Both the position numbers and the translations under genes were made by a program. A stretch of DNA of 64,000 nucleotides, taken from contig JASTWF010000523.1 in assembly GCA_030390025.1 (NCBI GenBank), positions 186,001-250,000 on the forward strand, in the 5' to 3' direction. Below the pieces are notes generated by a model, which worked only from the letters and a program-made list of their open reading frames with translations, had not been told where the DNA came from and searched no databases. Below, piece by piece: positions 1 through 64,000 of this stretch. How positions within the stretch are numbered: the stretch's first letter is position 1; the number at the start of each line of letters is the position of its first letter. Source of the DNA: Squalus acanthias (taxonomy: Eukaryota).

Positions 1-84
1 TCCCCGTGTGTTTGTTCAGTCCACTCCTTCATTGTGGAAGCAGGGAAATTCTCGTCAGGAGCTGGTCTACTTCATTTTTTAAAA

Positions 85-431
85 TTTGTTTATGGGATGT
101 GGCGTCGCTGGCAAGGCCAGCATTTATTGCCCATCCCTAATTGCCCTTGAGAAGATGGTGGTAAGCCACCTTCTTGAACCGCTGCAGTCCGTGTGGTGAA
201 GGTACTCCCACAGTGCTGTTAGGGAGGGAGTTCCAGGATTTTGACCCAGCAACGATAAAGGATCAGCGATATACTTCTAAGTCAGGATGTTGTGTGATTT
301 GGAGGGGAACTTGGAGGTGGTGGTGTTCCCATGCGCCTGCTGCCCTTGTCCTTCTAGGTGGAAGAGGTCGCGGGTTTGGGAGGTGCTGCCGAAGAAGCTT
401 TGGCGAGTTGCTGCAGTGCATCTTGTAGATG
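85..431 (-). mobile_element. 3' fragment of a CR1/L2/Jockey-group LINE (family B)
   Basis: Same 3' end and YKMHCSNSP motif as 27765-29285 and 32255-34266. Confidence 0.8.
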
Positions 432-994
432 TAACCAGCTCTTCCATTTCTTAACTCTCTGAACATAGAAAAACATCCCAAGGTGCTTCACAAAGGGAAA
501 AAAGCCAATTTTCATGAACTTGCTGTGACCGAGCGATCCACTAGCCCCAGGAACAGGGCAGTTGTTCAATTTGCCACCTGTGCATAAACTGGTATTGTAG
601 ATTTTCCTCCCATTACAGAAACCGCTTTATTTCATTTCCAGTGATTTTAATGGAAGTTGGGCAGATTCCAGGATGAGCAGCTGGTCCCAATTCCAGTTTT
701 ACACCGGGCAGTAGGTTGAATCTCTCGCCCAGTATCTCCCAAAGAACCAGTATAGTTGGAGATGGTTTCATTGTTTGCCAGAGATCAGGTTAAGTAGCCA
801 TCGACAGAAAGCTATACGACGCAGTTTGTGTCTCCACAAAGTAGATTCAGTTTTACACAGAAGCAAACTGCCTATTGTAACTGGAATGTCAAGTCACAAG
901 AAACGCAGACCCTGTGAACAGGTGGTGTCACATCAAGTGGAATCTAACAGCTTCACTTGTGTCTGTCAGTCCATCTCACCCTCTACACCCGCAG

Positions 995-1022
995 TGTAAC
1001 TGGCTGCTTAGAGCTTGCAGAG
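995..1022 (+). CDS. Candidate penultimate short exon of the + strand B30.2 gene (CNWLLRACR-V)
   Basis: C-rich tract + CCGCAG acceptor, strong AG|GTGAGT donor; 28 nt ending in phase 1, compatible with the 1695 acceptor. Confidence 0.45.
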
Positions 1023-1303
1023 GTGAGTGGGAAATAGGGAGGGAAGGGGCTGTGCACAGTGCAAGATGGAGATGTTTAAAGATTGGGCACTCTGTGAAGT
1101 TGGATATTAGCATTTTAATAACTCTGAATACAATCGGCCATTATTAGTGAAGATATTCAGCAGTCATATTGTTTCGCGACACCATAAACAAATGAGAATT
1201 TCCTCTGCTCAGTATTTGTGATGTGTGAAAAGAACGGGTTTATCATTTCACGAGAAATGTTGCACATGGGCAATCTTCCATTTGATTCGGATGTTGCTGC
1301 AGA

Positions 1304-1650
1304 GTGGGGGGGAATTTCAGTCCTGGTAAAGTGAGCGGTGTGCCCATGTGGCAGCACACAGGCTCGGCCGATTTTAATGGCCGTTTATCCTGAGCAGGCC
1401 CCTTGTCGAATTCCCGACCAAAAGAGACAGGATGTTGGCAAGAAACGGCTGCCCAGCCATTAAATTCGGGCAGCAGGAGCCGGCCGCTGAGCAGCCAGGG
1501 GACCGACCCCGGCACAAGGGAAGTGTCGCTGGGGGAGGGGTTGGAAAGGAAGAAGATTAAAGAGGCTGTAAGTTTTTGAAGTGAGTAAAACCAGCGGCCA
1601 ATCCGCTCCGGCCTCTTCTCCGCGCGGCGGTAAGTGAGAATTCACCTCAT
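1304..1650. mobile_element. MITE-like element in the intron before the + B30.2 exon
   Basis: Degenerate TIR GTGGGGGGGAATTTC / GAGAATTCACCTCAT; CpG-rich interior. Confidence 0.4.
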
Positions 1651-1694
1651 GGAATCAATCTGCCAATAAAATGTAATCTTTCATTTCGCTTCAG

Positions 1695-2215
1695 TAACCA
1701 TGGATTCCAACACAACGCATTCCGAGTTAAACGTGTCCGGGGACAAGAGGAGCGTGACCCACCGAGAGACGCCTCATGACACCAAGGAAAGGTTTGATCA
1801 TTATCCACGCTTTCTGGGTTCTGTCCCATTTGCATCAGGTAAACATTACTGGGAGGTGGAGGTGGGGGTGAAGACTGCCTGGGATATAGGCATTGCCAAC
1901 AAGTCCGTCGATGAGAACAACACAACTAACGCTTCCCCCAACATTGAGTACTGGGCTGTGCTGGGGAAAGATGAGAAGGAGTACAAAGCTGTCAGTTCAA
2001 GTGTAATCCTCCACAGTCTGAGCCTGAGACAGATACTAAAGAAGATTGGAGTTTACCTGGACTGTGAGGAAAAAACACTTTCATGTTACAATCCTGAAAG
2101 TCAGTGTCTTCTCCACACAGTCACTGGTATCAGTGGGGATCTGTATCCTTTGTTCAGTCCTGGATTGAACCAAGGAGGCAAAAACTCAGAAGCACTGAAA
2201 ATCTGTCCTCTCTAA
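1695..2215 (+). CDS. Terminal B30.2/PRY-SPRY exon of a second gene (BTN/TRIM-like) extending upstream of the window
   Basis: Acceptor TTTCGCTTCAG|TA, phase 1; (V)TMDSNTTHSEL...RFD...FASGKHYWEVEV...IGVYLDCEE...LYPLFSP; stop at 2215. Confidence 0.9.
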
Positions 2216-2829
2216 AACATTAGAAGTGACAAAGTATCTTTGTAGGCGAGAGGTGTTTCTTAAAGTGCCTCGCAGCTCTGAAATGGACTGAGCCGTTGAC
2301 ATTTATATTCATTTCTATTTTTTGTATTAAACTCATTAAATGTGATGTTCTTTATAGAGTTAAGATTTACTAGTTCAGTAGAAATATTTAAAAGCATAGA
2401 AATGTGTTGGTGCCTTACCTGCATTAAAAGCCCATACGTCACTCTCCCTCTGAGGTGCCTGGATTGAGCAGTTTGAACATCTCTGGATGTCCCATCAGTC
2501 AGGCTGAGATACTCCAAGCTGTTGGCTCTCTTCAGGCTAATAAGGCTCTTGGCCCAGATGGTTTCCAGCTGACTTGAAGGATGAATCCTGAATTAGCGTT
2601 GTAATTATTTCATGAAATGATTAATACTCGTTTCGCCTCCAACACTTGGAGAGATGCTTCAGTCTCTCGTACTGAAAGTGTTTCCCTGTCTGTGAGTTGG
2701 CCTTGTCTTCGCCTCTATCTTTTGAATTGCAACTCATCTGAGTGTTCTGGAGATGGACAGTTTCAATACCTTGGGGATCATGAGGAAGTCTCCAAATTTT
2801 AAAATGAAGCAGAAGTTGATAAAGCTGTT

Positions 2830-3200
2830 CCATTTATAAAAAGAGCAAAATATATGGGGTCCTGGGTTTTATAATCGGGAGTCTAAAGTACAGAGAAATG
2901 ATTCTAAACCAATACAAATCATTGGTTCGGCCTCAGTTAGAACATTGTGTCCAGTTTTCAATGCCTTACTTTGGAAAAGGTGTCAAGGCCCTGGGGAAGA
3001 AATTCAATAAGAGGATATCAGAGATGAGGTTTAGTTGTGAGGAGAGACGGGAGAAACTGGGACTCATTTCACTGCAACACAGAAGAGTAAGAGATCGGAC
3101 AGAAGTGATGAAGGATTTTGATAAGATTCGAGGGGACAAACTATTTCCACTGTTTGGTGGGTCATAACTTTAAGATCCTCACCAAGAAAACGAGGAGAGA
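2830..3200 (+). mobile_element. Old degenerate CR1 fragment
   Basis: YKSLVRPQLEHCVQF motif. Confidence 0.7.
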
Positions 3201-3327
3201 GGTTGTTCCTTGGATCTTCCTGTGGTCCCGGGTATATTTTTGGGTCTTTACCCTGTTTAATCTAGATTTTTTTTGGCTCCTGTAATTTTAAATCATTTCC
3301 ATGGGTGAGTTGTGACTCCCTATGTTT

Positions 3328-3425
3328 ATAAGAACATAAGAACATAAGAAATAGGAACAGGAGTAGGCCAATCGGCCCTTCGAGCCTGCTCCGCCATTTA
3401 ATAAGATCATGGCTGATCTGATCCT
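3328..3425 (-). mobile_element. CR1 3' end with (ATAAGAAC)n tail
   Basis: Same 3' end as 49529-49630. Confidence 0.7.
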
Positions 3426-4350
3426 CACCTCAAATCTAAAGAACACAAGAAGTAGGAGCAGGACCCGGCCACTCAGCTTATGACTCTTCACTTTCCTCGC
3501 TTTCTCAATAACCTTCAGTAACACGCCAAGCATAACAAACAGAACAATCATTCTGTTAGTAGGTTCGCTATTGGAAATTATCTTTTGCTTTCGCAAGATT
3601 TTTCTCTAGCCTTGGAGAGACTAGCGCATCATCAGACCTTGTTTTAGGTTTGAATTATTCAGCAAATTTATTCATCAGCAAGCAAATACATAACCGGGTG
3701 ATATATATACATATATATGCAGCAGAAATTCTATTAGCTTGTCTAAAGGAAAATTAATTAAACCACATTAAGCAAATATATACCTGTGTATTACACACAC
3801 ATTAACAGCAAAAATCTATCATCTAGCTCCTCAAAAGTGAAACATTACAATAGTTGTCTTTCTGCCAGAGCTCGCCAGACTACTCATTCTGTCTTGTTGA
3901 ACTGATCCTGTACAGCCTTGATACTTATACCTTTCCTGGTTTTGTTTTCATGATTTGCTCTCCTGGTCCCAATAACTGCTGCCAATAGTGGGCCAGAACA
4001 GACTCTTCTCCTCAACTTAGTCCTTGTTGAGTTTTCACCATATATCTGCTGTGTACATTCAGTGATCAGATCAGCATTGTCTCGAATGGATGACTGTCCA
4101 CAAGCCTGTATATAAATTGGTTACCGTTGCAGCATTATTATCCTGTTGTATTTAGTGTGATGTGGATTTTATTTTTATTTGCATGTCCTAGCTATTGGGA
4201 TACAATTCAGAAAATAAATTTTCATTTAATACAAAACCCAGTGTGTTGTCCTGAGTGTGCAGATACCTGCTTTTGTCTGTAGCGCACGTGTCTGTGTGTC
4301 GGTGAATGAAATGCCTCCAGGCAGCACTGAGATGTTGAAAATACTAACCC

Positions 4351-4513
4351 ATGGGGATAGAATTTCAACGAGCTGCCCAGGCATAAAACTGGCATTGCAG
4401 ATCGAAGGCCCAGTATAGAACCCGCCCGATTTTCATTTCTATTAAAGAACAGCGGGCGGCTGATTCACAATGCCAGGTTTACACCCGGGCTACAATGTGA
4501 AAATCTACCCCAT
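4351..4513. mobile_element. Short MITE-like element
   Basis: Imperfect TIR ATGGGGATAGAATTT / AAATCTACCCCAT; related sequence at about 597-730. Confidence 0.5.
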
Positions 4514-4592
4514 GGTCCAGTCCCTACTCACATTCCCTGTCAAACAACTTAAATACTACAACAGAACCATCTGCTGCTGCTGGTAAAACTCA

Positions 4593-7500
4593 TAGAGTCA
4601 TAGAGTTATACAGCACAGAAAGAGGCCCTTCGGCCCATCGTGTCTGCGCTGGCCATCAAGCCCTGTCTATCCTAATCCCATTTTCTAGCACCTGGTCCGT
4701 AGCCTTGTATGCTGTGGCATTTCAAGTGCTCATCTAAATGCTTCTTGAATGTTGTGAGGGTTCCTGCCTCTACCACCCTTTCAGGCAGTGAGTTCCAGAT
4801 TCCAGCCACCCTCTGGGTGAAAAAGTTTTTCCTCAAATCCCCTCTAAACCTCCTGTCTCTTACATTGAAACTATGCCCCCTGGTTATTGACCCCTCTACT
4901 AAGGGGAAAAGTTCCTTTCTATCTACCCTATCTATGCCCCTCATAATTTTGTACACCTCAATCAGGTCCCCCCTCAGCCTTCTCTGCTCTGAGGAAAACA
5001 ACCCCAGCCTGTCCAGTCTCTCTTCATAGCTGAAGCGCTCCAGCCCAGGTAACATCCTGGTGAATCTCCTCTGCACCCTCTCCAATGCAATTACATCCCT
5101 CCTATATTGTGGTGACCAGAACTGCACACAGTATTCCAGCTGTGGACTAACTAGCGTTTTGTACAGCTCCATCATAACCACCCTGCTCTTATATTCTATG
5201 CCTCGGCTAATGAAGGCAAGTATCCCATATGCCGTTTTAACCACCTTATCTACCTGTCCTGCTGCCTTCAGGGATCTATGTACATGCACACCAAGGTCCC
5301 TCTGATTCTCTGTCCTTCCTAGGGTCCTACCATTCATTGTGTATTCCCTTGCCTTGTTAGTCCTCCCAAAATGCATCACCTCACACTTTTCAGGGTTAAA
5401 TTCCATTTGCCACTGTTCTGCGCATCTAACCATCCTGTCTATATCGTCCTGTAGCCTGAGGCTTCCCTCCTCGCTATTTACCACTCCACCAATTTTCGTG
5501 TCATCTGCGAACTTACTGATCATACCTCCTACATTCATATCTAAATCATTAATGTACACTTCAAACAGCAAGGGACCCAGCACCGATCCCTGCGGTACAC
5601 CACTGGTTCCTGTGCTGGCAGCTCCCTAGGGAGCTCCTTTGCCATCCGTTGCCATCCTTTGCTCTTGTTCCCCCCAGTCTCCTCTCTTCTGCTGTTTAAG
5701 CTCCCCTGGCTCTAACAGTGGGTATTTTATCCCTAACTGCAAGTTCAAGCTGCAAGGTTAAAGTTACCTGAGCCCACTGCCCATCCCCTGACCATGCCTG
5801 TTCTTTGTTCTCAGTGAGCACTGGCTCTTCACTTAAACTTAGCTCCCAAATTCCCAGACCTCTCTGCCGTCAAGACTACACTTCTCCACTAGACTGGTGA
5901 TCTAGTGACTAGTGGATCGCGAGTGGAGTTCAGAGCCAGGGATCGCGAGAATATCAGTGCTAATCTGATCCTGTGAGAGACAACATCATTCATGTCCGAG
6001 GCCGGGACCCAGGAGCGAGGACGAGCCCAGCAGTGAGGTGAAGGCCCAGGAGTGGCATAGCGTGGACCAGCAGTGGGGTCGGGGCCCAGCGAAGGTGCGG
6101 CACGGGCCAACAGCGAGGTCGGGAGGACCACAATGCATCCTACGAAACCCAGGCAGAAAGGACCTGCGGGAAGGAGGGAGGAGGACAGTAGGAGTATGTT
6201 TGTGTGTGTGTGCTAGGCCTTTGTAGCAGAGCCTGGTCTCCAATCGTCTTGGATCCCCTTGCCATTGGACCAAGACCTTGCTCTGTCAAGCCCGTGTGGT
6301 AGCTGGTGTGCAACGGCCACCCCACGTTAAAAGAATTCACGCACAGGCATCTTCCACCCTTTAAAATGAATTTCGGGACCTGGAACGTCAGGACCCTCAT
6401 GGACAACCCCAACAGTGACAGACCGGAACGCCGTACTGCTATCGTTGCCTGGGAGCTCAGACGTTTCGACATTGACATCGCCGCCCTAAGTGAGACCCGG
6501 CGGGCAGGGAAAGGCCAGCTCAAGGAGCAAGGCGGTGGTTACACCTTCTTCTGGAAAGGCAAACCTGAAGAAGAACGCCGCCTCCATGGGGTAGGCTTCG
6601 CCATAAAAAATGAACTAGTTGGGCGTCTCAGAGACTCCCCATGCGATATAAACGAGTGCCTCATGACTCTTCGGCTCACCCTAGCCTGGAACCAGTGCGC
6701 TACGGTCATCAGTGCGTACGCCCCAACACTGGAAGCCACAGACGAGACCAAAGAGGAATTCTACTCCAGCCTCGAACAATCCCTGTCCCGAGTCCCAACG
6801 GGCGACAAGCTGATCCTCCTTGGAGACTTTAACGCCAGAGTTGGAAAGGACACTGACCTCTGGGGAGGTGTGATCGGCAGAGAGGGTGTAGGGAAAGCCA
6901 ACTCCAACGGTACCCTCCTCCTGTCGAAATGCTTAGAACATGGCCTTGTTCCGTCAGAGAGACAAGTACAAGGCTTCATGGCAGCACCCTCACTCCAAGC
7001 ACTAGCACCTACATCATCGTCCGAGCGAGAGACCGCAACGACGTCCGCATCACCCGCGCCATGACAGGAGCCGACGACTGCTGGACAGACCACCGCCTAA
7101 TCCGCTCTGTCATCTCCATCAATGTAGCCCCAAAACAGCGGTGGCAACAGAAACAATGCCGCAGGAAAATTAACGCTGGAGCACTCAAAGACCCCGCTAA
7201 GAAGGCCCTATTCAGCCTGCGCCTCACTACCAACCTGACGACTCCCAGTGATTCGGAGACACAGAATGTCCACAGAGCCTGGTCTGCACTCAAGGCCTCC
7301 ATAATCAGCACCTGTGAAGAGACGCTCGGTCATTCGACCAGGAAACACCAAGACTGGTTTGACAAGAACGACCAGGAGATCCAGGAGCTAATAAGCCGCA
7401 AGCGTAAGGCATTCCTGATCTGGAAACAGCAACAGAACTCGAGAGCAAGAAAGCAGCTCTACAGACGCCTGAAGGCTGAGGTCCAACAAAAAACTCGCGA

Positions 7501-9996
7501 CCTAAAGAACAGATGGTGGGTGGAGAAAGCGCAGGAGATCCAGCAGCTAGCCGACAACCACGACGTGCGTGGATTCCTTAGCGCAGTCAAGACCATCTAC
7601 GGCCCAAGCACCCAAGATCCTTCCCCACTGCGGGCCAAGAACGGAGAGGTACTCATCAAGGACAGAGAGGCAGTCAGTGCCCGCTGGAAGGAGCACTTCG
7701 AAGATCTCCTTAACCGCGACTCTGTCTTCGGCGCGAGTGTCCTCAACTCCATCCCGCAGCATGCTACCCGCCACCATCTCAGCACAAACCTAGCCCGGCA
7801 TGAGGTTGAAAAGGCCATCCGACAACTGAAGAACAACAAGGCATCAGGAGCAGATGGAATCCCCGCCGAGGCACTAAAGCATGGCGGAGAAGCACTGCTG
7901 GCGCGAATTCATGAACTCATTTCTCTTATCTGGAAGGAGGAGAGCATGCCAGGGGATCTCAGAGACGCTGTAATTGTGAACATCTTCAAGAAAGGTGAAA
8001 GTCTGCGGTAATTACAGAGGAGTCTCCCTGCTGTCTGCCACAGGGAAAGTCATCGCAAGAATCCTCCTCAATCGCCTTCTCCCAGTGGCTGAAGAGCTCC
8101 TCCCAGAGTCGCAATGTGGATTCCGCCCACTAAGGGGTACAATGGACATGATCTTCACCGCGTGTCAACTACAAGAGAAATGCAGGGAACAGCACCAACC
8201 GCTGTACATGGCCTTCTTTGATCTCACAAAGGCCTTTGACACTGTCAACCGTGAGGAATTATGGAGTGTCCTCCGCAAATTCGGCTGCCCTCAAAAGTTT
8301 GCCACCATCCTCCGCCTGCTTCACGACGACATACAAGCCATGATCCTGACCAACGGTTCCACCACAGACCCAATTCACGTACGAACCGGGGTCAAGCAAG
8401 GCTGTGTCATCGCACCAACGCTCTTCTCGATCTTCCTTGCTGCAATGCTCCATCTCACCCTCAGTAAGCTCCCCGCTGGAGTGGAGCTAATTTACAGAAC
8501 AAACGGGAAACTGTTCAACCTCCGTCGCCTCCAGTCCAGATCCAAGGTCGTCCCATCCTCTGTCGTCGAATTACAGTATGCAGACGACGCTTGCGTCCGC
8601 GCTCACTCGGAGGTCGAACTCCAAACCATCGTCAACACCTTCACCGAAGCGTACGAGAGCATGGGCCTTACACTAAACATCCGTAAGACAAAGGACCTCT
8701 ACCAACCTGCCCCCGCCACACAGTACTGCCCCTCGATTATCAAAATCCACGACAAGGCCTTGGACAACGTGGACCACTTTCCATACCTCGGGAGCCTACT
8801 GTGAACAAGGGCAGACGTCGATGACAAAGTCCAACACCGCCTTCATTGTGCCAGTGCAGCCTTCGGTCACCTGAGGAAGAGAGTGTTTGAAGACCAGGAC
8901 CTCAAACCTGGCATCAAGCTCATGGTCTACAGAGCAGCAGTGATACCCGCCCTGCTGTATGCCTCAGAGACATGGACCATGTACAGCAGGCACCTCAAAG
9001 CACTGGAGAGGTACCACCAACGCTGCCTCCGCAAGATCCTGCAAATCCATTGGCAGGATAGGCGCACCAACGTCAGTGTTCTCGTTCAGGCCAACATCCC
9101 CAGCATCGAAGCTTTGACCACGCTCGATCAGCTCCGATGGACAGGTCACATTGTCCGCATGCCCGATACGAGGCTCCCAAAACAAGCGCTCCACTCGGAC
9201 ATCCTCAAAGCCTCCTTGAAAAAGTGTAACATCCCCACCGACACCTGGGAATCCCTGGCCCAAGACCGCACAAAGTGGAGGAGAAGCATCCGGGAAGGCG
9301 CCGAACACCTCGAGTCTCTTCGCCGGGAGCAAGCGCAGGCAGCGCAAGGAGCACACGTCAACCCAAGCACCCCCACCCATCCGCCCCTTCAACCACCGTC
9401 TGCCCCACCTGTGACAGAGACTGTAGGTCCCGCATTGGACTCATCAGTCACCTGCAAACTCATTTTTAATGTGGAAGCAAGTCATCCTCGGTTCCGAGGG
9501 ACTGCCTAAGAAGAAGAAGACCCCACTGGACACAGGCTTCTAGTCACAAAAACAACCTTCGACCATCACCCTCTGCCTCCTGCCACTAAGCCAATTTTGG
9601 ATCCAATGTGCCAAGTTGCCCTGGATCCCATGGGCTCTTACCTTCTTGACCAGTCTCCCATGCGGGACTTTGTCAAAAGCCTTATTGAAGTCCATGTAGA
9701 CCACATCAACTGCATTACCCTCATCCACACACCGAGTCACCCCCTCGAAAAATTCAATCAAATTGGTCAGACATGATCTCCCCCCGACAAAGCTATGCTG
9801 ACTATCCTTGATTAATCCCTGCCTCTCCAGTGGAGACTAATTCTGTCCCTCAGAATTTTTTCCAATAATTTCCCTACCACTGATGTTAGGCTCACTGGCC
9901 TGTAATTCCCTGGTTTATCCCTACTACCCTTCTTGAACAATGGTACTACGTTAGCTGTTCTCCAGTCCTCTGGCATCTCCCCTGCGGCCAGAGAGG
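4593..9996 (-). mobile_element. CR1 LINE 3' portion split by the RTE insertion (4593-5606 and 9521-9996)
   Basis: FADDTK and EYCVQFWSP motifs; the sequence is continuous across the RTE. Confidence 0.9.
5607..9520 (+). mobile_element. RTE-clade non-LTR retrotransposon, near full length, frameshifted, nested in a CR1
   Basis: APE (GTWNVRT, ALSETR, LGDFNAR, TDH) and RT (GVKQG, YADD) fragments at 6367-9500; (AAG)n 3' tail; TSD CCACTGG at 5600-5606 and 9523-9529. Confidence 0.92.
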
Positions 9997-10241
9997 TTCC
10001 TCTCTGAGAGAAACTCGCCTCAGGTTCCTCTCTGAGAGAAACAGTTGGACAGAATAATGGGTTTGAACATTACTGCTGGCAGGGACATGTGTCTATTGCG
10101 AGCTCCAATTAACTGGCAGGCAGGTTCACATCTTTCTAAACAGCACAGATATTCTGCTCTCACTCAGGAAGTGCTGGAATTCACCATTGCCTTTAACATC
10201 CACAGAGGAACAAGAATCAGCCACTGCTGAGTGTTAACCAG

Positions 10242-11112
10242 TGATTCTGACTACCAGTGCCCGTGTGGTGTTGGGCAGGGACAACACTGATTCTGGCCAC
10301 CAGGGCCCGTGTGGTGTTGGGCAGGGACAACACTGATTCTGACCACCAGTGCCCGTGTGGTGTTGGGCAGGGACAACATTGATTCTGGCCACCAGTGCCC
10401 GTGTGGTGTTGGGTAGAGACAACACTGATTCTGACCACCAGTGCCCGTGTGGTGTTGGGCAGGGACAACACTGATTCTGACCACCAGTGCCCGTGTGGTG
10501 TTGGGCAGGGACAACATTGATTCTGGCCACCAGTGCCCGTGTGGTGTTGGGTAGAGACAACACTGATTCTGACCACCAGTGCCCGGGTGGTGTTGGGCAG
10601 GGACAACATTAATTCTGGCCACCAGTGCCCGTGTGGTGTTGGGTAGAGACAACACTGATTCTGACCACCAGTGCCCGTGTGGTGTTGGGCAGGGACAACA
10701 CTGATTCTGGCCACCAGTACCCGTGTGGTGTTGGGCAGTGACAACATTGATTCTGGCCACCAGTGCCCGTGTGGTGTTGGGCAGTGACATCACTGATTCT
10801 GGCCACCAGTGCCCGTGTGGTGTTGGGCAGTGACAACACTGATTCTGGCCACCAGTGCCCGTGTGGTATTGGGTAGAGACAACACTGATTCTGACCACCA
10901 GTGCCCGTGTGGTGTTGGGCAGGACAACACTGATTCTGGCCACCAGTGCCCGTGTGGTGTTGGGCAGTGACATCATTGATTCTGGCCACCAGTGCCCGTG
11001 TGGTGTTGGGCAGTGACACATTGATTCTGGCCACCAGTGCCCGTGTGGTGTTGGGCAGGGACAACACTGATTCTGGTCACCAGTGCCCGTGTGGTGTTCG
11101 GCAGCAACAACA
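10242..11112. repeat. 46-bp minisatellite, about 19 copies
   Basis: Unit CTGATTCTGGCCACCAGTGCCCGTGTGGTGTTGGGCAGGGACAACA. Confidence 0.95.
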
Positions 11113-11399
11113 TTGGTCTTGTCCCTGATCAGATTGTCTGTCAGCCACTGACATGTCCATAAATCACTCCAGCAAGGGGTGCAGGAGCTGCTGTACCTCG
11201 GCATATGGGACACGTTCCACAGGGGGAGGGAAAGGAGATAGACTGCCCCCACTCACTCGGCAATGCCCAGCCCACTGAGCCCAACAAGGGGGATTCCTAA
11301 CTGCTCTTCCGCCGCCCCTCCATCGCTCTTCACCGGCCCTTTGGCGCCTGGCCCGGCCCGGCCCGGCCCTGGCCTCACACACTGGCTCCCGCTCCTTAT

Positions 11400-12800
11400 A
11401 ATAAAATAAAAACACAGAATGCTGGAAACACTCAGCAGGTCAGGTAGCATCGAAGAGAGGAGAAACAGAGTTAACGTTTCAGGTCGAACCCTTCGTCAGA
11501 ACTGGAAAAGGTTCGGGAGGAGAGATTTTTAAGCAGAGGAGGGGAGGAAAGAACAAAGGGCAGGTCTGTGATGGGATGGAGGGCAGGAGAGATTGAATGA
11601 CTAAAGTGATGATAGTGTAAGGCAAAAGGTAACGTTGACTCTGTTTCTCCTCTCTTCGATGCTGCCTGACCTGCTGAGTGTTTCCAGCATTTCGTTATTT
11701 CAGATTTCCAGCATCCGCAGTATTTTACTATTGTATTAGTTTTGGGAGTCACTGGGCTGATAGTGGATGTTTGTCGATCGCCTATCCCCAGAAATGGAGA
11801 GAGAGAGGTTGAGGAAGGGAAGGGATGAGTCGGAGATGGACCATGTGAAGGTGAGGGAAGAGTGGAAATTGGAAGCAAAGTGAATTAAATTTTCTGGTTC
11901 CGGGCGAGAGCAGGAAACGGCACCGATATAGTCATCAATGTACCGGAAAAAGAGGTGAGGGGACTTGAGTAGGACTGGAACAAAGAACGTTCCACATATC
12001 CCACAAAAAGGCAGACATAGCTAGGGCCCATGCGGGTTCCCATAGCAACACCTTTAATTTGGAGGAAGTGAATGAAGTCGAAAGAGAAGTTGTTAAATGT
12101 GAGATCAGGTTCAGTGAGGCAGAGGAGGGTGGTGGAGGATGGAGACAGGTTGGGCCTCTGTTCAAGGAAGAAGCGGAGCGACCTCAGGCCATCCTAGTGG
12201 GGGATGGAGGTGTAGAGGGATTGGATGTCCATAGTGAAAAGGAGATGGTTGGGGCCAGGAAACTAGAAACTGCTAAACTGGCGGAGGGCGTCGGAAGAGT
12301 CGCGGATGTAGATGGGAAGAGACTGGACAAGGGGAGAAAAGAATGGAGATCGGAAGGACAAGAACAGGCTGAAACAATGGGTCTACCAGGGCAGTCCTGT
12401 TTGTGGATCTTGGGAAGGAGGTAGAAGCGGGCTGTGCAGGGTTGGGGGACGATGAGGTCGGAGGCCGTGGAGGGAAGATCTCCAGAGGAGATGAGGTCAG
12501 TGACAGTCCAGGAAACGATGGCTTGATGTTGGGTGGTGGGGTCATGGTCCAGGGGGAGGTAGGAGGAGGCGGCGGAGAATTTGCCGTTCAGCCTCCGCAC
12601 GGCAGAGGTGGGTTCGCCAAACAGCAGCAGCGCCGACCTTGTCAGCAGGTTTAGTGAGCAGGTCGGGGCCGGCTCTGAGAGAACGGAGAGCTGCAGGTTC
12701 AGAGGGAGGGAGGTTAGAGTGAGCGAGGGGAGCAGAGACAGTGAGACGGCCGATGTCAGGCCGGCAGTTCACCATGAAGAGATGGAGAGAGGGCGAGAGG
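11400..12800 (-). mobile_element. Degenerate Penelope-like element, second family, with pLTR pieces in both orientations
   Basis: KPADK..AAAVW and ARFYLLPKIHKQDCPGRPIVSACSCP RT motifs; pLTR at 11405-11500 (-) and an inverted copy at 11630-11735 (+). Confidence 0.85.
11470..11499 (-). ncRNA. Minimal hammerhead motif of the second Penelope family
   Basis: Minus strand reads CTGACGA-AGGGTTCGACCT-GAAACGTTAAC. Confidence 0.6.
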
Positions 12801-13083
12801 CCAGTGGGAGGGGTCCGGGCGGAGCGAGGATTCTGAAGAGGGGAGAAAGGGTCGGCGGTGCGGGGGGTGGGGGGAGACTCTGGGCGGAGGAGTGGGCGCG
12901 GAGGCGAAGGTACCGGGAGAGCCGTGACGGGAATCTAGCGAGGTAGGCGGGGGATGGGGGGGTAAAGCCGAGGCCGGGGCTGAGGGCTGGGGGTCAGAGA
13001 GGGGCCGCTCAGAGGGGACAGTGAACGCACGGCAGGGGCTGAGAGTGGAAGGACGGAGGGGCTGAGAGGGCAGTGAAGGGGGA

Positions 13084-14845
13084 GAATCATAGAATCATAG
13101 AAAGTTACAGCACGGAAGGAGGCCATTTCGGCCCATCGTGTCCGCGCCGGCCAACAAAGAGCTATCCAGCCTAATCCCACTTCCCAGCTCTTGGTCCGTA
13201 GCCCTGCAGGTTAGAGCATCCCAAGTGCACATCCAAGTACTTTTTAAATGTGGTTAGGGTTCCTGCCTCTACCACCCTTTCAGGCAGTGAGTTCCAGACC
13301 CCCACAACCCTCTGGGTGAAGAAATTTCCCCTCAAATCCCCTCTAAACCTTCCATCAATTACTTTAAGTCTGTGCCCCCTGGTTTTTGACCCCTCTGCTA
13401 AGGGAAATAGCTCCTTTCTATCCACTTTATCTATGCCCCTCCTAATTTTATACACCTCAATAAGGTCTCCCCTCAGCCTCCTCTGTTCCAAGGAAAACAG
13501 ACCCAGCCTATCCAGTCTTTCTTCATAGCTAAGATTCTCTACTCCCGGCGACATCCTTGTAAATCTCCTCTCGAGTGCAATCACATCTTTCCTGTAATGT
13601 GGTGACCAGAACTGCACGCAGTACTCCAGCTGAGGGCTAACTAGTGTTTTATACAGTTGAAGCATAATCCCCCTGCTCTTGTATTCTATGCCAGGGCTAA
13701 TAAAGGGAAGCATTCCGTATGCCTTCTCAACCACCTTATCTACCTTCAGGGATCTGTGGACATGCACTCCAAGGTCCCTTTGTTCCTCTACAGTACTCAG
13801 TGTCCTACCATTTAATATGTATTCCCTTTCCTTGTTAGCCGTCCCCAAATGCATTACCTCACACTTCTCCGGATTAAATTCCATTTGCCACTGTTCTGCC
13901 CACCTGACCACTTTATTGATATCTTCCATGCAGTCTACAGCTTCCTTCTTCAGTATCAACTGCACAGCCGATTTTAGTATCATCTGCAAACTTCTTAATC
14001 ATACCCCCTATATTCAAGTCTAGATCGTTGATATATACCACAAAAAGCAAGGGACCTAGTACTAAGCCTTGCGGGACCCCACTGGAAACAGCCTTCCAGT
14101 CACAAAAACACCCATCAACCATTACCTTCTGCTTCCTGTCTCCGAGCCAGTATTGAATCCAACTTGACACTTTGCCCTGGATCCCATGGGCTTTTAACTT
14201 CGTGACCAGTCTGCCATGTGCAACCTTATCAAAAGCCTTGCTAAAGTCCATATACACTACATCAAACGTACTGCCCTCATCTACCCTCCTTGTTATCTCC
14301 TCAAAAAATTCAATCAAGTTTGTCAGACACGACCTTCCCTTAACAAATCCGTGCTGACTTTCCTTGATTAATCCGTGTCTTTCTAAATGAAGATTTATCT
14401 TGTCCTTCAAAATTCTTTCCAATAATTTTCCCACCACCGAGGTTAGGCTGACTGGCCTGTAATTACTCGGCCTATCCTTTTCTCCCTTTTTAAACAAGGG
14501 TACCACATTAGCAGTCCTCCCGTCCTCTGGCACCACACCTGAAGCCAGAGAGGATTGAAAAATGATGGTCAGGGCCTCTGCAATTTCCTCTTTTGCTTCA
14601 CTTAACAGCCTGGGATACATTTCATCCGGGCCTGGGGATTTATCCACTTTTAAAGCTGCTAAACCTTTTAATACTTCCTCTCTCACTATGTTTATTTCAT
14701 CTAATATTTCACACTCCTCCTCCCTGATTGCAATGTCTGCATCGTCCCTCTCTCTCGTGAAAACAGACGCAAAATATTCATTAAGGACCATACCCACGTC
14801 TCCCGCCTCCAGACACAGATTACCCTCATGATCTCTAATAGGCGG
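13084..14845 (-). mobile_element. CR1 LINE, 5'-truncated
   Basis: RT ORF fragments with [26 protein letters not shown]; (ATTCTATG)n tail at about 13085-13100. Confidence 0.92.
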
Positions 14846-14881
14846 GAGTGAGAGGTGATTGGCAGGGGCGGGGAGCTCCCA

Positions 14882-17100
14882 GCCAATCACCTCCGGCTCC
14901 CCCGCCTGCTCTCCCCGCCAATCACCGTCCTCTCCCGCTCCCCCCGCCAATCACCGCCCTCTCCCGCTCCCCCCGCCCTCTCCCGCTCCCCCCGCCCTCT
15001 CCTGCTCCCCCCGCCAATCACCGCCCTCTCCCGCTCCCCCCGCCAATCACCGCCCTCTCCCGCTCCCCCCGCCAATCACCGCCCTCTCCCCCCACCAATC
15101 ACTGCTCGCTCCCACTCCCCCCACCAATCACCGCCCGCTCCCGCTCCCCCCGCCAATCACCGCCCTCTCCCGCTCTCGCTCCCTGCCAATCACTGCCGTC
15201 TCCCGCTCCCCCCGCCAATCACTGCCCTCTCCCACTCCCCGCCAATCACCGCCCTCTCCCGCTCCCCCAGCCAATCACTGCCCTCTCCCACTACCCCCGC
15301 CAATCACCGCCCTCTCCCCCCCGCCAATCACCGCCCTCTCCCGCTCCCCCCGCCAATCACCGCCCTCTCCCACTCCCCCCACCAATCACCGCCCGCTCCC
15401 GCTCCCCCGCCAATCACCGCCCGCTCTGCCACTCCCCCCGCCAATCACTGCCCTCTCCCGCTCTCCCCGCCAATCACCATCCTCTCCCGCTCCCCCCGCC
15501 AATCACTGCCCTCTCCCGCTCTCCCCGCCAATCAGCTCCCTCTCCCACTCCCCCCACCAATCACCGCCCGCTCCCGCTCCCCCCGCCAATCACCGCCCGC
15601 TCTGCCGCTCCCCCCGCCAATCACTGCCCTCTCCCGCTCTCCCCGCCAATCACCGTCCTCTCCCGCTCCCCCCGCCAATCACCGCCCTCTCCCGCTCTCC
15701 CCGCCAATCACCGCCCTCTTCCGCTCCCCCCGCCAATCACCGCCCTCTCCCGCTCCCCCCGCCCTCTCCTGCTCCCCCCGCCAATCACCGCCCTCTCCCA
15801 CTCCCCCCGCCAATCACCGCCCTCTCCCGCTCCCCCCGCCAATCACCGCCCTCTCCCGCTCCCCGCCAATCAGCACCCTCTCCCCCCACCAATCACTGCT
15901 CGCTCCCACTACCCCAACCAATCACCGCCCTCTCCCGCTCCCCCCCGCCAATCACCGCCCTCTCCCGCTCCCCGCCAATCAGCACCCTCTCCCCCCCACC
16001 AATCACTGCTCGCTCCACTACCCCCACCAATCACCGCCCTCTCCCGCTCTCGCTCCCTGCCAATCACTGCCGTCTCCCGCTCCCCCCGCCAATCACTGCC
16101 CTCTCCCACTCCCCGCCAATCACTGCCCTCTCCCGCTCTCCCCGCCAATCACCGCCCTCTCCCGCTCCCCCCGCCAATCACTGCCCTCTCCCACTCCCCG
16201 CCAATCACCGCCCTCTCCCGCTCCCCCCGCCAATCACCACCCTCTCCCACTCCCCCCACCAATCACCGCCCGCTCCCGCTCCCCCCGCCAATCACCGCCC
16301 GCTCCCGCTCCCCCCGCCAATCACCGCTCTCCCCGCCAATCACCATCCTCTCCCGCTCCCCCCGCCAATCACCGCCCTCTCCCGCTCCCCTCGCCAATCA
16401 CCGCCCTCTCCCGCTCCCCCCACCAATCACTGCCCTCTCCCGCTCTCCCCGCCAATCAGCTCCCTCTCCCGCTCCCCCCGCCAATCACCACCCTCTCCCG
16501 CTCCCCCCGCCAATCAGCTCCCTCTCCCGCTCCCCCCGCCAATCACCGCCCGCTCTCGCTCCCCCCGCCAATCACCGTACGTCCCACTCCCCCCCGCCAA
16601 TCACCGCCCGCTCTCGCTCCCTCGACCAATCACTGCCCGCTCCCACTCCCCCCGCCAATCACCGCCCGCTCCCCACCAATCAGCTCCCGCTTCCCCCACC
16701 AATCACCGCCCTCTCCCGCTCCCCCCGCCAATCACCGCCCACTCCCACTATCACCGCCCGCTCCCACTCCCCCCGCCAATCACCGCCCGCTCCCCACCAA
16801 TCAGCTCCCGCTTCCCCCACCAATCACCGCCCACTCCCACTCCCCCCGCCAATCACCGCCCGCTCCCACTCCCGCTCCCCCCGCCAATCACTGCCCACTC
16901 CCATTCCCCCCGCCAATCACCGCCCGCTCCCATTCCCGCTGCCCCCGCCAATCACCGCCGGCTCCCACTCCCCCCGCCAATCACCGCCCGCTCCCACTCC
17001 CCCCGCCAATCACCGCCCGCTCCCACTCCCGCTGCCCCCGCCAATCACCGCTCGCTCCCACTCCCCGCCCCCGCCAATCACCGCCCGCTCCCCGCCCATT
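14882..17100. repeat. C-rich minisatellite, unit about 29 bp, roughly 70 copies, nearly all with a CCAAT box
   Basis: Unit CCAATCACCGCCCTCTCCCGCTCCCCCCG with variants. Confidence 0.95.
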
Positions 17101-17106
17101 GTCTTT

Positions 17107-17119
17107 GTTGCCTAGCACC
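17107..17119 (+). promoter_or_regulatory. RFX X-box-like motif
   Basis: GTTGCCTAGCACC, one mismatch to the RFX site GTTGCCTAGCAAC; lies just after the CCAAT/GC-box array and 60 nt before the putative leader ATG. Confidence 0.4.
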
Positions 17120-17178
17120 GGGAGCCTTGTCAAGGGAGGCTGCGGTCAACAGGCGGCCCTGTGCCTGGTTTGGGTAAA

Positions 17179-17277
17179 ATGGACTCCACCTGGAGCCGGG
17201 GGGCCTGAGCCGTGGATCCAGACCAATCCTCCGCCAGGGGTTATAGACATTCTTCATCGTTCACTCCTCATCCACAG
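17179..17277 (+). pseudogene. Possible decayed leader exon of the IgSF pseudogene
   Basis: ATG in context AAAATGG; repaired MDSTWSRG/LSRGSRPILRQGL*TFFIVHSSST-(V); ends CAG|GT in phase 1; one frameshift and one stop. Confidence 0.35.
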
Positions 17278-18330
17278 GTTGAAGGTTGAGGGCTGATGTG
17301 ATAGAGGTGTCCAGGATTATGACGGGTTTGGATAGGCTAGATGGGGAAAGACTGTTCCCACTAGTTGATGGTACAAGGACTCGGGGACACAGATTTAAGA
17401 TTTTGGGCAAGAGATACAGGGGGGATGTGAGGAAAAACTTTTTTACGCAGCGAGTGGTGAGGACCTGGGACTCACTGCCGATGGAAGTGGAGACACTCAA
17501 TGTTTTCAAGGGGAGACTGGATAGGCATTTGAGGGAAATAAACTTGCAGGGCTACGGGGATAGAGCGGGGGAATGGGACTGACCGGATTGCTCTACAGAG
17601 AGCCGGCACGGACTCGATGGGCCAAATGGCCTCCTTCTGTGCTGTTATGACTCTGTGACTCCCTCTGTGGTCTGAGAGAGTCAGCATGCAGCTGCAGCAA
17701 GCAATTAGGAAGGCAAATGGCATGTTGGCCTTTATTGCAAGCGGGTTGGAGTACAAGAGTGAGACCGCACCTGGAGCACTGTGCACAGTTTTGGTTTCCT
17801 TATTTAAGGAAGGATATACCTGCCCCAGAGGCGGTGCAACGAAGGCTCACTGGATTGATCCCTGGCATGAGAGGGTTGCCCTATAAGGAGAGATTGAGTA
17901 GATTGGGTCGATATTCTCTGGAGTTTAGAGGAATGAAAGGTGATCTCATTGAAACATACAAGATTCTGAGGGAGATTGACAGGGTAGATGCTGACAGGTT
18001 GTATCCCCAGGCTGGAGAGTTTAGAACTAGGGGGCATAGATTCAGGATAAGGGGTCGACCATTTAAAAGACTGAGATGAGGAGGAGTTTCTTCACTCAGA
18101 GGGTTGTGAGTTGTAGGGATTCTCTACCCCAGAGGGCAGTGGATGCTCAGTCGTTGAGCATATTCAAGGCTGAGATTGATAGATTATTGGACTTGAGGGG
18201 AAGCAAGGGATATGGGGATAGTGCAGGTAAGTGGAGTTGAGGTCGATGATCAGCCATGATCTTACTGAATGGCAGAGCAGGCTCGAAGGGCCATATAGCC
18301 TACTCATACTCTTATTTCTTATGTTCTTAA
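17278..18330 (+). mobile_element. Two tandem CR1 3' fragments (17278-17660 and 17680-18330)
   Basis: CR1 C-terminal motifs and 3' tails. Confidence 0.85.
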
Positions 18331-18342
18331 GTTCCATTCCAG

Positions 18343-18694
18343 TACTTCACTATTGCACTGTCAGAGCAGCAATACCAGCCTCCCTGAACTTCCTCACTAA
18401 TCTCTCCATTGGAGAAGACATCAGGTTTCCAATCAATCACCGTAGCGATGAGAAGTATGAAGTGACATTTGGACGCAGATCCCGGTCAGTCTTAAAATCA
18501 TGGCTTGGAACTCTGACCAGCCAGAGAGACTGTATGTGACTCAGCCTTACTACGAACACTGGGTTCAGTTCCACCAAGATGGCTTTATTGAGCTACAGAA
18601 CTTGATGACAATGGGGTGTATGAGATACAGACGGACTACCTTGGAAAACAACTGAGGAACAATGACTGGGTTCCATTTAAACTGTGTGTGTTTG
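18343..18694 (+). pseudogene. Frameshifted Ig V-set exon, CD2/SLAM/CEACAM/HEPACAM-type N-domain
   Basis: TTCCATTCCAG acceptor, phase-1 TG|GTGAGT donor. Repaired translation: LSIGEDIRFPINH...YEVTF..S/PVSLKIMAW...YYEHWVQFHQDGFIELQN/DDNGVYEIQTDY...FKLCVF. DxGxY motif present, no B/F-strand Cys pair; frameshifts near 18483 and 18602. Confidence 0.7.
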
Positions 18695-18864
18695 GTGAGT
18701 ACCGAGAGACCAGTCAGAATGCTAGTTGCTAACCGCCTGGATATAGCAACAGTAGGAGGCAATTCAGCCCCTCCAGACTGTTCCACCAGTCAATTAGATT
18801 ATGGCTGATCTACATCTCAACTTCATTTACCCACCTTGGCTCCATATCCCTTGATAGCCCACAG

Positions 18865-19332
18865 TGACAACTGTGGCTCAGTGGGTAGCACACTCACCTC
18901 TGAGGCAGAAGGTTGTGGGTTCATAGTCCCTCTCCAGGGACCTGAGCACATAAAGCTAGGCTGACACTCCCGTGCAGTGCTGAGGGAGTGCTGCACTGTC
19001 GGAGGTGCCGTCTTTCGGATGCGACGTTAATCCGAGGCCCCGTCTGCTCTCTCAGGTGGACGTAAAAGATCCCATGGCACTATTTCGAAGAGGAGCAGGG
19101 GAGTTATCCCCAGTGTCCTTTCCAATATTTATCCCTCAACCAACATAACAAAAACAGATTATCTGGTCATTATCACATTGCTGTTTGTGGGAGCTTGCTG
19201 TGCGCAAATTGGCTGCCGCATTTCCCACATTACAATAGTGACTACACTCCAAAAGTACTTCATTGGCTGTAAAGCACTTTGAGACGTGCGGTGGTCGTGA
19301 AAGGCGCTATATAAATGCAAGTCTTTCTTTCT
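18865..19332 (+). mobile_element. tRNA-derived SINE with Deu-like core and L2-type tail (SacSINE1/DeuSINE-like)
   Basis: A box TGGCTCAGTGG, B-box-like GGTTCATAGTCC, GTGCAGTGCTGAGGGAGTGCTGCAC core, tail GGCGCTATATAAATGCAAGTCTTTC. Confidence 0.8.
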
Positions 19333-19462
19333 CATACCCTGGCTAGCAAAAGTCTATCGATCTCCGGTTTTAAATTTTTAATTGACCCACAGCCTTTTGG
19401 GAAAGAGTATTCCAGATTTCCATTACACTTTATGTGGGAAAATGATTCCTGATTTCACTGCT

Positions 19463-19665
19463 AAGTCACACACCATCCTGACTTGGAAGTATATTGGCTG
19501 TTCCTTCATCATCGCTGGGTCAAAATCCTGGAACTCTCTCCATAACAGCACTGTGGGAGTACCTTCACCACACGGACTGCAGCGGTTCAAGAAGACGGCT
19601 CACCACCTCCTTCTCGAGGGCAATTAGGAATGGGCAATAATTGTCAGCCTTGCCACTGACGCCCA
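19463..19665 (+). mobile_element. Family-B LINE 3' fragment
   Basis: GSKSWNSL...HHLL motif. Confidence 0.7.
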
Positions 19666-19982
19666 AAGTACAAACAATGCCAAAAAACTCAAAAAATCTG
19701 ATCAGAGTTTGCAGTTAAAGTGTAAAATAAAGCATCTACTGAAAAGTGTATTCCTTGTATGTCATATTGTACAAACATCATTCTCCCCAGTGATGTTAAG
19801 ACTCTGCAGGTTATATTGAAATACTCTGGCTGGTTGGTGGTAGAAGCAGAGAAACACAAGATGTTTGAGCGGAGTCATTAACCTGTTTAACAGAAATGGG
19901 CTAAATAAATGTAACCGTACCGTGTGAAATTACACATGACATGGTACAGGTTAATTAAATGTTATCCATAACCAATTTCTAG

Positions 19983-20192
19983 GCCGATGTTCCTGAATCT
20001 TCACAGAATTGCTGAGATCGGGATTGCCGACAAGAGTCTGAAAACAGTAAAACGTGGAGTAAATGGGGCCACAAAACGAGCAAGGAAATGCTTCAAATTT
20101 CTGGAATAAAACACCACTCAAATCAACCTCATTGTTTCCACGGATCTGTTTATTCACTCTGTAAAAAGCCAGTGACATGGAAACACCGATAA
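19983..20192 (+). pseudogene. Possible decayed cytoplasmic terminal exon of the IgSF pseudogene
   Basis: TTTCTAG acceptor, 70 codons with one internal TGA, ends ...GSVYSLCKKPVTWKHR*. Confidence 0.25.
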
Positions 20193-20526
20193 ACATGTTG
20201 ATCATTTGTAGCATTAGCAAATTTATATAATCTATTATACTGAAAGAAGCCTTTACAAACATTAACTGTTACTATTGAGTGATGGAAACTCGGCAATAAT
20301 CCCTCGGAACAGCTGGACCCCGGGGCTGACATCCCTGGGCTTGGCCACTCTATGTGTCGCTCCCAAAGTAGAGATTAGCCCAGTGCTGGAATAATGCTGT
20401 TACAGCAAGAATATAAAACACTGCGAGCAGGAACACGAGTCCTGGTGACCTGAGCCTCAAAACTGCCTCCGAACAATTCCCTGCCCACAATATAATCATG
20501 GGAGAGAGCACGGGGCTGGTACAACA

Positions 20527-21230
20527 GGACTGAGTTAGAGTCACTTCACTCCGGATCGGGACTGAGTTACAGACACTTCACTCCGGATCGGGACTGAGTT
20601 ACAGACACTTCACTCCGGATCGGGACTGAGTTACAGACACTTCACTCCGGATCGGGACTGAGTTACAGACACTTCACTCCGGATCGGGACTGAGTTACAG
20701 ACACTTCACTCCGGATCGGGACTGAGTTACAGACACTTCACTCCGGATCGGGACTGAGTTACAGACACTTCACTCCGGATCGGGACTGAGTTACAGACAC
20801 TTCACTCCGGATCGGGACTGAGTTACAGACACTTCACTCCGGATCGGGACTGAGTTACAGACACTTCACTCCGGATCGGGACTGAGTTACAGACTCTTCA
20901 CTCCGGATCGGGACTGAGTTACAGACTCTTCACTCCGGATCGGGACTGAGTTACAGACTCTTCACTCCGGATCGGGACTGAGTTACAGACTCTTCACTCC
21001 GGATCGGGACTGAGTTACAGACACTTCACTCCGGATCGGGACTGAGTTACAGACACTTCACTCCGGATCGGGACTGAGTTACAGACACTTCACTCCGGAT
21101 CGGGACTGATTACAGACACTTCACTCCGGATCGGGACTGATTACAGACGCTTCACTCCGGATCGGGACTGAGTTACAGACACTTCACTCCGGATCGGGAC
21201 TGAGTTACAGACACTTCACTCCGGATCGGG
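20527..21230. repeat. 32-bp minisatellite, about 22 near-identical copies
   Basis: Unit GACTGAGTTACAGACACTTCACTCCGGATCGG. Confidence 0.95.
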
Positions 21231-21434
21231 TCTGCTAACCTCGCAGATTGATCGGGTAATATCTCCACAGGAATTCCAGGCTGTGGTCTCTGGAGGGGCA
21301 GAGACTCTGTTCCAGTCCAGGTTGGGCGGGGATGATAAGTTGCAGGGTGAGGGTGGGAGGGTTATTCAGTGACCCTCGGCCCTGCTGGGGTTCCAGTCAA
21401 ACACTGATTACAAACTGAGTTACAATTGGGAATG

Positions 21435-21440
21435 TTTATT
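21435..21440 (-). terminator. Putative polyadenylation signal of the BTN-like gene
   Basis: TTTATT on + (AATAAA on -), about 77 nt after the stop codon. Confidence 0.55.
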
Positions 21441-21516
21441 ACACAGAAACACCCGGGAGCAAATGGAATGAGAAACTGAAATTGGGGATAAAATGATGGA
21501 AACAGACCCATTACTG

Positions 21517-22058
21517 TCAGTGACCTTTAACCCCGCAGATTCCCAGCGGGGCGATGTTTTTCCCGTCGTTATTCAATTCCGGACTGAAGATGGGAAAGAT
21601 TCTCTCAGTGAAAGTGTGGGTGAAAGTGTGGAGTTCGGACATGTTGTTCGCATTGTAAAATATCACCTGTCCGCCCTCATAGTCCAGGTACACCCCGATC
21701 CTCCGGGGCTTCACACTCGGGGTGAGGCGGGTCGGTGGGGAGGTGAAGGCAAGATAGACACTTCCGAGGAACAGCCTCACAATCCAGTATCCGCTCTCAG
21801 GTCTCAGGGCGATAAACCCTTTCCTCTCGGCAGACTCTCGTACCACTCCCAGAATCCACTCAGTCTTGTTCCCCACCTCCACCTCCCAGTAGTGTCTCCC
21901 TGATGTGAATCCCTCCGATCCCAGGACACAGAACCACCGATCAAACCTCTTCGGGGTGTCAGGGACGTCCTGCGGTTTGTCTCCGAGACTCACACTGGTC
22001 CGGTCCTCAGACACGATGAGCTGGGGATTCGCTGTGTCCGGATCCAGAGTCACTGTAA
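21517..22058 (-). CDS. BTN-like terminal exon: B30.2 (PRY-SPRY) domain
   Basis: [14 protein letters not shown]...[25 protein letters not shown]...[10 protein letters not shown]; acceptor TTTTTATTGCAG; stop at 21517. Confidence 0.95.
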
Positions 22059-25000
22059 CTGCAATAAAAATATTAAACTGAGTCCGGCACCTGGAGCTCG
22101 AACCATCACCGATCAGGAGCAAAAACCCGGAGCGGCCTGATCCCAGCTAGCAGACCCACATTCACACCGGGTGTAATCCCGGTCCGGACCGGCTCAGTGT
22201 ACCTGCAGGTCACACACAGACCCAACTCCACATTCACACCCGGTGTAATCCCGGTCCGGACCGGCTCAGTGTACCTGCAGGTCACACACAGACCCAACTC
22301 CACATTCACACCCGGTGTAATCCCGGTCCGGACCGGCTCAGTGTACCTGCAGGTCACACACGGACCCAACTCCACATTCACACCCGGTCCAATCCCGGTA
22401 CTGACCGGCTCAGTGTACCTGCAGGTCACACACAGACACAACTCCACATTCACACCCGGTGTAATCCCGGTCCGGACCGGCTCAGTGTACCTGCAGGTCA
22501 CACACGGACCCAACTCCACATTCACACCCGGTCCAATCCCGGTACTGACCGGCTCAGTGTACCTGCAGGTCACACACAGACACAACTCCACATTCACACC
22601 CGGTGTAATCCCGGTCCGGACCGGCTCAGTGTACCTGCAGGTCACACACAGACCCAACTCCACATTCACACCCGGTGCAATCCCGGTACTGACCGGCTCA
22701 GTGTACCTGCAGGTCACACACGGACCCAACTCCACATTCACTCCCGGTGCAATCCCGGTACGGACCGGCTCAGTGTACCTGCAGGTCACACACGGACCCA
22801 ACTCCACATTCACACCCGGTGTAATCCCGGTCCGGACCGGCTCAGGGTACCTGCAGGTCACACACAGACCCAACTCCACATTCACACCCGGTGTAATCCC
22901 GGTCCGGACCGGCTCAGTGTACCTGCAGGTCACACACACCCAACTCCACATTCACACCCGGTGTAATCCCGGTCCGGACCGGCTCAGTGTACCTGTAGGT
23001 CACACACACCCAACTCCACATTCACTCCCGGTGTAATCCCGGTACGGACCGGCTCAGTGTACCTGCAGGTCACACACGGACCCAACTCCACATTCACTCC
23101 CGGTGCAATCCCGGTACGGACCGGCTCAGTGTACCTGCAGGTCACACACAGACCCAACTCCACATTCACACCCGGTCCAATCCCGGTCCGGACCGGCTCA
23201 GTGTACCTGTAGGTCACACACACCCAACTCCACATTCACTCCCGGTGTAATCCCGGTACGGACCGGCTCAGTGTACCTGTAGGTCACACACACCCAACTC
23301 CACATTCACACCCGGTGCAATCCCGGTACGGACCGGCTCAGTGTACCTGCAGGTCACACACACCCAACTCCACATTCACACCCGGTGTAATCCCGGTCCG
23401 GACCGGCTCAGTGTACCTGCAGGTCACACACGGACCCAACTCCACATTCACACCCGGTGTAATCCCGGTCCGGACCGGCTCAGTGTACCTGCAGGTCACA
23501 CACACCCAACTCCACATTCACACCCGGTGTAATCCCGGTCCGGACCGGCTCAGTGTACCTGTAGGTCACACACAGACCCAACTCCACATTCACACCCGGT
23601 GCAATCCCGGTCCGGACCGGCTCAGTGTACCTGTAGGTCACACACAGACCCAACTCCACATTCACTCCCGGTGTAATCCCGGTACGGACCGGCTCAGTGT
23701 ACCTGTAGGTCACACACAGACCTAACTCCACATTCACACCCGGTGTAATCCCGGTACGGACCGGCTCAGTGTACCTGCAGGTCACACACACACCCAACTC
23801 CACATTCACTCCCGGTGCAATCCCGGTACTGACCGGCTCAGTGTACCTGCAGGTCACACACAGACCCAACTCCACATTCACACCCGGTGTAATCCCGGTC
23901 CGGACCGGCTCAGTGTACCTGCAGGTCACACACAGACCCAACTCCACATTCACACCCGGTGTAATCCCGGTCCGGACCGGCTCAGTGTACCTGCAGGTCA
24001 CACACGGACCCAACTCCACATTCACACCCGGTCCAATCCCGGTACTGACCGGCTCAGTGTACCTGCAGGTCACACACAGACACAACTCCACATTCACACC
24101 CGGTGTAATCCCGGTCCGGACCGGCTCAGTGTACCTGCAGGTCACACACGGACCCAACTCCACATTCACACCCGGTCCAATCCCGGTACTGACCGGCTCA
24201 GTGTACCTGCAGGTCACACACAGACCGGACCCAGTCCAATAATCACTTTCAGACCATTTCTCTCGGTCTCTCTCCAGTCTGGGGATTGGCCCATTCAGCC
24301 ACTTTGACCCTGAACCCCACCCCGTGAGCAGGAGCAGACCCTCACCCTTCCAAACAGATTGAGAGTCAATGATTGTAGGAAAGGGACAAGTAAAATACAC
24401 ACACACCAGGGACAGGCTGAGATGATTTTAAACATCTCCATCATATAAACATCCGGCTGTTTAGCCCGTTTCCTACAGGTGCTGTGCGAATCTGAATGTT
24501 TATCAGTCACTTCCTCCCCCATCATATTTCAAAAATGAGAAGTCGCACAACACCAGGTTATAGTCCAACAGATTTATTTAATTTTACAAGCTTTCGGAGC
24601 TATCGCTCCTTCGTCAGGTAAGTTAGCAATGAGAGAATCTCCCAGAATTCACAATTTAAACCCAGACAAAATCTATTCACATTATTCGCTACAACAAAGA
24701 GCACAGCCAAGACAATGAGATGTGTCCCAGGGGGTCCAGCGTGTCAAACCACCTGCTGGCTGCATATCCTGTCAATTTGTGTTCTTGTGTTTTTAAACCA
24801 CATAAAAACACAAGAACACAAATTGACAGGATATGCAGCCAGCAGGTGGTTTGACACGCTGGACCCCCTGGGACACATCTCATTGTCTTGGCTGTGCTCT
24901 TTGTTGTAGCGAATAATGTGAATAGATTTTGTCTGGGTTTAAATTGTGAATTCTGGGAGATTCTCTCATTGCTAACTTACCTGACGAAGGAGCGATAGCT

Positions 25001-28000
25001 CCGAAAGCTTGTAAAATTAAATAAATCTGTTGGACTATAACCTGGTGTTGTGCGACTTCTCATTTTTGTCCACCCCAGTCCAACGCCGGCATCTCCACAT
25101 CATGACATCATATTTCAGACAGTATCACATTGTCAAAGCTCAATACCTACACTGTGACTGCAGTGTGAGCAGGAGTGAGCTGAACCTGCAGCCTGGGACT
25201 CTGACTATCAGGCACTGAGAGGGGCTCTGTCCATCCAACTCCCTACAGGGAGCTTCAAGTCCAACAGCCCAGGCCTGGAGCAGGGATCTGGGAGCAGGAA
25301 TCTCACTGAACCTGCCGGGCCCGACCCCCAGCTGGATTGTGTGACCTCAGGCTGTGCATTTAGAATTGAAAGAGATGGATCTTCATGTTAATATCAGTGG
25401 CATGTGCTGTTACAGGGAGAAATAGACAACAGCTCTGTCGGGAATGAGTTACCACCCTGACCCTGTGGCACAGTCCCCTCTCACTCACTGCAGTATTTAT
25501 AGACAGACGGTGTTTCAGACAGGACTTGTGGAAATGCTGATGTTTTAATTATTGACAGGGCTCCCCCACGGATGTTAAACACTCCACACAGACCAGAACC
25601 TGAACTTCACAAGACAGAAACTGGCACAGCCCCAGGATCTGAAGTCTCTTACCTGCAAACATCGTAATCTCCTCCCGCTCTGAAAAACAGATTAAAATAA
25701 CATCAATGGCGCCGTCACATAATAAAGTGTAAATACTGAGCATAAATGGATCACAGAACCGGGCGACACAATGATTGCCATTTATTTACAGTGACCCGGA
25801 CACCACTGACATATCTCACTGAGAGCTGCACATCACACAGGATCCACCACACTCGGGACTGTCCACTTCTAGACAGGAACCTTAAAGGAGCCGGATCCAC
25901 TCACTGTGAGAAGATGCTTATCTCCGTCAGTAAGACCATTCTGTGGGAACGAGGTCGTACAGTAATTGTGGATCAGGAGGGAGCAGCTCGTGGTGTGTGA
26001 CCCTGTGTAAAAACCTTCGGGAAAACTTACAGCACAGCTGCTGTTCAGCGGAGACATCACACAGAGCAGATAAATATCACCAGAATTCATCACAATACTT
26101 ATCGACAAAATACAATCCAGCTACACTGATACTGGGCATCATCCCTTTCAATAATTACACACTGCATGGAGGGGCCATGGAACCACAGCTGAGATTTTCT
26201 CACAACTCTTCTTACCTGAGTCTTCTAGCTGCTTCTGTAGATCTGGAAGAGAATAGATTTTCATTAGAAACAACCTCCAGTTTCCTGACTGGTCTCAATG
26301 ATTTTCATGGGACTTGGAATAACTTTCATTAATGAGTTAAAGAGAAGAATCAAATTCAGACAGCAGACAGTGTATTGATGGGACAAAGGAAGACTTGTCT
26401 TTATATAGCGAGTGATCACATCGCCCTTCTCCACCCCACCTCAGCTCATAGGCTGCTGAAACCCTAAATCCAAGCCTTTGTTACCTCCAGACCTGACTAT
26501 TCCAACACAATCCTGGCCGGCCTCCCATCTCCCACCCTCTGTAAACTTGAGCTCACCCAAAACTCTGCTGCCCGTGTCCTAACTCGCACCAAGTCCCGTT
26601 CACCCATCACCCCTGCACTCGCTGACCTACATTGGCTCCCGGTCTGGCAACACCTCAATTTTAAAATTCACATCCTTGTATTCAAATCCTTCCATGGCCT
26701 CATCCCTCCTGATCTCTGTAACCTCCTCCAGCCCCACAACCCTCCCTATCTCTGTAACCTCCTCCACCCCTACAACCCTCCCTAGATCTGTAACCTCCTC
26801 CAGCCCTACAACCCTCCCTATCTCTGTAACCTCCTCCAGCCCTACAACCCTCCCTATCTCTGTAACCTCCTCCAGCCCAACAACCCTCCCTATCTCTGTA
26901 ACCTCCACCAGCCCTACAACCCTCCCTACCTCTGTAACCTCCTCCAGCCCTACAACCCTCCCTATCTCTGTAACCTCCTCCAGCCCTACAACCCTCCTTA
27001 TCTCTGTAATCTCCTCCAGCCCTACAACCCTCCCTATCTCTGTAATCTCCTCCAGCCCTACAACCCTCTCTATCTCTGTAATCTCCTCCAGCGCCACAAC
27101 CCTCCGAGATCTCTACATTCCTCCAATTCTGGCCTCCTTTGCAGCCCCGATTGGCGGCCGTGCCTTCAGCTGCCTGGGCCCTAAGCTCTGGAATTCCCTC
27201 CCTAAACCTCTCTATCCTCCTTGAACACGCTCCTTAAAACCTCATCAACCAAATTTTTGGTTACCTGTCCTAATATCTCATGTGCCTCAGTGTCACATTT
27301 TGTCTGATAACACTCCTGTGAAGCACCTTGGGGTGTTTTACTATGTTAAAGGTGCTGTATAAATACAAGTTGTTGTTGGTGTTGTATAGCGACTGATCAC
27401 ATTCTCAGGATGTCCCAAACACGCACCACATCCGAACAATTACTGTTTGAAGTGCAGTGACCGTTATGTAAGCAACGACATCAGCCATATTATGCACAGC
27501 ATGATCCCACCCACAGAAATGAAATGAACGAGTTCAGTCTGGTTTTGGTGGTGTTGGCCCAGATAAAGTTTAAGTGAAGACTCAAGCACCTCTGCGTGTT
27601 CGCAATCAGGAAATTTAACCCAAAATGATTGAGATGGAATTCCGCCCAAATGGTCGCGCAAACCCAATGATCAGAATCCTGAACCTAAAATCATCCGTGA
27701 ATCAGTGCAATCAACGAGCGAAACTGAAACAGAACCCATGGAGCCTCAAGGTGCTTTATTTTTAATTAGTTCCTGGGATGTGGGCGTCGCTGGCAAGGCC
27801 AGCATTTAGTGCCCATCCCTAATTGCCATTCAGAAGGTGGTGGTGAGCCGCCTTCTTGAACCACCGCAGTCTGTGTGGTGAAGGTGCTCCCACAATGCTG
27901 TTCGGGAGGGATTTCCAGGATTTTGACCCAGCGACGATGAAGGAACCGTGATATATTTCCAAGTCAGGATGGTATGTGACTTGGAGATGATGGAGTTCCC

Positions 28001-31000
28001 ATTCACCTGCTGCCCTCGTCCTTCTAGGTGGAAGAGGTCGCGGGTTTGGGAGGTGCTGCCGAAGAAGCCTTGGCGAGTTGCTGCAGTGCATCTTGTAGAT
28101 GGTACACACTGCAGCCACGGTACGCCGGTGGTGGAGGGAGTGAATGTTTAAGGTGATGGATGGGGTGCCAATCAAGCGGGCTGCTTTGTCCTGGATGGTG
28201 TCGAGCTTCTTGAGTGTTGTTGGAGCTGCACTCATCCAGGCAAGTGGAGAGTATTCCATCACACTCCTGACTTGTGCCTAGTAGATGGTGGAAAGGCTTT
28301 GGGGTGTCAGTACGTGAGACACTTGTTGCAGAATCCCCAGCCTCTGACCTGCTCTTGCAGCTACAGTATTTAAGTGGCTGGTCCAGTTAAGTTTCTGGTC
28401 AATAGTGACCCCTAGGATGTTGATGGTGAGGGATTCGGCGATGGTAATGCTGTTGAATGTCAAGGGGCAGTGGTTAGTCTGCCTCTTGTTGGAGATAGTC
28501 ATTGCCTGGCCATTGTGTGCCACAAATGTTACCTGCCACTTATCAGCCCAAGCCTGAACGTCGTCCAGGACTTGCTGCATGCGGGAATGGACTGCTTCAT
28601 TATCTGAGGAGTTGCGAATAGAACTGAACACTGTGCAGTCATCAGCAAAAATCCCCACTTCTGACCTTATGATGGAGAGGTGGTCATTGATGAAGCAGCT
28701 GAAGATGGATGGGCCAAGGACACTGCCCTGAGGAACAACTGCAGCGATGTCCTGGGGCTGTGATGATTGGCCTCCAACAACCACAACTATCTTCCTTTGT
28801 GTTTGGTATCACTCCAGCCAGTGCAGAGTTTTCCCCCCCGATTCCCATTGACTTCAATTTTACTAGGGCTCCTTGAAGCCACATTCGGTCAAATGCTGCC
28901 TTGATGTCAAGGGCAGTCACTCTCACCTCACCTCTGGAATTCAGCTATTTTGTCCATGTTTGGACCAAGGCTGTAATGAGGTCGGGAGCAGAGTGGTCCT
29001 GGCGTAATAGAAAACTGGGCATCGGTGAGCAGGTTATTGGTGAGTAAGTGGCGCTTGATAGCACTACTGACGACACCTTACATTGATTGAGAGTAGACTG
29101 ATGGGGCGGTAATTGGCCGGATTGGATTTGTGCTGTTTTTTGTGGACAGAACAGTTTTCCACATTGTCGGACAGATGCCAGTGTTGTAGCTGTACTGGAA
29201 CAGCTTGGCTAGAGGCACGGCTAGTTCTGGAGCACAAGTCCTCAGAAGACAGCCGGAATGTTTTCGGGGCCCATAGCCTTTGCTGGGGTAGGGTAGTATA
29301 AAAAGTGATGGAAAAACCATTTCCCCTTCGAAGTGGGGCTGGAGACTGCGAGTGAAGCAACATACAACTCTCTATCCTGTAAACTTCCACAGTAACTAAT
29401 TTAAACTGCTGTGCAGAGGGTTTGAACTGTCTCTAACTTGTCTCCTCTTGCAGACTCACTGCGAGTAGCCGAGGAGGAGCGGACCTAGCCGGGAACCGGA
29501 GCAGAGAGGAAAAAAATCCAGGAGTCCAAAAAAACAAGGTGTGACATCACAGGACAGCAGGTATAAAAAGTGACACAAGGGAAGGAGCTGATTGGTGAGT
29601 AGCTGGTGAGTGTTTTTGTTAAGTTTTAAGTTTATTTCTGCTAAGTTAGTTCTTAGTCTATTAAATAGAGGCATGGCAGGGCAGCTCAGTCCTGTGGAGT
29701 GCACATCCTGTGCCATGTGGGAAGTCCTGGATGCTTCGTGTAGCCTGGACAACCACATGTGCAGGAAGTGTCGCCAGCTACAGCAACTCGAGCTCTGGGT
29801 TTCGGAGCTTGAGCGGCGGCTGGAGTCACTGCGGAGCATCCGCGAGGCTGAGAGTTACGTGGATAGCACGTTCCTACAGGTGGTCACCCCGCAGCTTAAG
29901 AGTGTGCAGGCAGAGAGGGAATGGGTGACCGCCAGACAGAAGAGGAGGACCAGGCAGGTAGTGCAAGAGTCCCCGGAGTGCATCGCGCTCTCCAACCAGT
30001 ATTCTGTTCTGAGTACTGGTGACGGTGATGGTTCCTCTGGGGAGTGCAGCCAGAGCCAAGTCCACGGCACCACGGGTGGCTCAGCTGCACAGCGGGGGAG
30101 GAAAAAGAGTGGAAGAGTAATAGTGGTAGGGGATTCGATAAGGGAACGGTAGCGTCGTGGTAATGTCACTGGGCTAGTAATCCAGAGAACTGGACTAATG
30201 ATCCAGAGACACGAGTTCAAATCCCAACTTGGCAGCTGGGGAATTTAAATTCAGTTAATTAAATAAATCTGGAATAAAATTTTCATTTGATAGAGCTGTG
30301 TAATATCATGAAGGGTTTTGAGAGAGTAATTAACGAGAAAATGGTTGAAGGGTCGGGAACCAGAGGACACAGATTGAAGGTACTTGGCAAAAGAACTTAT
30401 GAGGAGAATTTCTTTTTACCCCAGCAAGTTATGATCTGGAATGCACTGTCTGAAAGGGTGGTGGAAGCAGATTCAATAATAACTTTCAAAAGGGAATTGG
30501 ATAAATACTTGAAAGCGAAAAAAATTCAGGGCTATGGGGAAAGAGCGGGGCAGGGAGGGAGTGGAACTAATTGGATTGCTCTTTCAAAGAGCCGGCACAG
30601 GCACGATGGGCCGAATGGCCTCCTTCTGTGCTGTATCATTCTAGGATTCTATGATCCCTTTGCTCCTCTACCCCACCCAGACCCGCACCCTCCAAGTAAT
30701 AAGTGACCTCCCTATTCTTCCTACCAAAATGTAATACATCACATTTATCTGTGGTGAATTTCAGTTGCCAATTATTGCCCATTCTGCAAGTTTATTAATG
30801 TCTTCCTGTAATTTGTTGCAGTCCTCCTCAGTATTGACTATCCCCTCCCTAATTTGGTGTCGTCTGCAAATTTAGAAAATTGGATGTCAAAAGGGAAAGT
30901 CTTGCATGGTGGCTGGTAGACAGCGGAGGGAGGCAGCTGGCAAAAGAGCTCGTCTGAACGTGGGGGACAAGCGAGGGTGAGAGAGTGGGGGAAATTTGAG

Positions 31001-34000
31001 CCCATCTCTATGACCTCCTCTTTCTCCTCCTTGTTGCCAAGTGGCGGGAGGGGGGGTGGAAGACATTCATCCTGTGATCACATTTTAAAGAAGGATGTTA
31101 ACATTTATTAAAGTTTTATGATATTATAAAAATTCATACAAAGTTGATAAAGTTTACAATGTTTGGACTCGTTTTAAAAACAATAAATTAAATGTTTGCA
31201 CTTGTACAGTTTCATTGTTCAGAATGTTTCTTCAAATTTGTAGCGTTTTATATTGAAACTATTAGTTGTTTAGAGATTTGTTAATTTTTCACAATTGTAA
31301 AAGTGTTATATGAATGATCTATTTCTTGCTGACAGTTCGAACTTTAAACTTTTTGTAAAAAATGGTTTTGACTTTGAACGGATCAGTGTGTGAGGCTTCT
31401 GCTCGTGGCCCCGGGGGGAGGGGGCTCGTTGGTTGAAAGCCTGAATCACAAGCCCGCTCAGATTGCACTGGCCTGTTGGACGCCTGCCTCCTGCACAAGG
31501 GCCGTGTCCCTCTGCTCCGGGACACACAGCGCTGGATCTTCCGTCCCGATCAGCTCCTCTCCCGGGATCTCGAGGTCCAGACCTTCAATCAATGACAAGT
31601 TGTGCAGGGGCAGCACTCCCTCAGTCCCAGTCACCCTCTCTGGGGGATACTGAAGTACACCCCCACACCTGTCCAGGCACCTGCAGCAGCTCTTCAGCTC
31701 CCCAATTGTTCTCTCCATGACCTGCCTGGTGGACACATGCGCCTCATTGTACCTCTCCTCCACCTCGGTCTGTACCACAGCCAGCAACTCATAACTCATT
31801 CCAGGCCTGTACACTCTGTGGGCAGGGTACCTGCGAGTGGAGTGCAGTCTCCTCCTGTGGCGCTTAACCCCTTGGGCCTCGAGTCTCGTGACCTCTTTCT
31901 CCTCTCCCTCCTCCTACTCCTCCAACATTAGAAAGAGCAGTGGTGCAGCCAGAAAATGAGCCACCCTTCAGGGTTTTTCAGCCTGTGAACTGGATTTCTG
32001 CAGCAACAGGAGAGGCTGGAGGCTTCAATTCACTACGGGTCAGCTGATTTATGCTGGATTCATATGACCATCTGAGAATCTGGGCACAATGTTGAGACCC
32101 CCAAAAAAGCACAAATGGAGGAAACTCTCGTTTCGGGGCTGGGGGCGTGGCTAGTTTGGGGGCGGAGACTCGTTCGCACGCAGGGTTTAACGGATGCATT
32201 TAAAAGATCGCAGATACTTGGGTGCATCTTATGTGCGTAATTTAAAAAAATTCATTCATTCATGGGATGTGGGCGTCGCAGGCAAGGCCAGCATTTATTG
32301 CACATCCATAATTGCCCTTGAGAAGGTGGTGGTGAGCCGCCCTCTTGAACCGCTGCAGTCCCTGTGGTGAAGGTACTCCCACAGTGCGTTCGGGAGGGAG
32401 TTCCAGGATTTTGACCCAGTGACGATGAAGGAAAGGCCGATATATTTCCAAGTCAGGATGGTGTGTGACTTGGAGGGGAACTTGGAGGTGATGGTGTTCT
32501 CATGCGCCTGCTGCCCTTGTCCTTCTAAGTGGTGGAGGTCACATGTTTGGGAGGTGCTGTTGAAGAAGCCTTCGTGAGTTGCTGCAGTGCATTTTGTAGA
32601 AGGCACACACTGCAGCCACGGTGCGCCGGTGGTGGAGGGAGTGGATGTTTAAGGTGGTAGATGGGGTACCAATCAAGAGGACGGCTTTGTCCTGGACGGT
32701 GTCGAGCTTCTTGAGTGTTGTTGGAGCAGCACTCATCCAGGCAAGTGGAGAGTATTCCATCACACTCCTGACTTGTGCCTTGTAGATGGTGGAAAGGCTT
32801 TGGAGAGTCAGGAGGTTTCTGGCCAATGGTGACCCCCAGGATGTTGATGGTGGCGGATTAGACGATGGTAATGCCATGGAATATCATGGGGAGGTGGTTA
32901 GATGCTCTCTTGTTGGAGATGGTCATTGACTGCCACTTGTGTGGCACGAATGTTACTTGCCACTTATCAGCCCAAGCCTGAATGTTGCCCAGACCATGCT
33001 GCATGCGGGCACGGACTGCTTCATTAGCTGAGGAGTTGTGAATGGAATTGAACACTGCAATCATCAGCGAACATCCCCACATCTAACCTGATGATGGAAG
33101 GAAGGTCATTTTTGAAGCATCTCAAGATGGTTGGGCCGAGGACACTGCCCTGAGGAACTCCTGCAGCGATGTCCTGGGGCTGAGATGATTGGCCTCCAAC
33201 AACCACAACCATCTTCCTTTGTGCTAGGTATGACTCCAGCCAGTGGAGTGCTTTACCCCTGATTCCCACTGACTTCAATTTTACTAGGGATCCTTGATGC
33301 CACACTCAGTCAAATGCTGCCTTGATGTCAAGGGCCGTCACTCTCACCTCACCTCTGGCATTCAGCTCCTTTGTCCATGTTTGAACCAAGGCTGTAATGA
33401 GGTCTGGAGCCGAGTGGTCCTGGCGGAACCTAAACTGAGCATCGGTGAGCAGGTTATTGGTGAGTAATGATTGAGAGTAGACTGATGGGGCGGTAATTTC
33501 CAGATTGGACTTGTCCAGCTTTTTGTGGACAGGGCATACCTGGGTAATTTTCCACTTTGTCGGGTAGATGCCAGTTTTGTAGCTGTATTGGAACATCTTG
33601 GCTAGAGGCACAGCTAGTTCTGGAGCACAAGTCTTCAGCACGACAGCCGGGATGTTGTCGGAGCCTTTGCTGTGTCCAGTGCGCTCAGCCGTTTCTTGAT
33701 ATCAGGTGAGTGAATCGAATTGGATGAAGACTTGCATCTGTGATGGTGGGGACCTCAGGAGCAGGTGGATCATTGTCTCGGCACTTCTGGCTGAAGATGG
33801 TTGCGAATGTTTCAGCCCTGTCTTTTGCATTCACATTCTGGACTCCGCCATCTGTGAGGATGGGGATATTCATGGAGCCTTCTCCTGTTATTTGTTAAAT
33901 TGTCCACCACCATTCATGACTGGATGTGGCAGGACTGCAGAGCTTTGATCTGATCCATTGATTGTGGGATCGCTTAGCCCTGTCTATAGCATGCTGCTTC

Positions 34001-37000
34001 CGTTGTTTAGCATGCATGTAGTCCTGTGTTGTAGGTTCACAGGGGTGGCAACTCGTTTCTAGGTACGCCTGGTCCTGCTCCTGGCATGCTCTTCTACAGT
34101 CCTCATTGAACCAGGATTGGACCCTGGCGTGATAGTAATGGTAGAGTGAGGGATATGCCAGGCCATGATGTTACAGATTGTGGTGGAATACAATTCTGCT
34201 GCTGCTGATGACCCACAGAGCCTCATGCATGCCCAGTTTTGAGCTACTAGATCTGTTCTGAATCTGTTAGTTTTTTGAGGTTGTAACTAGCAGAATAGAT
34301 AAGGGGGAACCAGTGGATGTGGTGAATTTGGATTTTCAGAAGGCATTCGATAAGGTTTTTACATAGGATTACATAGGATATACGGCACAGAAACAGGCCA
34401 TTCGGCCCAACCAGTCCATGCCGGCGTTTATGCTCCACACGAGCTTCCTCCCGTCTTTCCTCATCTAAATCTATCTGCATAACCCTCTATTCCCTTTTCC
34501 CTCATATGCTTGTCTACCATCCCCTTAAATGCATCCCTACTATTCGCTTCAACCACTCCCTGTGGTAGCGAGTTCCACATTCTCACCACTCTCTGGGTAA
34601 AGAAGTTTCTTCTGAATTCCCTTTTGGATTTCTTGGTGACTATCTTATATTGATGGCCTCTAGTTATGCTCTTCCCCACAATTGGAAACATTCTCTCTGT
34701 ATCCACTCTATCAAACCTTTTCATAATTTTAAAGACCTCTATTAGGTCACCCCTCAGCCTTCTTTTTTCAAGAGAAAAGAGACCCAGCCTGTTCATTCTG
34801 ATAAGTATACCCTTGCATTTCTGGTATTCATCCTTGTAAATCTTCCCTGTACCCTCTCCAGTGCCTCTATATCCTTTTTATAATATGGTGACCAGAACTG
34901 TACACAGTACTCGAATTGTGGTCTAACCAAGGTTCGATACAGGTTTAGCATAACTTCCCTACTTTTCAATTCTATCCCTCTAGAAATAAACCCGAGTGCT
35001 TGGTTTGCTTTTTTTATGGTAAGGTGCCACACAAGAGGTTATTAAACAAAATTAGGGCTCATGGCATTGGGGGTAATATACTAGCAGGGATTGAGGATAG
35101 GTTAACGGACAGAAAACAGAGAGTAAGAATAAACGAGTTATTTTCAGGTTGCTGGCTGTAACTAGTGGGGTACCGCAAGGATCAGTGCTTGAGCCTCAGC
35201 TATTCAAAATCTAGATCAATGATTTGGATGAGGGGACCGAATGTAATATATCCAAGTTTGCTGATGATACAAAGCTGGGTGGGAAAGTAAGTTGTGAGGA
35301 GGATGCAAAGATGCTTCAAGGGGATATAGACAAGCTGAGTGAGCAAGAACATGGCAAATGGAATATAATGTGGAGAAATGTGAAGGGTCCTGGTGAGACT
35401 ACACCTGGAGTATTGTCTACAGTTTTGGTCTCCTTACCTAAGGAAGGAGATACTTTCTATAGAGGGAGTGCAACGAAGGTTCACCAGACTGATTCCTGGG
35501 ATGGGTGGATTGTCCTATGAGGAGGGATTGAGTAGACTAGGCCTATATTCTATAGCGTTTAGAAGAATGAGAGGTGATTTCATTGAAACATACAAAATTC
35601 TTACAGGGCTTGACAGGGTAGATGCAGGGAGGACGTTTCCCCTGGCTAGAACCAGGGGTCACAGTCTCAGAATAAGGGGTCGGCCATTTAGGACTGAGAT
35701 GAGGAGAAATTTCTTCAGAGGCTGGTGAATCTTTGGAATTCTTTACCCCAGAGGGCTGTGGAGGCTCAGTCATTGAGTATATTCAAGACAGAGATCGATA
35801 GATTTTTGGATATTAAGGGAATCAAGGGATATGGGGATAGTGCAGGAAAGTGGAGTTGAGGTAGAAGATCAGCCATGATCTTATTGAATGGCAGAGCAAG
35901 CTCGAAGGGCCAAATGGCCTACTCTTGCTCCTATTAATTATGTGTATCTGGGCACAAATCAGGAGGAAATTACGAGCCCAAGAGAAACACCATGTTCCTT
36001 CCCCCCACTCCGAACCACTAGACAAGGCAGAGGAGGGTTCGGTTTTATGTTTTATCAAATCGAACAATGCAGCAGTCAGTATATAATGCTGGATCCTGGA
36101 GTGCAGTTAGAGCACACATTATTCTCATCTCGAAGTCAGAACACTATAAACTCAGGTGATTAACTAACAGTTATGGGTGAGGGTGAAGTGTTACATCTTG
36201 CAAACATGGAATGATTAAAAGAAAACACGCAATTCACACACTTACTGCCAGCTTTATCCATTGTACATTTCTAATTCACATTTAGAATGGAAACTGTCTG
36301 TGTAAACTCGTCACGCTGTAATTACACCCTCCAACCAGTGGAGGCGCTGCAGCAAATCCACTGGCAGGAGGAGGAGGAACAACATGGCAAGTTTACATTA
36401 TAAATGTTGACTGTAGGAATTTATATTGGAAGTAGAAAAATAAGGACAGAATGTATGATGTTACAGTAGGGATTGATTTCATTTAGCATCAGGTGTGGTA
36501 GTGTAGTGGTTATGTAACTGGTAATGTCAAGAAATGGATTAATGATCAAATCCCACCTTGGACTGTTGTAAAGCTGAATTTCCCTGGATGACGAAAGAGA
36601 CAGAGAGAGCAAGATGAATCAGAAAAAGAGCGCGTATGACAGATGTCAGGTTGAGAATACAATTGTGAATCAGGCTGAATATAGAAAGTTCAGAGGGGAA
36701 GTGAAAAAGAAAATAAGAGTGGCAAAGAGAGAGTATGAGAATAGATTGGCAGCTAACATAAAAGGAAATTCAAAAGTCTTCTATCGGCATATAAATAATA
36801 AACGGGTAGTAAGTGGAGAGGTAGGGCTGATTAGGGACCAAAAAGGAGACCTACGCATGGAGGCAGAGGGCATGGCTGAGGTAGAAAATGAGTACTTTGC
36901 AACTCTCTTCACCAAGGAAGAAGATGCTGCTAAAGTCATAGTGAAAGAGGAGGTAGTGGAGATACTGGATGAGATAAAAATTGATAGTGGAGGTACTAGA

Positions 37001-40000
37001 AAGGCTGTCTGTACTTAAAGTTGGTAAGTCACCAGGACCGGGTGGAATACATCCTAGGGTGCTGAGGGAAGTTAAGGAGGAAATCGTGGAAGTACTGGCC
37101 ATAATCTTCCAAACCTCCTTAGAAACGGGGGTGGTGCCAGAGGACTGGAGAATTGCACAGGTTACACCCATGTTCAAAAAAGGGTGTAAGGAAAAACCCA
37201 GCAACTACAGGCCAGTCAGTTTAACCTCGGTAGTGGGGACGCTTTTAGAAACGTTAATCAGGAACAAAGTTAACAGTCACTTGGACAAGTGTGAATTAAT
37301 TAAGGAAAGCCAGCACAGATTTGTTAAAGGCAAATCATTTTAACTAACTTGATCGAGTTTTTTGATGAGGTAACAGAGAGGGTTGATGAGAGCAATGCGG
37401 TTGACGTGGTGTACATGGATTTCCAAAAGGCGTTTGATAAAGTGCCACATAATAGGCTTGCCAAAAAAGTTGAAGCCCATGGAATAAAAGGGACAGTGGC
37501 AGCATGGATATGAAATTGGCTAAGTGACAGAAAAGAGAGTAGTGGTGAACGGTTGTTTCTCGGACTGGAGGAAAGTATACAGTGGTGTTCCCCAGGGGTC
37601 AGTACTAGGACCACTGCTTTTCTTGATATACATCAATGACTTGGACTTGGGTGTACAGGGCACAGTTTCAAAATGTGCAGATGACACAAAACTTGGAAGT
37701 AGAGTGAACAGTGGAGGTTAGTGATAGACTTCAAGAAGGCTGGATAGACAGGCTGGTGAAATGGGCCGACACACGGCAGATGAAATTTAATGCAGAAAAG
37801 TGTGAAGTGATACATTTTGGTAGGAAGAATAAGGAGAGGCGATATAAACTAAACCGTACGATCCTAAAGGGGGTGCATGAACAGAGAGACCTGGGGGTAT
37901 GTGTGCACAAATCGTTGAAGGTGGCAGGGCAGGTTGAGAAAGCGGCTAAAAAGCATATGGGATCCTGGGCTTCACAAATAGAGGCATAGAGTACAAAAGC
38001 AAGGAAGTTATGATGAACCTGTATAAAACACTGGTTCGGCCTCAACTGGAGTATTGTGTCCAATTCTGGGCACCGCTCTTTAGGAAGGATGTGAAGGCCT
38101 TAGAGAGGGTGCAGAAAAGATTGACGAGAATGATTCCAGGGATGAGTTACGTGGATAGACTAGAGAAGCTGGGGTTGTTCTCCTTGGAGCAGAGAAGGTT
38201 GAGAGGAGATTTGATAGAGGAGTTCCAAATCATGAGGTGTCTAGACAGAGTAGATAGAGAGAAACTGTTCCCACTGATGGAAGGGTCAAGAACCTGAGGG
38301 CACAGTTTTAAGGTGATCGGCAGAAGAACCAATGGCGACATGAGGAAAAACCTTTTTTGCGCAGCGAGTGATTATGATCTGGAATGCACTGCCTGAAAGG
38401 GTGGTGGAGGCAGATTCAATCATGGCTTTCAAAAGGGAATTGGATAAGTACCTGAAGGAAAAAAATTTGCAGTGCTACGGGGAAAGGGCGGGGGAATGGG
38501 ACTAGCTGAAGTGCTCTTGCAGAGAGCCAGCACGGGCTTGACGGGCTGAATGGCCTCCTTCTGTGCTGTAACCAGTCTATGATTCATCTACAAGCCCTGG
38601 TTTGATTACTTACTACACGACCCCCTCCCAGCCCCCCGACACACTCCAATCCCGCTCCACCTGAAGATTTCTTTTGGTTTTGACTTCACGTGTGAAATGT
38701 CCGCGGGAGACTGAGTAGTCTCAAATAAATATGTTTAAATTTAATTGAAATAGCAAACGAAGGAATTACATACGACGCGGTTAACCATTCCTCCAAATGT
38801 CACTGACAGCAATTTCAGGGCTGTTTCTGTTCGTAGCATTTCTAGTGCAGCAAGCATCAGTTTTTCAAAATGATGGAAAACGTGCATCTAAAATGTAACC
38901 TGTGGTAAGTTCACATGTAAGGATTTTTTCCTGTGTGTTAGGTGGCATGAAGCAGGCAGAGCTGGAGGTATCCAGCACAGAGAGACTGTGAAACTCCACT
39001 GGAATATGGAACAGCAATTCAGAGTTCTGCAGCCAAATGCAGGCTTTCCCAATCCCGGATCAGTAAGTGATGGTTTGTACTGTGATGTACTTTAGTGAAA
39101 TGGAACGCAGTGATATTAAATCACTGTTACTGCAAGATTATGGATCCTCTTATTCTGTACAATTATAAGAAAAAATGATTTTCTGTATATTTCAGTGTTT
39201 ACACAATTCAAGATTTTAAACATTTTTTGTAAGATGTTACCTTTCAATTCTTTCCATGTATAAAAAACACCGTTCCATCGGTCTAACCAGTAGAGAACAG
39301 CGGCAATTATTAGAATAGCAGTGAGAACCGTGAATATCCAGAAAGCCACACACCATCCTGAAACTCCCATCTCCTGAGGGAAAAACTCATCTGTAAATAA
39401 ACAAACAAACTTATTTGTTGTAGAACTAAGATACCATTGACATGTCAAACAATAAATCCATCAGACTGATGAATGTGTTCATGTGAATATTTCATAAATA
39501 TGTCATAAACCCTCTGTTGAGGAGGGCTCGTCACTGACCTGCTATCTCAATAATCCCTTCTCTTTCCTCGAAGAGCAATCTGTTCCTTATCAGACAGGAG
39601 TAGCTTTCCCCAAGATCCTTTGTGATGTTGATGTGACTTTCGATAGTGACAGCTCCGCTGGACTCTGTAGTATTCAGGGTTTTAGACGGTGCAGAAATGT
39701 CCGGTCCATCTGTGTATCTCCAGGATACCTCAGGGGCCGGGTACCATCCACTGGATTTACACACAAGACTCCCCCCTCGCTCATGGAATCCTTCAACATG
39801 GATCTCAGGTTGACTCCCAGACACTACAAATATGGACAATAAGCTGCATATTATTTTATTGTACCAAGACATCTATTGGATAAATACGGTCCATGCAGTG
39901 TGTAATTATTGAAAGGGATGGTTCAGGAGAGGCTTTTAACAGGGTTTTGTTCCAGAACGGATCGCTGTTCATGACCTCTGCCATCAGTTGGTACAGATGT

Positions 40001-43000
40001 GGGACTGGATCTAAATTGTGATAATTGCAGTGGGATGTACACATGCTCGAAAATAACCAGACTGAAGCTAGCGTAAAATACCGTCACATTTTGGTATTCT
40101 GTGGCGGAATTGCCTCCATACTGTTCAGATGTGAAGTTGTCAGTGAATTATCACTAAGATTGAAGCTACTGTCTAACGGAAATCTTCAGTTTTGCTGAGG
40201 ATGTTAAGAGTCACTGTGTTGTGACTGAAGCCACATCTAGGCCAGTGCAGGTCTGAGTGACAGATTCTCCTCCCTGAAGACTATTTGTTTTTACAACAAC
40301 ACACGGTGCCGGGGAATGAGGGGTAAATGTCCTGGTCCTGGCCCACAAATTAATAGATTTATTGAATTCAGTTTCAATAACTGTCATGGAGAGAGGGGGC
40401 GGGGGATTTGAACTCTCAACCTCCGGTTACCAGACCAGTACATAAACACCAGGCTACCATATCCAGGCAGATTCACTCATCTCTTCGCTGAACAGAATGT
40501 TAAGGTTTACCAAAGAAAATAATGTTTATTTCAGTGGAATAATCCATTTACTTTCACAATAAACTACAAATTCATGCTCACTGGCAGAGACATTAATCTG
40601 TGTGTATTAACAAACCTTTATATTTCAGATTCTGCTGTGTGTGACTGGAACCAATTCAGTTCCAATTACAGTAATGGAAACAATATGATTAGGTTTAGAA
40701 TGGGAAAGGGACAAGGAACAATCAAAAGTGAAGATACCCAACTGGAAGAGGGTTCATTTCAGTCAGCTGAAAAGGGGTCTGGCCAAGGTGGATTGGAGAC
40801 AACGATTGGCCGGTAAAACAGTAAATGAGCAGAGGGAGGCCTTCAAGGAGGAGCTAGTTCAGGTACAGACTAGACACATTCTTATCAGGGCAAATGTAAG
40901 GGCATCCAAAGCTACAGCTTGCTGGATGACTGAAGACATTGAGGTTAAACTGAAACAGTAAAAGGAGGCTTATGATAAATGTCAGGTTCTTAATACAGTA
41001 GAGAACCAAGCCGAATACAGAAAGTGCAGAGGAGAACTGAAAAAGGAAATAAAAGGGGCAAAGAGTGTGTATGAGAATAGATTAGCAGATAACAGAAAAG
41101 GGAACACTGAAGTCTTTTACAAAAAAGGGTAGTCAAGAGAAGGGTGAGGCCAATTAGGGACCAAAAAGGAGATCTTCTTGTGGAGGCAGAGGGCATGGTT
41201 CAGCTACTGTACGAGTACCTTGCATCTGTCTTCACTAGAGAGGAGGATGCTGCCAATGCTGCAGTAAAGGAGGAGGCAATAGCGATATTGGATAGGATAA
41301 AAATAAATAAAGAGTTCATAAATGGTTGTCAGCGATCAAAGTAGAAAAGTCACCCGGTCCGGATGGGATGCACCCTCAGTTGCTGAGGGAAGGAAGGGTG
41401 CAAATTGCGGAGGCTCTGGCCACAATCTTCCAATCCTCCTTAGATATGGGAGAGGTGCCCGAGGACTGCAGGGTTGCAGATGTTTCACCCCATTCAAAAA
41501 AGGGGAGAGGAAAAACCCGGCAACTACAGGCCAGTCAGCCTAACGTCGGTGGTGGGGAAACTTTGAGACACAATAATCCGGGACAAAATTACTTGGCACT
41601 TGGAAAAATATGGGTTAATAAAGGAGAGCCGTCAAATTGTATCTGACTAACTTGATTAAGTTCTTTGATGAAATAATGGAGAGGGTCGATGAGGGTAGTG
41701 CAGTTGATGCTGTGTATATGGAATTTCAAAAGGCGTTTGATAAAGTACCACATGTTAGACTTCTTAGCAAAATTGAAGCTCATGGGATTAAAGGGGAAGG
41801 GGCTGTATGGATAGGAAATTAGCCAAGGAATGGAAAGCAGACAGTAGTGCTGAACAGTTGCTTTTGAGACTGGAGGGAAGAATACAGTGGTGTCCCCCAG
41901 GGGTCGGCGTTGGGACCACTGCTCTTTTTGAAATATATGAATGACCTGGAGAAACTGTTTGCACTGGCTGGTGGGTCAGTAACCAGAGGACACAGATAGA
42001 AAGGTAATTGGCAAAATAACAAAGGGGAAATTTGGAGAACTTTTTTTTACGCAGCGAGTTATGATCTGGAATGCACTGCCTGAAAGGGCGGTGGAAGCAG
42101 ATTCAATAGAAACTTTCAAAATAGATTCGGGTACATACTTGAGAAGGAAAAGATTGCAGGGCTAGGGGGAAAGAGCAGGGGAGTGGGATTAATTGGAGAG
42201 CTCTTTCAGAGAGCCAGCACAGGCACAATGGGCCGAATGGCCTCCTTCTGTGCTGTGTGATTCTATTATTCTATAAACCCAGTTTTCCTGTATTAAAAAG
42301 GTATTTACACATCTGGTTCAATGCACAAGTGTCAATGTTTCCTGGTTAATCCCAATATTTAGGCCAGAAAACTGCTCCCATGAGGCATCAGCAGATAACA
42401 GAGAATGTGAATGTTTGGAATTTGTCTCTTTCTACTTTCTCCAGATCATTTGAAGCTTTTTTTGTGAGGCCTCATTTTGATATTGTTGCCGAATGGGTGT
42501 GAAGGGCCAAGGCCCAGACAGGAGGCCTCCACCACGGTACAGAACAGACTAGAGAGGATGCAAATCATGAAGCTGTGATCAGGGGAGGCCACACTTGAGT
42601 TTTTAAAAGCTGTAGATTGTAGGAGGAGGAGAAAGCTGAGGGAGGCCAGGAGTTCGACAGCTCTGCAGTCCTGGGAAAGAATGAGTTACAGTCAGACTCA
42701 GTGGGTGACTCGGACTCCAACACGGTGAGGATCTGAAATCAGCTCAGGCTAAACACACTGGACCCTCAATGGATTAACAAAGAGATTGAAGTGAAATAAG
42801 AGGAGAAATAGCTACAAATCCTGCAGGGAGAAAGGAGAAGGGGTTCACTGGGATGAATATAGGAATGTGCAGGAACACCTTAAGCAGGTGATGAGAAGGG
42901 CCAGGAGAGGTCTCGGAAAATGCACAACAGCTGAAGTGAAACATTACAGTAAATAAACCTCAGTCCTACAGCAGTGACAGGAATGTCAGAGAATCGGCGA

Positions 43001-44555
43001 AAACCATAAATGATTCAAACAGTATCAGAACTGGGGGCAAGCACAAAATAGGAAATATTCCAAATGATCATTTCCTTGAAGTATTCATAAGGGAAAATGA
43101 TCAACATTCTCTCCCCCCACCCCCCGAACTAAATGGCTAAAAACAGTAGACGACAAGTCAGAGGAAGCCACGATCAAACTGCACGGTGCTCTGGTCAGAG
43201 CCCACCTTGAATACTGTGTCCAGTTCTGGCCATTGAGAAACAAGGGAGACATTTGAACACTGGAGGCAGATCGGAGAAGATCCACCAGACTCATCCCCAG
43301 TGTCAGGGTTCTGAGTGACGGGAAAAGACTGGAGAAACCTGGGATTTGCACCTGGAAAGGAGGCTTCTGAGAGGTGACCTTGTCGAGGTAGATATAGGTA
43401 GTTAAAGGAACGGAAAAGGTAAAGCTGAAATATTACTTTAAATTGTGAGAGTGGGACAAGTGAACACAGGTTCAAACTAGTAAAAGGTAAATGTGAGACT
43501 GGTAACAGCCAGTTCATCAAACAAAGAGTGATCAACACATGGAATGGACTCTGGACAGAGCGGGGGAGGAGAAAACCCTGGAGAGGTTTAAGAAACAATT
43601 GGAGGCCCAATGGGGGAAGTTAGGGTCTTTCTAGTTAAAATAAAATGGGCCGAACGGCCTTCCTCATCTGTAATTGTCTTGTGATCCAGGGAGGGGGAGG
43701 AGGGAATCTCAGGCCATGAGATAAAGTGTTGGTCCAGAGTCCCAGTGACACGTTCTACAGTGAATCTACACCCACAGTGAGCACTGTACAGATTGAGATG
43801 TAGAAGATCCCCAGTGTTCCCGAGACTGATTGTTCAGAATGAGAGTGAATGGATCGAGCATGGTTTCATTCCCTCCACAATCCAATCACAATACGGAACA
43901 TTAACTCCATGTACTCAAACTGAAGCAGCAATAACAGTTAAGAATCAATGTTAGTATTCTAAGTTTATAAATTAATTAAAAAGACATTTTACACGGGGAT
44001 GTAAATTTCTGAATAATTTTTGGTGACTATATTCAAAGATTCAGTTCTCTGTATCAATACCTACCGGCTACTGTTAGTTCAGCATCTCCTGCATGTCCCC
44101 AGGAACTGGAGCTCACGATGCATTTGTATTTACCCTCATCGGAGATACGGATGTTGCTTAGACGGACAGAGATATTTCCCTGATCGAATTTGTCCATAAA
44201 GAGCTCAGTCCTTCCACGGTAGTAGCTCGACCTTCCACGACTGCGTCCATTTATAACTAAAACTACAGTTTCTCGGTTATCTGCTTTTAACCATTCCAGT
44301 TCCATACTCGGAGGGTCAAAGCTCGGTGTGACCCGACAGTTCAGTGTGACGCTACTACCCACGGCCACTAGTACTGGGCTGTCTGCACCGGTCACTTTGA
44401 AGTCTCCTGTAACTGAAGAATGAATAGCATTTAAATACTGTCACAGCACACATTATACAGACAATCCAGACTTCATGCCTTTAATCCAGTCTCTTACCTG
44501 CTGCTGTAATCTGAATCTGTAACAATAGGAATGACGCCAGTAAGCGATTCTCCAT
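21517..44555 (-). CDS. Butyrophilin-like (BTN/BTNL-type) gene, spliced CDS: 44555-44498, 44406-44065, 39823-39539, 39390-39241, [candidate 38841-38774, 36270-36246], 26242-26216, 25679-25653, 22058-21517
   Basis: Seven core exons, all with AG/GT boundaries and phase-1 junctions, total 1431 nt (476 aa + stop) with no internal stop. Domain order leader-IgV-IgC-TM-27-nt exons-B30.2 is the butyrophilin architecture. Confidence 0.9.
22152..24224. repeat. 72-bp minisatellite (some 70-bp units), about 29 copies, in the last BTN intron
   Basis: Period 72; internal palindromes ACCTGCAGGT and CCGGTCCGGACCGG. Confidence 0.95.
24585..24617 (-). ncRNA. Minimal hammerhead ribozyme motif (- arm; sense to the BTN pre-mRNA)
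   Basis: Exact reverse complement of 24981-25013. Confidence 0.72.
24981..25013 (+). ncRNA. Minimal hammerhead ribozyme motif (+ arm of palindrome)
   Basis: CTGACGA-A-GGAGC(GATA)GCTCC-GAAAGCTTGTA. Confidence 0.72.
25653..25679 (-). CDS. BTN-like 27-nt exon preceding B30.2 (EREEITMFA)
   Basis: CTGTTTTTCAG acceptor, CAG|GTAAGA donor, phase 1-1; splices to give ...FAVTVTLDP. Confidence 0.82.
26216..26242 (-). CDS. BTN-like 27-nt cytoplasmic heptad-type exon (xLQKQLEDS)
   Basis: TTCTCTTCCAG acceptor, CAG|GTAAGA donor, phase 1-1, coiled-coil-like sequence. Confidence 0.82.
26420..27385 (+). mobile_element. L2 LINE 3' fragment with an internal 36-bp tandem expansion (26710-27105)
   Basis: L2 motifs (RPDYSN, HITP...LHWLP, GRAFS...LWNSLP); tail TATAAATACAAGTTGTTG. 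Confidence 0.85.
27765..29285 (-). mobile_element. Family-B LINE, degenerate RT
   Basis: [29 protein letters not shown] motifs. Confidence 0.88.
29460..30146 (+). mobile_element. CR1 5'UTR + ORF1 fragment (zinc finger, leucine zipper, start of esterase)
   Basis: CTSCAMW...[19 protein letters not shown]...VIVVGDSI. Confidence 0.82.
30147..30280 (+). mobile_element. tRNA-derived SINE head
   Basis: GGTAGCGTCGTGG A box and GAGTTCAAATCCC B box; similar decayed heads at about 36495-36580 (+) and 40320-40460 (-). Confidence 0.65.
30285..30655 (+). mobile_element. CR1 3' fragment
   Basis: [21 protein letters not shown] motifs and 3' tail. Confidence 0.8.
31458..31814 (-). mobile_element. PIF/Harbinger (HARBI1-like) DDE transposase remnant
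   Basis: [40 protein letters not shown]...LHNL matches the Harbinger nuclease C-terminal motif. Confidence 0.78.
32255..34266 (-). mobile_element. Family-B LINE, degenerate
   Basis: [30 protein letters not shown] motifs; (ATGA)n tail. Confidence 0.88.
34268..35945 (+). mobile_element. CR1 (+) interrupted by a minus-strand CR1 3' fragment (34357-35019)
   Basis: Host DFQKAFDK|VPH is split; TSD TAAGGT at 34351-34356 and 35020-35025. Confidence 0.88.
36246..36270 (-). CDS. Candidate BTN-like micro-exon (KCTMDKAG)
   Basis: Strong GTAAGT donor, AATTAG acceptor, 25 nt (phase 0-1); complements the 68-nt candidate (93 nt total, no stop). Confidence 0.38.
36612..38585 (+). mobile_element. CR1 LINE, 5'-truncated, frameshifted
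   Basis: Consecutive RT ORF fragments. Confidence 0.9.
38774..38841 (-). CDS. Candidate BTN-like juxtamembrane exon ([23 protein letters not shown])
   Basis: CACTAG acceptor, GTATGT donor, 68 nt (phase 1-0), open; keeps frame only together with 36270-36246. Confidence 0.4.
39241..39390 (-). CDS. BTN-like exon: transmembrane segment
   Basis: [39 protein letters not shown]...; the 'FFP...W' start is typical of BTN TM exons; acceptor TTTACAG, donor AAG|GTAAC; 150 nt. Confidence 0.88.
39539..39823 (-). CDS. BTN-like exon: IgC domain
   Basis: [12 protein letters not shown]...[16 protein letters not shown]...[11 protein letters not shown]; the CxSxGWYPxPxxxW motif is typical of BTN/B7 C domains; 285 nt, phase 1-1, TTTGTAG acceptor and CAG|GTCAGT donor. 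Confidence 0.93.
40680..42275 (+). mobile_element. CR1 LINE, degenerate, with internal deletion
   Basis: [22 protein letters not shown] motifs and 3' tail. Confidence 0.85.
42750..43685 (+). mobile_element. Old degenerate CR1
   Basis: [13 protein letters not shown]-like remnant and CR1 3' end. Confidence 0.65.
44065..44406 (-). CDS. BTN-like exon: B7/BTN-family IgV domain
   Basis: [20 protein letters not shown]...MELEW...[34 protein letters not shown]; acceptor TTACAG|GA, donor GCCG|GTAGG; 342 nt, phase 1-1. Confidence 0.93.
44498..44555 (-). CDS. BTN-like exon: signal peptide ([20 protein letters not shown])
   Basis: ATG at 44555 in context CACAATGG, hydrophobic core, phase-1 donor CAG|GTAAGA. 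An acceptor TTTACAG 8 nt upstream of the ATG implies a further 5'UTR exon. Confidence 0.85.
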
Positions 44556-44729
44556 TGTGGACCCTGTAAATTAGATCAGAGTTACCTGGATCAGTCACCC
44601 ATTGTTTCATGCTGCATTATTAACACCCTTTTCATATCACTGACAATAATTCTCATATCTTGATGTGAAAGGAAGAAACAGCTGGATGCTGCAACAGGAA
44701 GAAGGCAGGGCTGGTATTCCAGAAAGATA

Positions 44730-45878
44730 AAAGATTATTACACAAGATTAGGGCTCATGGGGTTGAGGGTAATATAGTAGCCTGGATAGAGGATTGGTTA
44801 ACGGACAGAAAACAGAGAGTAGGGATAAACGGATCTTTTTCAGGTTGGCAGGCTGTAACTAATAGGGTGCCGCAAGGATCAGTGTTGGGGCCTCAGCTAT
44901 TTACAATCTATATTAATGACCTAGATGAAGGGACCGAGTGTAATGTATCCAAGTTTGCTGATGATACAAAGCTAGGTGGGACAGTAAGCTGTGAGGAGAA
45001 CAGAGAGTCTGCAAAGGGATATAAGTGAGTGGGCAGTAAGGTGGCAGATGGAGTATAATGTAGGGAAATGTGAGGTTATTCACTTTGGTAGGAAGAATAG
45101 AAAAACAGAATATTTTTAAATGGCGAGAAACTTTCAAATGTTGGTGTTCTGAGAGATTTGGGTGTCCTCGTGCAAGAAACACAGAAAGCTAGCATGCAGG
45201 TACAACAAGCAAATAGGAAGGCAAATGACATGTTGGCCTTTATTGCAAAGGGTTGGAGAAGAAGAGTAAGGAAGTCTTGCTACAATTGTACAGGGCCTGG
45301 GTGAGACCACACCTGGAGTACTGTGCACAGTTCTGGTCTCCTTATCTAAGGAAGGATATACTTGCCTTGGAGGCGGTGCAACGAAGGGTCACTAGATTGA
45401 CTCCTGGGATGAGAGGGCTGTCCTATGATGAGAGATTGTGTAGAATGGGCCGATACTCTCTGGAGTTTGGAAGAATGAGAGGTGATCTCATTGAAACATA
45501 CAAGATTCTGAAGGGGATTGACAGGGTAGATGCTGAGAGGTTGTTTCCCCTGGCTGGAGAGTCTAGAACTAGGGGACATAATCTCAGGATAAGGGGTAGG
45601 ACATTTAAGACTGAGATGTGGAGGAATTTCTTCACTCAGAGGGTTGTGAATCTTTGGAATTCTCTGCCCCAGAGGGCTGTGAATGCTGAGTCTTTGAGTA
45701 TATTCAAGGCTGAGATCGATAGATTTTTGGACTCTAGGGGAATCAAGGGATATGGAGATTGGGCGGGAAAGTGGAGCTGAGGTCGATGATCAGCCTTGAT
45801 CTTATTGAATGGCGCAGCAGGCTCGAGGGGCCGTATGGCCGACTCCTGCTCTTCCTTCGAATGATTTTATGTTCTTAT
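44730..45878 (+). mobile_element. CR1 LINE 3' portion
   Basis: GVPQGS, FADDTK, EYCAQFWSP motifs. Confidence 0.9.
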
Positions 45879-46049
45879 AAAGAGAACAGGCTGAAGAACT
45901 CTCTTCATTCAAATCTGTCTGGGCGGTGAGTAAGTTTTCATTAAAATAACAGTGTGACTCTGATGTTTTATTTCAGTGCATTGCAGAAATGTGTGGGGAT
46001 CTATCCAGAAATCAGTGCTGCTCACTGATCAGAGTAATAAATGAATGAC

Positions 46050-48140
46050 TATAAGAACAATAGGAAGGATTCCAGTGAGAAAGAAAGATTTTAACAGAAG
46101 GGAGCACCATCCGTGGCTAACTAAGGAAGTAAAGGATGGTATTAAATTGAAAACGAAGGCATACAATGTTGCCAAGATTGGTGGGAGACCAGAGGATTGG
46201 GAAATTTTTAAAAACCAGCAAAGGATGACTAAAAAAATAAGAGAGAGAAGATGAATGATGAGAGTAAACTGGCAAGAAATATTAAAACAGATAGTAAGAG
46301 CTTCTACAGCTATATAAAAAGGAAGAGAGTAGCTAAAGTAAACGTTGGTCCCTTAGAGGATGAGACTGGGGAATTAATAATGGGGAACGGGGAAATGGCA
46401 GAGACTCTGAACAAATATTGTATATCTGTCTTCATTGTAGAAGACACTAACAACATCCCAATAATGGATAATCAAGGGGCCACAGGGAGGGGGGAACTAA
46501 AGACAATCACTGTCACTGAGGAAATAGTACTTGGTAAAATAATGGGACTAAAAGATGACAAGTCCCCTGGACCTGATGGCCTGCATCCCAGGGTCTTAAA
46601 AGAAGTGGCTGCAGAGATAGTGGATGCACTGGTTGTAATATACCAAAATTCCCTGGACTCTGGAGAGGTCCCAGCGGATTGGAAAACTGCAAATATAACA
46701 CCCCTATTTAAAAAAAGAAGGGAGACAGAAAGCAGGAAACTATAGACCAGTTAGCCTAACATCTGTCGTTGGGAAAATGCTGGAGTCCTTCATTAAGGAA
46801 GCAGTAGCAGGGCATTTGGAAAATCATAATGCAGTCAAGCAGAGTCAGCATGGTTTTATGAAAGGGAAATCATGTTTAACAAATTTGCTGGAGTTCTTTG
46901 AGGATGTAACGAGCAGGGTGGACAAAGGTGAGCCAGTGGATGTGGTGTATTTGGATTTCCAGAAGGCATGTGATATGGTGCCACATAAAAGGTTACTGCA
47001 TAAAATAAGAGCTCACGGAATTGGGGTAATATATTAGCATGGATAGAGAATTGGCTAACAAACAGAAAGCAGAGAGTCGGGATAAATGGGTCATTTTCCG
47101 GTTGGCAAACGGTAACTAGTGGGGTGCCACAGGGATCGGTGCTGGGGCCTCAACTATTTACAATCTACATTAATGACTTGGATGAAGGGACAGAGTGTAA
47201 TGTAGCCAAGTTTGCAGATGATACAAAGATGGGTGGGAAAGCAAGTTGTGCAGAGGACTCAAAGAATCTGCAAAGGGATATAGACAGGCTAAGTGAGTGG
47301 GTAAACATTTGGTAGGTGGAGTATAATGTGGGAAAGTGTGAGGTTATCCACTTTGGCAGGAAAAATAAAAAAGCAAATTATTATTTAAATGGAGAGAGAT
47401 TACAAAATGCTACAGTTCAGAGGGATCTGGGGGTCCTTGTGCATGAAACACAAAAAGTTAGCATGCAGGTACAGCAAGTAATCAAAAAGGCAAATGGAAT
47501 GTTGGCCTTTATTTCAAGGGGGTTGGAGTATAAAAGCAGGGAAGTCCTGCTACAACTGTACAGGGCGTTGGTGAGACCACACCTCGAGTACTGCGTACAG
47601 TTTTGGTCTCCTTATTTAATGAAGGATATACTTGCATTGGAGGCAGTTCAGAGACGATTCACTAGGTTAATTCCAGAGATGAGGGTGTTGAATTATGAGG
47701 AAAGGTTGAGCAGGTTGGGCCTATACTCATTGGAATTTAGAAGAATGAGAGGTGATCTTATTGAAACATATAAGATACTGAGGGGGCTCGACAAGATAGA
47801 TGCAGAGAGGATGTTTCCCCTCGTGGGGAAATCTAGAACTCGGGGGCATAATATCAAAATAAAGGGTCGCCCTTTTAGAACTGAGACGAGGAGGAATTTC
47901 TTCTCTCAGAGGGTCGTAAATCTGTGGAATTCTCTGCCCCAGAGAGCTGTGGAGGCTGGGTCATTAAATACATTTAAGGTGGAGATAGACAGATTTTTGC
48001 AAGATAAGGGAGTGAAGGGTTATGGGGAGCAGGCAGGGAAGTGGCTTTGAGCCCAAGATCAGCCATGATCTCATTGAATGGCGGAGCAGGCTCGAGGGGC
48101 CAAGTGGCCTGTTCTTGCTCCTATTTCTTATGTTCTTATG
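46050..48140 (+). mobile_element. CR1 LINE, about 2.1-kb 3' portion
   Basis: Near-continuous RT; (TTCTTATG)n tail. Confidence 0.92.
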
Positions 48141-49527
48141 ATACACTGGCCTTGGAGAAAGTACAGTGGTGATTGACCGGGGTGAACAGTTGGATGAAGG
48201 GCCTGAGTCATCATAAGAGACTGGGTGAATTCAGGTTCTATTCTGTGGAGATACAGTTAGAGGATGATCTGATCAATGTGTTGAAAATAATGAAGGGAAT
48301 GACGGGGTAGACAGGGGACGAGTTTCTGACTGCTAGGGATTCTAAAACAAGGGACAATCTTACAATAGAAATAAACAATTAAAAGCAAGTCCATGGGGGA
48401 AAAATTCACACAATGGGTGTGAGAATGAAGAATATAGTGTTCCAGAAGGACATAACCACAGAATTAGGCGAGGTGCTTAAAAGGTAGATAGTAACTAACC
48501 TAGTGAGTATGGCAAGATATGGAGAAACAGGGGAAAAGTTAGATTAAAAAGATATTATTGCTAACAAAATGGTGGAGCAGGCTCAGTGAGCTGAATGGCA
48601 CTGCCGACCTGGATTCTGGTTTGTAATTTTCTGTGTGACAGAGGGAAATATTTAAAGTCTTCTACCTGTTCAATCCAACCTAGCTATTTTTGTCTTGGGC
48701 CAGTTAAAGCCCAAGATCTTGAATTGAACAGCACCCTCTGTTTTCGGTAGATTTGTACTATATTTCACTGCAGGACAATGAGGAAAAGCACACTTCATCA
48801 CATGAGCGGGTTGTCCAATTTATGAATGAAGCCAAACCCCAAAATTTCAGCAAGAAAAAAAGAATATCCTGGAAACAGCAGATGAGGCAGCTTCTGTGGA
48901 GAGAATAGAGGAGCTGATGCTTCAGGTTTGAACGTTTCTTCACAAAGGAGTTCCTCCATTCCCTCCACAGGTGTTGCCTGACCTGGTGAGTGTTTCCAGG
49001 TGTTTCAGATTGCCAGCATTTACAGTTTTTTTACCTTTTGTTCCCAAGAATTTCTGTCCGTGTTATTCTCATTGGCCCGGATTTTGCTGAGCGGCAAAGG
49101 AAAGGCATTCGCTGTTCACCTCACGGACAGTTGCCCAGAGACTTTTCGCAGGTTTGTCAGCAGAGATTTCCTGTCTGATCCAGTGCGGCGCACTCCACAG
49201 GGGATCTGTGGCATCTGTGAGCAGAGCAAGCAGCAGAGAGGCTCCTCAACCAATCAGATTGAAGAATCCTCCCTGAGACACGCAGACTGCAAAGCAGGAA
49301 GTAAAAAACAGGAAATATGAATCACATTTAAATCATTGTACAGGAACAAAATAAAGATTGGAACATACACACAGGTTTAAGGGAGAGACGCAAGAGAAAG
49401 ACAGACAAACAATTAAAAAAAAACTAAAAAAAAAATGAGCAACATTAATTTTCTTGGGAGGGAATGAGACTCTACACCTGTAAAATTAAGTTTTCAGAGC
49501 TGGAGAGGTTGTTCAGCTATAATTATC

Positions 49528-51578
49528 TAAGAACATAAGAACTTAAGAAACAGGAGCAGGAGTAGGCTATTTGGCCCCTCGAGCCTGCTCCGTCATTCAA
49601 TAAGATCATGGCTGATCTGATCTCGGCCTCAACTCCACTTCCCTGCCCGCTCCCCATAACCCTTGACTCCCTTATCGTTCAAAAATCTGTTTATCTCCAC
49701 CTGAAATATATTCAATGACCCATCCTCCACAGCTCTCTGGGGTAGAGAATTCCAAAGATTCACGACCCTCAGAGAAGATTTTGTCCTCATCTCCATTTTA
49801 AATGGGCGACCTCTTATTCTGAAACTATGCCCCCTAGTTCTAGATTCCCTGACGAGGGGAAACATCCTCTCAGCATCTACCCTGTCAAGCCCCCTCAGAA
49901 CCTTATACTTTTCAATAAGATCACCTCTCATTCTTCTAAACTCCAGTGAGTATAGGCCCAACCTGCTCAACCTTTCTTCATAAGACAACCCCTTCATCTC
50001 AGGAATTAACCTAGTAAACCTTCTCTGAACTGTCTCCAATGCAAGTATATCCCTCCTTAAATAAGGAGACCAAAACTGTACGCAGTACTCCAGGTGTGGT
50101 CTCACCAATGCCCTGTACAGTTGTAGCAAGAGTTCACTACTTTTATAATCCATTCCCTTTGCAATAAAGGCCAACATTCCATTTGTCTTCATAATTACTT
50201 GCTGTACCTGCATGATAACTTTTTGTGTTTCATGTACAAGGACCCCCAGATCCCTCTGTACTGCAGCATTTTGTAGTCTCCCTCCATTTAAATAATAATT
50301 TGCTTTTTTATTTTTCCTACCAAAGTGGATAACCTCACATTTTCCCACTTTATACTCCATCTGGCAAATTTTTGCCCACTCACTTAACCTATCTATATCC
50401 CTATGCAGATTCTTTGCGCCCTCTTCACAACTTGCTTTCCCACCTATCTTTGTATCATCAGCAAATTTGGCTACATTGCACTCGGTCCCTTCATCCAAGT
50501 CATTAATATAGATTGTAAATAGTTGAGGCCCCAGCACTGATCTCTGTGGCACCCCACTAGTTACAGTTTGCCAACCTGAAAATGACCCATTTATCACGAC
50601 TCTCTGTTTCCTGTTAGTTAGCCAATCCTCTATCCCTGTGAATATATTACCCCCAACCCCATGAGCTCTTATCTTGTGTAGTAACCTTTTATGTGGCACC
50701 GAATGCCTTCTGGAAATCCAAATACACTACATCTACTGGTACCCCTTCATCCACCCTGCTCATTACATCCTCAAAGAACTCCAGCAAATTTGTCAAACAT
50801 GATTTCCCTTTCATAAAACTATGCTGACTCTGCTTGACTGTATGATGATTTTCCAAAGGTCCTGCTACTACTTGCCTCAATAATGGACTCCAGCACTTTC
50901 CCAATGACAGATGTTAGGCTAACTGCACTATAGTTTCCTGCTTTCTGTCTCCCTCCTTTCTTGAATAGGGATGTTACATTGCGGTTTTCCAATCCGCTGG
51001 GACCTCTCCAGAATCCAGGGAATTTTGGTAGATTACAACCAATGCATCCACTATCTCTGCAGCCACTTCTTTTAAGACCCTAGGATGCAGGCCATCAGGT
51101 CCAGGGGACTTGTCCACCTTTAGTCCCATAAGTTTGCCTAGTACTTTCTCTCTAGCGATGGTGATTGTTTTAAGTTCCCCCCTCCCTATAGCCCCTTGAT
51201 TATCTATTATTACTGGGATGCATTTAGTGTCTTCTACCATGAAGACACATACAAAATATTTGTTAAAAGTCTCTGCCATTTCCCTGTTTCCCATTATTAA
51301 TTCCCCAGTCTCATCCTCTAAGGGACCAACATTTACTTTAGCTACTCTCTTCCTTTTTATATACCTGTAGAAGCTCTTACTCTCTGTTTTTATATTTCTT
51401 GCTAGCTTACTCTCATAATCTATCTGCTCTCTATTATTTTTTTAGTCGTCCTTTGCTAGTTTCTAAAAATTTCCCAATCCTCTGGCCTACCACTAATCTT
51501 CGCATCATTGTATGCCTTTGTTTTCAATTTGATACCATCCATAACTTCCTTAGTTAGCCACGGATGGTTCGTTCTTTC
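49528..51578 (-). mobile_element. CR1 LINE, about 2-kb 3' portion, inserted in a MITE-like element starting near 49071
   Basis: 356-aa RT ORF plus fragments; short TSD TTATC on both sides. Confidence 0.9.
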
Positions 51579-51759
51579 TTATCACTTATTATGCTGTTAA
51601 AAACTCAGATACTCCTGATTGGACAAGCCCTAAATTTTTCAGCTGTCTTTAGAGTGAGAATAGTGGGTAATTAGCCTAAGTTCACACCATACAGTGATCG
51701 CTGTGCATATTCCATCGGCGAAGACTGCAACAGCGCAGCCTGTGGAGGAGCAGGGTATC

Positions 51760-52523
51760 ATTGGCCCAGAAATTCGGGTCCCCACGGGTGTGAACGCGCT
51801 GTGTACTCACCCGTAGGGCCACCGGAAGTGCCGGTTTCGCGCATGCACGGGAAACTGTAACTTACGGTCTCGTGAAGGAAGGGGATCGTGGACAACTGCG
51901 TGCGCGGGAGAGGCAGCGCGTACGCATCAAACTTCGGCTTTTTTTTTGACACGTTTCTCCGTGCGGGTAAGTCCCTAGCAGCTGCGTGGGGAAAAAGCAG
52001 GCGCAAGGCTTGCTTTTAACAAGATAAGTGGTGAATTAAGTCAAATTCAAACATTTTTTCCCACAGGTTTATTATTTTTAAATACTTCAAAAGAAAGGTA
52101 AGTTTATTTTTAGCCCCATTAAAAACTGTAATTAATTTTTTCAAAAATTTAAATTATTGTTTAAAATAGTTATTTTATGTAATTTATAGTTATGTTAAAA
52201 ATGTGATGTTTTAAAAAAAAATTATTTGAAGTTTTAGTGAGGTTTTGGGGCCGATCGCTATTCATAGATTTGACAGGTCTTCCTGTCAAATCTATGAATG
52301 GAGATTCCCTGCTCCGATTGGCTCCCCATGGCCCACGTGATCCCAGGGGACGCTTCGAACTAACTGCGCCGCTGGGATCCACGAGCACTGTGCGCCGGAA
52401 GCTGGAGGCGGCCCAGGATCCGAATCCCATGCGGGTCCACAGCACAACGGCAGGCACGCTAGGTAAGTGCACCCGCTATGCTTGCACCCGCGGGAAGCCT
52501 CCGACCCGAATTTCTGGCCCAAT
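51760..52523. mobile_element. Non-autonomous DNA transposon (MITE, Harbinger-like TIRs)
   Basis: 21-bp TIR ATTGGCCCAGAAATTCGGGTC / GACCCGAATTTCTGGCCCAAT (1 mismatch); GC-rich arms around an AT-rich core. Confidence 0.8.
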
Positions 52524-53164
52524 ATATCCGCTAAGTGGCTCTCTTTAGAGATCATGATCATCACACGTGAGGACACTACCCACCAGGTACATGGTACATA
52601 CTCATGTGACTCGGCCAACGTTGTCTACCTGATACGTTGCAGTAAAGGATGCCCCAGAGCATGGTACATCGCCGAGTCCATGCAGACACTGAGACAACGT
52701 ATGAACGGACACCGCGCAACAATCGCCAGGCAGGAGGGTTGCCTCCCAGTCGGGGAACACTTCAGCAGTCAGGGGCATTCAGCCTCGGATCTGCGGGTAA
52801 GCGTTCTCCAAGGCGGCCTTCGGGATACACGACAGCGCAAAATCATAGAGCAGAAACTGATAGCCAAGTTCCACACTCATGAGGATGGCCTCAATCGCGA
52901 TATCGGGTTCATGTCACGATACAGAACGTGACTTGACATCATGGCCGGTCTTTCCAGGTTTTCTTAAAAAAAAACTAACACAAGAACCAACACAAATGGA
53001 GAGGATATGCAGCCAGCAGGTGTTTTGACATGTTGGACCCCCTGGGACACATCTCATTGTCTTGGCTGTGCTCTTCGTGTGTCTTTGATGTAGGGAAAGA
53101 TTTGAATACATTTTTTCTGTGTTTATATTGCGAATTCTGGGAGATTCTCTCACAGCTACCCTAC

Positions 53165-53197
53165 CTGAAGAAGGAGCGACAGCTCCGAAAGCTTGTA
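53165..53197 (+). ncRNA. Minimal hammerhead ribozyme motif in 5' pLTR
   Basis: CTGAAGA-A-GGAGC(GACA)GCTCC-GAAAGCTTGTA: core, helix II and palindromic AAGCTT helix III. Confidence 0.75.
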
Positions 53198-53285
53198 AAA
53201 TTAAATAAATCTGTTGGACTATAACCTGGTGTTGTGCGACTTCTCATTTTTGTCCACCCCAGTCCAACGCCGGCATCTCCACATC

Positions 53286-55951
53286 ATGACCTCTATTGAC
53301 ACCGCAAACTGCCGGCTCAAAGTGGAGAGAATCGCCAAGAAGATCGCGCATATTGACACAGACATCAAGTACCTGCAGAGATGCAAGAAAGCAGACAAGA
53401 TTCCGAAAGGACTACAGATCACGAACCCACTCAAGTCGACATACAACACAGACTACGCTGAGAGACTCTGCCGTCGTACCTCTCGCACACTCCTCAACCA
53501 TCTCGTACACCAGCTCTACAGCAGACGCCGCAACCTCGAAACCAAGATAGAGTCCATGCTCTCAGCCTGTGCTCAGGACACAGCAGACCAGCTACGAGAC
53601 ACCGCCAAACAGACGAGGCAACGGAACTACGCATCAAGAACAGGAAGCTTGAGAAACTCGGCGTAACCACCAGCTGCAACCAAGCCTCCCCCGGTACCAC
53701 GGTTGCAACCACAGGGAAGTCCATCGTCAACCTGTCGGACCACACCCTTCAACCAGACGAAATCGAAGTTCTCGCCCTAGGGCTCAAGTTCTGCCCCACC
53801 ACCAAAATGGACCCCATCGGTCTCGCGGCGGACACAGAGGAATTCATCAGGAGAATGAGGATCCGGGAATACTACCACAAATCCCAAGATGTCAGCAACA
53901 TTCCTAATGAGACAATCAATGATCCGGAACAGCAGACAGAGGGAACCGCAGTGCTACAACCGAGGAAGAAAGAGTCAAATTGGACCCCTCCGGAGGGTCG
54001 CAACCCTAAGCTTGACATGTATGCTCAAGCTGTCAGGAAATGCATCAACGCCAGATTCATCAGCCGCACTCACAAGACAGTCCAGAATGTCACCCGAGCA
54101 CAACGCAACGCCATCCACGCTCTCAAGACCAACCGCAACATCGTCATCAAACCAGCGGACAAAGGAGGAGCCATCGTCATACAGAACAGAATGGACTATT
54201 GCAAAGAAGCATACCGACAACTGGACAACCAGGAACACTACAGACAGCTACCCGCAGATCCGACCAAAGAACACACCCGCCAACTCAATAGACTGATCAA
54301 GACCTTCGATCCAGACCTTCAAAACATCCTACGCGCTCTCGTCCCACGTACTCCCCACGTAGGAGACTTTTACTGCCTCCCAAAGATACACAAAGCCAAC
54401 ACACCCGGACGTCCTATCGTATCAGGCAACGGAACCCTGTGTGAGAACCTCTCTGGGTACGTCGAGGGCATCCTGAAACCCATCGTACAGGGAACCCCCA
54501 GCTTCTGTCGCGACACTACAGACTTCTTGCAGAAACTCAGCACCCATGGACCAGTTGAACCAGGAACACTCCTCTTCATGATGGACGTATCGGCACTCTA
54601 CACCAATATCCCCCGCAATGACGGCATCGCTGCGACAGCCTCAGTACTCAACACCAACAACAGCCAATCTCCAGACGCCATCCTACAACTCATCCGCTTC
54701 ATCCTTGACCACAATGTCTTCACCTTCGACAACCATTTTTTTACCCAAACACACGGAACAGCCATGGGGACCAAATTTGCACCCCAATACACCAACATCT
54801 TCATGCACAAGTTCGAGCAAGACTTCTTCGCTGCACAGGACCTCCAACCAACGCTGTACACCAGATACATCGACGACATCTTCTTCCTTTGGACCCACGG
54901 CAAAGGATCACTGAAAGGACTACACGATAGCATCAACAGGTTCCATCCCACCATCAAACTCACCATGGACTACTCCTCAGAATCGGTTTCATTCTTGGAC
55001 ACACGAATCTCCATCAAAGACGGACGCCTCAGCACTTCACTCTACCGCAAGCCCACGGACAACCTCACGATGCTCCACTTCTCCAGCTTCCACCCTAACC
55101 ACGTTAAAGAAGCCATCCCCTATGGACAAGCCCTGCGAATACACAGGATCTGCTCAGACGAGAAGGAACGCGATGGACACCTACGGACACTGAAAGACGC
55201 CCTCGTAAGAACGGGATATGACGCTCGACTCGTCGATCGACAGTTCCGACGGGCCACAGCGAAAAACCGCATAGACCTCCTCAGAAGACGAACACGGGAC
55301 ACAACCAACAGAGTACCCTACGTCGTCCAGTACTTCCCCGGAGCGGAAAAACTACGCCATGTTCTTCGCAGCCTTCAACATGTCATCGATGACGACGAAC
55401 ACCTTGCTAAGGCCATCCCCACGCCTCCACTACTCGCCTTCAAGCAGCCGCCTAACCTCAAAAGTACCATCGTTCGCAGCAGATTACCCATCTTTCAGGA
55501 GAACAGCAACCACGACACCACACAACCCTGCCACGGCAACCTCTGCAAGACATGCCAGATCATGGACACAGATACCATCATCACACGTGAGGACACTACC
55601 CACCAGGTACACGGTACATACTCATGTGACTCGGCCAACGTTGTCTACCTGATACGTTGCAGTAAAGGATGCCCCAGAGCATGGTACATTGGCGAGACCA
55701 TGCAGACACTGAGACAACGTATAAACGGACACCGCGCAACAATCGCCAGGCAGGAGGGTTGCCTCCCAGTCGGGGAACACTTCAGCAGTCAGGGGCATTC
55801 AGCCTCGGATCTGCGGGTAAGCGTTCTCCAAGGCGGCCTTCGGGATACACGACAGCGCAAAATCATAGAGCAGAAACTGATAGCCAAGTTCCGCACTCAT
55901 GAGGATGGCTTCAATCGCGATATCGGGTTCATGTCACGATACAGAACGTGA
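53286..55951 (+). CDS. Penelope polyprotein: RT + GIY-YIG endonuclease (one frameshift; 714-aa open part 53807-55951)
   Basis: KPADKGG, FYCLPKIHK..PGRPIVS, GTAMG, RYIDD RT motifs; C-terminal VVYLIRC...WYIGET...R..GH GIY-YIG motif. Confidence 0.92.
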
Positions 55952-56183
55952 CTTGACATCATGGCCGGTCTTTCCAGGTTTTTTAAAAAAAAACTAACAC
56001 AAGAACCAACACAAATGGAGAGGATATGCAGCCAGTAGGTGTTTTGACACGTTGGACCCCCTGGGACACATCTCATTGTCTTGGCTGTGCTCTCCGTGTG
56101 TCTTTGATGTAGGGAAAGATTTGAATACATTTTTTCTGTGTTTATATTGTGAATTCTGGGAGATTCTCTCACAGCTACCCTAC

Positions 56184-56216
56184 CTGAAGAAGGAGCGACA
56201 GCTCCGAAAGCTTGTA
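56184..56216 (+). ncRNA. Minimal hammerhead ribozyme motif in 3' pLTR
   Basis: Same sequence as 53165-53197. Confidence 0.75.
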
Positions 56217-56865
56217 AAATTAAATAAATCTGTTGGACTATAACCTGGTGTTGTGCGACTTCTCATTTTTCTCTTTAGAGAAACTGTGCAGCAGTGCCAT
56301 CTATCGACACAGACAAGTTTTACAGGAACAGAAATTCCTGGGATTCCTTCTGCTGATACAGCAACAGCTGAGTTCCTGTCACTGTAAAACCTTTAAACAA
56401 ACAGAACAGCTTTCAGCGCGAGAACTCCGCGGCATCGGCTATGGAGCACTGGCTTTGAATTGCTTTTCTGAACTGGGGGAGGTTGGAGGCAGAGAATGAA
56501 TCTGTGAAGTAAGCATCATGACTGCCAAGGCAGCGGTCATGTTTGGAGATGGCCCATCACACCTCGAGAAATATGTCTATCAGTATGTAGCGGACAGCAT
56601 TTGGAGCGTGTGATTTTACACCACTGTCAGATGAAGGAACTCTGCCGAAAACTTTAACCTGTCTTTTCTCTTTGCAGATGGTGACAAATGGACTGTGAAA
56701 TTCCAGCATTTTCTGTTTTGAAATTCAGCAATGCTGGAAACATTATCTCATTGAAAGCATCATAAGCACTCACGTGGAGCTTCTCTTAATTATGGTCACT
56801 CAGATTTATTACAATCATTAACTTCCTTTTTACAGACGATGCGTTTTTGGAGGACATGGCCTCGC

Positions 56866-57445
56866 CCATCTCCACCTCTATAACCACCTTCTGCCCTACA
56901 ACCCTCTGAGATCTGGGTGCCGTGGCCTCCTGGCCAGCCTCTAATCTTCCACCCTCATCAACTAGAACTCATTCAAAACTCTGATGCCCGTGTCCTAACG
57001 TATGAGGAGAGATTGGGTCGATTAGGCTTACATTCGCGAGAGTTTAGAAGAATGAGAGGGGATCTCATTGAAACTTATAACATTCTAACAGGACTAGACA
57101 GACTAGATGCAGGAAGGATGTTCCCGATAGCGGGGGAGTCCAGAACCAGGGGTCACAGTCTGAGGATAAGGGGTAAGCCATTTAGGACTGAGATGAGGAG
57201 GAATTTCTTCACCCAGAGAGTGGTGAACCTGTGGAATTCTCTACCACAGAAGGCAGTTGCAGCCAATTCATTAAATATATTCAAGAAGGAGTTAGATATA
57301 TTTCTTAAGGCTAAAGGGACCAAGGGATATGGGGAGAAGGTAGGGACAGGGTACTGAATTTGGATGATCAGCCATGATTGCATTGAATGGCGGAGCAGGC
57401 TCGAGGGGCCGAATGGCCTACCTCTGCTCCCATCTTCTATGTTTC
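56866..57445 (+). mobile_element. L2 fragment (56866-57000) followed by a CR1 3' fragment (57000-57445)
   Basis: LELIQNS.ARVLT (L2) fused to YEERL...RMRGDLIETY (CR1). Confidence 0.8.
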
Positions 57446-60400
57446 TATCTCTGTAACATCCTCCAGCCCGACAACCCTCCCTCTCTGTAACCTCCTCCAG
57501 CCCGAAAACCCTCCCTCTCTGTAACCTCCTCCAGCCCCATAACCCTCCCTACCTCTGTAACCTCCTCCAGCCCCTACAAAACTCCCTATCGCTGAAATCT
57601 CCTCCAGCACTACAACCCTCCCTATCTCTGAAACCTCCTCCAGCCCCCACAACCCTCCCTATCTCTGTAACCTCCTCCAGCCCCGAAAACACTCCCCATC
57701 TCTGTAACCTCCTCCAGCCCCGCCAACCCTCCCTATCTCTGTAACCTCCTCCAGCCCCCTACAACCCTCCCTATCGCTCTAAGCTCCTCCAGCCCCCTAC
57801 AACCCTCCCTATCTCTGTAAACTCCTCCAGCCCCACAACCCTGCCTATCTCTGTAACCTCCTCCAGCCCTACAACCCTCCCTATCTCTGTAACCTCCTCC
57901 AGCCCTACAACCCTCCCTGTCTCTGTAACCTCCTCCAGCCCCCACAACCCTCCCTTTCGCTGTAACCTTCTCCAGCCCCCAACAACTCTCCCTACATCTG
58001 TAACCTCCGCCAGCCCCCTACACCCCTCCCTAACTCTGTAACCTCCTCCAGCCCCCTACAACCCTCCCTATCTCTGTAACCTCCTCCAGCCCCTACAACC
58101 CTCCCTATCTCTGTAACCTCCTCCAGCCTCTACAAACCTCCCAATCTCTGTAACTTCCTCCAGCCACTACAAACCTCCCTATCTCTGTAACCTCCTCCAG
58201 CCACTAGAACCCTCCCTATCTCTGTAACCTCCTCCAGCACCCTACAACCCTCCCTATCTCTGTAACCTCCTCCAGCCCCTACAACCCTCCCTATCTCTGT
58301 AACCTCCTCCAGCCTCTACAAACCTCCCAATCTCTGTAACTTCCTCCAGCCCCCTACAAACCTCCCTATCTCTGTAACCTCCTCCAGCGCCTGCAACCCT
58401 CCCTAGCTCTGTAACCTCCTCCAGCCCCCGACAAGCCTCCCTATCTCTGTAACCTCCTCCAGCCCCCTACAACCCTCCCTATCTCTGTAACCTCCTCCAG
58501 CACCCTACAACCCTCCCTATCTCTGCAACCTCCTCCAGCCCCGACAACCCTCGCTATCTCTGCAACCTCCTCCAGCCCCGCCAACCCTCCCTAGCTCTGT
58601 AACCTCCTCCAGCCCTCTACAACCCTATCTCTGTAACCTCCTCCAGCCCCCGACAACCCTCCCTATCGCTTTAACCTCCTCCAGGCCCCTACTACCCTCC
58701 CTATCTCTGTAACCTCCTCCAGCCCTACAACCCTCCGGATCTCTGTAACCTCCTCCAGCCTATACAACCCTCCCTATCTCTGTAACCTCCTCCAGCCCTC
58801 TACAACCCTCCCTATCGCTTTACCCTCCTCCAGCCCCCTACAACCCTCTCTATCTCTGTAACCTCCTCCAGCCCCACAACCCTCCCTATCTCTGTAACCT
58901 CCCCCTGCCCGACAACCCTCCCTATCTCTGTAACCTCCTCCAGCCTCTACAACCCTCCCTATCTCTGTAACCTCCTCCAGCCCCCTACAAGCCTCCCTAT
59001 CTCTGTAACCTCCTCCAGCCACAACAACCCTCCCTATCTCTGTAACCTCCTCCAGCACCACAACCTTCCCTATCTCTGTAACCTCCTCCAGCCCCTAAAA
59101 CACTCCCCATCTCTGTAACCTCCTCCAGCCCCGCCAACCCTCCCTATCTCTGTAACCTCCTCCAGCCCCTACAACCCTCCCTATCTCTGTAACCTCCTCC
59201 AGCCCCCTACAACCCTCCCTATCGCTCTAACCTCCTCCAGCCCCCTACAACCCTCCCTATCTCTGTAACCTCCTCCAGCCCCACAACCCTCCCTATCTCT
59301 GTAACCTCCTCCAGCCCTACAACCCTCCCTATCTCTGTAACCTCCTCCAGCTCTACAACCCTCCCTGTCTCTGTAACCTCCTCCAGCCCTACAACCCTCC
59401 CTATCTCTGTAACCTCCTCCAGCCACTACAACCCTCCCTATCTCTGTAACCTCCTCCAGCCCCCTACAAGCCTCCCTATCTCTGTAACCTCGTCCAGCCT
59501 CCTACAAACCTCCCTATCTCTGTAACCTCCTCCAGCCCCCTACAACCCTCCCTATCTCTGTAACCTCGTCCAGCCTCCTACAAACCTCCCTATCTCTGTA
59601 ACCTCCTCCAGCCCCCTACAACCCTCCCCATCTCTGCAACCTCCTCCAGCCCCGACAACCCTCGTTATCTCTGTAACCTCCTCCAGCCCCGCCAACCCTC
59701 CCTAGCTCTCTAACCTCCTCCAGCCCATACAACCCTCCCTATCTCTGTAACCTCCTCCAGCCACCGACAACCCTCCCTATCGCTTTAACCTCCTCCAGCC
59801 CCCGACAAACCTCCCTATCTCTGTAACCTCCTCCAGCCCCACAACCCTCCCTATCTCTGTAACCTCCTCCAGCCCTACAACCCTCCCTATCTCTGAAACC
59901 CCTCCAGCCCCCTACAACCCTCCCTAATTCTGTAACCTCCTCCAGCCCCCGACAACCGTCCCTATCTCTGAAACCTCCTCCAGCACCTACAACCCTCCCT
60001 ATCTCTGTAACCTCCTCCAGCCCCCTACAACCCTCCCTATCTCTGTAACCTCCTCCAGCCACTACAAACCTCCCTATCTCTGTAACCTCCTCCATCCCCC
60101 TACAACCCTCCCTATCGCTCTAACCTCCTCCAGCCCCCTACAACCCTCCCTATCTCTGTAACCTCCTCCAGCCCCACAACCCTCCCTATCTCTGTAACCT
60201 CCTCCAGCCCTACAACCCTCCCTATCTCTGTAACCTCCTCCAGCTCTACAACCCTCCCTGTCTCTGTAACCTCCTCCAGCCCTACAACCCTCCCTATCTC
60301 TGTAACCTCCTCCAGCCACTACAACCCTCCCTATCTCTGTAACCTCCTCCAGCCCCCTACAAGCCTCCCTATCTCTGTAACCTCGTCCAGCCTCCTACAA

Positions 60401-62065
60401 ACCTCCCTATCTCTGTAACCTCCTCCAGCCCCCTACAACCCTCCCTATCTCTGTAACCTCGTCCAGCCTCCTACAAACCTCCCTATCTCTGTAACCTCCT
60501 CCAGCCCCCTACAACCCTCCCCATCTCTGCAACCTCCTCCAGCCCCGACAACCCTCGTTATCTCTGTAACCTCCTCCAGCCCCGCCAACCCTCCCTAGCT
60601 CTCTAACCTCCTCCAGCCCATACAACCCTCCCTATCTCTGTAACCTCCTCCAGCCACCGACAACCCTCCCTATCGCTTTAACCTCCTCCAGCCCTCGACA
60701 AACCTCCCTATCTCTGTAACCTCCTCCAGCCCCACAACCCTCCCTATCTCTGTAACCTCCTCCAGCCCTACAACCCTCCCTATCTCTGAAACCCCTCCAG
60801 CCCCCTACAACCCTCCCTAATTCTGTAACCTCCTCCAGCCCCCGACAACCGTCCCTATCTCTGAAACCTCCTCCAGCACCTACAACCCTCCCTATCTCTG
60901 TAACCTCCTCCAGCCCCCTACAACCCTCCCTATCTCTGTAACCTCCTCCAGCCACTACAAACCTCCCTATCTCTGTAACCTCCTCCATCCACAACAACCC
61001 TCATAATCTCTGTAACCTCCTCCAGCACCTACAACCCTCCCTATCTCTGTAACCTCCTCCAGCTCTACAACCCTCCCTGTCTCTGTAACCTCCTCCAGCC
61101 CTACAACCCTCCCTATCTCTGTAACCTCCTCCAGCCACTACAACCCTCCCTATCTCTGTAACCTCCTCCAGCCCCCTACAAGCCTCCCTATCTCTGTAAC
61201 CTCGTCCAGCCTCCTACAAACCTCCCTATCTCTGTAACCTCCTCCAGCCCCCTACAACCCTCCCTATCTCTGTAACCTCGTCCAGCCTCCTACAAACCTC
61301 CCTATCTCTGTAACCTCCTCCAGCCCCCTACAACCCTCCCTATCTCTGTAACCTCCTCCAGCCCCACAACCCTCCCTATCTCTGCAACCTCCTCCAGCCC
61401 CGACAACCCTCGTTATCTCTGTAACCTCCTCCAGCCCCCTACAACCCTCCCCATCTCTGCAACCTCCTCCAGCCCCGACAACCCTCGTTATCTCTGTAAC
61501 CTCCTCCAGCCCTACAACCCTCCCTATCTCTGTAACCTCCTCTAGCGCCTACAACCCTCCCTATCTTTGTTACCTCCTCCAGCCCTACAACCCTCCCTAT
61601 CTCTGTAACCTCCTCCAGCCTCTACAACCCTCCCTGTCTCTGTAACCTCCTCCAGGACTACAACCCTCCCTATCTCTGTAACTTCCTCCAGCCCTACAAC
61701 CCTCCCTATCTCTGTAACCTCCTCCAGCCCTACAACCCTCCCTATCTCTGTAACCTCCTCCAGCCTCTACAACCCTCCCTGTCTCTGTAACCTCCTCCAG
61801 GACTACAACCCTCCCTATCTCTGTAACTTCCTCCAGCCCTACAACCCTCCCTATCTCTGTAACCTCCTCCAGCCTCTACAACCCTCCCTATCTCTGTAAC
61901 CTCCTCCAGCCCCTACCACCCTCCCTTTCTCTGTAATCTCCTCCAGCCCTACAACCCTCCCTATCTCTGTAACTCCTCCAGCCCTACAACCCTCCCTATC
62001 TCTGTAACCTCCTCCAGCCTCTACAACCCTCCCTATCTCTGTTACCTCCTCCAGCCCCTACCACT
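57445..62065. repeat. 4.6-kb L2-derived 36-38-bp satellite with an 893-bp higher-order duplication
   Basis: Unit TCTCTGTAACCTCCTCCAGCCCTACAACCCTCCCTA; identical ORFs recur at 893-bp offset (59181/60074 and 59739/60632). Confidence 0.93.
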
Positions 62066-62348
62066 CTCCCAGGCTCTGTCACCCGGGGTCGGGGAGGGTG
62101 CGGCGGGGCCTGGAGCTGCTCCAGTCGGCCTCCTGGGTGTGAGGAAGGAGCCCAGCCCGGCCGATGCCTCTCCTCCCCGGGGCCGCACTCATTCTCCCCC
62201 ACTCCACTCGCTCAATGCATTGGCAGCAAATGGCACCAACCTGTCTGCGCCCAAACTTTGCTCCAACAAAATGGCCCGACTCAAACTCGCTCAAAAGCGC
62301 TTTCACTTTGCTGCCTTTGGATGGGCGCGGCGTCAATTGGAGCAAAGG

Positions 62349-63408
62349 GAGGAGCCGGAGCTCAGCCCCCGCACCTGTCCTTTCCCCCGGGAGGAGTCCG
62401 GAGCTCAGCCCCCGCACCTGTCCTTTCCCCCGGGAGGAGTCCGGAGCTCAGCCCCCGCACCTGTCCTTTCCCCCGGGAGGAGTCCGGAGCTCGGCCCCCG
62501 CACCTGTCCTTTCCCCCGGGAGGTGTCCGGAGCTCAGCCCCCGCACCTGTCCTTTCCCCCGGGAGGAGTCCGGAGCTCGGCCCCCGCACCTGTCCTTTCC
62601 CCCGGGAGGTGTCCGGAGCTCAGCCCCCGCACCTGTCCTTTCCCCCGGGAGGAGTCCGGAGCTCGGCCCCCGCACCTGTCCTTTCCCCCGGGAGGAGTCC
62701 GGAGCTCAGCCTCCGCACCTGTCCTTTCCCCCGGGAGGAGTCCGGAGCTCAGCCTCCGGACCTGTCCTTTCCCCCGGGAGGAGTCCGGAGCTCAGCCCCC
62801 GCACCTGTCCTTTCCCCCGGGAGGAGTCCGGAGCTCAGCCCCCGCACCTGTCCTTTCCCCCGGGAGGAGTCCGGAGCTCGGCCCCTGTCCTTTCCCCCGG
62901 GAGGAGTCCGGAGCTCGGCCCCCGCACCTGTCCTTTTCCCCCGGGAGGAGTCCGGAGCTCAGCCTCCGGACCTGTCCTTTCCCCCGGGAGGAGTCCGGAG
63001 CTCAGCCCCCGCACCTGTCCTTTCCCCCGGGAGGAGTCCGGAGCTCAGCCTCCGCACCTGTCCTTTCCCCCGGGAGGTGTCCGGAGCTCAGCCCCCGCAC
63101 CTGTCCTTTCCCCCGGGAGGAGTCCGGAGCTCGGCCCCCGCACCTGTCCTTTCCCCCGGGAGGAGTCCGGAGCTCAGCCCCCGCACCTGTCCTTTCCCCC
63201 GGGAGGAGTCCGGAGCTCAGCCCCCGCACCTGTCCTTTCCCCCGGGAGGAGTCCGGAGCTCAGCCCCCGCACCTGTCCTTTCCCCCGGGAGGAGTCCGGA
63301 GCTCGACCCCTGTCCTTTCCCCCGGGAGGTGTCCGGAGCTCGGCCCCCGCACCTGTCCTTTCCCCCGGGAGGTGTCCGGAGCTCGGCCCCCGCACCTGTC
63401 CTTTCCCC
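62349..63408. repeat. 43-bp GC-rich minisatellite, about 24 copies
   Basis: Unit GGAGGAGTCCGGAGCTCAGCCCCCGCACCTGTCCTTTCCCCCG. Confidence 0.95.
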
Positions 63409-63914
63409 ACATTTGATGCTGCGGGACATTTGGGGGCCACTCCGTCTGCTGAAGTGAGCCCGGCCCCAGGAACCTTTCCACATCAAGTTGTCCTGAGTCC
63501 GGTGGGACGGGGCTTCCGGCTCATTGGAAGCGCCAGGTCCGGATCTTCACTCACTTCAGCATTTTCACCTGGCAGCCTGTTGCCCCGCCCAAGGAGTGAG
63601 TTCATGTCTGAGAAATCGTGGACCAGAACCAGGGCTGGTGGGCCGTGGGGGTCCCCGTGGTGGGCCCTGGTGGTTCGTGTGTTTCCTTGTGGTGGGCCAT
63701 GGGCAGCCCTGTGGGCTGTCGTCTGGATACATGAGAATTACATTTACATATATATTCAAGAAGGAGTTAGATAGACTAAACAGTGATGTGTGGAGAGGAA
63801 AGGCAGCTCTGAAAGTGGGATAAACATTATTCCACCAGTGAAGATAAAGTGTGGATTATAAAGGATTTGTTTGTAAGTACAAGAAAGGGGAAAGGGATAA
63901 CCCAGGAAACTATT

Positions 63915-64000
63915 GTGGAATCATAGAATAGTACAGCACAGAAGGAGGCCACTCGGCCCATCGTGTCTGCGCCGGCTCTTTCGACGAGCAATCCAGTTAA
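63915..64000 (-). mobile_element. CR1 3' end
   Basis: Same 3' UTR as 13085-13180. Confidence 0.7.

Follow-up and report, generated by a model that had tools for sequence, protein, structure and literature searches.

The insertion and its host gene

The window, a stretch of 64,000 nucleotides, contains a minus-strand gene of the butyrophilin-like type. Pfam places a V-set exon at 44057-44440, a BTN3A2-like C2-set_3 domain at 39534-39872 and a B30.2 (PRY/SPRY) exon at 21520-22058 (match span 21520-22146; PF13765, E 1.6e-26; PF00622, E 5.8e-25), and two 27-nt exons, 26216-26242 and 25653-25679, are read from splice signals. The predicted exons follow the butyrophilin-like order on one strand, with IgV first, then IgC, the short heptad-type exons and finally B30.2; none was located that would encode a transmembrane segment. 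The predicted last intron spans 3,594 nt (22059-25652, minus strand) and holds a palindrome, which a preliminary description of this DNA had likewise placed in a BTN intron.

The two arms of the palindrome, 266 nt each (24530-24795, minus strand, and 24803-25068, plus strand), are exact reverse complements separated by a gap of 7 nt (24796-24802). There is no comparable inverted match elsewhere in the window; the runner-up among matches of at least 60 nt has 96.7% identity over 61 nt, so the palindrome is not a product of chance. The right arm is a 5′-truncated pLTR followed by the 37-nt tail of a Penelope-like element (PLE) (25069-25105, plus strand), which ends just past the ATG start codon of the element's open reading frame (25102-25104). 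The left arm is an inverted 5′-truncated pLTR without a tail, and its outer end is the upstream 3′ end of the family. The 7-nt centre forms a head-to-head joint at an A/T run; in a related element at 52552-56269 this run follows the stop of the upstream ORF by about 45 nt.

A 12-bp target-site duplication (TSD) encloses the insertion. Its two copies, 24520-24531 and 25106-25117, are identical 12-mers, and the repeat cannot be extended. Target and element overlap at both outer junctions: the final 2 nt of the left copy also begin the left arm, and the first base of the right copy is also the next base of the element. Each arm contains a stop-free frame of 95 codons, for which the minus-strand copy gave no match in Pfam, so the earlier label of non-coding stands. 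On re-measurement, the exact arms, the loop, the 12-bp duplication and the tail of about 37 nt were all as first described.

Parentage from a Penelope-like element

The right arm is 88.5% identical to a pLTR at 52977-53297 in the same window, including 58 of 58 positions in the last segment of the arm, and the tail is identical to that of the same related element at 37 of 37 positions, which supports the PLE pLTR origin proposed at the outset. This near-full-length element (52552-56269, plus strand) is a partial tandem of a 3′ fragment (52557-53254) and a whole unit, with pLTRs at about 52977 and 55996; 52557-53254 matches 55577-56273 at 98.1%, in keeping with partial-tandem pLTR organisation. 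It is flanked by a 12-bp TSD of its own (52540-52551 and 56270-56281), has no tail at its 3′ end, and carries an ORF that starts from the ATG at 53286 and is broken by a frameshift. We rejected it as the direct source of the insertion, as one segment is only 66/90 identical and the ORF is frameshifted.

The protein of the related element (P0001) contains GxKF, DKG, the reverse transcriptase (RT) motifs, VVY-C-C-YIG and two later His residues, judged by the motif names in PMC8557442. Pfam gives RVT_1 at E 3.7e-06, under its own cut-off, and no GIY-YIG match. The combination of a PLE-type RT with a C-terminal GIY-YIG domain bearing CCHH marks the pLTR parent as an EN+ PLE. In addition, a CX2-5CxxC linker lies between RT and EN at residues 690-698, a feature by which PMC8557442 defines Neptune and Nematis. 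By these motifs the parent is a Neptune/Nematis-type PLE; both arms are its pLTR, and 52552-56269 is a relative. Neptune is the likelier of the two clades, because a vertebrate survey names Neptune and Poseidon as the most widespread PLEs. A Penelope/Poseidon label was rejected, since the linker Zn-finger motif is present. In the open-access literature we found no work on this PLE family or on the symmetry of PLE joints, and an exact 31-nt pattern had no match in metagenome contigs.

The empty site

Contigs of all four public runs contain the empty site, with a single 12-mer (joint 24519-25106, 12 letters fitting both sides), and the insertion with its TSD is therefore genuine. Between the window and the empty-site contigs the flanks diverge by about 2% (X1: 4 of 280; 19 plus 5 gaps of 1,063), and many of the flank differences are common to both organism labels. 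The empty form may thus represent a paralogue or another species rather than an allele. Among the 32 of 24,816 pieces listed, no contig joins a flank to an arm, and the filled form is seen in the window only.

Perfect palindromes are a known class of artefact, and the lack of the filled form among the pieces listed for the four runs could be taken to mean that the mirror arose by fold-back during sequencing or assembly. However, such a mirror would cover flanking DNA, whereas the palindrome stops at family-typical ends; the tail is on one side only, the empty site is collinear with both flanks, and there are two exact copies of the 12-mer. We regard an artefact as extremely improbable.

Family ends and head-to-head joints

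The family is represented in the public runs by contigs with loose ends, the flanks of which are unlike. Among the 24 of 526 entries listed, such ends fall at 24529 in 21 contigs and at 25072 in 22, and also at 25103-25105, with counts of 31, 7 and 10 contigs; ends in this last stretch occur in X5, X6 and X7. The two preferred 3′ ends of the family are the two outer ends of the insertion, and the outer end of the left arm agrees to within 1-2 nt with the 3′ pLTR end of the related element at 56269. Summed arm depth in X1 is 2,600-46,000 times that of the flank, a range that gives no copy number and reads only as a very abundant family.

At least 22 distinct head-to-head joints, with arms of up to about 190 nt, occur in the family, which bears out the inverted geometry first proposed for this pLTR insertion. 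Symmetry to within 10 nt is seen in 12 of 22 joints, against 4.9 expected (p about 0.0003), in a sample made up of the best-supported entries (13 of 103 plus 9 or 10 of 64) in which bias or library fold-backs are possible. We note that the outer ends are the same across the family and that the centres vary, with 22 centres among the joints listed. Two joints have high depth in X5, 24762-24876 (depth 750) and 24626-25059 (depth 294), and may be multi-copy; the former coincides with an inverted repeat in the pLTR that is short and imperfect. The two arms have in common one base, at 24859 and in mirror at 24739, which is rare in the family, with 0-5.5% of the depth across the four runs. The presence of this rare base in both arms points to one template or source. 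The insertion is, as had been suggested, probably young and non-autonomous.

Hammerhead motifs and the fate of their RNA

A minimal type I hammerhead motif lies on each strand, and the reported cores were confirmed at 24981 (plus) and 24617 (minus). The plus-strand motif spans 24976-25015, with a predicted cut at 25010/25011, and its mirror on the host-gene strand spans 24583-24622, with a predicted cut at 24588/24587. The plus-strand copy has a 4-bp stem I, the CUGANGA core, a bulged A, a 5-bp stem II and GAAA; helix III is replaced by a palindromic GC. This agrees with the minimal PLE hammerhead as set out in PMC4209133 (CUGANGA/GAAA/UH core, helix I of 4-5 bp, bulge after A9, G10.1-C11.1 and palindromic 15.2-16.2), and the differences from the relative are confined to N7, loop 2 and outer stem I. 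Rfam returned 23 matches over 23500-26000 at E<=10, none to a hammerhead family, so the motif is identified by the minimal descriptor in the literature. MicroRNA-type Rfam matches at the centre were rejected, being below the gathering score and expected of any perfect hairpin.

In PMC4209133, no cleavage was seen for minimal PLE hammerheads as monomers. Since the arms are head to head, the antisense arm is made first in a transcript of either strand. Folding gave a stem I/II probability of 0.0 for either strand of the complete insert, as well as for 4/4 growing prefixes, and the hammerheads are predicted to be sequestered in the hairpin and unable to cut. A co-fold of two isolated motifs was set aside, as it is intermolecular rather than a helix III dimer and has no bearing on dimer activity. 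Inner ends of family contigs fall at 25008-25049 in 30 of 46 cases and at 24981-25007 in none, with one at 25011; we rejected this pattern as a sign of cleavage, since the counts are shaped by divergence among subfamilies (24968-24979 and 25016-25019) and by a 20-letter detection limit.

In a viroid-like rod RNA, the rod is imperfect, and both polarities can instead adopt a fold in which their ribozymes form. Here the duplex is perfect, and forcing the hammerhead stems is predicted to cost 64.6 kcal/mol above the minimum. The rod-like ribozyme RNA of retrozyme or viroid geometry that the preliminary description had envisaged is therefore not borne out, each strand carrying a single dimer-dependent motif that is predicted to be fully sequestered.

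The palindrome might still be a fixed non-autonomous unit, re-mobilised in the manner of a MITE or retrozyme via a hairpin RNA and ribozymes. Both outer ends are valid element ends, and the two other joints that are deep in X5 (24762-24876 and 24626-25059) would suit multiplication of a finished unit. Against this, the 22 centres among the joints listed differ, a variety at odds with one fixed palindrome; the 750-deep joint is at the pLTR inverted repeat, where independent joins are expected repeatedly; and the ribozymes are predicted to be sequestered. The locus holds no tandem array and one motif per strand, and lacks the tandem same-strand hammerheads, at least two in succession, that are the hallmark of active non-LTR retrozymes in 10.64898/2026.07.22.740005. 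We consider a fixed unit very unlikely. The wider idea, in which both outer ends serve as start sites and some pLTR-only palindromes including this one, instead of being dead ends, are transcribed and re-inserted MITE-like by the enzyme of the parent, planting long perfect dsRNA and a splice donor in genes like this butyrophilin, strikes us as just as hard to credit.

Possible effects on the host gene

The host pre-mRNA is predicted to contain a 266-bp dsRNA (about -547 kcal/mol for 681 nt in the modelled fold). On the host strand, antisense to the 5′ side of the hammerhead, a consensus-type candidate splice donor CAG|GTAAGT (24975-24983) is positioned with 24983 directly behind a polypyrimidine-AG, and cryptic exons from 5/5 upstream candidate acceptors run into a stop within 38 codons. 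The duplex could accordingly be edited or diced, or the new donor could divert splicing with loss of the B30.2 exon. However, 4/4 runs lack the insert at the homologous site, which is hence not a conserved feature, and the donor itself falls inside the duplex once the second arm has been transcribed. An action on the host gene seems unlikely. The share of A>G plus T>C among changed places, tallied over pooled family contigs, is 15/45 in X7, a run that shows the empty form and whose nature as RNA is a guess, versus 9/29, 5/19 and 8/31 in the DNA runs; from pooled contigs and an empty-form run, these shares carry no information on editing.

Origin of the palindrome

Near-symmetric joints, the rare shared base and the two matching ends indicate that one template gave rise to both halves as coupled copies. 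Very probably, the palindrome is an ordinary, recent, dead-end PLE insertion made in one event that set two pLTR ends head to head. Within this reading, two primers on one template is the probable route, albeit by no means a secure one; fold-back is a lesser candidate, and any other route is improbable.

In the two-primer scheme, the endonuclease would nick both target strands 12 nt apart, and both nicks would prime reverse transcription on a single RNA template, from the tail end (25105) in one case and from a start site 37 nt upstream (25068) in the other. Both cDNA copies would run to the same 5′ end near the A/T run, and host repair would join them, leaving the 7-nt centre. The mirror would thus be newly built at each insertion, and the hammerheads would be passengers: there is one per strand, each depends on a dimer, and the 266-bp duplex of any read-through RNA is predicted to enclose them. 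In the anole PLE, the protein both cuts and extends the two strands and uses two start sites spaced by the tail (PMC11167929), and the non-inverted relative in the window ends at the tail-less site with a TSD of its own.

Alternatively, a single tail-primed cDNA would snap back at the A/T run, copy itself, and stop, or be cut, where the tail-less end now lies. This accounts equally well for near-symmetry and arm identity: the arms are identical, the rare base is common to both, and the near-symmetric joints have short extra letters between the arms. For palindromes of this kind at Adineta vaga junctions, self-priming has also been suggested (PMC3846280). But the tail-less end is the normal end of non-inverted copies (56269), so that fold-back needs an extra cut. 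In addition, the loop resembles what lies upstream in the element better when read from the tail-less arm than from the tailed one, a weak point that depends on the upstream sequence of the source subfamily. Overall we view fold-back as possible but doubtful, and keep two primers on one template as our preferred route.

In sum, the locus is a known kind of PLE insertion and ordinary on its own. PMC8557442 calls the origin of PLE inverted pLTRs and one-sided tails undefined, and the locus is one clean case that bears on how PLEs make them. The family is very abundant and a rich source of short inverted insertions whose empty sites can be recovered. Should the insert segregate within the species, it would be a natural test of a 266-bp intronic duplex on a butyrophilin-like immune gene.

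Comparison with known systems

Inverted pLTRs, one-sided tails and TSDs are published PLE features (PMC3846280 and PMC8557442). Pen2a, Pen2 and Pen3a of Adineta vaga (PMC3846280; scheme in PMC8557442) share with the insertion an inverted 5′-truncated head-to-head pLTR and a one-ended tail of 30-40 nt reaching into the ORF start. Their TSDs are 8-10 bp rather than 12 bp, and here, by contrast, both halves are truncated within the pLTR, without an ORF, to give a single perfect palindrome.

The hammerheads resemble the minimal forms of metazoan PLEs (PMC4209133) in the short helix I, the bulge between 9 and 10.1, the G10.1-C11.1 pair and the palindromic 15.2-16.2. Pairs on opposite strands 100-700 bp apart, a published PLE feature, are described there for Schistosoma; the distance here is 364 bp. 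Stem II has 5 bp here versus 7-8 bp in the Schistosoma families.

Poseidon of Anolis carolinensis (PAc; PMC11167929) has two RT start sites spaced by the tail and a pLTR hammerhead, and both target strands are cut and extended, as we propose for the insertion. Unlike Penelope/Poseidon, the related element here has a CX2-5CxxC linker, and the whole of its hammerhead precedes the ATG, whereas that of PAc overlaps the ORF start. Non-LTR retrozymes (10.64898/2026.07.22.740005) are likewise non-coding, pLTR-derived and a few hundred bases long, with a type I hammerhead; they are head-to-tail tandems with consecutive same-strand hammerheads, whereas the insertion is head to head with one motif per strand.

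Structure and parentage of the palindromic insert

The two arms of the palindrome, at 24530-24795 and 24803-25068, are exact reverse complements of 266 nt each with a 7-nt gap between them, just as the preliminary description had it, and no other inverted match of at least 60 nt in the window exceeds 96.7% identity. The 12-mer at 24520-24531 is found again at 25106-25117, and 37 nt without a mirror separate the right arm from the right 12-mer. Each strand has a CUGANGA...GAAA core, in agreement with the hammerhead claimed for it: the plus-strand core begins at 24981, which puts its mirror copy on the minus strand at 24617. We regard the insert as very probably a real, ordinary, young, truncated and inverted insertion of a Penelope-like element (PLE).

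The right arm and tail match 52977-53297 at 88.5% and 55996-56273 at 87.4%, the two pseudo-LTRs (pLTRs) of one near-full-length PLE at 52552-56269 (+), which bears out the proposed Penelope-like pLTR origin. This relative is laid out as a 3' fragment followed by the whole unit (98.1% repeat), and has its own 12-bp target-site duplication (TSD; 52540-52551 / 56270-56281). Its long frame carries GxKF, DKG and RT motifs together with a CX2-5CxxC linker, and its GIY-YIG core contains two inner cysteines; judged from sequence by the criteria in PMC8557442, it is of the Neptune or Nematis type, the Penelope/Poseidon type being rejected on account of the linker. The relative's ORF begins with the ATG at 53286, and a frameshift breaks it within the first 126 codons. 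The 37-nt piece is a PLE tail that ends just behind this ATG, consistent with the pLTR tail of about 37 nt first described, and the relative, which has no tail at its 3' end, terminates at a point that corresponds, to within 1-2 nt, to the outer end of the left arm. As the direct source of the palindrome the relative is rejected, with 66/90 positions identical in one segment. Just left of this large PLE is an AT-rich stretch with a 52-bp imperfect palindrome (52254-52305) at its middle; this palindrome may be the centre of a MITE-like DNA element.

Empty site and family abundance

The region 24240-26400 was compared with contigs of four of 20 listed public sequencing runs, from four studies (X1, X5 and X7 from organism A, X6 from organism B). 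In all four, a joint connects 24519 directly to 25106, leaving out 586 nt, and 12 letters at the joint can be assigned to either side; this is an empty site and thus confirms the 12-bp TSD read earlier from the insert. Between these contigs and the window the flanking sequence diverges by about 2%, frequently at positions common to organisms A and B; the empty form may accordingly represent an allele, a paralogue or a sister species. No piece running from flank into arm occurs among the 32 listed of 24,816, and the filled form is therefore known only from the window, as an assembly artefact would have it; however, an artefact is unlikely, given that the mirrored sequence terminates at family ends and that the empty site is collinear with the flanks on both sides. 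The contigs matched number 12,048, 10,564, 965 and 887 in the four runs, with almost all depth on the arms, and the pLTR family is very abundant. In the 24 rows listed of 526, loose ends with unlike flanks cluster at 24529 and 25072, where there is no tail, and at 25103-25105, where there is one; these positions are the focal insertion's two outer ends.

Head-to-head joints and origin of the inversion

Left-arm-to-right-arm joints, which only head-to-head junctions can give, are present in the run contigs. We pooled 13 of the 15 best rows of one table (103 in total; we left aside the row for the empty site and one internal to an arm) with 10 of the 12 best rows of a second (64 in total; two duplicates excluded), and removed one further likely duplicate. 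This best-supported subset could include library fold-backs, although three of the joints are found in both X1 and X5. All 22 joints differ from one another and 12 are symmetric to within 10 nt, where random re-pairing would give 4.9 (p ~0.0003; with 23 rows, 13 against 5.4 expected). The base at 24859/24739, present on both focal arms, makes up 1.3, 5.5, 0 and 1.3% of family depth in the four runs. From the symmetry and diversity of the joints and this rare shared base, it follows that both focal halves were copied, in a coupled way, from one template or source and that the centre is made anew at each insertion, although two joints in X5, at depths of 294 and 750, count against the latter. 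A short imperfect inverted repeat in the pLTR (24826-24836 / 24876-24887) coincides with the 750-deep joint, the deepest head-to-head joint apart from the focal one, and is a possible hot spot for inversion.

We favour an origin by two primers on one template; unlike the structure itself, which is observed, its steps are inferred, as follows. The protein of PAc (Poseidon of Anolis carolinensis) cuts and extends both strands from two start sites whose spacing equals the tail, according to PMC11167929. Both target strands would be cut and extended here as for PAc, copying would start from two points one tail length apart, leaving a tail on one side only, and both copies would run off the same RNA end, giving near-symmetry; two primers on one template would thereby yield the TSD and identical arms. 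Fold-back self-priming, proposed for A. vaga in PMC3846280, would account for arm identity and symmetry equally well, but its presumed steps require an additional cut at the tail-less site, and we prefer two primers on one template.

Hammerhead motif and its folding

With its 4-bp stem I, bulged A, G10.1-C11.1 and palindromic GC for helix III, the focal motif has the features of the minimal PLE hammerhead described in PMC4209133; Rfam did not recognise it. The motif by itself is predicted to fold (stem II probability 0.97 in right arm plus tail). For the whole insert, the predicted probability of stems I and II is 0.0 on both strands, which speaks against the suggested rod-like hairpin RNA with a ribozyme from either strand; both stems are likewise at 0.0 in four of four growing prefixes of the host-strand RNA, and forcing them in the whole insert would cost 64.6 kcal/mol. 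Because the arms are head-to-head, the complement of the motif is always transcribed first. An outward transcript from the centre, if made, could fold one motif. Monomers of minimal PLE hammerheads did not cleave in PMC4209133; in PMC11167929 the PAc hammerhead required protein, and insertion in vitro could proceed without the motif.

The relative (52540-56281 +), upstream of the IgV exon, carries two same-strand motifs, at 53165 and 56184, which in a read-through RNA could form a pair able to act as a dimer. A 61-bp inverted repeat (11418-11478 / 11631-11691, 96.7%) contains, within one of its arms, a different minimal hammerhead-like motif (~11440-11510, -; core at 11499), and may be a further small, inverted, PLE-derived insertion belonging to a different family.

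Host gene

Pfam, applied to 112 chosen frames, places a V-set domain (44057-44440), a butyrophilin-type Ig-C domain (39534-39872) and PRY/SPRY (B30.2; 21520-22146) on the minus strand. Splice signals predict 27-nt exons at 26216-26242 (-) and 25653-25679 (-), the latter preceding the palindrome, which the gene model puts in the predicted last intron (22059-25652, -), in keeping with the intronic position assigned before. For the filled allele, a long duplex is predicted in the pre-mRNA, and the insert supplies a consensus splice donor at 24983 on the host strand, use of which would truncate the protein ahead of B30.2; as a hypothesis, an effect on the host gene by duplex or donor seems to us rather improbable.

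At 24980-24983 (-), polypyrimidine-AG is followed directly by GTAAGT, an arrangement like that of a recursive splice site, and this is the antisense of hammerhead stem I and core. Exon 25653-25679 (-) has six differences within 25664-25672 in X1 and X6, the nearby intron about 2%, which we read as a sign that the butyrophilin-like gene has divergent alleles or paralogues. A second B30.2 exon lies on the opposite strand at 1670-2215 (+), so two B30.2 genes converge in the window. Long minisatellite arrays occur in and around the host gene (22156-24226, 20527-21234, 26704-27105 and 57445-62070; periods 72, 32, 36 and 37), and the 72-bp array occupies more than half of the intron that also holds the palindrome.

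Comparison with known systems

The retrozyme-type geometry once suggested is not borne out: active non-LTR retrozymes are defined, in 10.64898/2026.07.22.740005, as tandem same-strand units, whereas the focal arms are head-to-head and do not fit that definition. The insert shares its inverted pLTR, one-sided tail and TSD with PLE insertions described in PMC3846280 and PMC8557442. Its one motif per strand has a counterpart in the opposite-strand minimal hammerheads, 100-700 bp apart, of PMC4209133. All four features are already published for PLEs.
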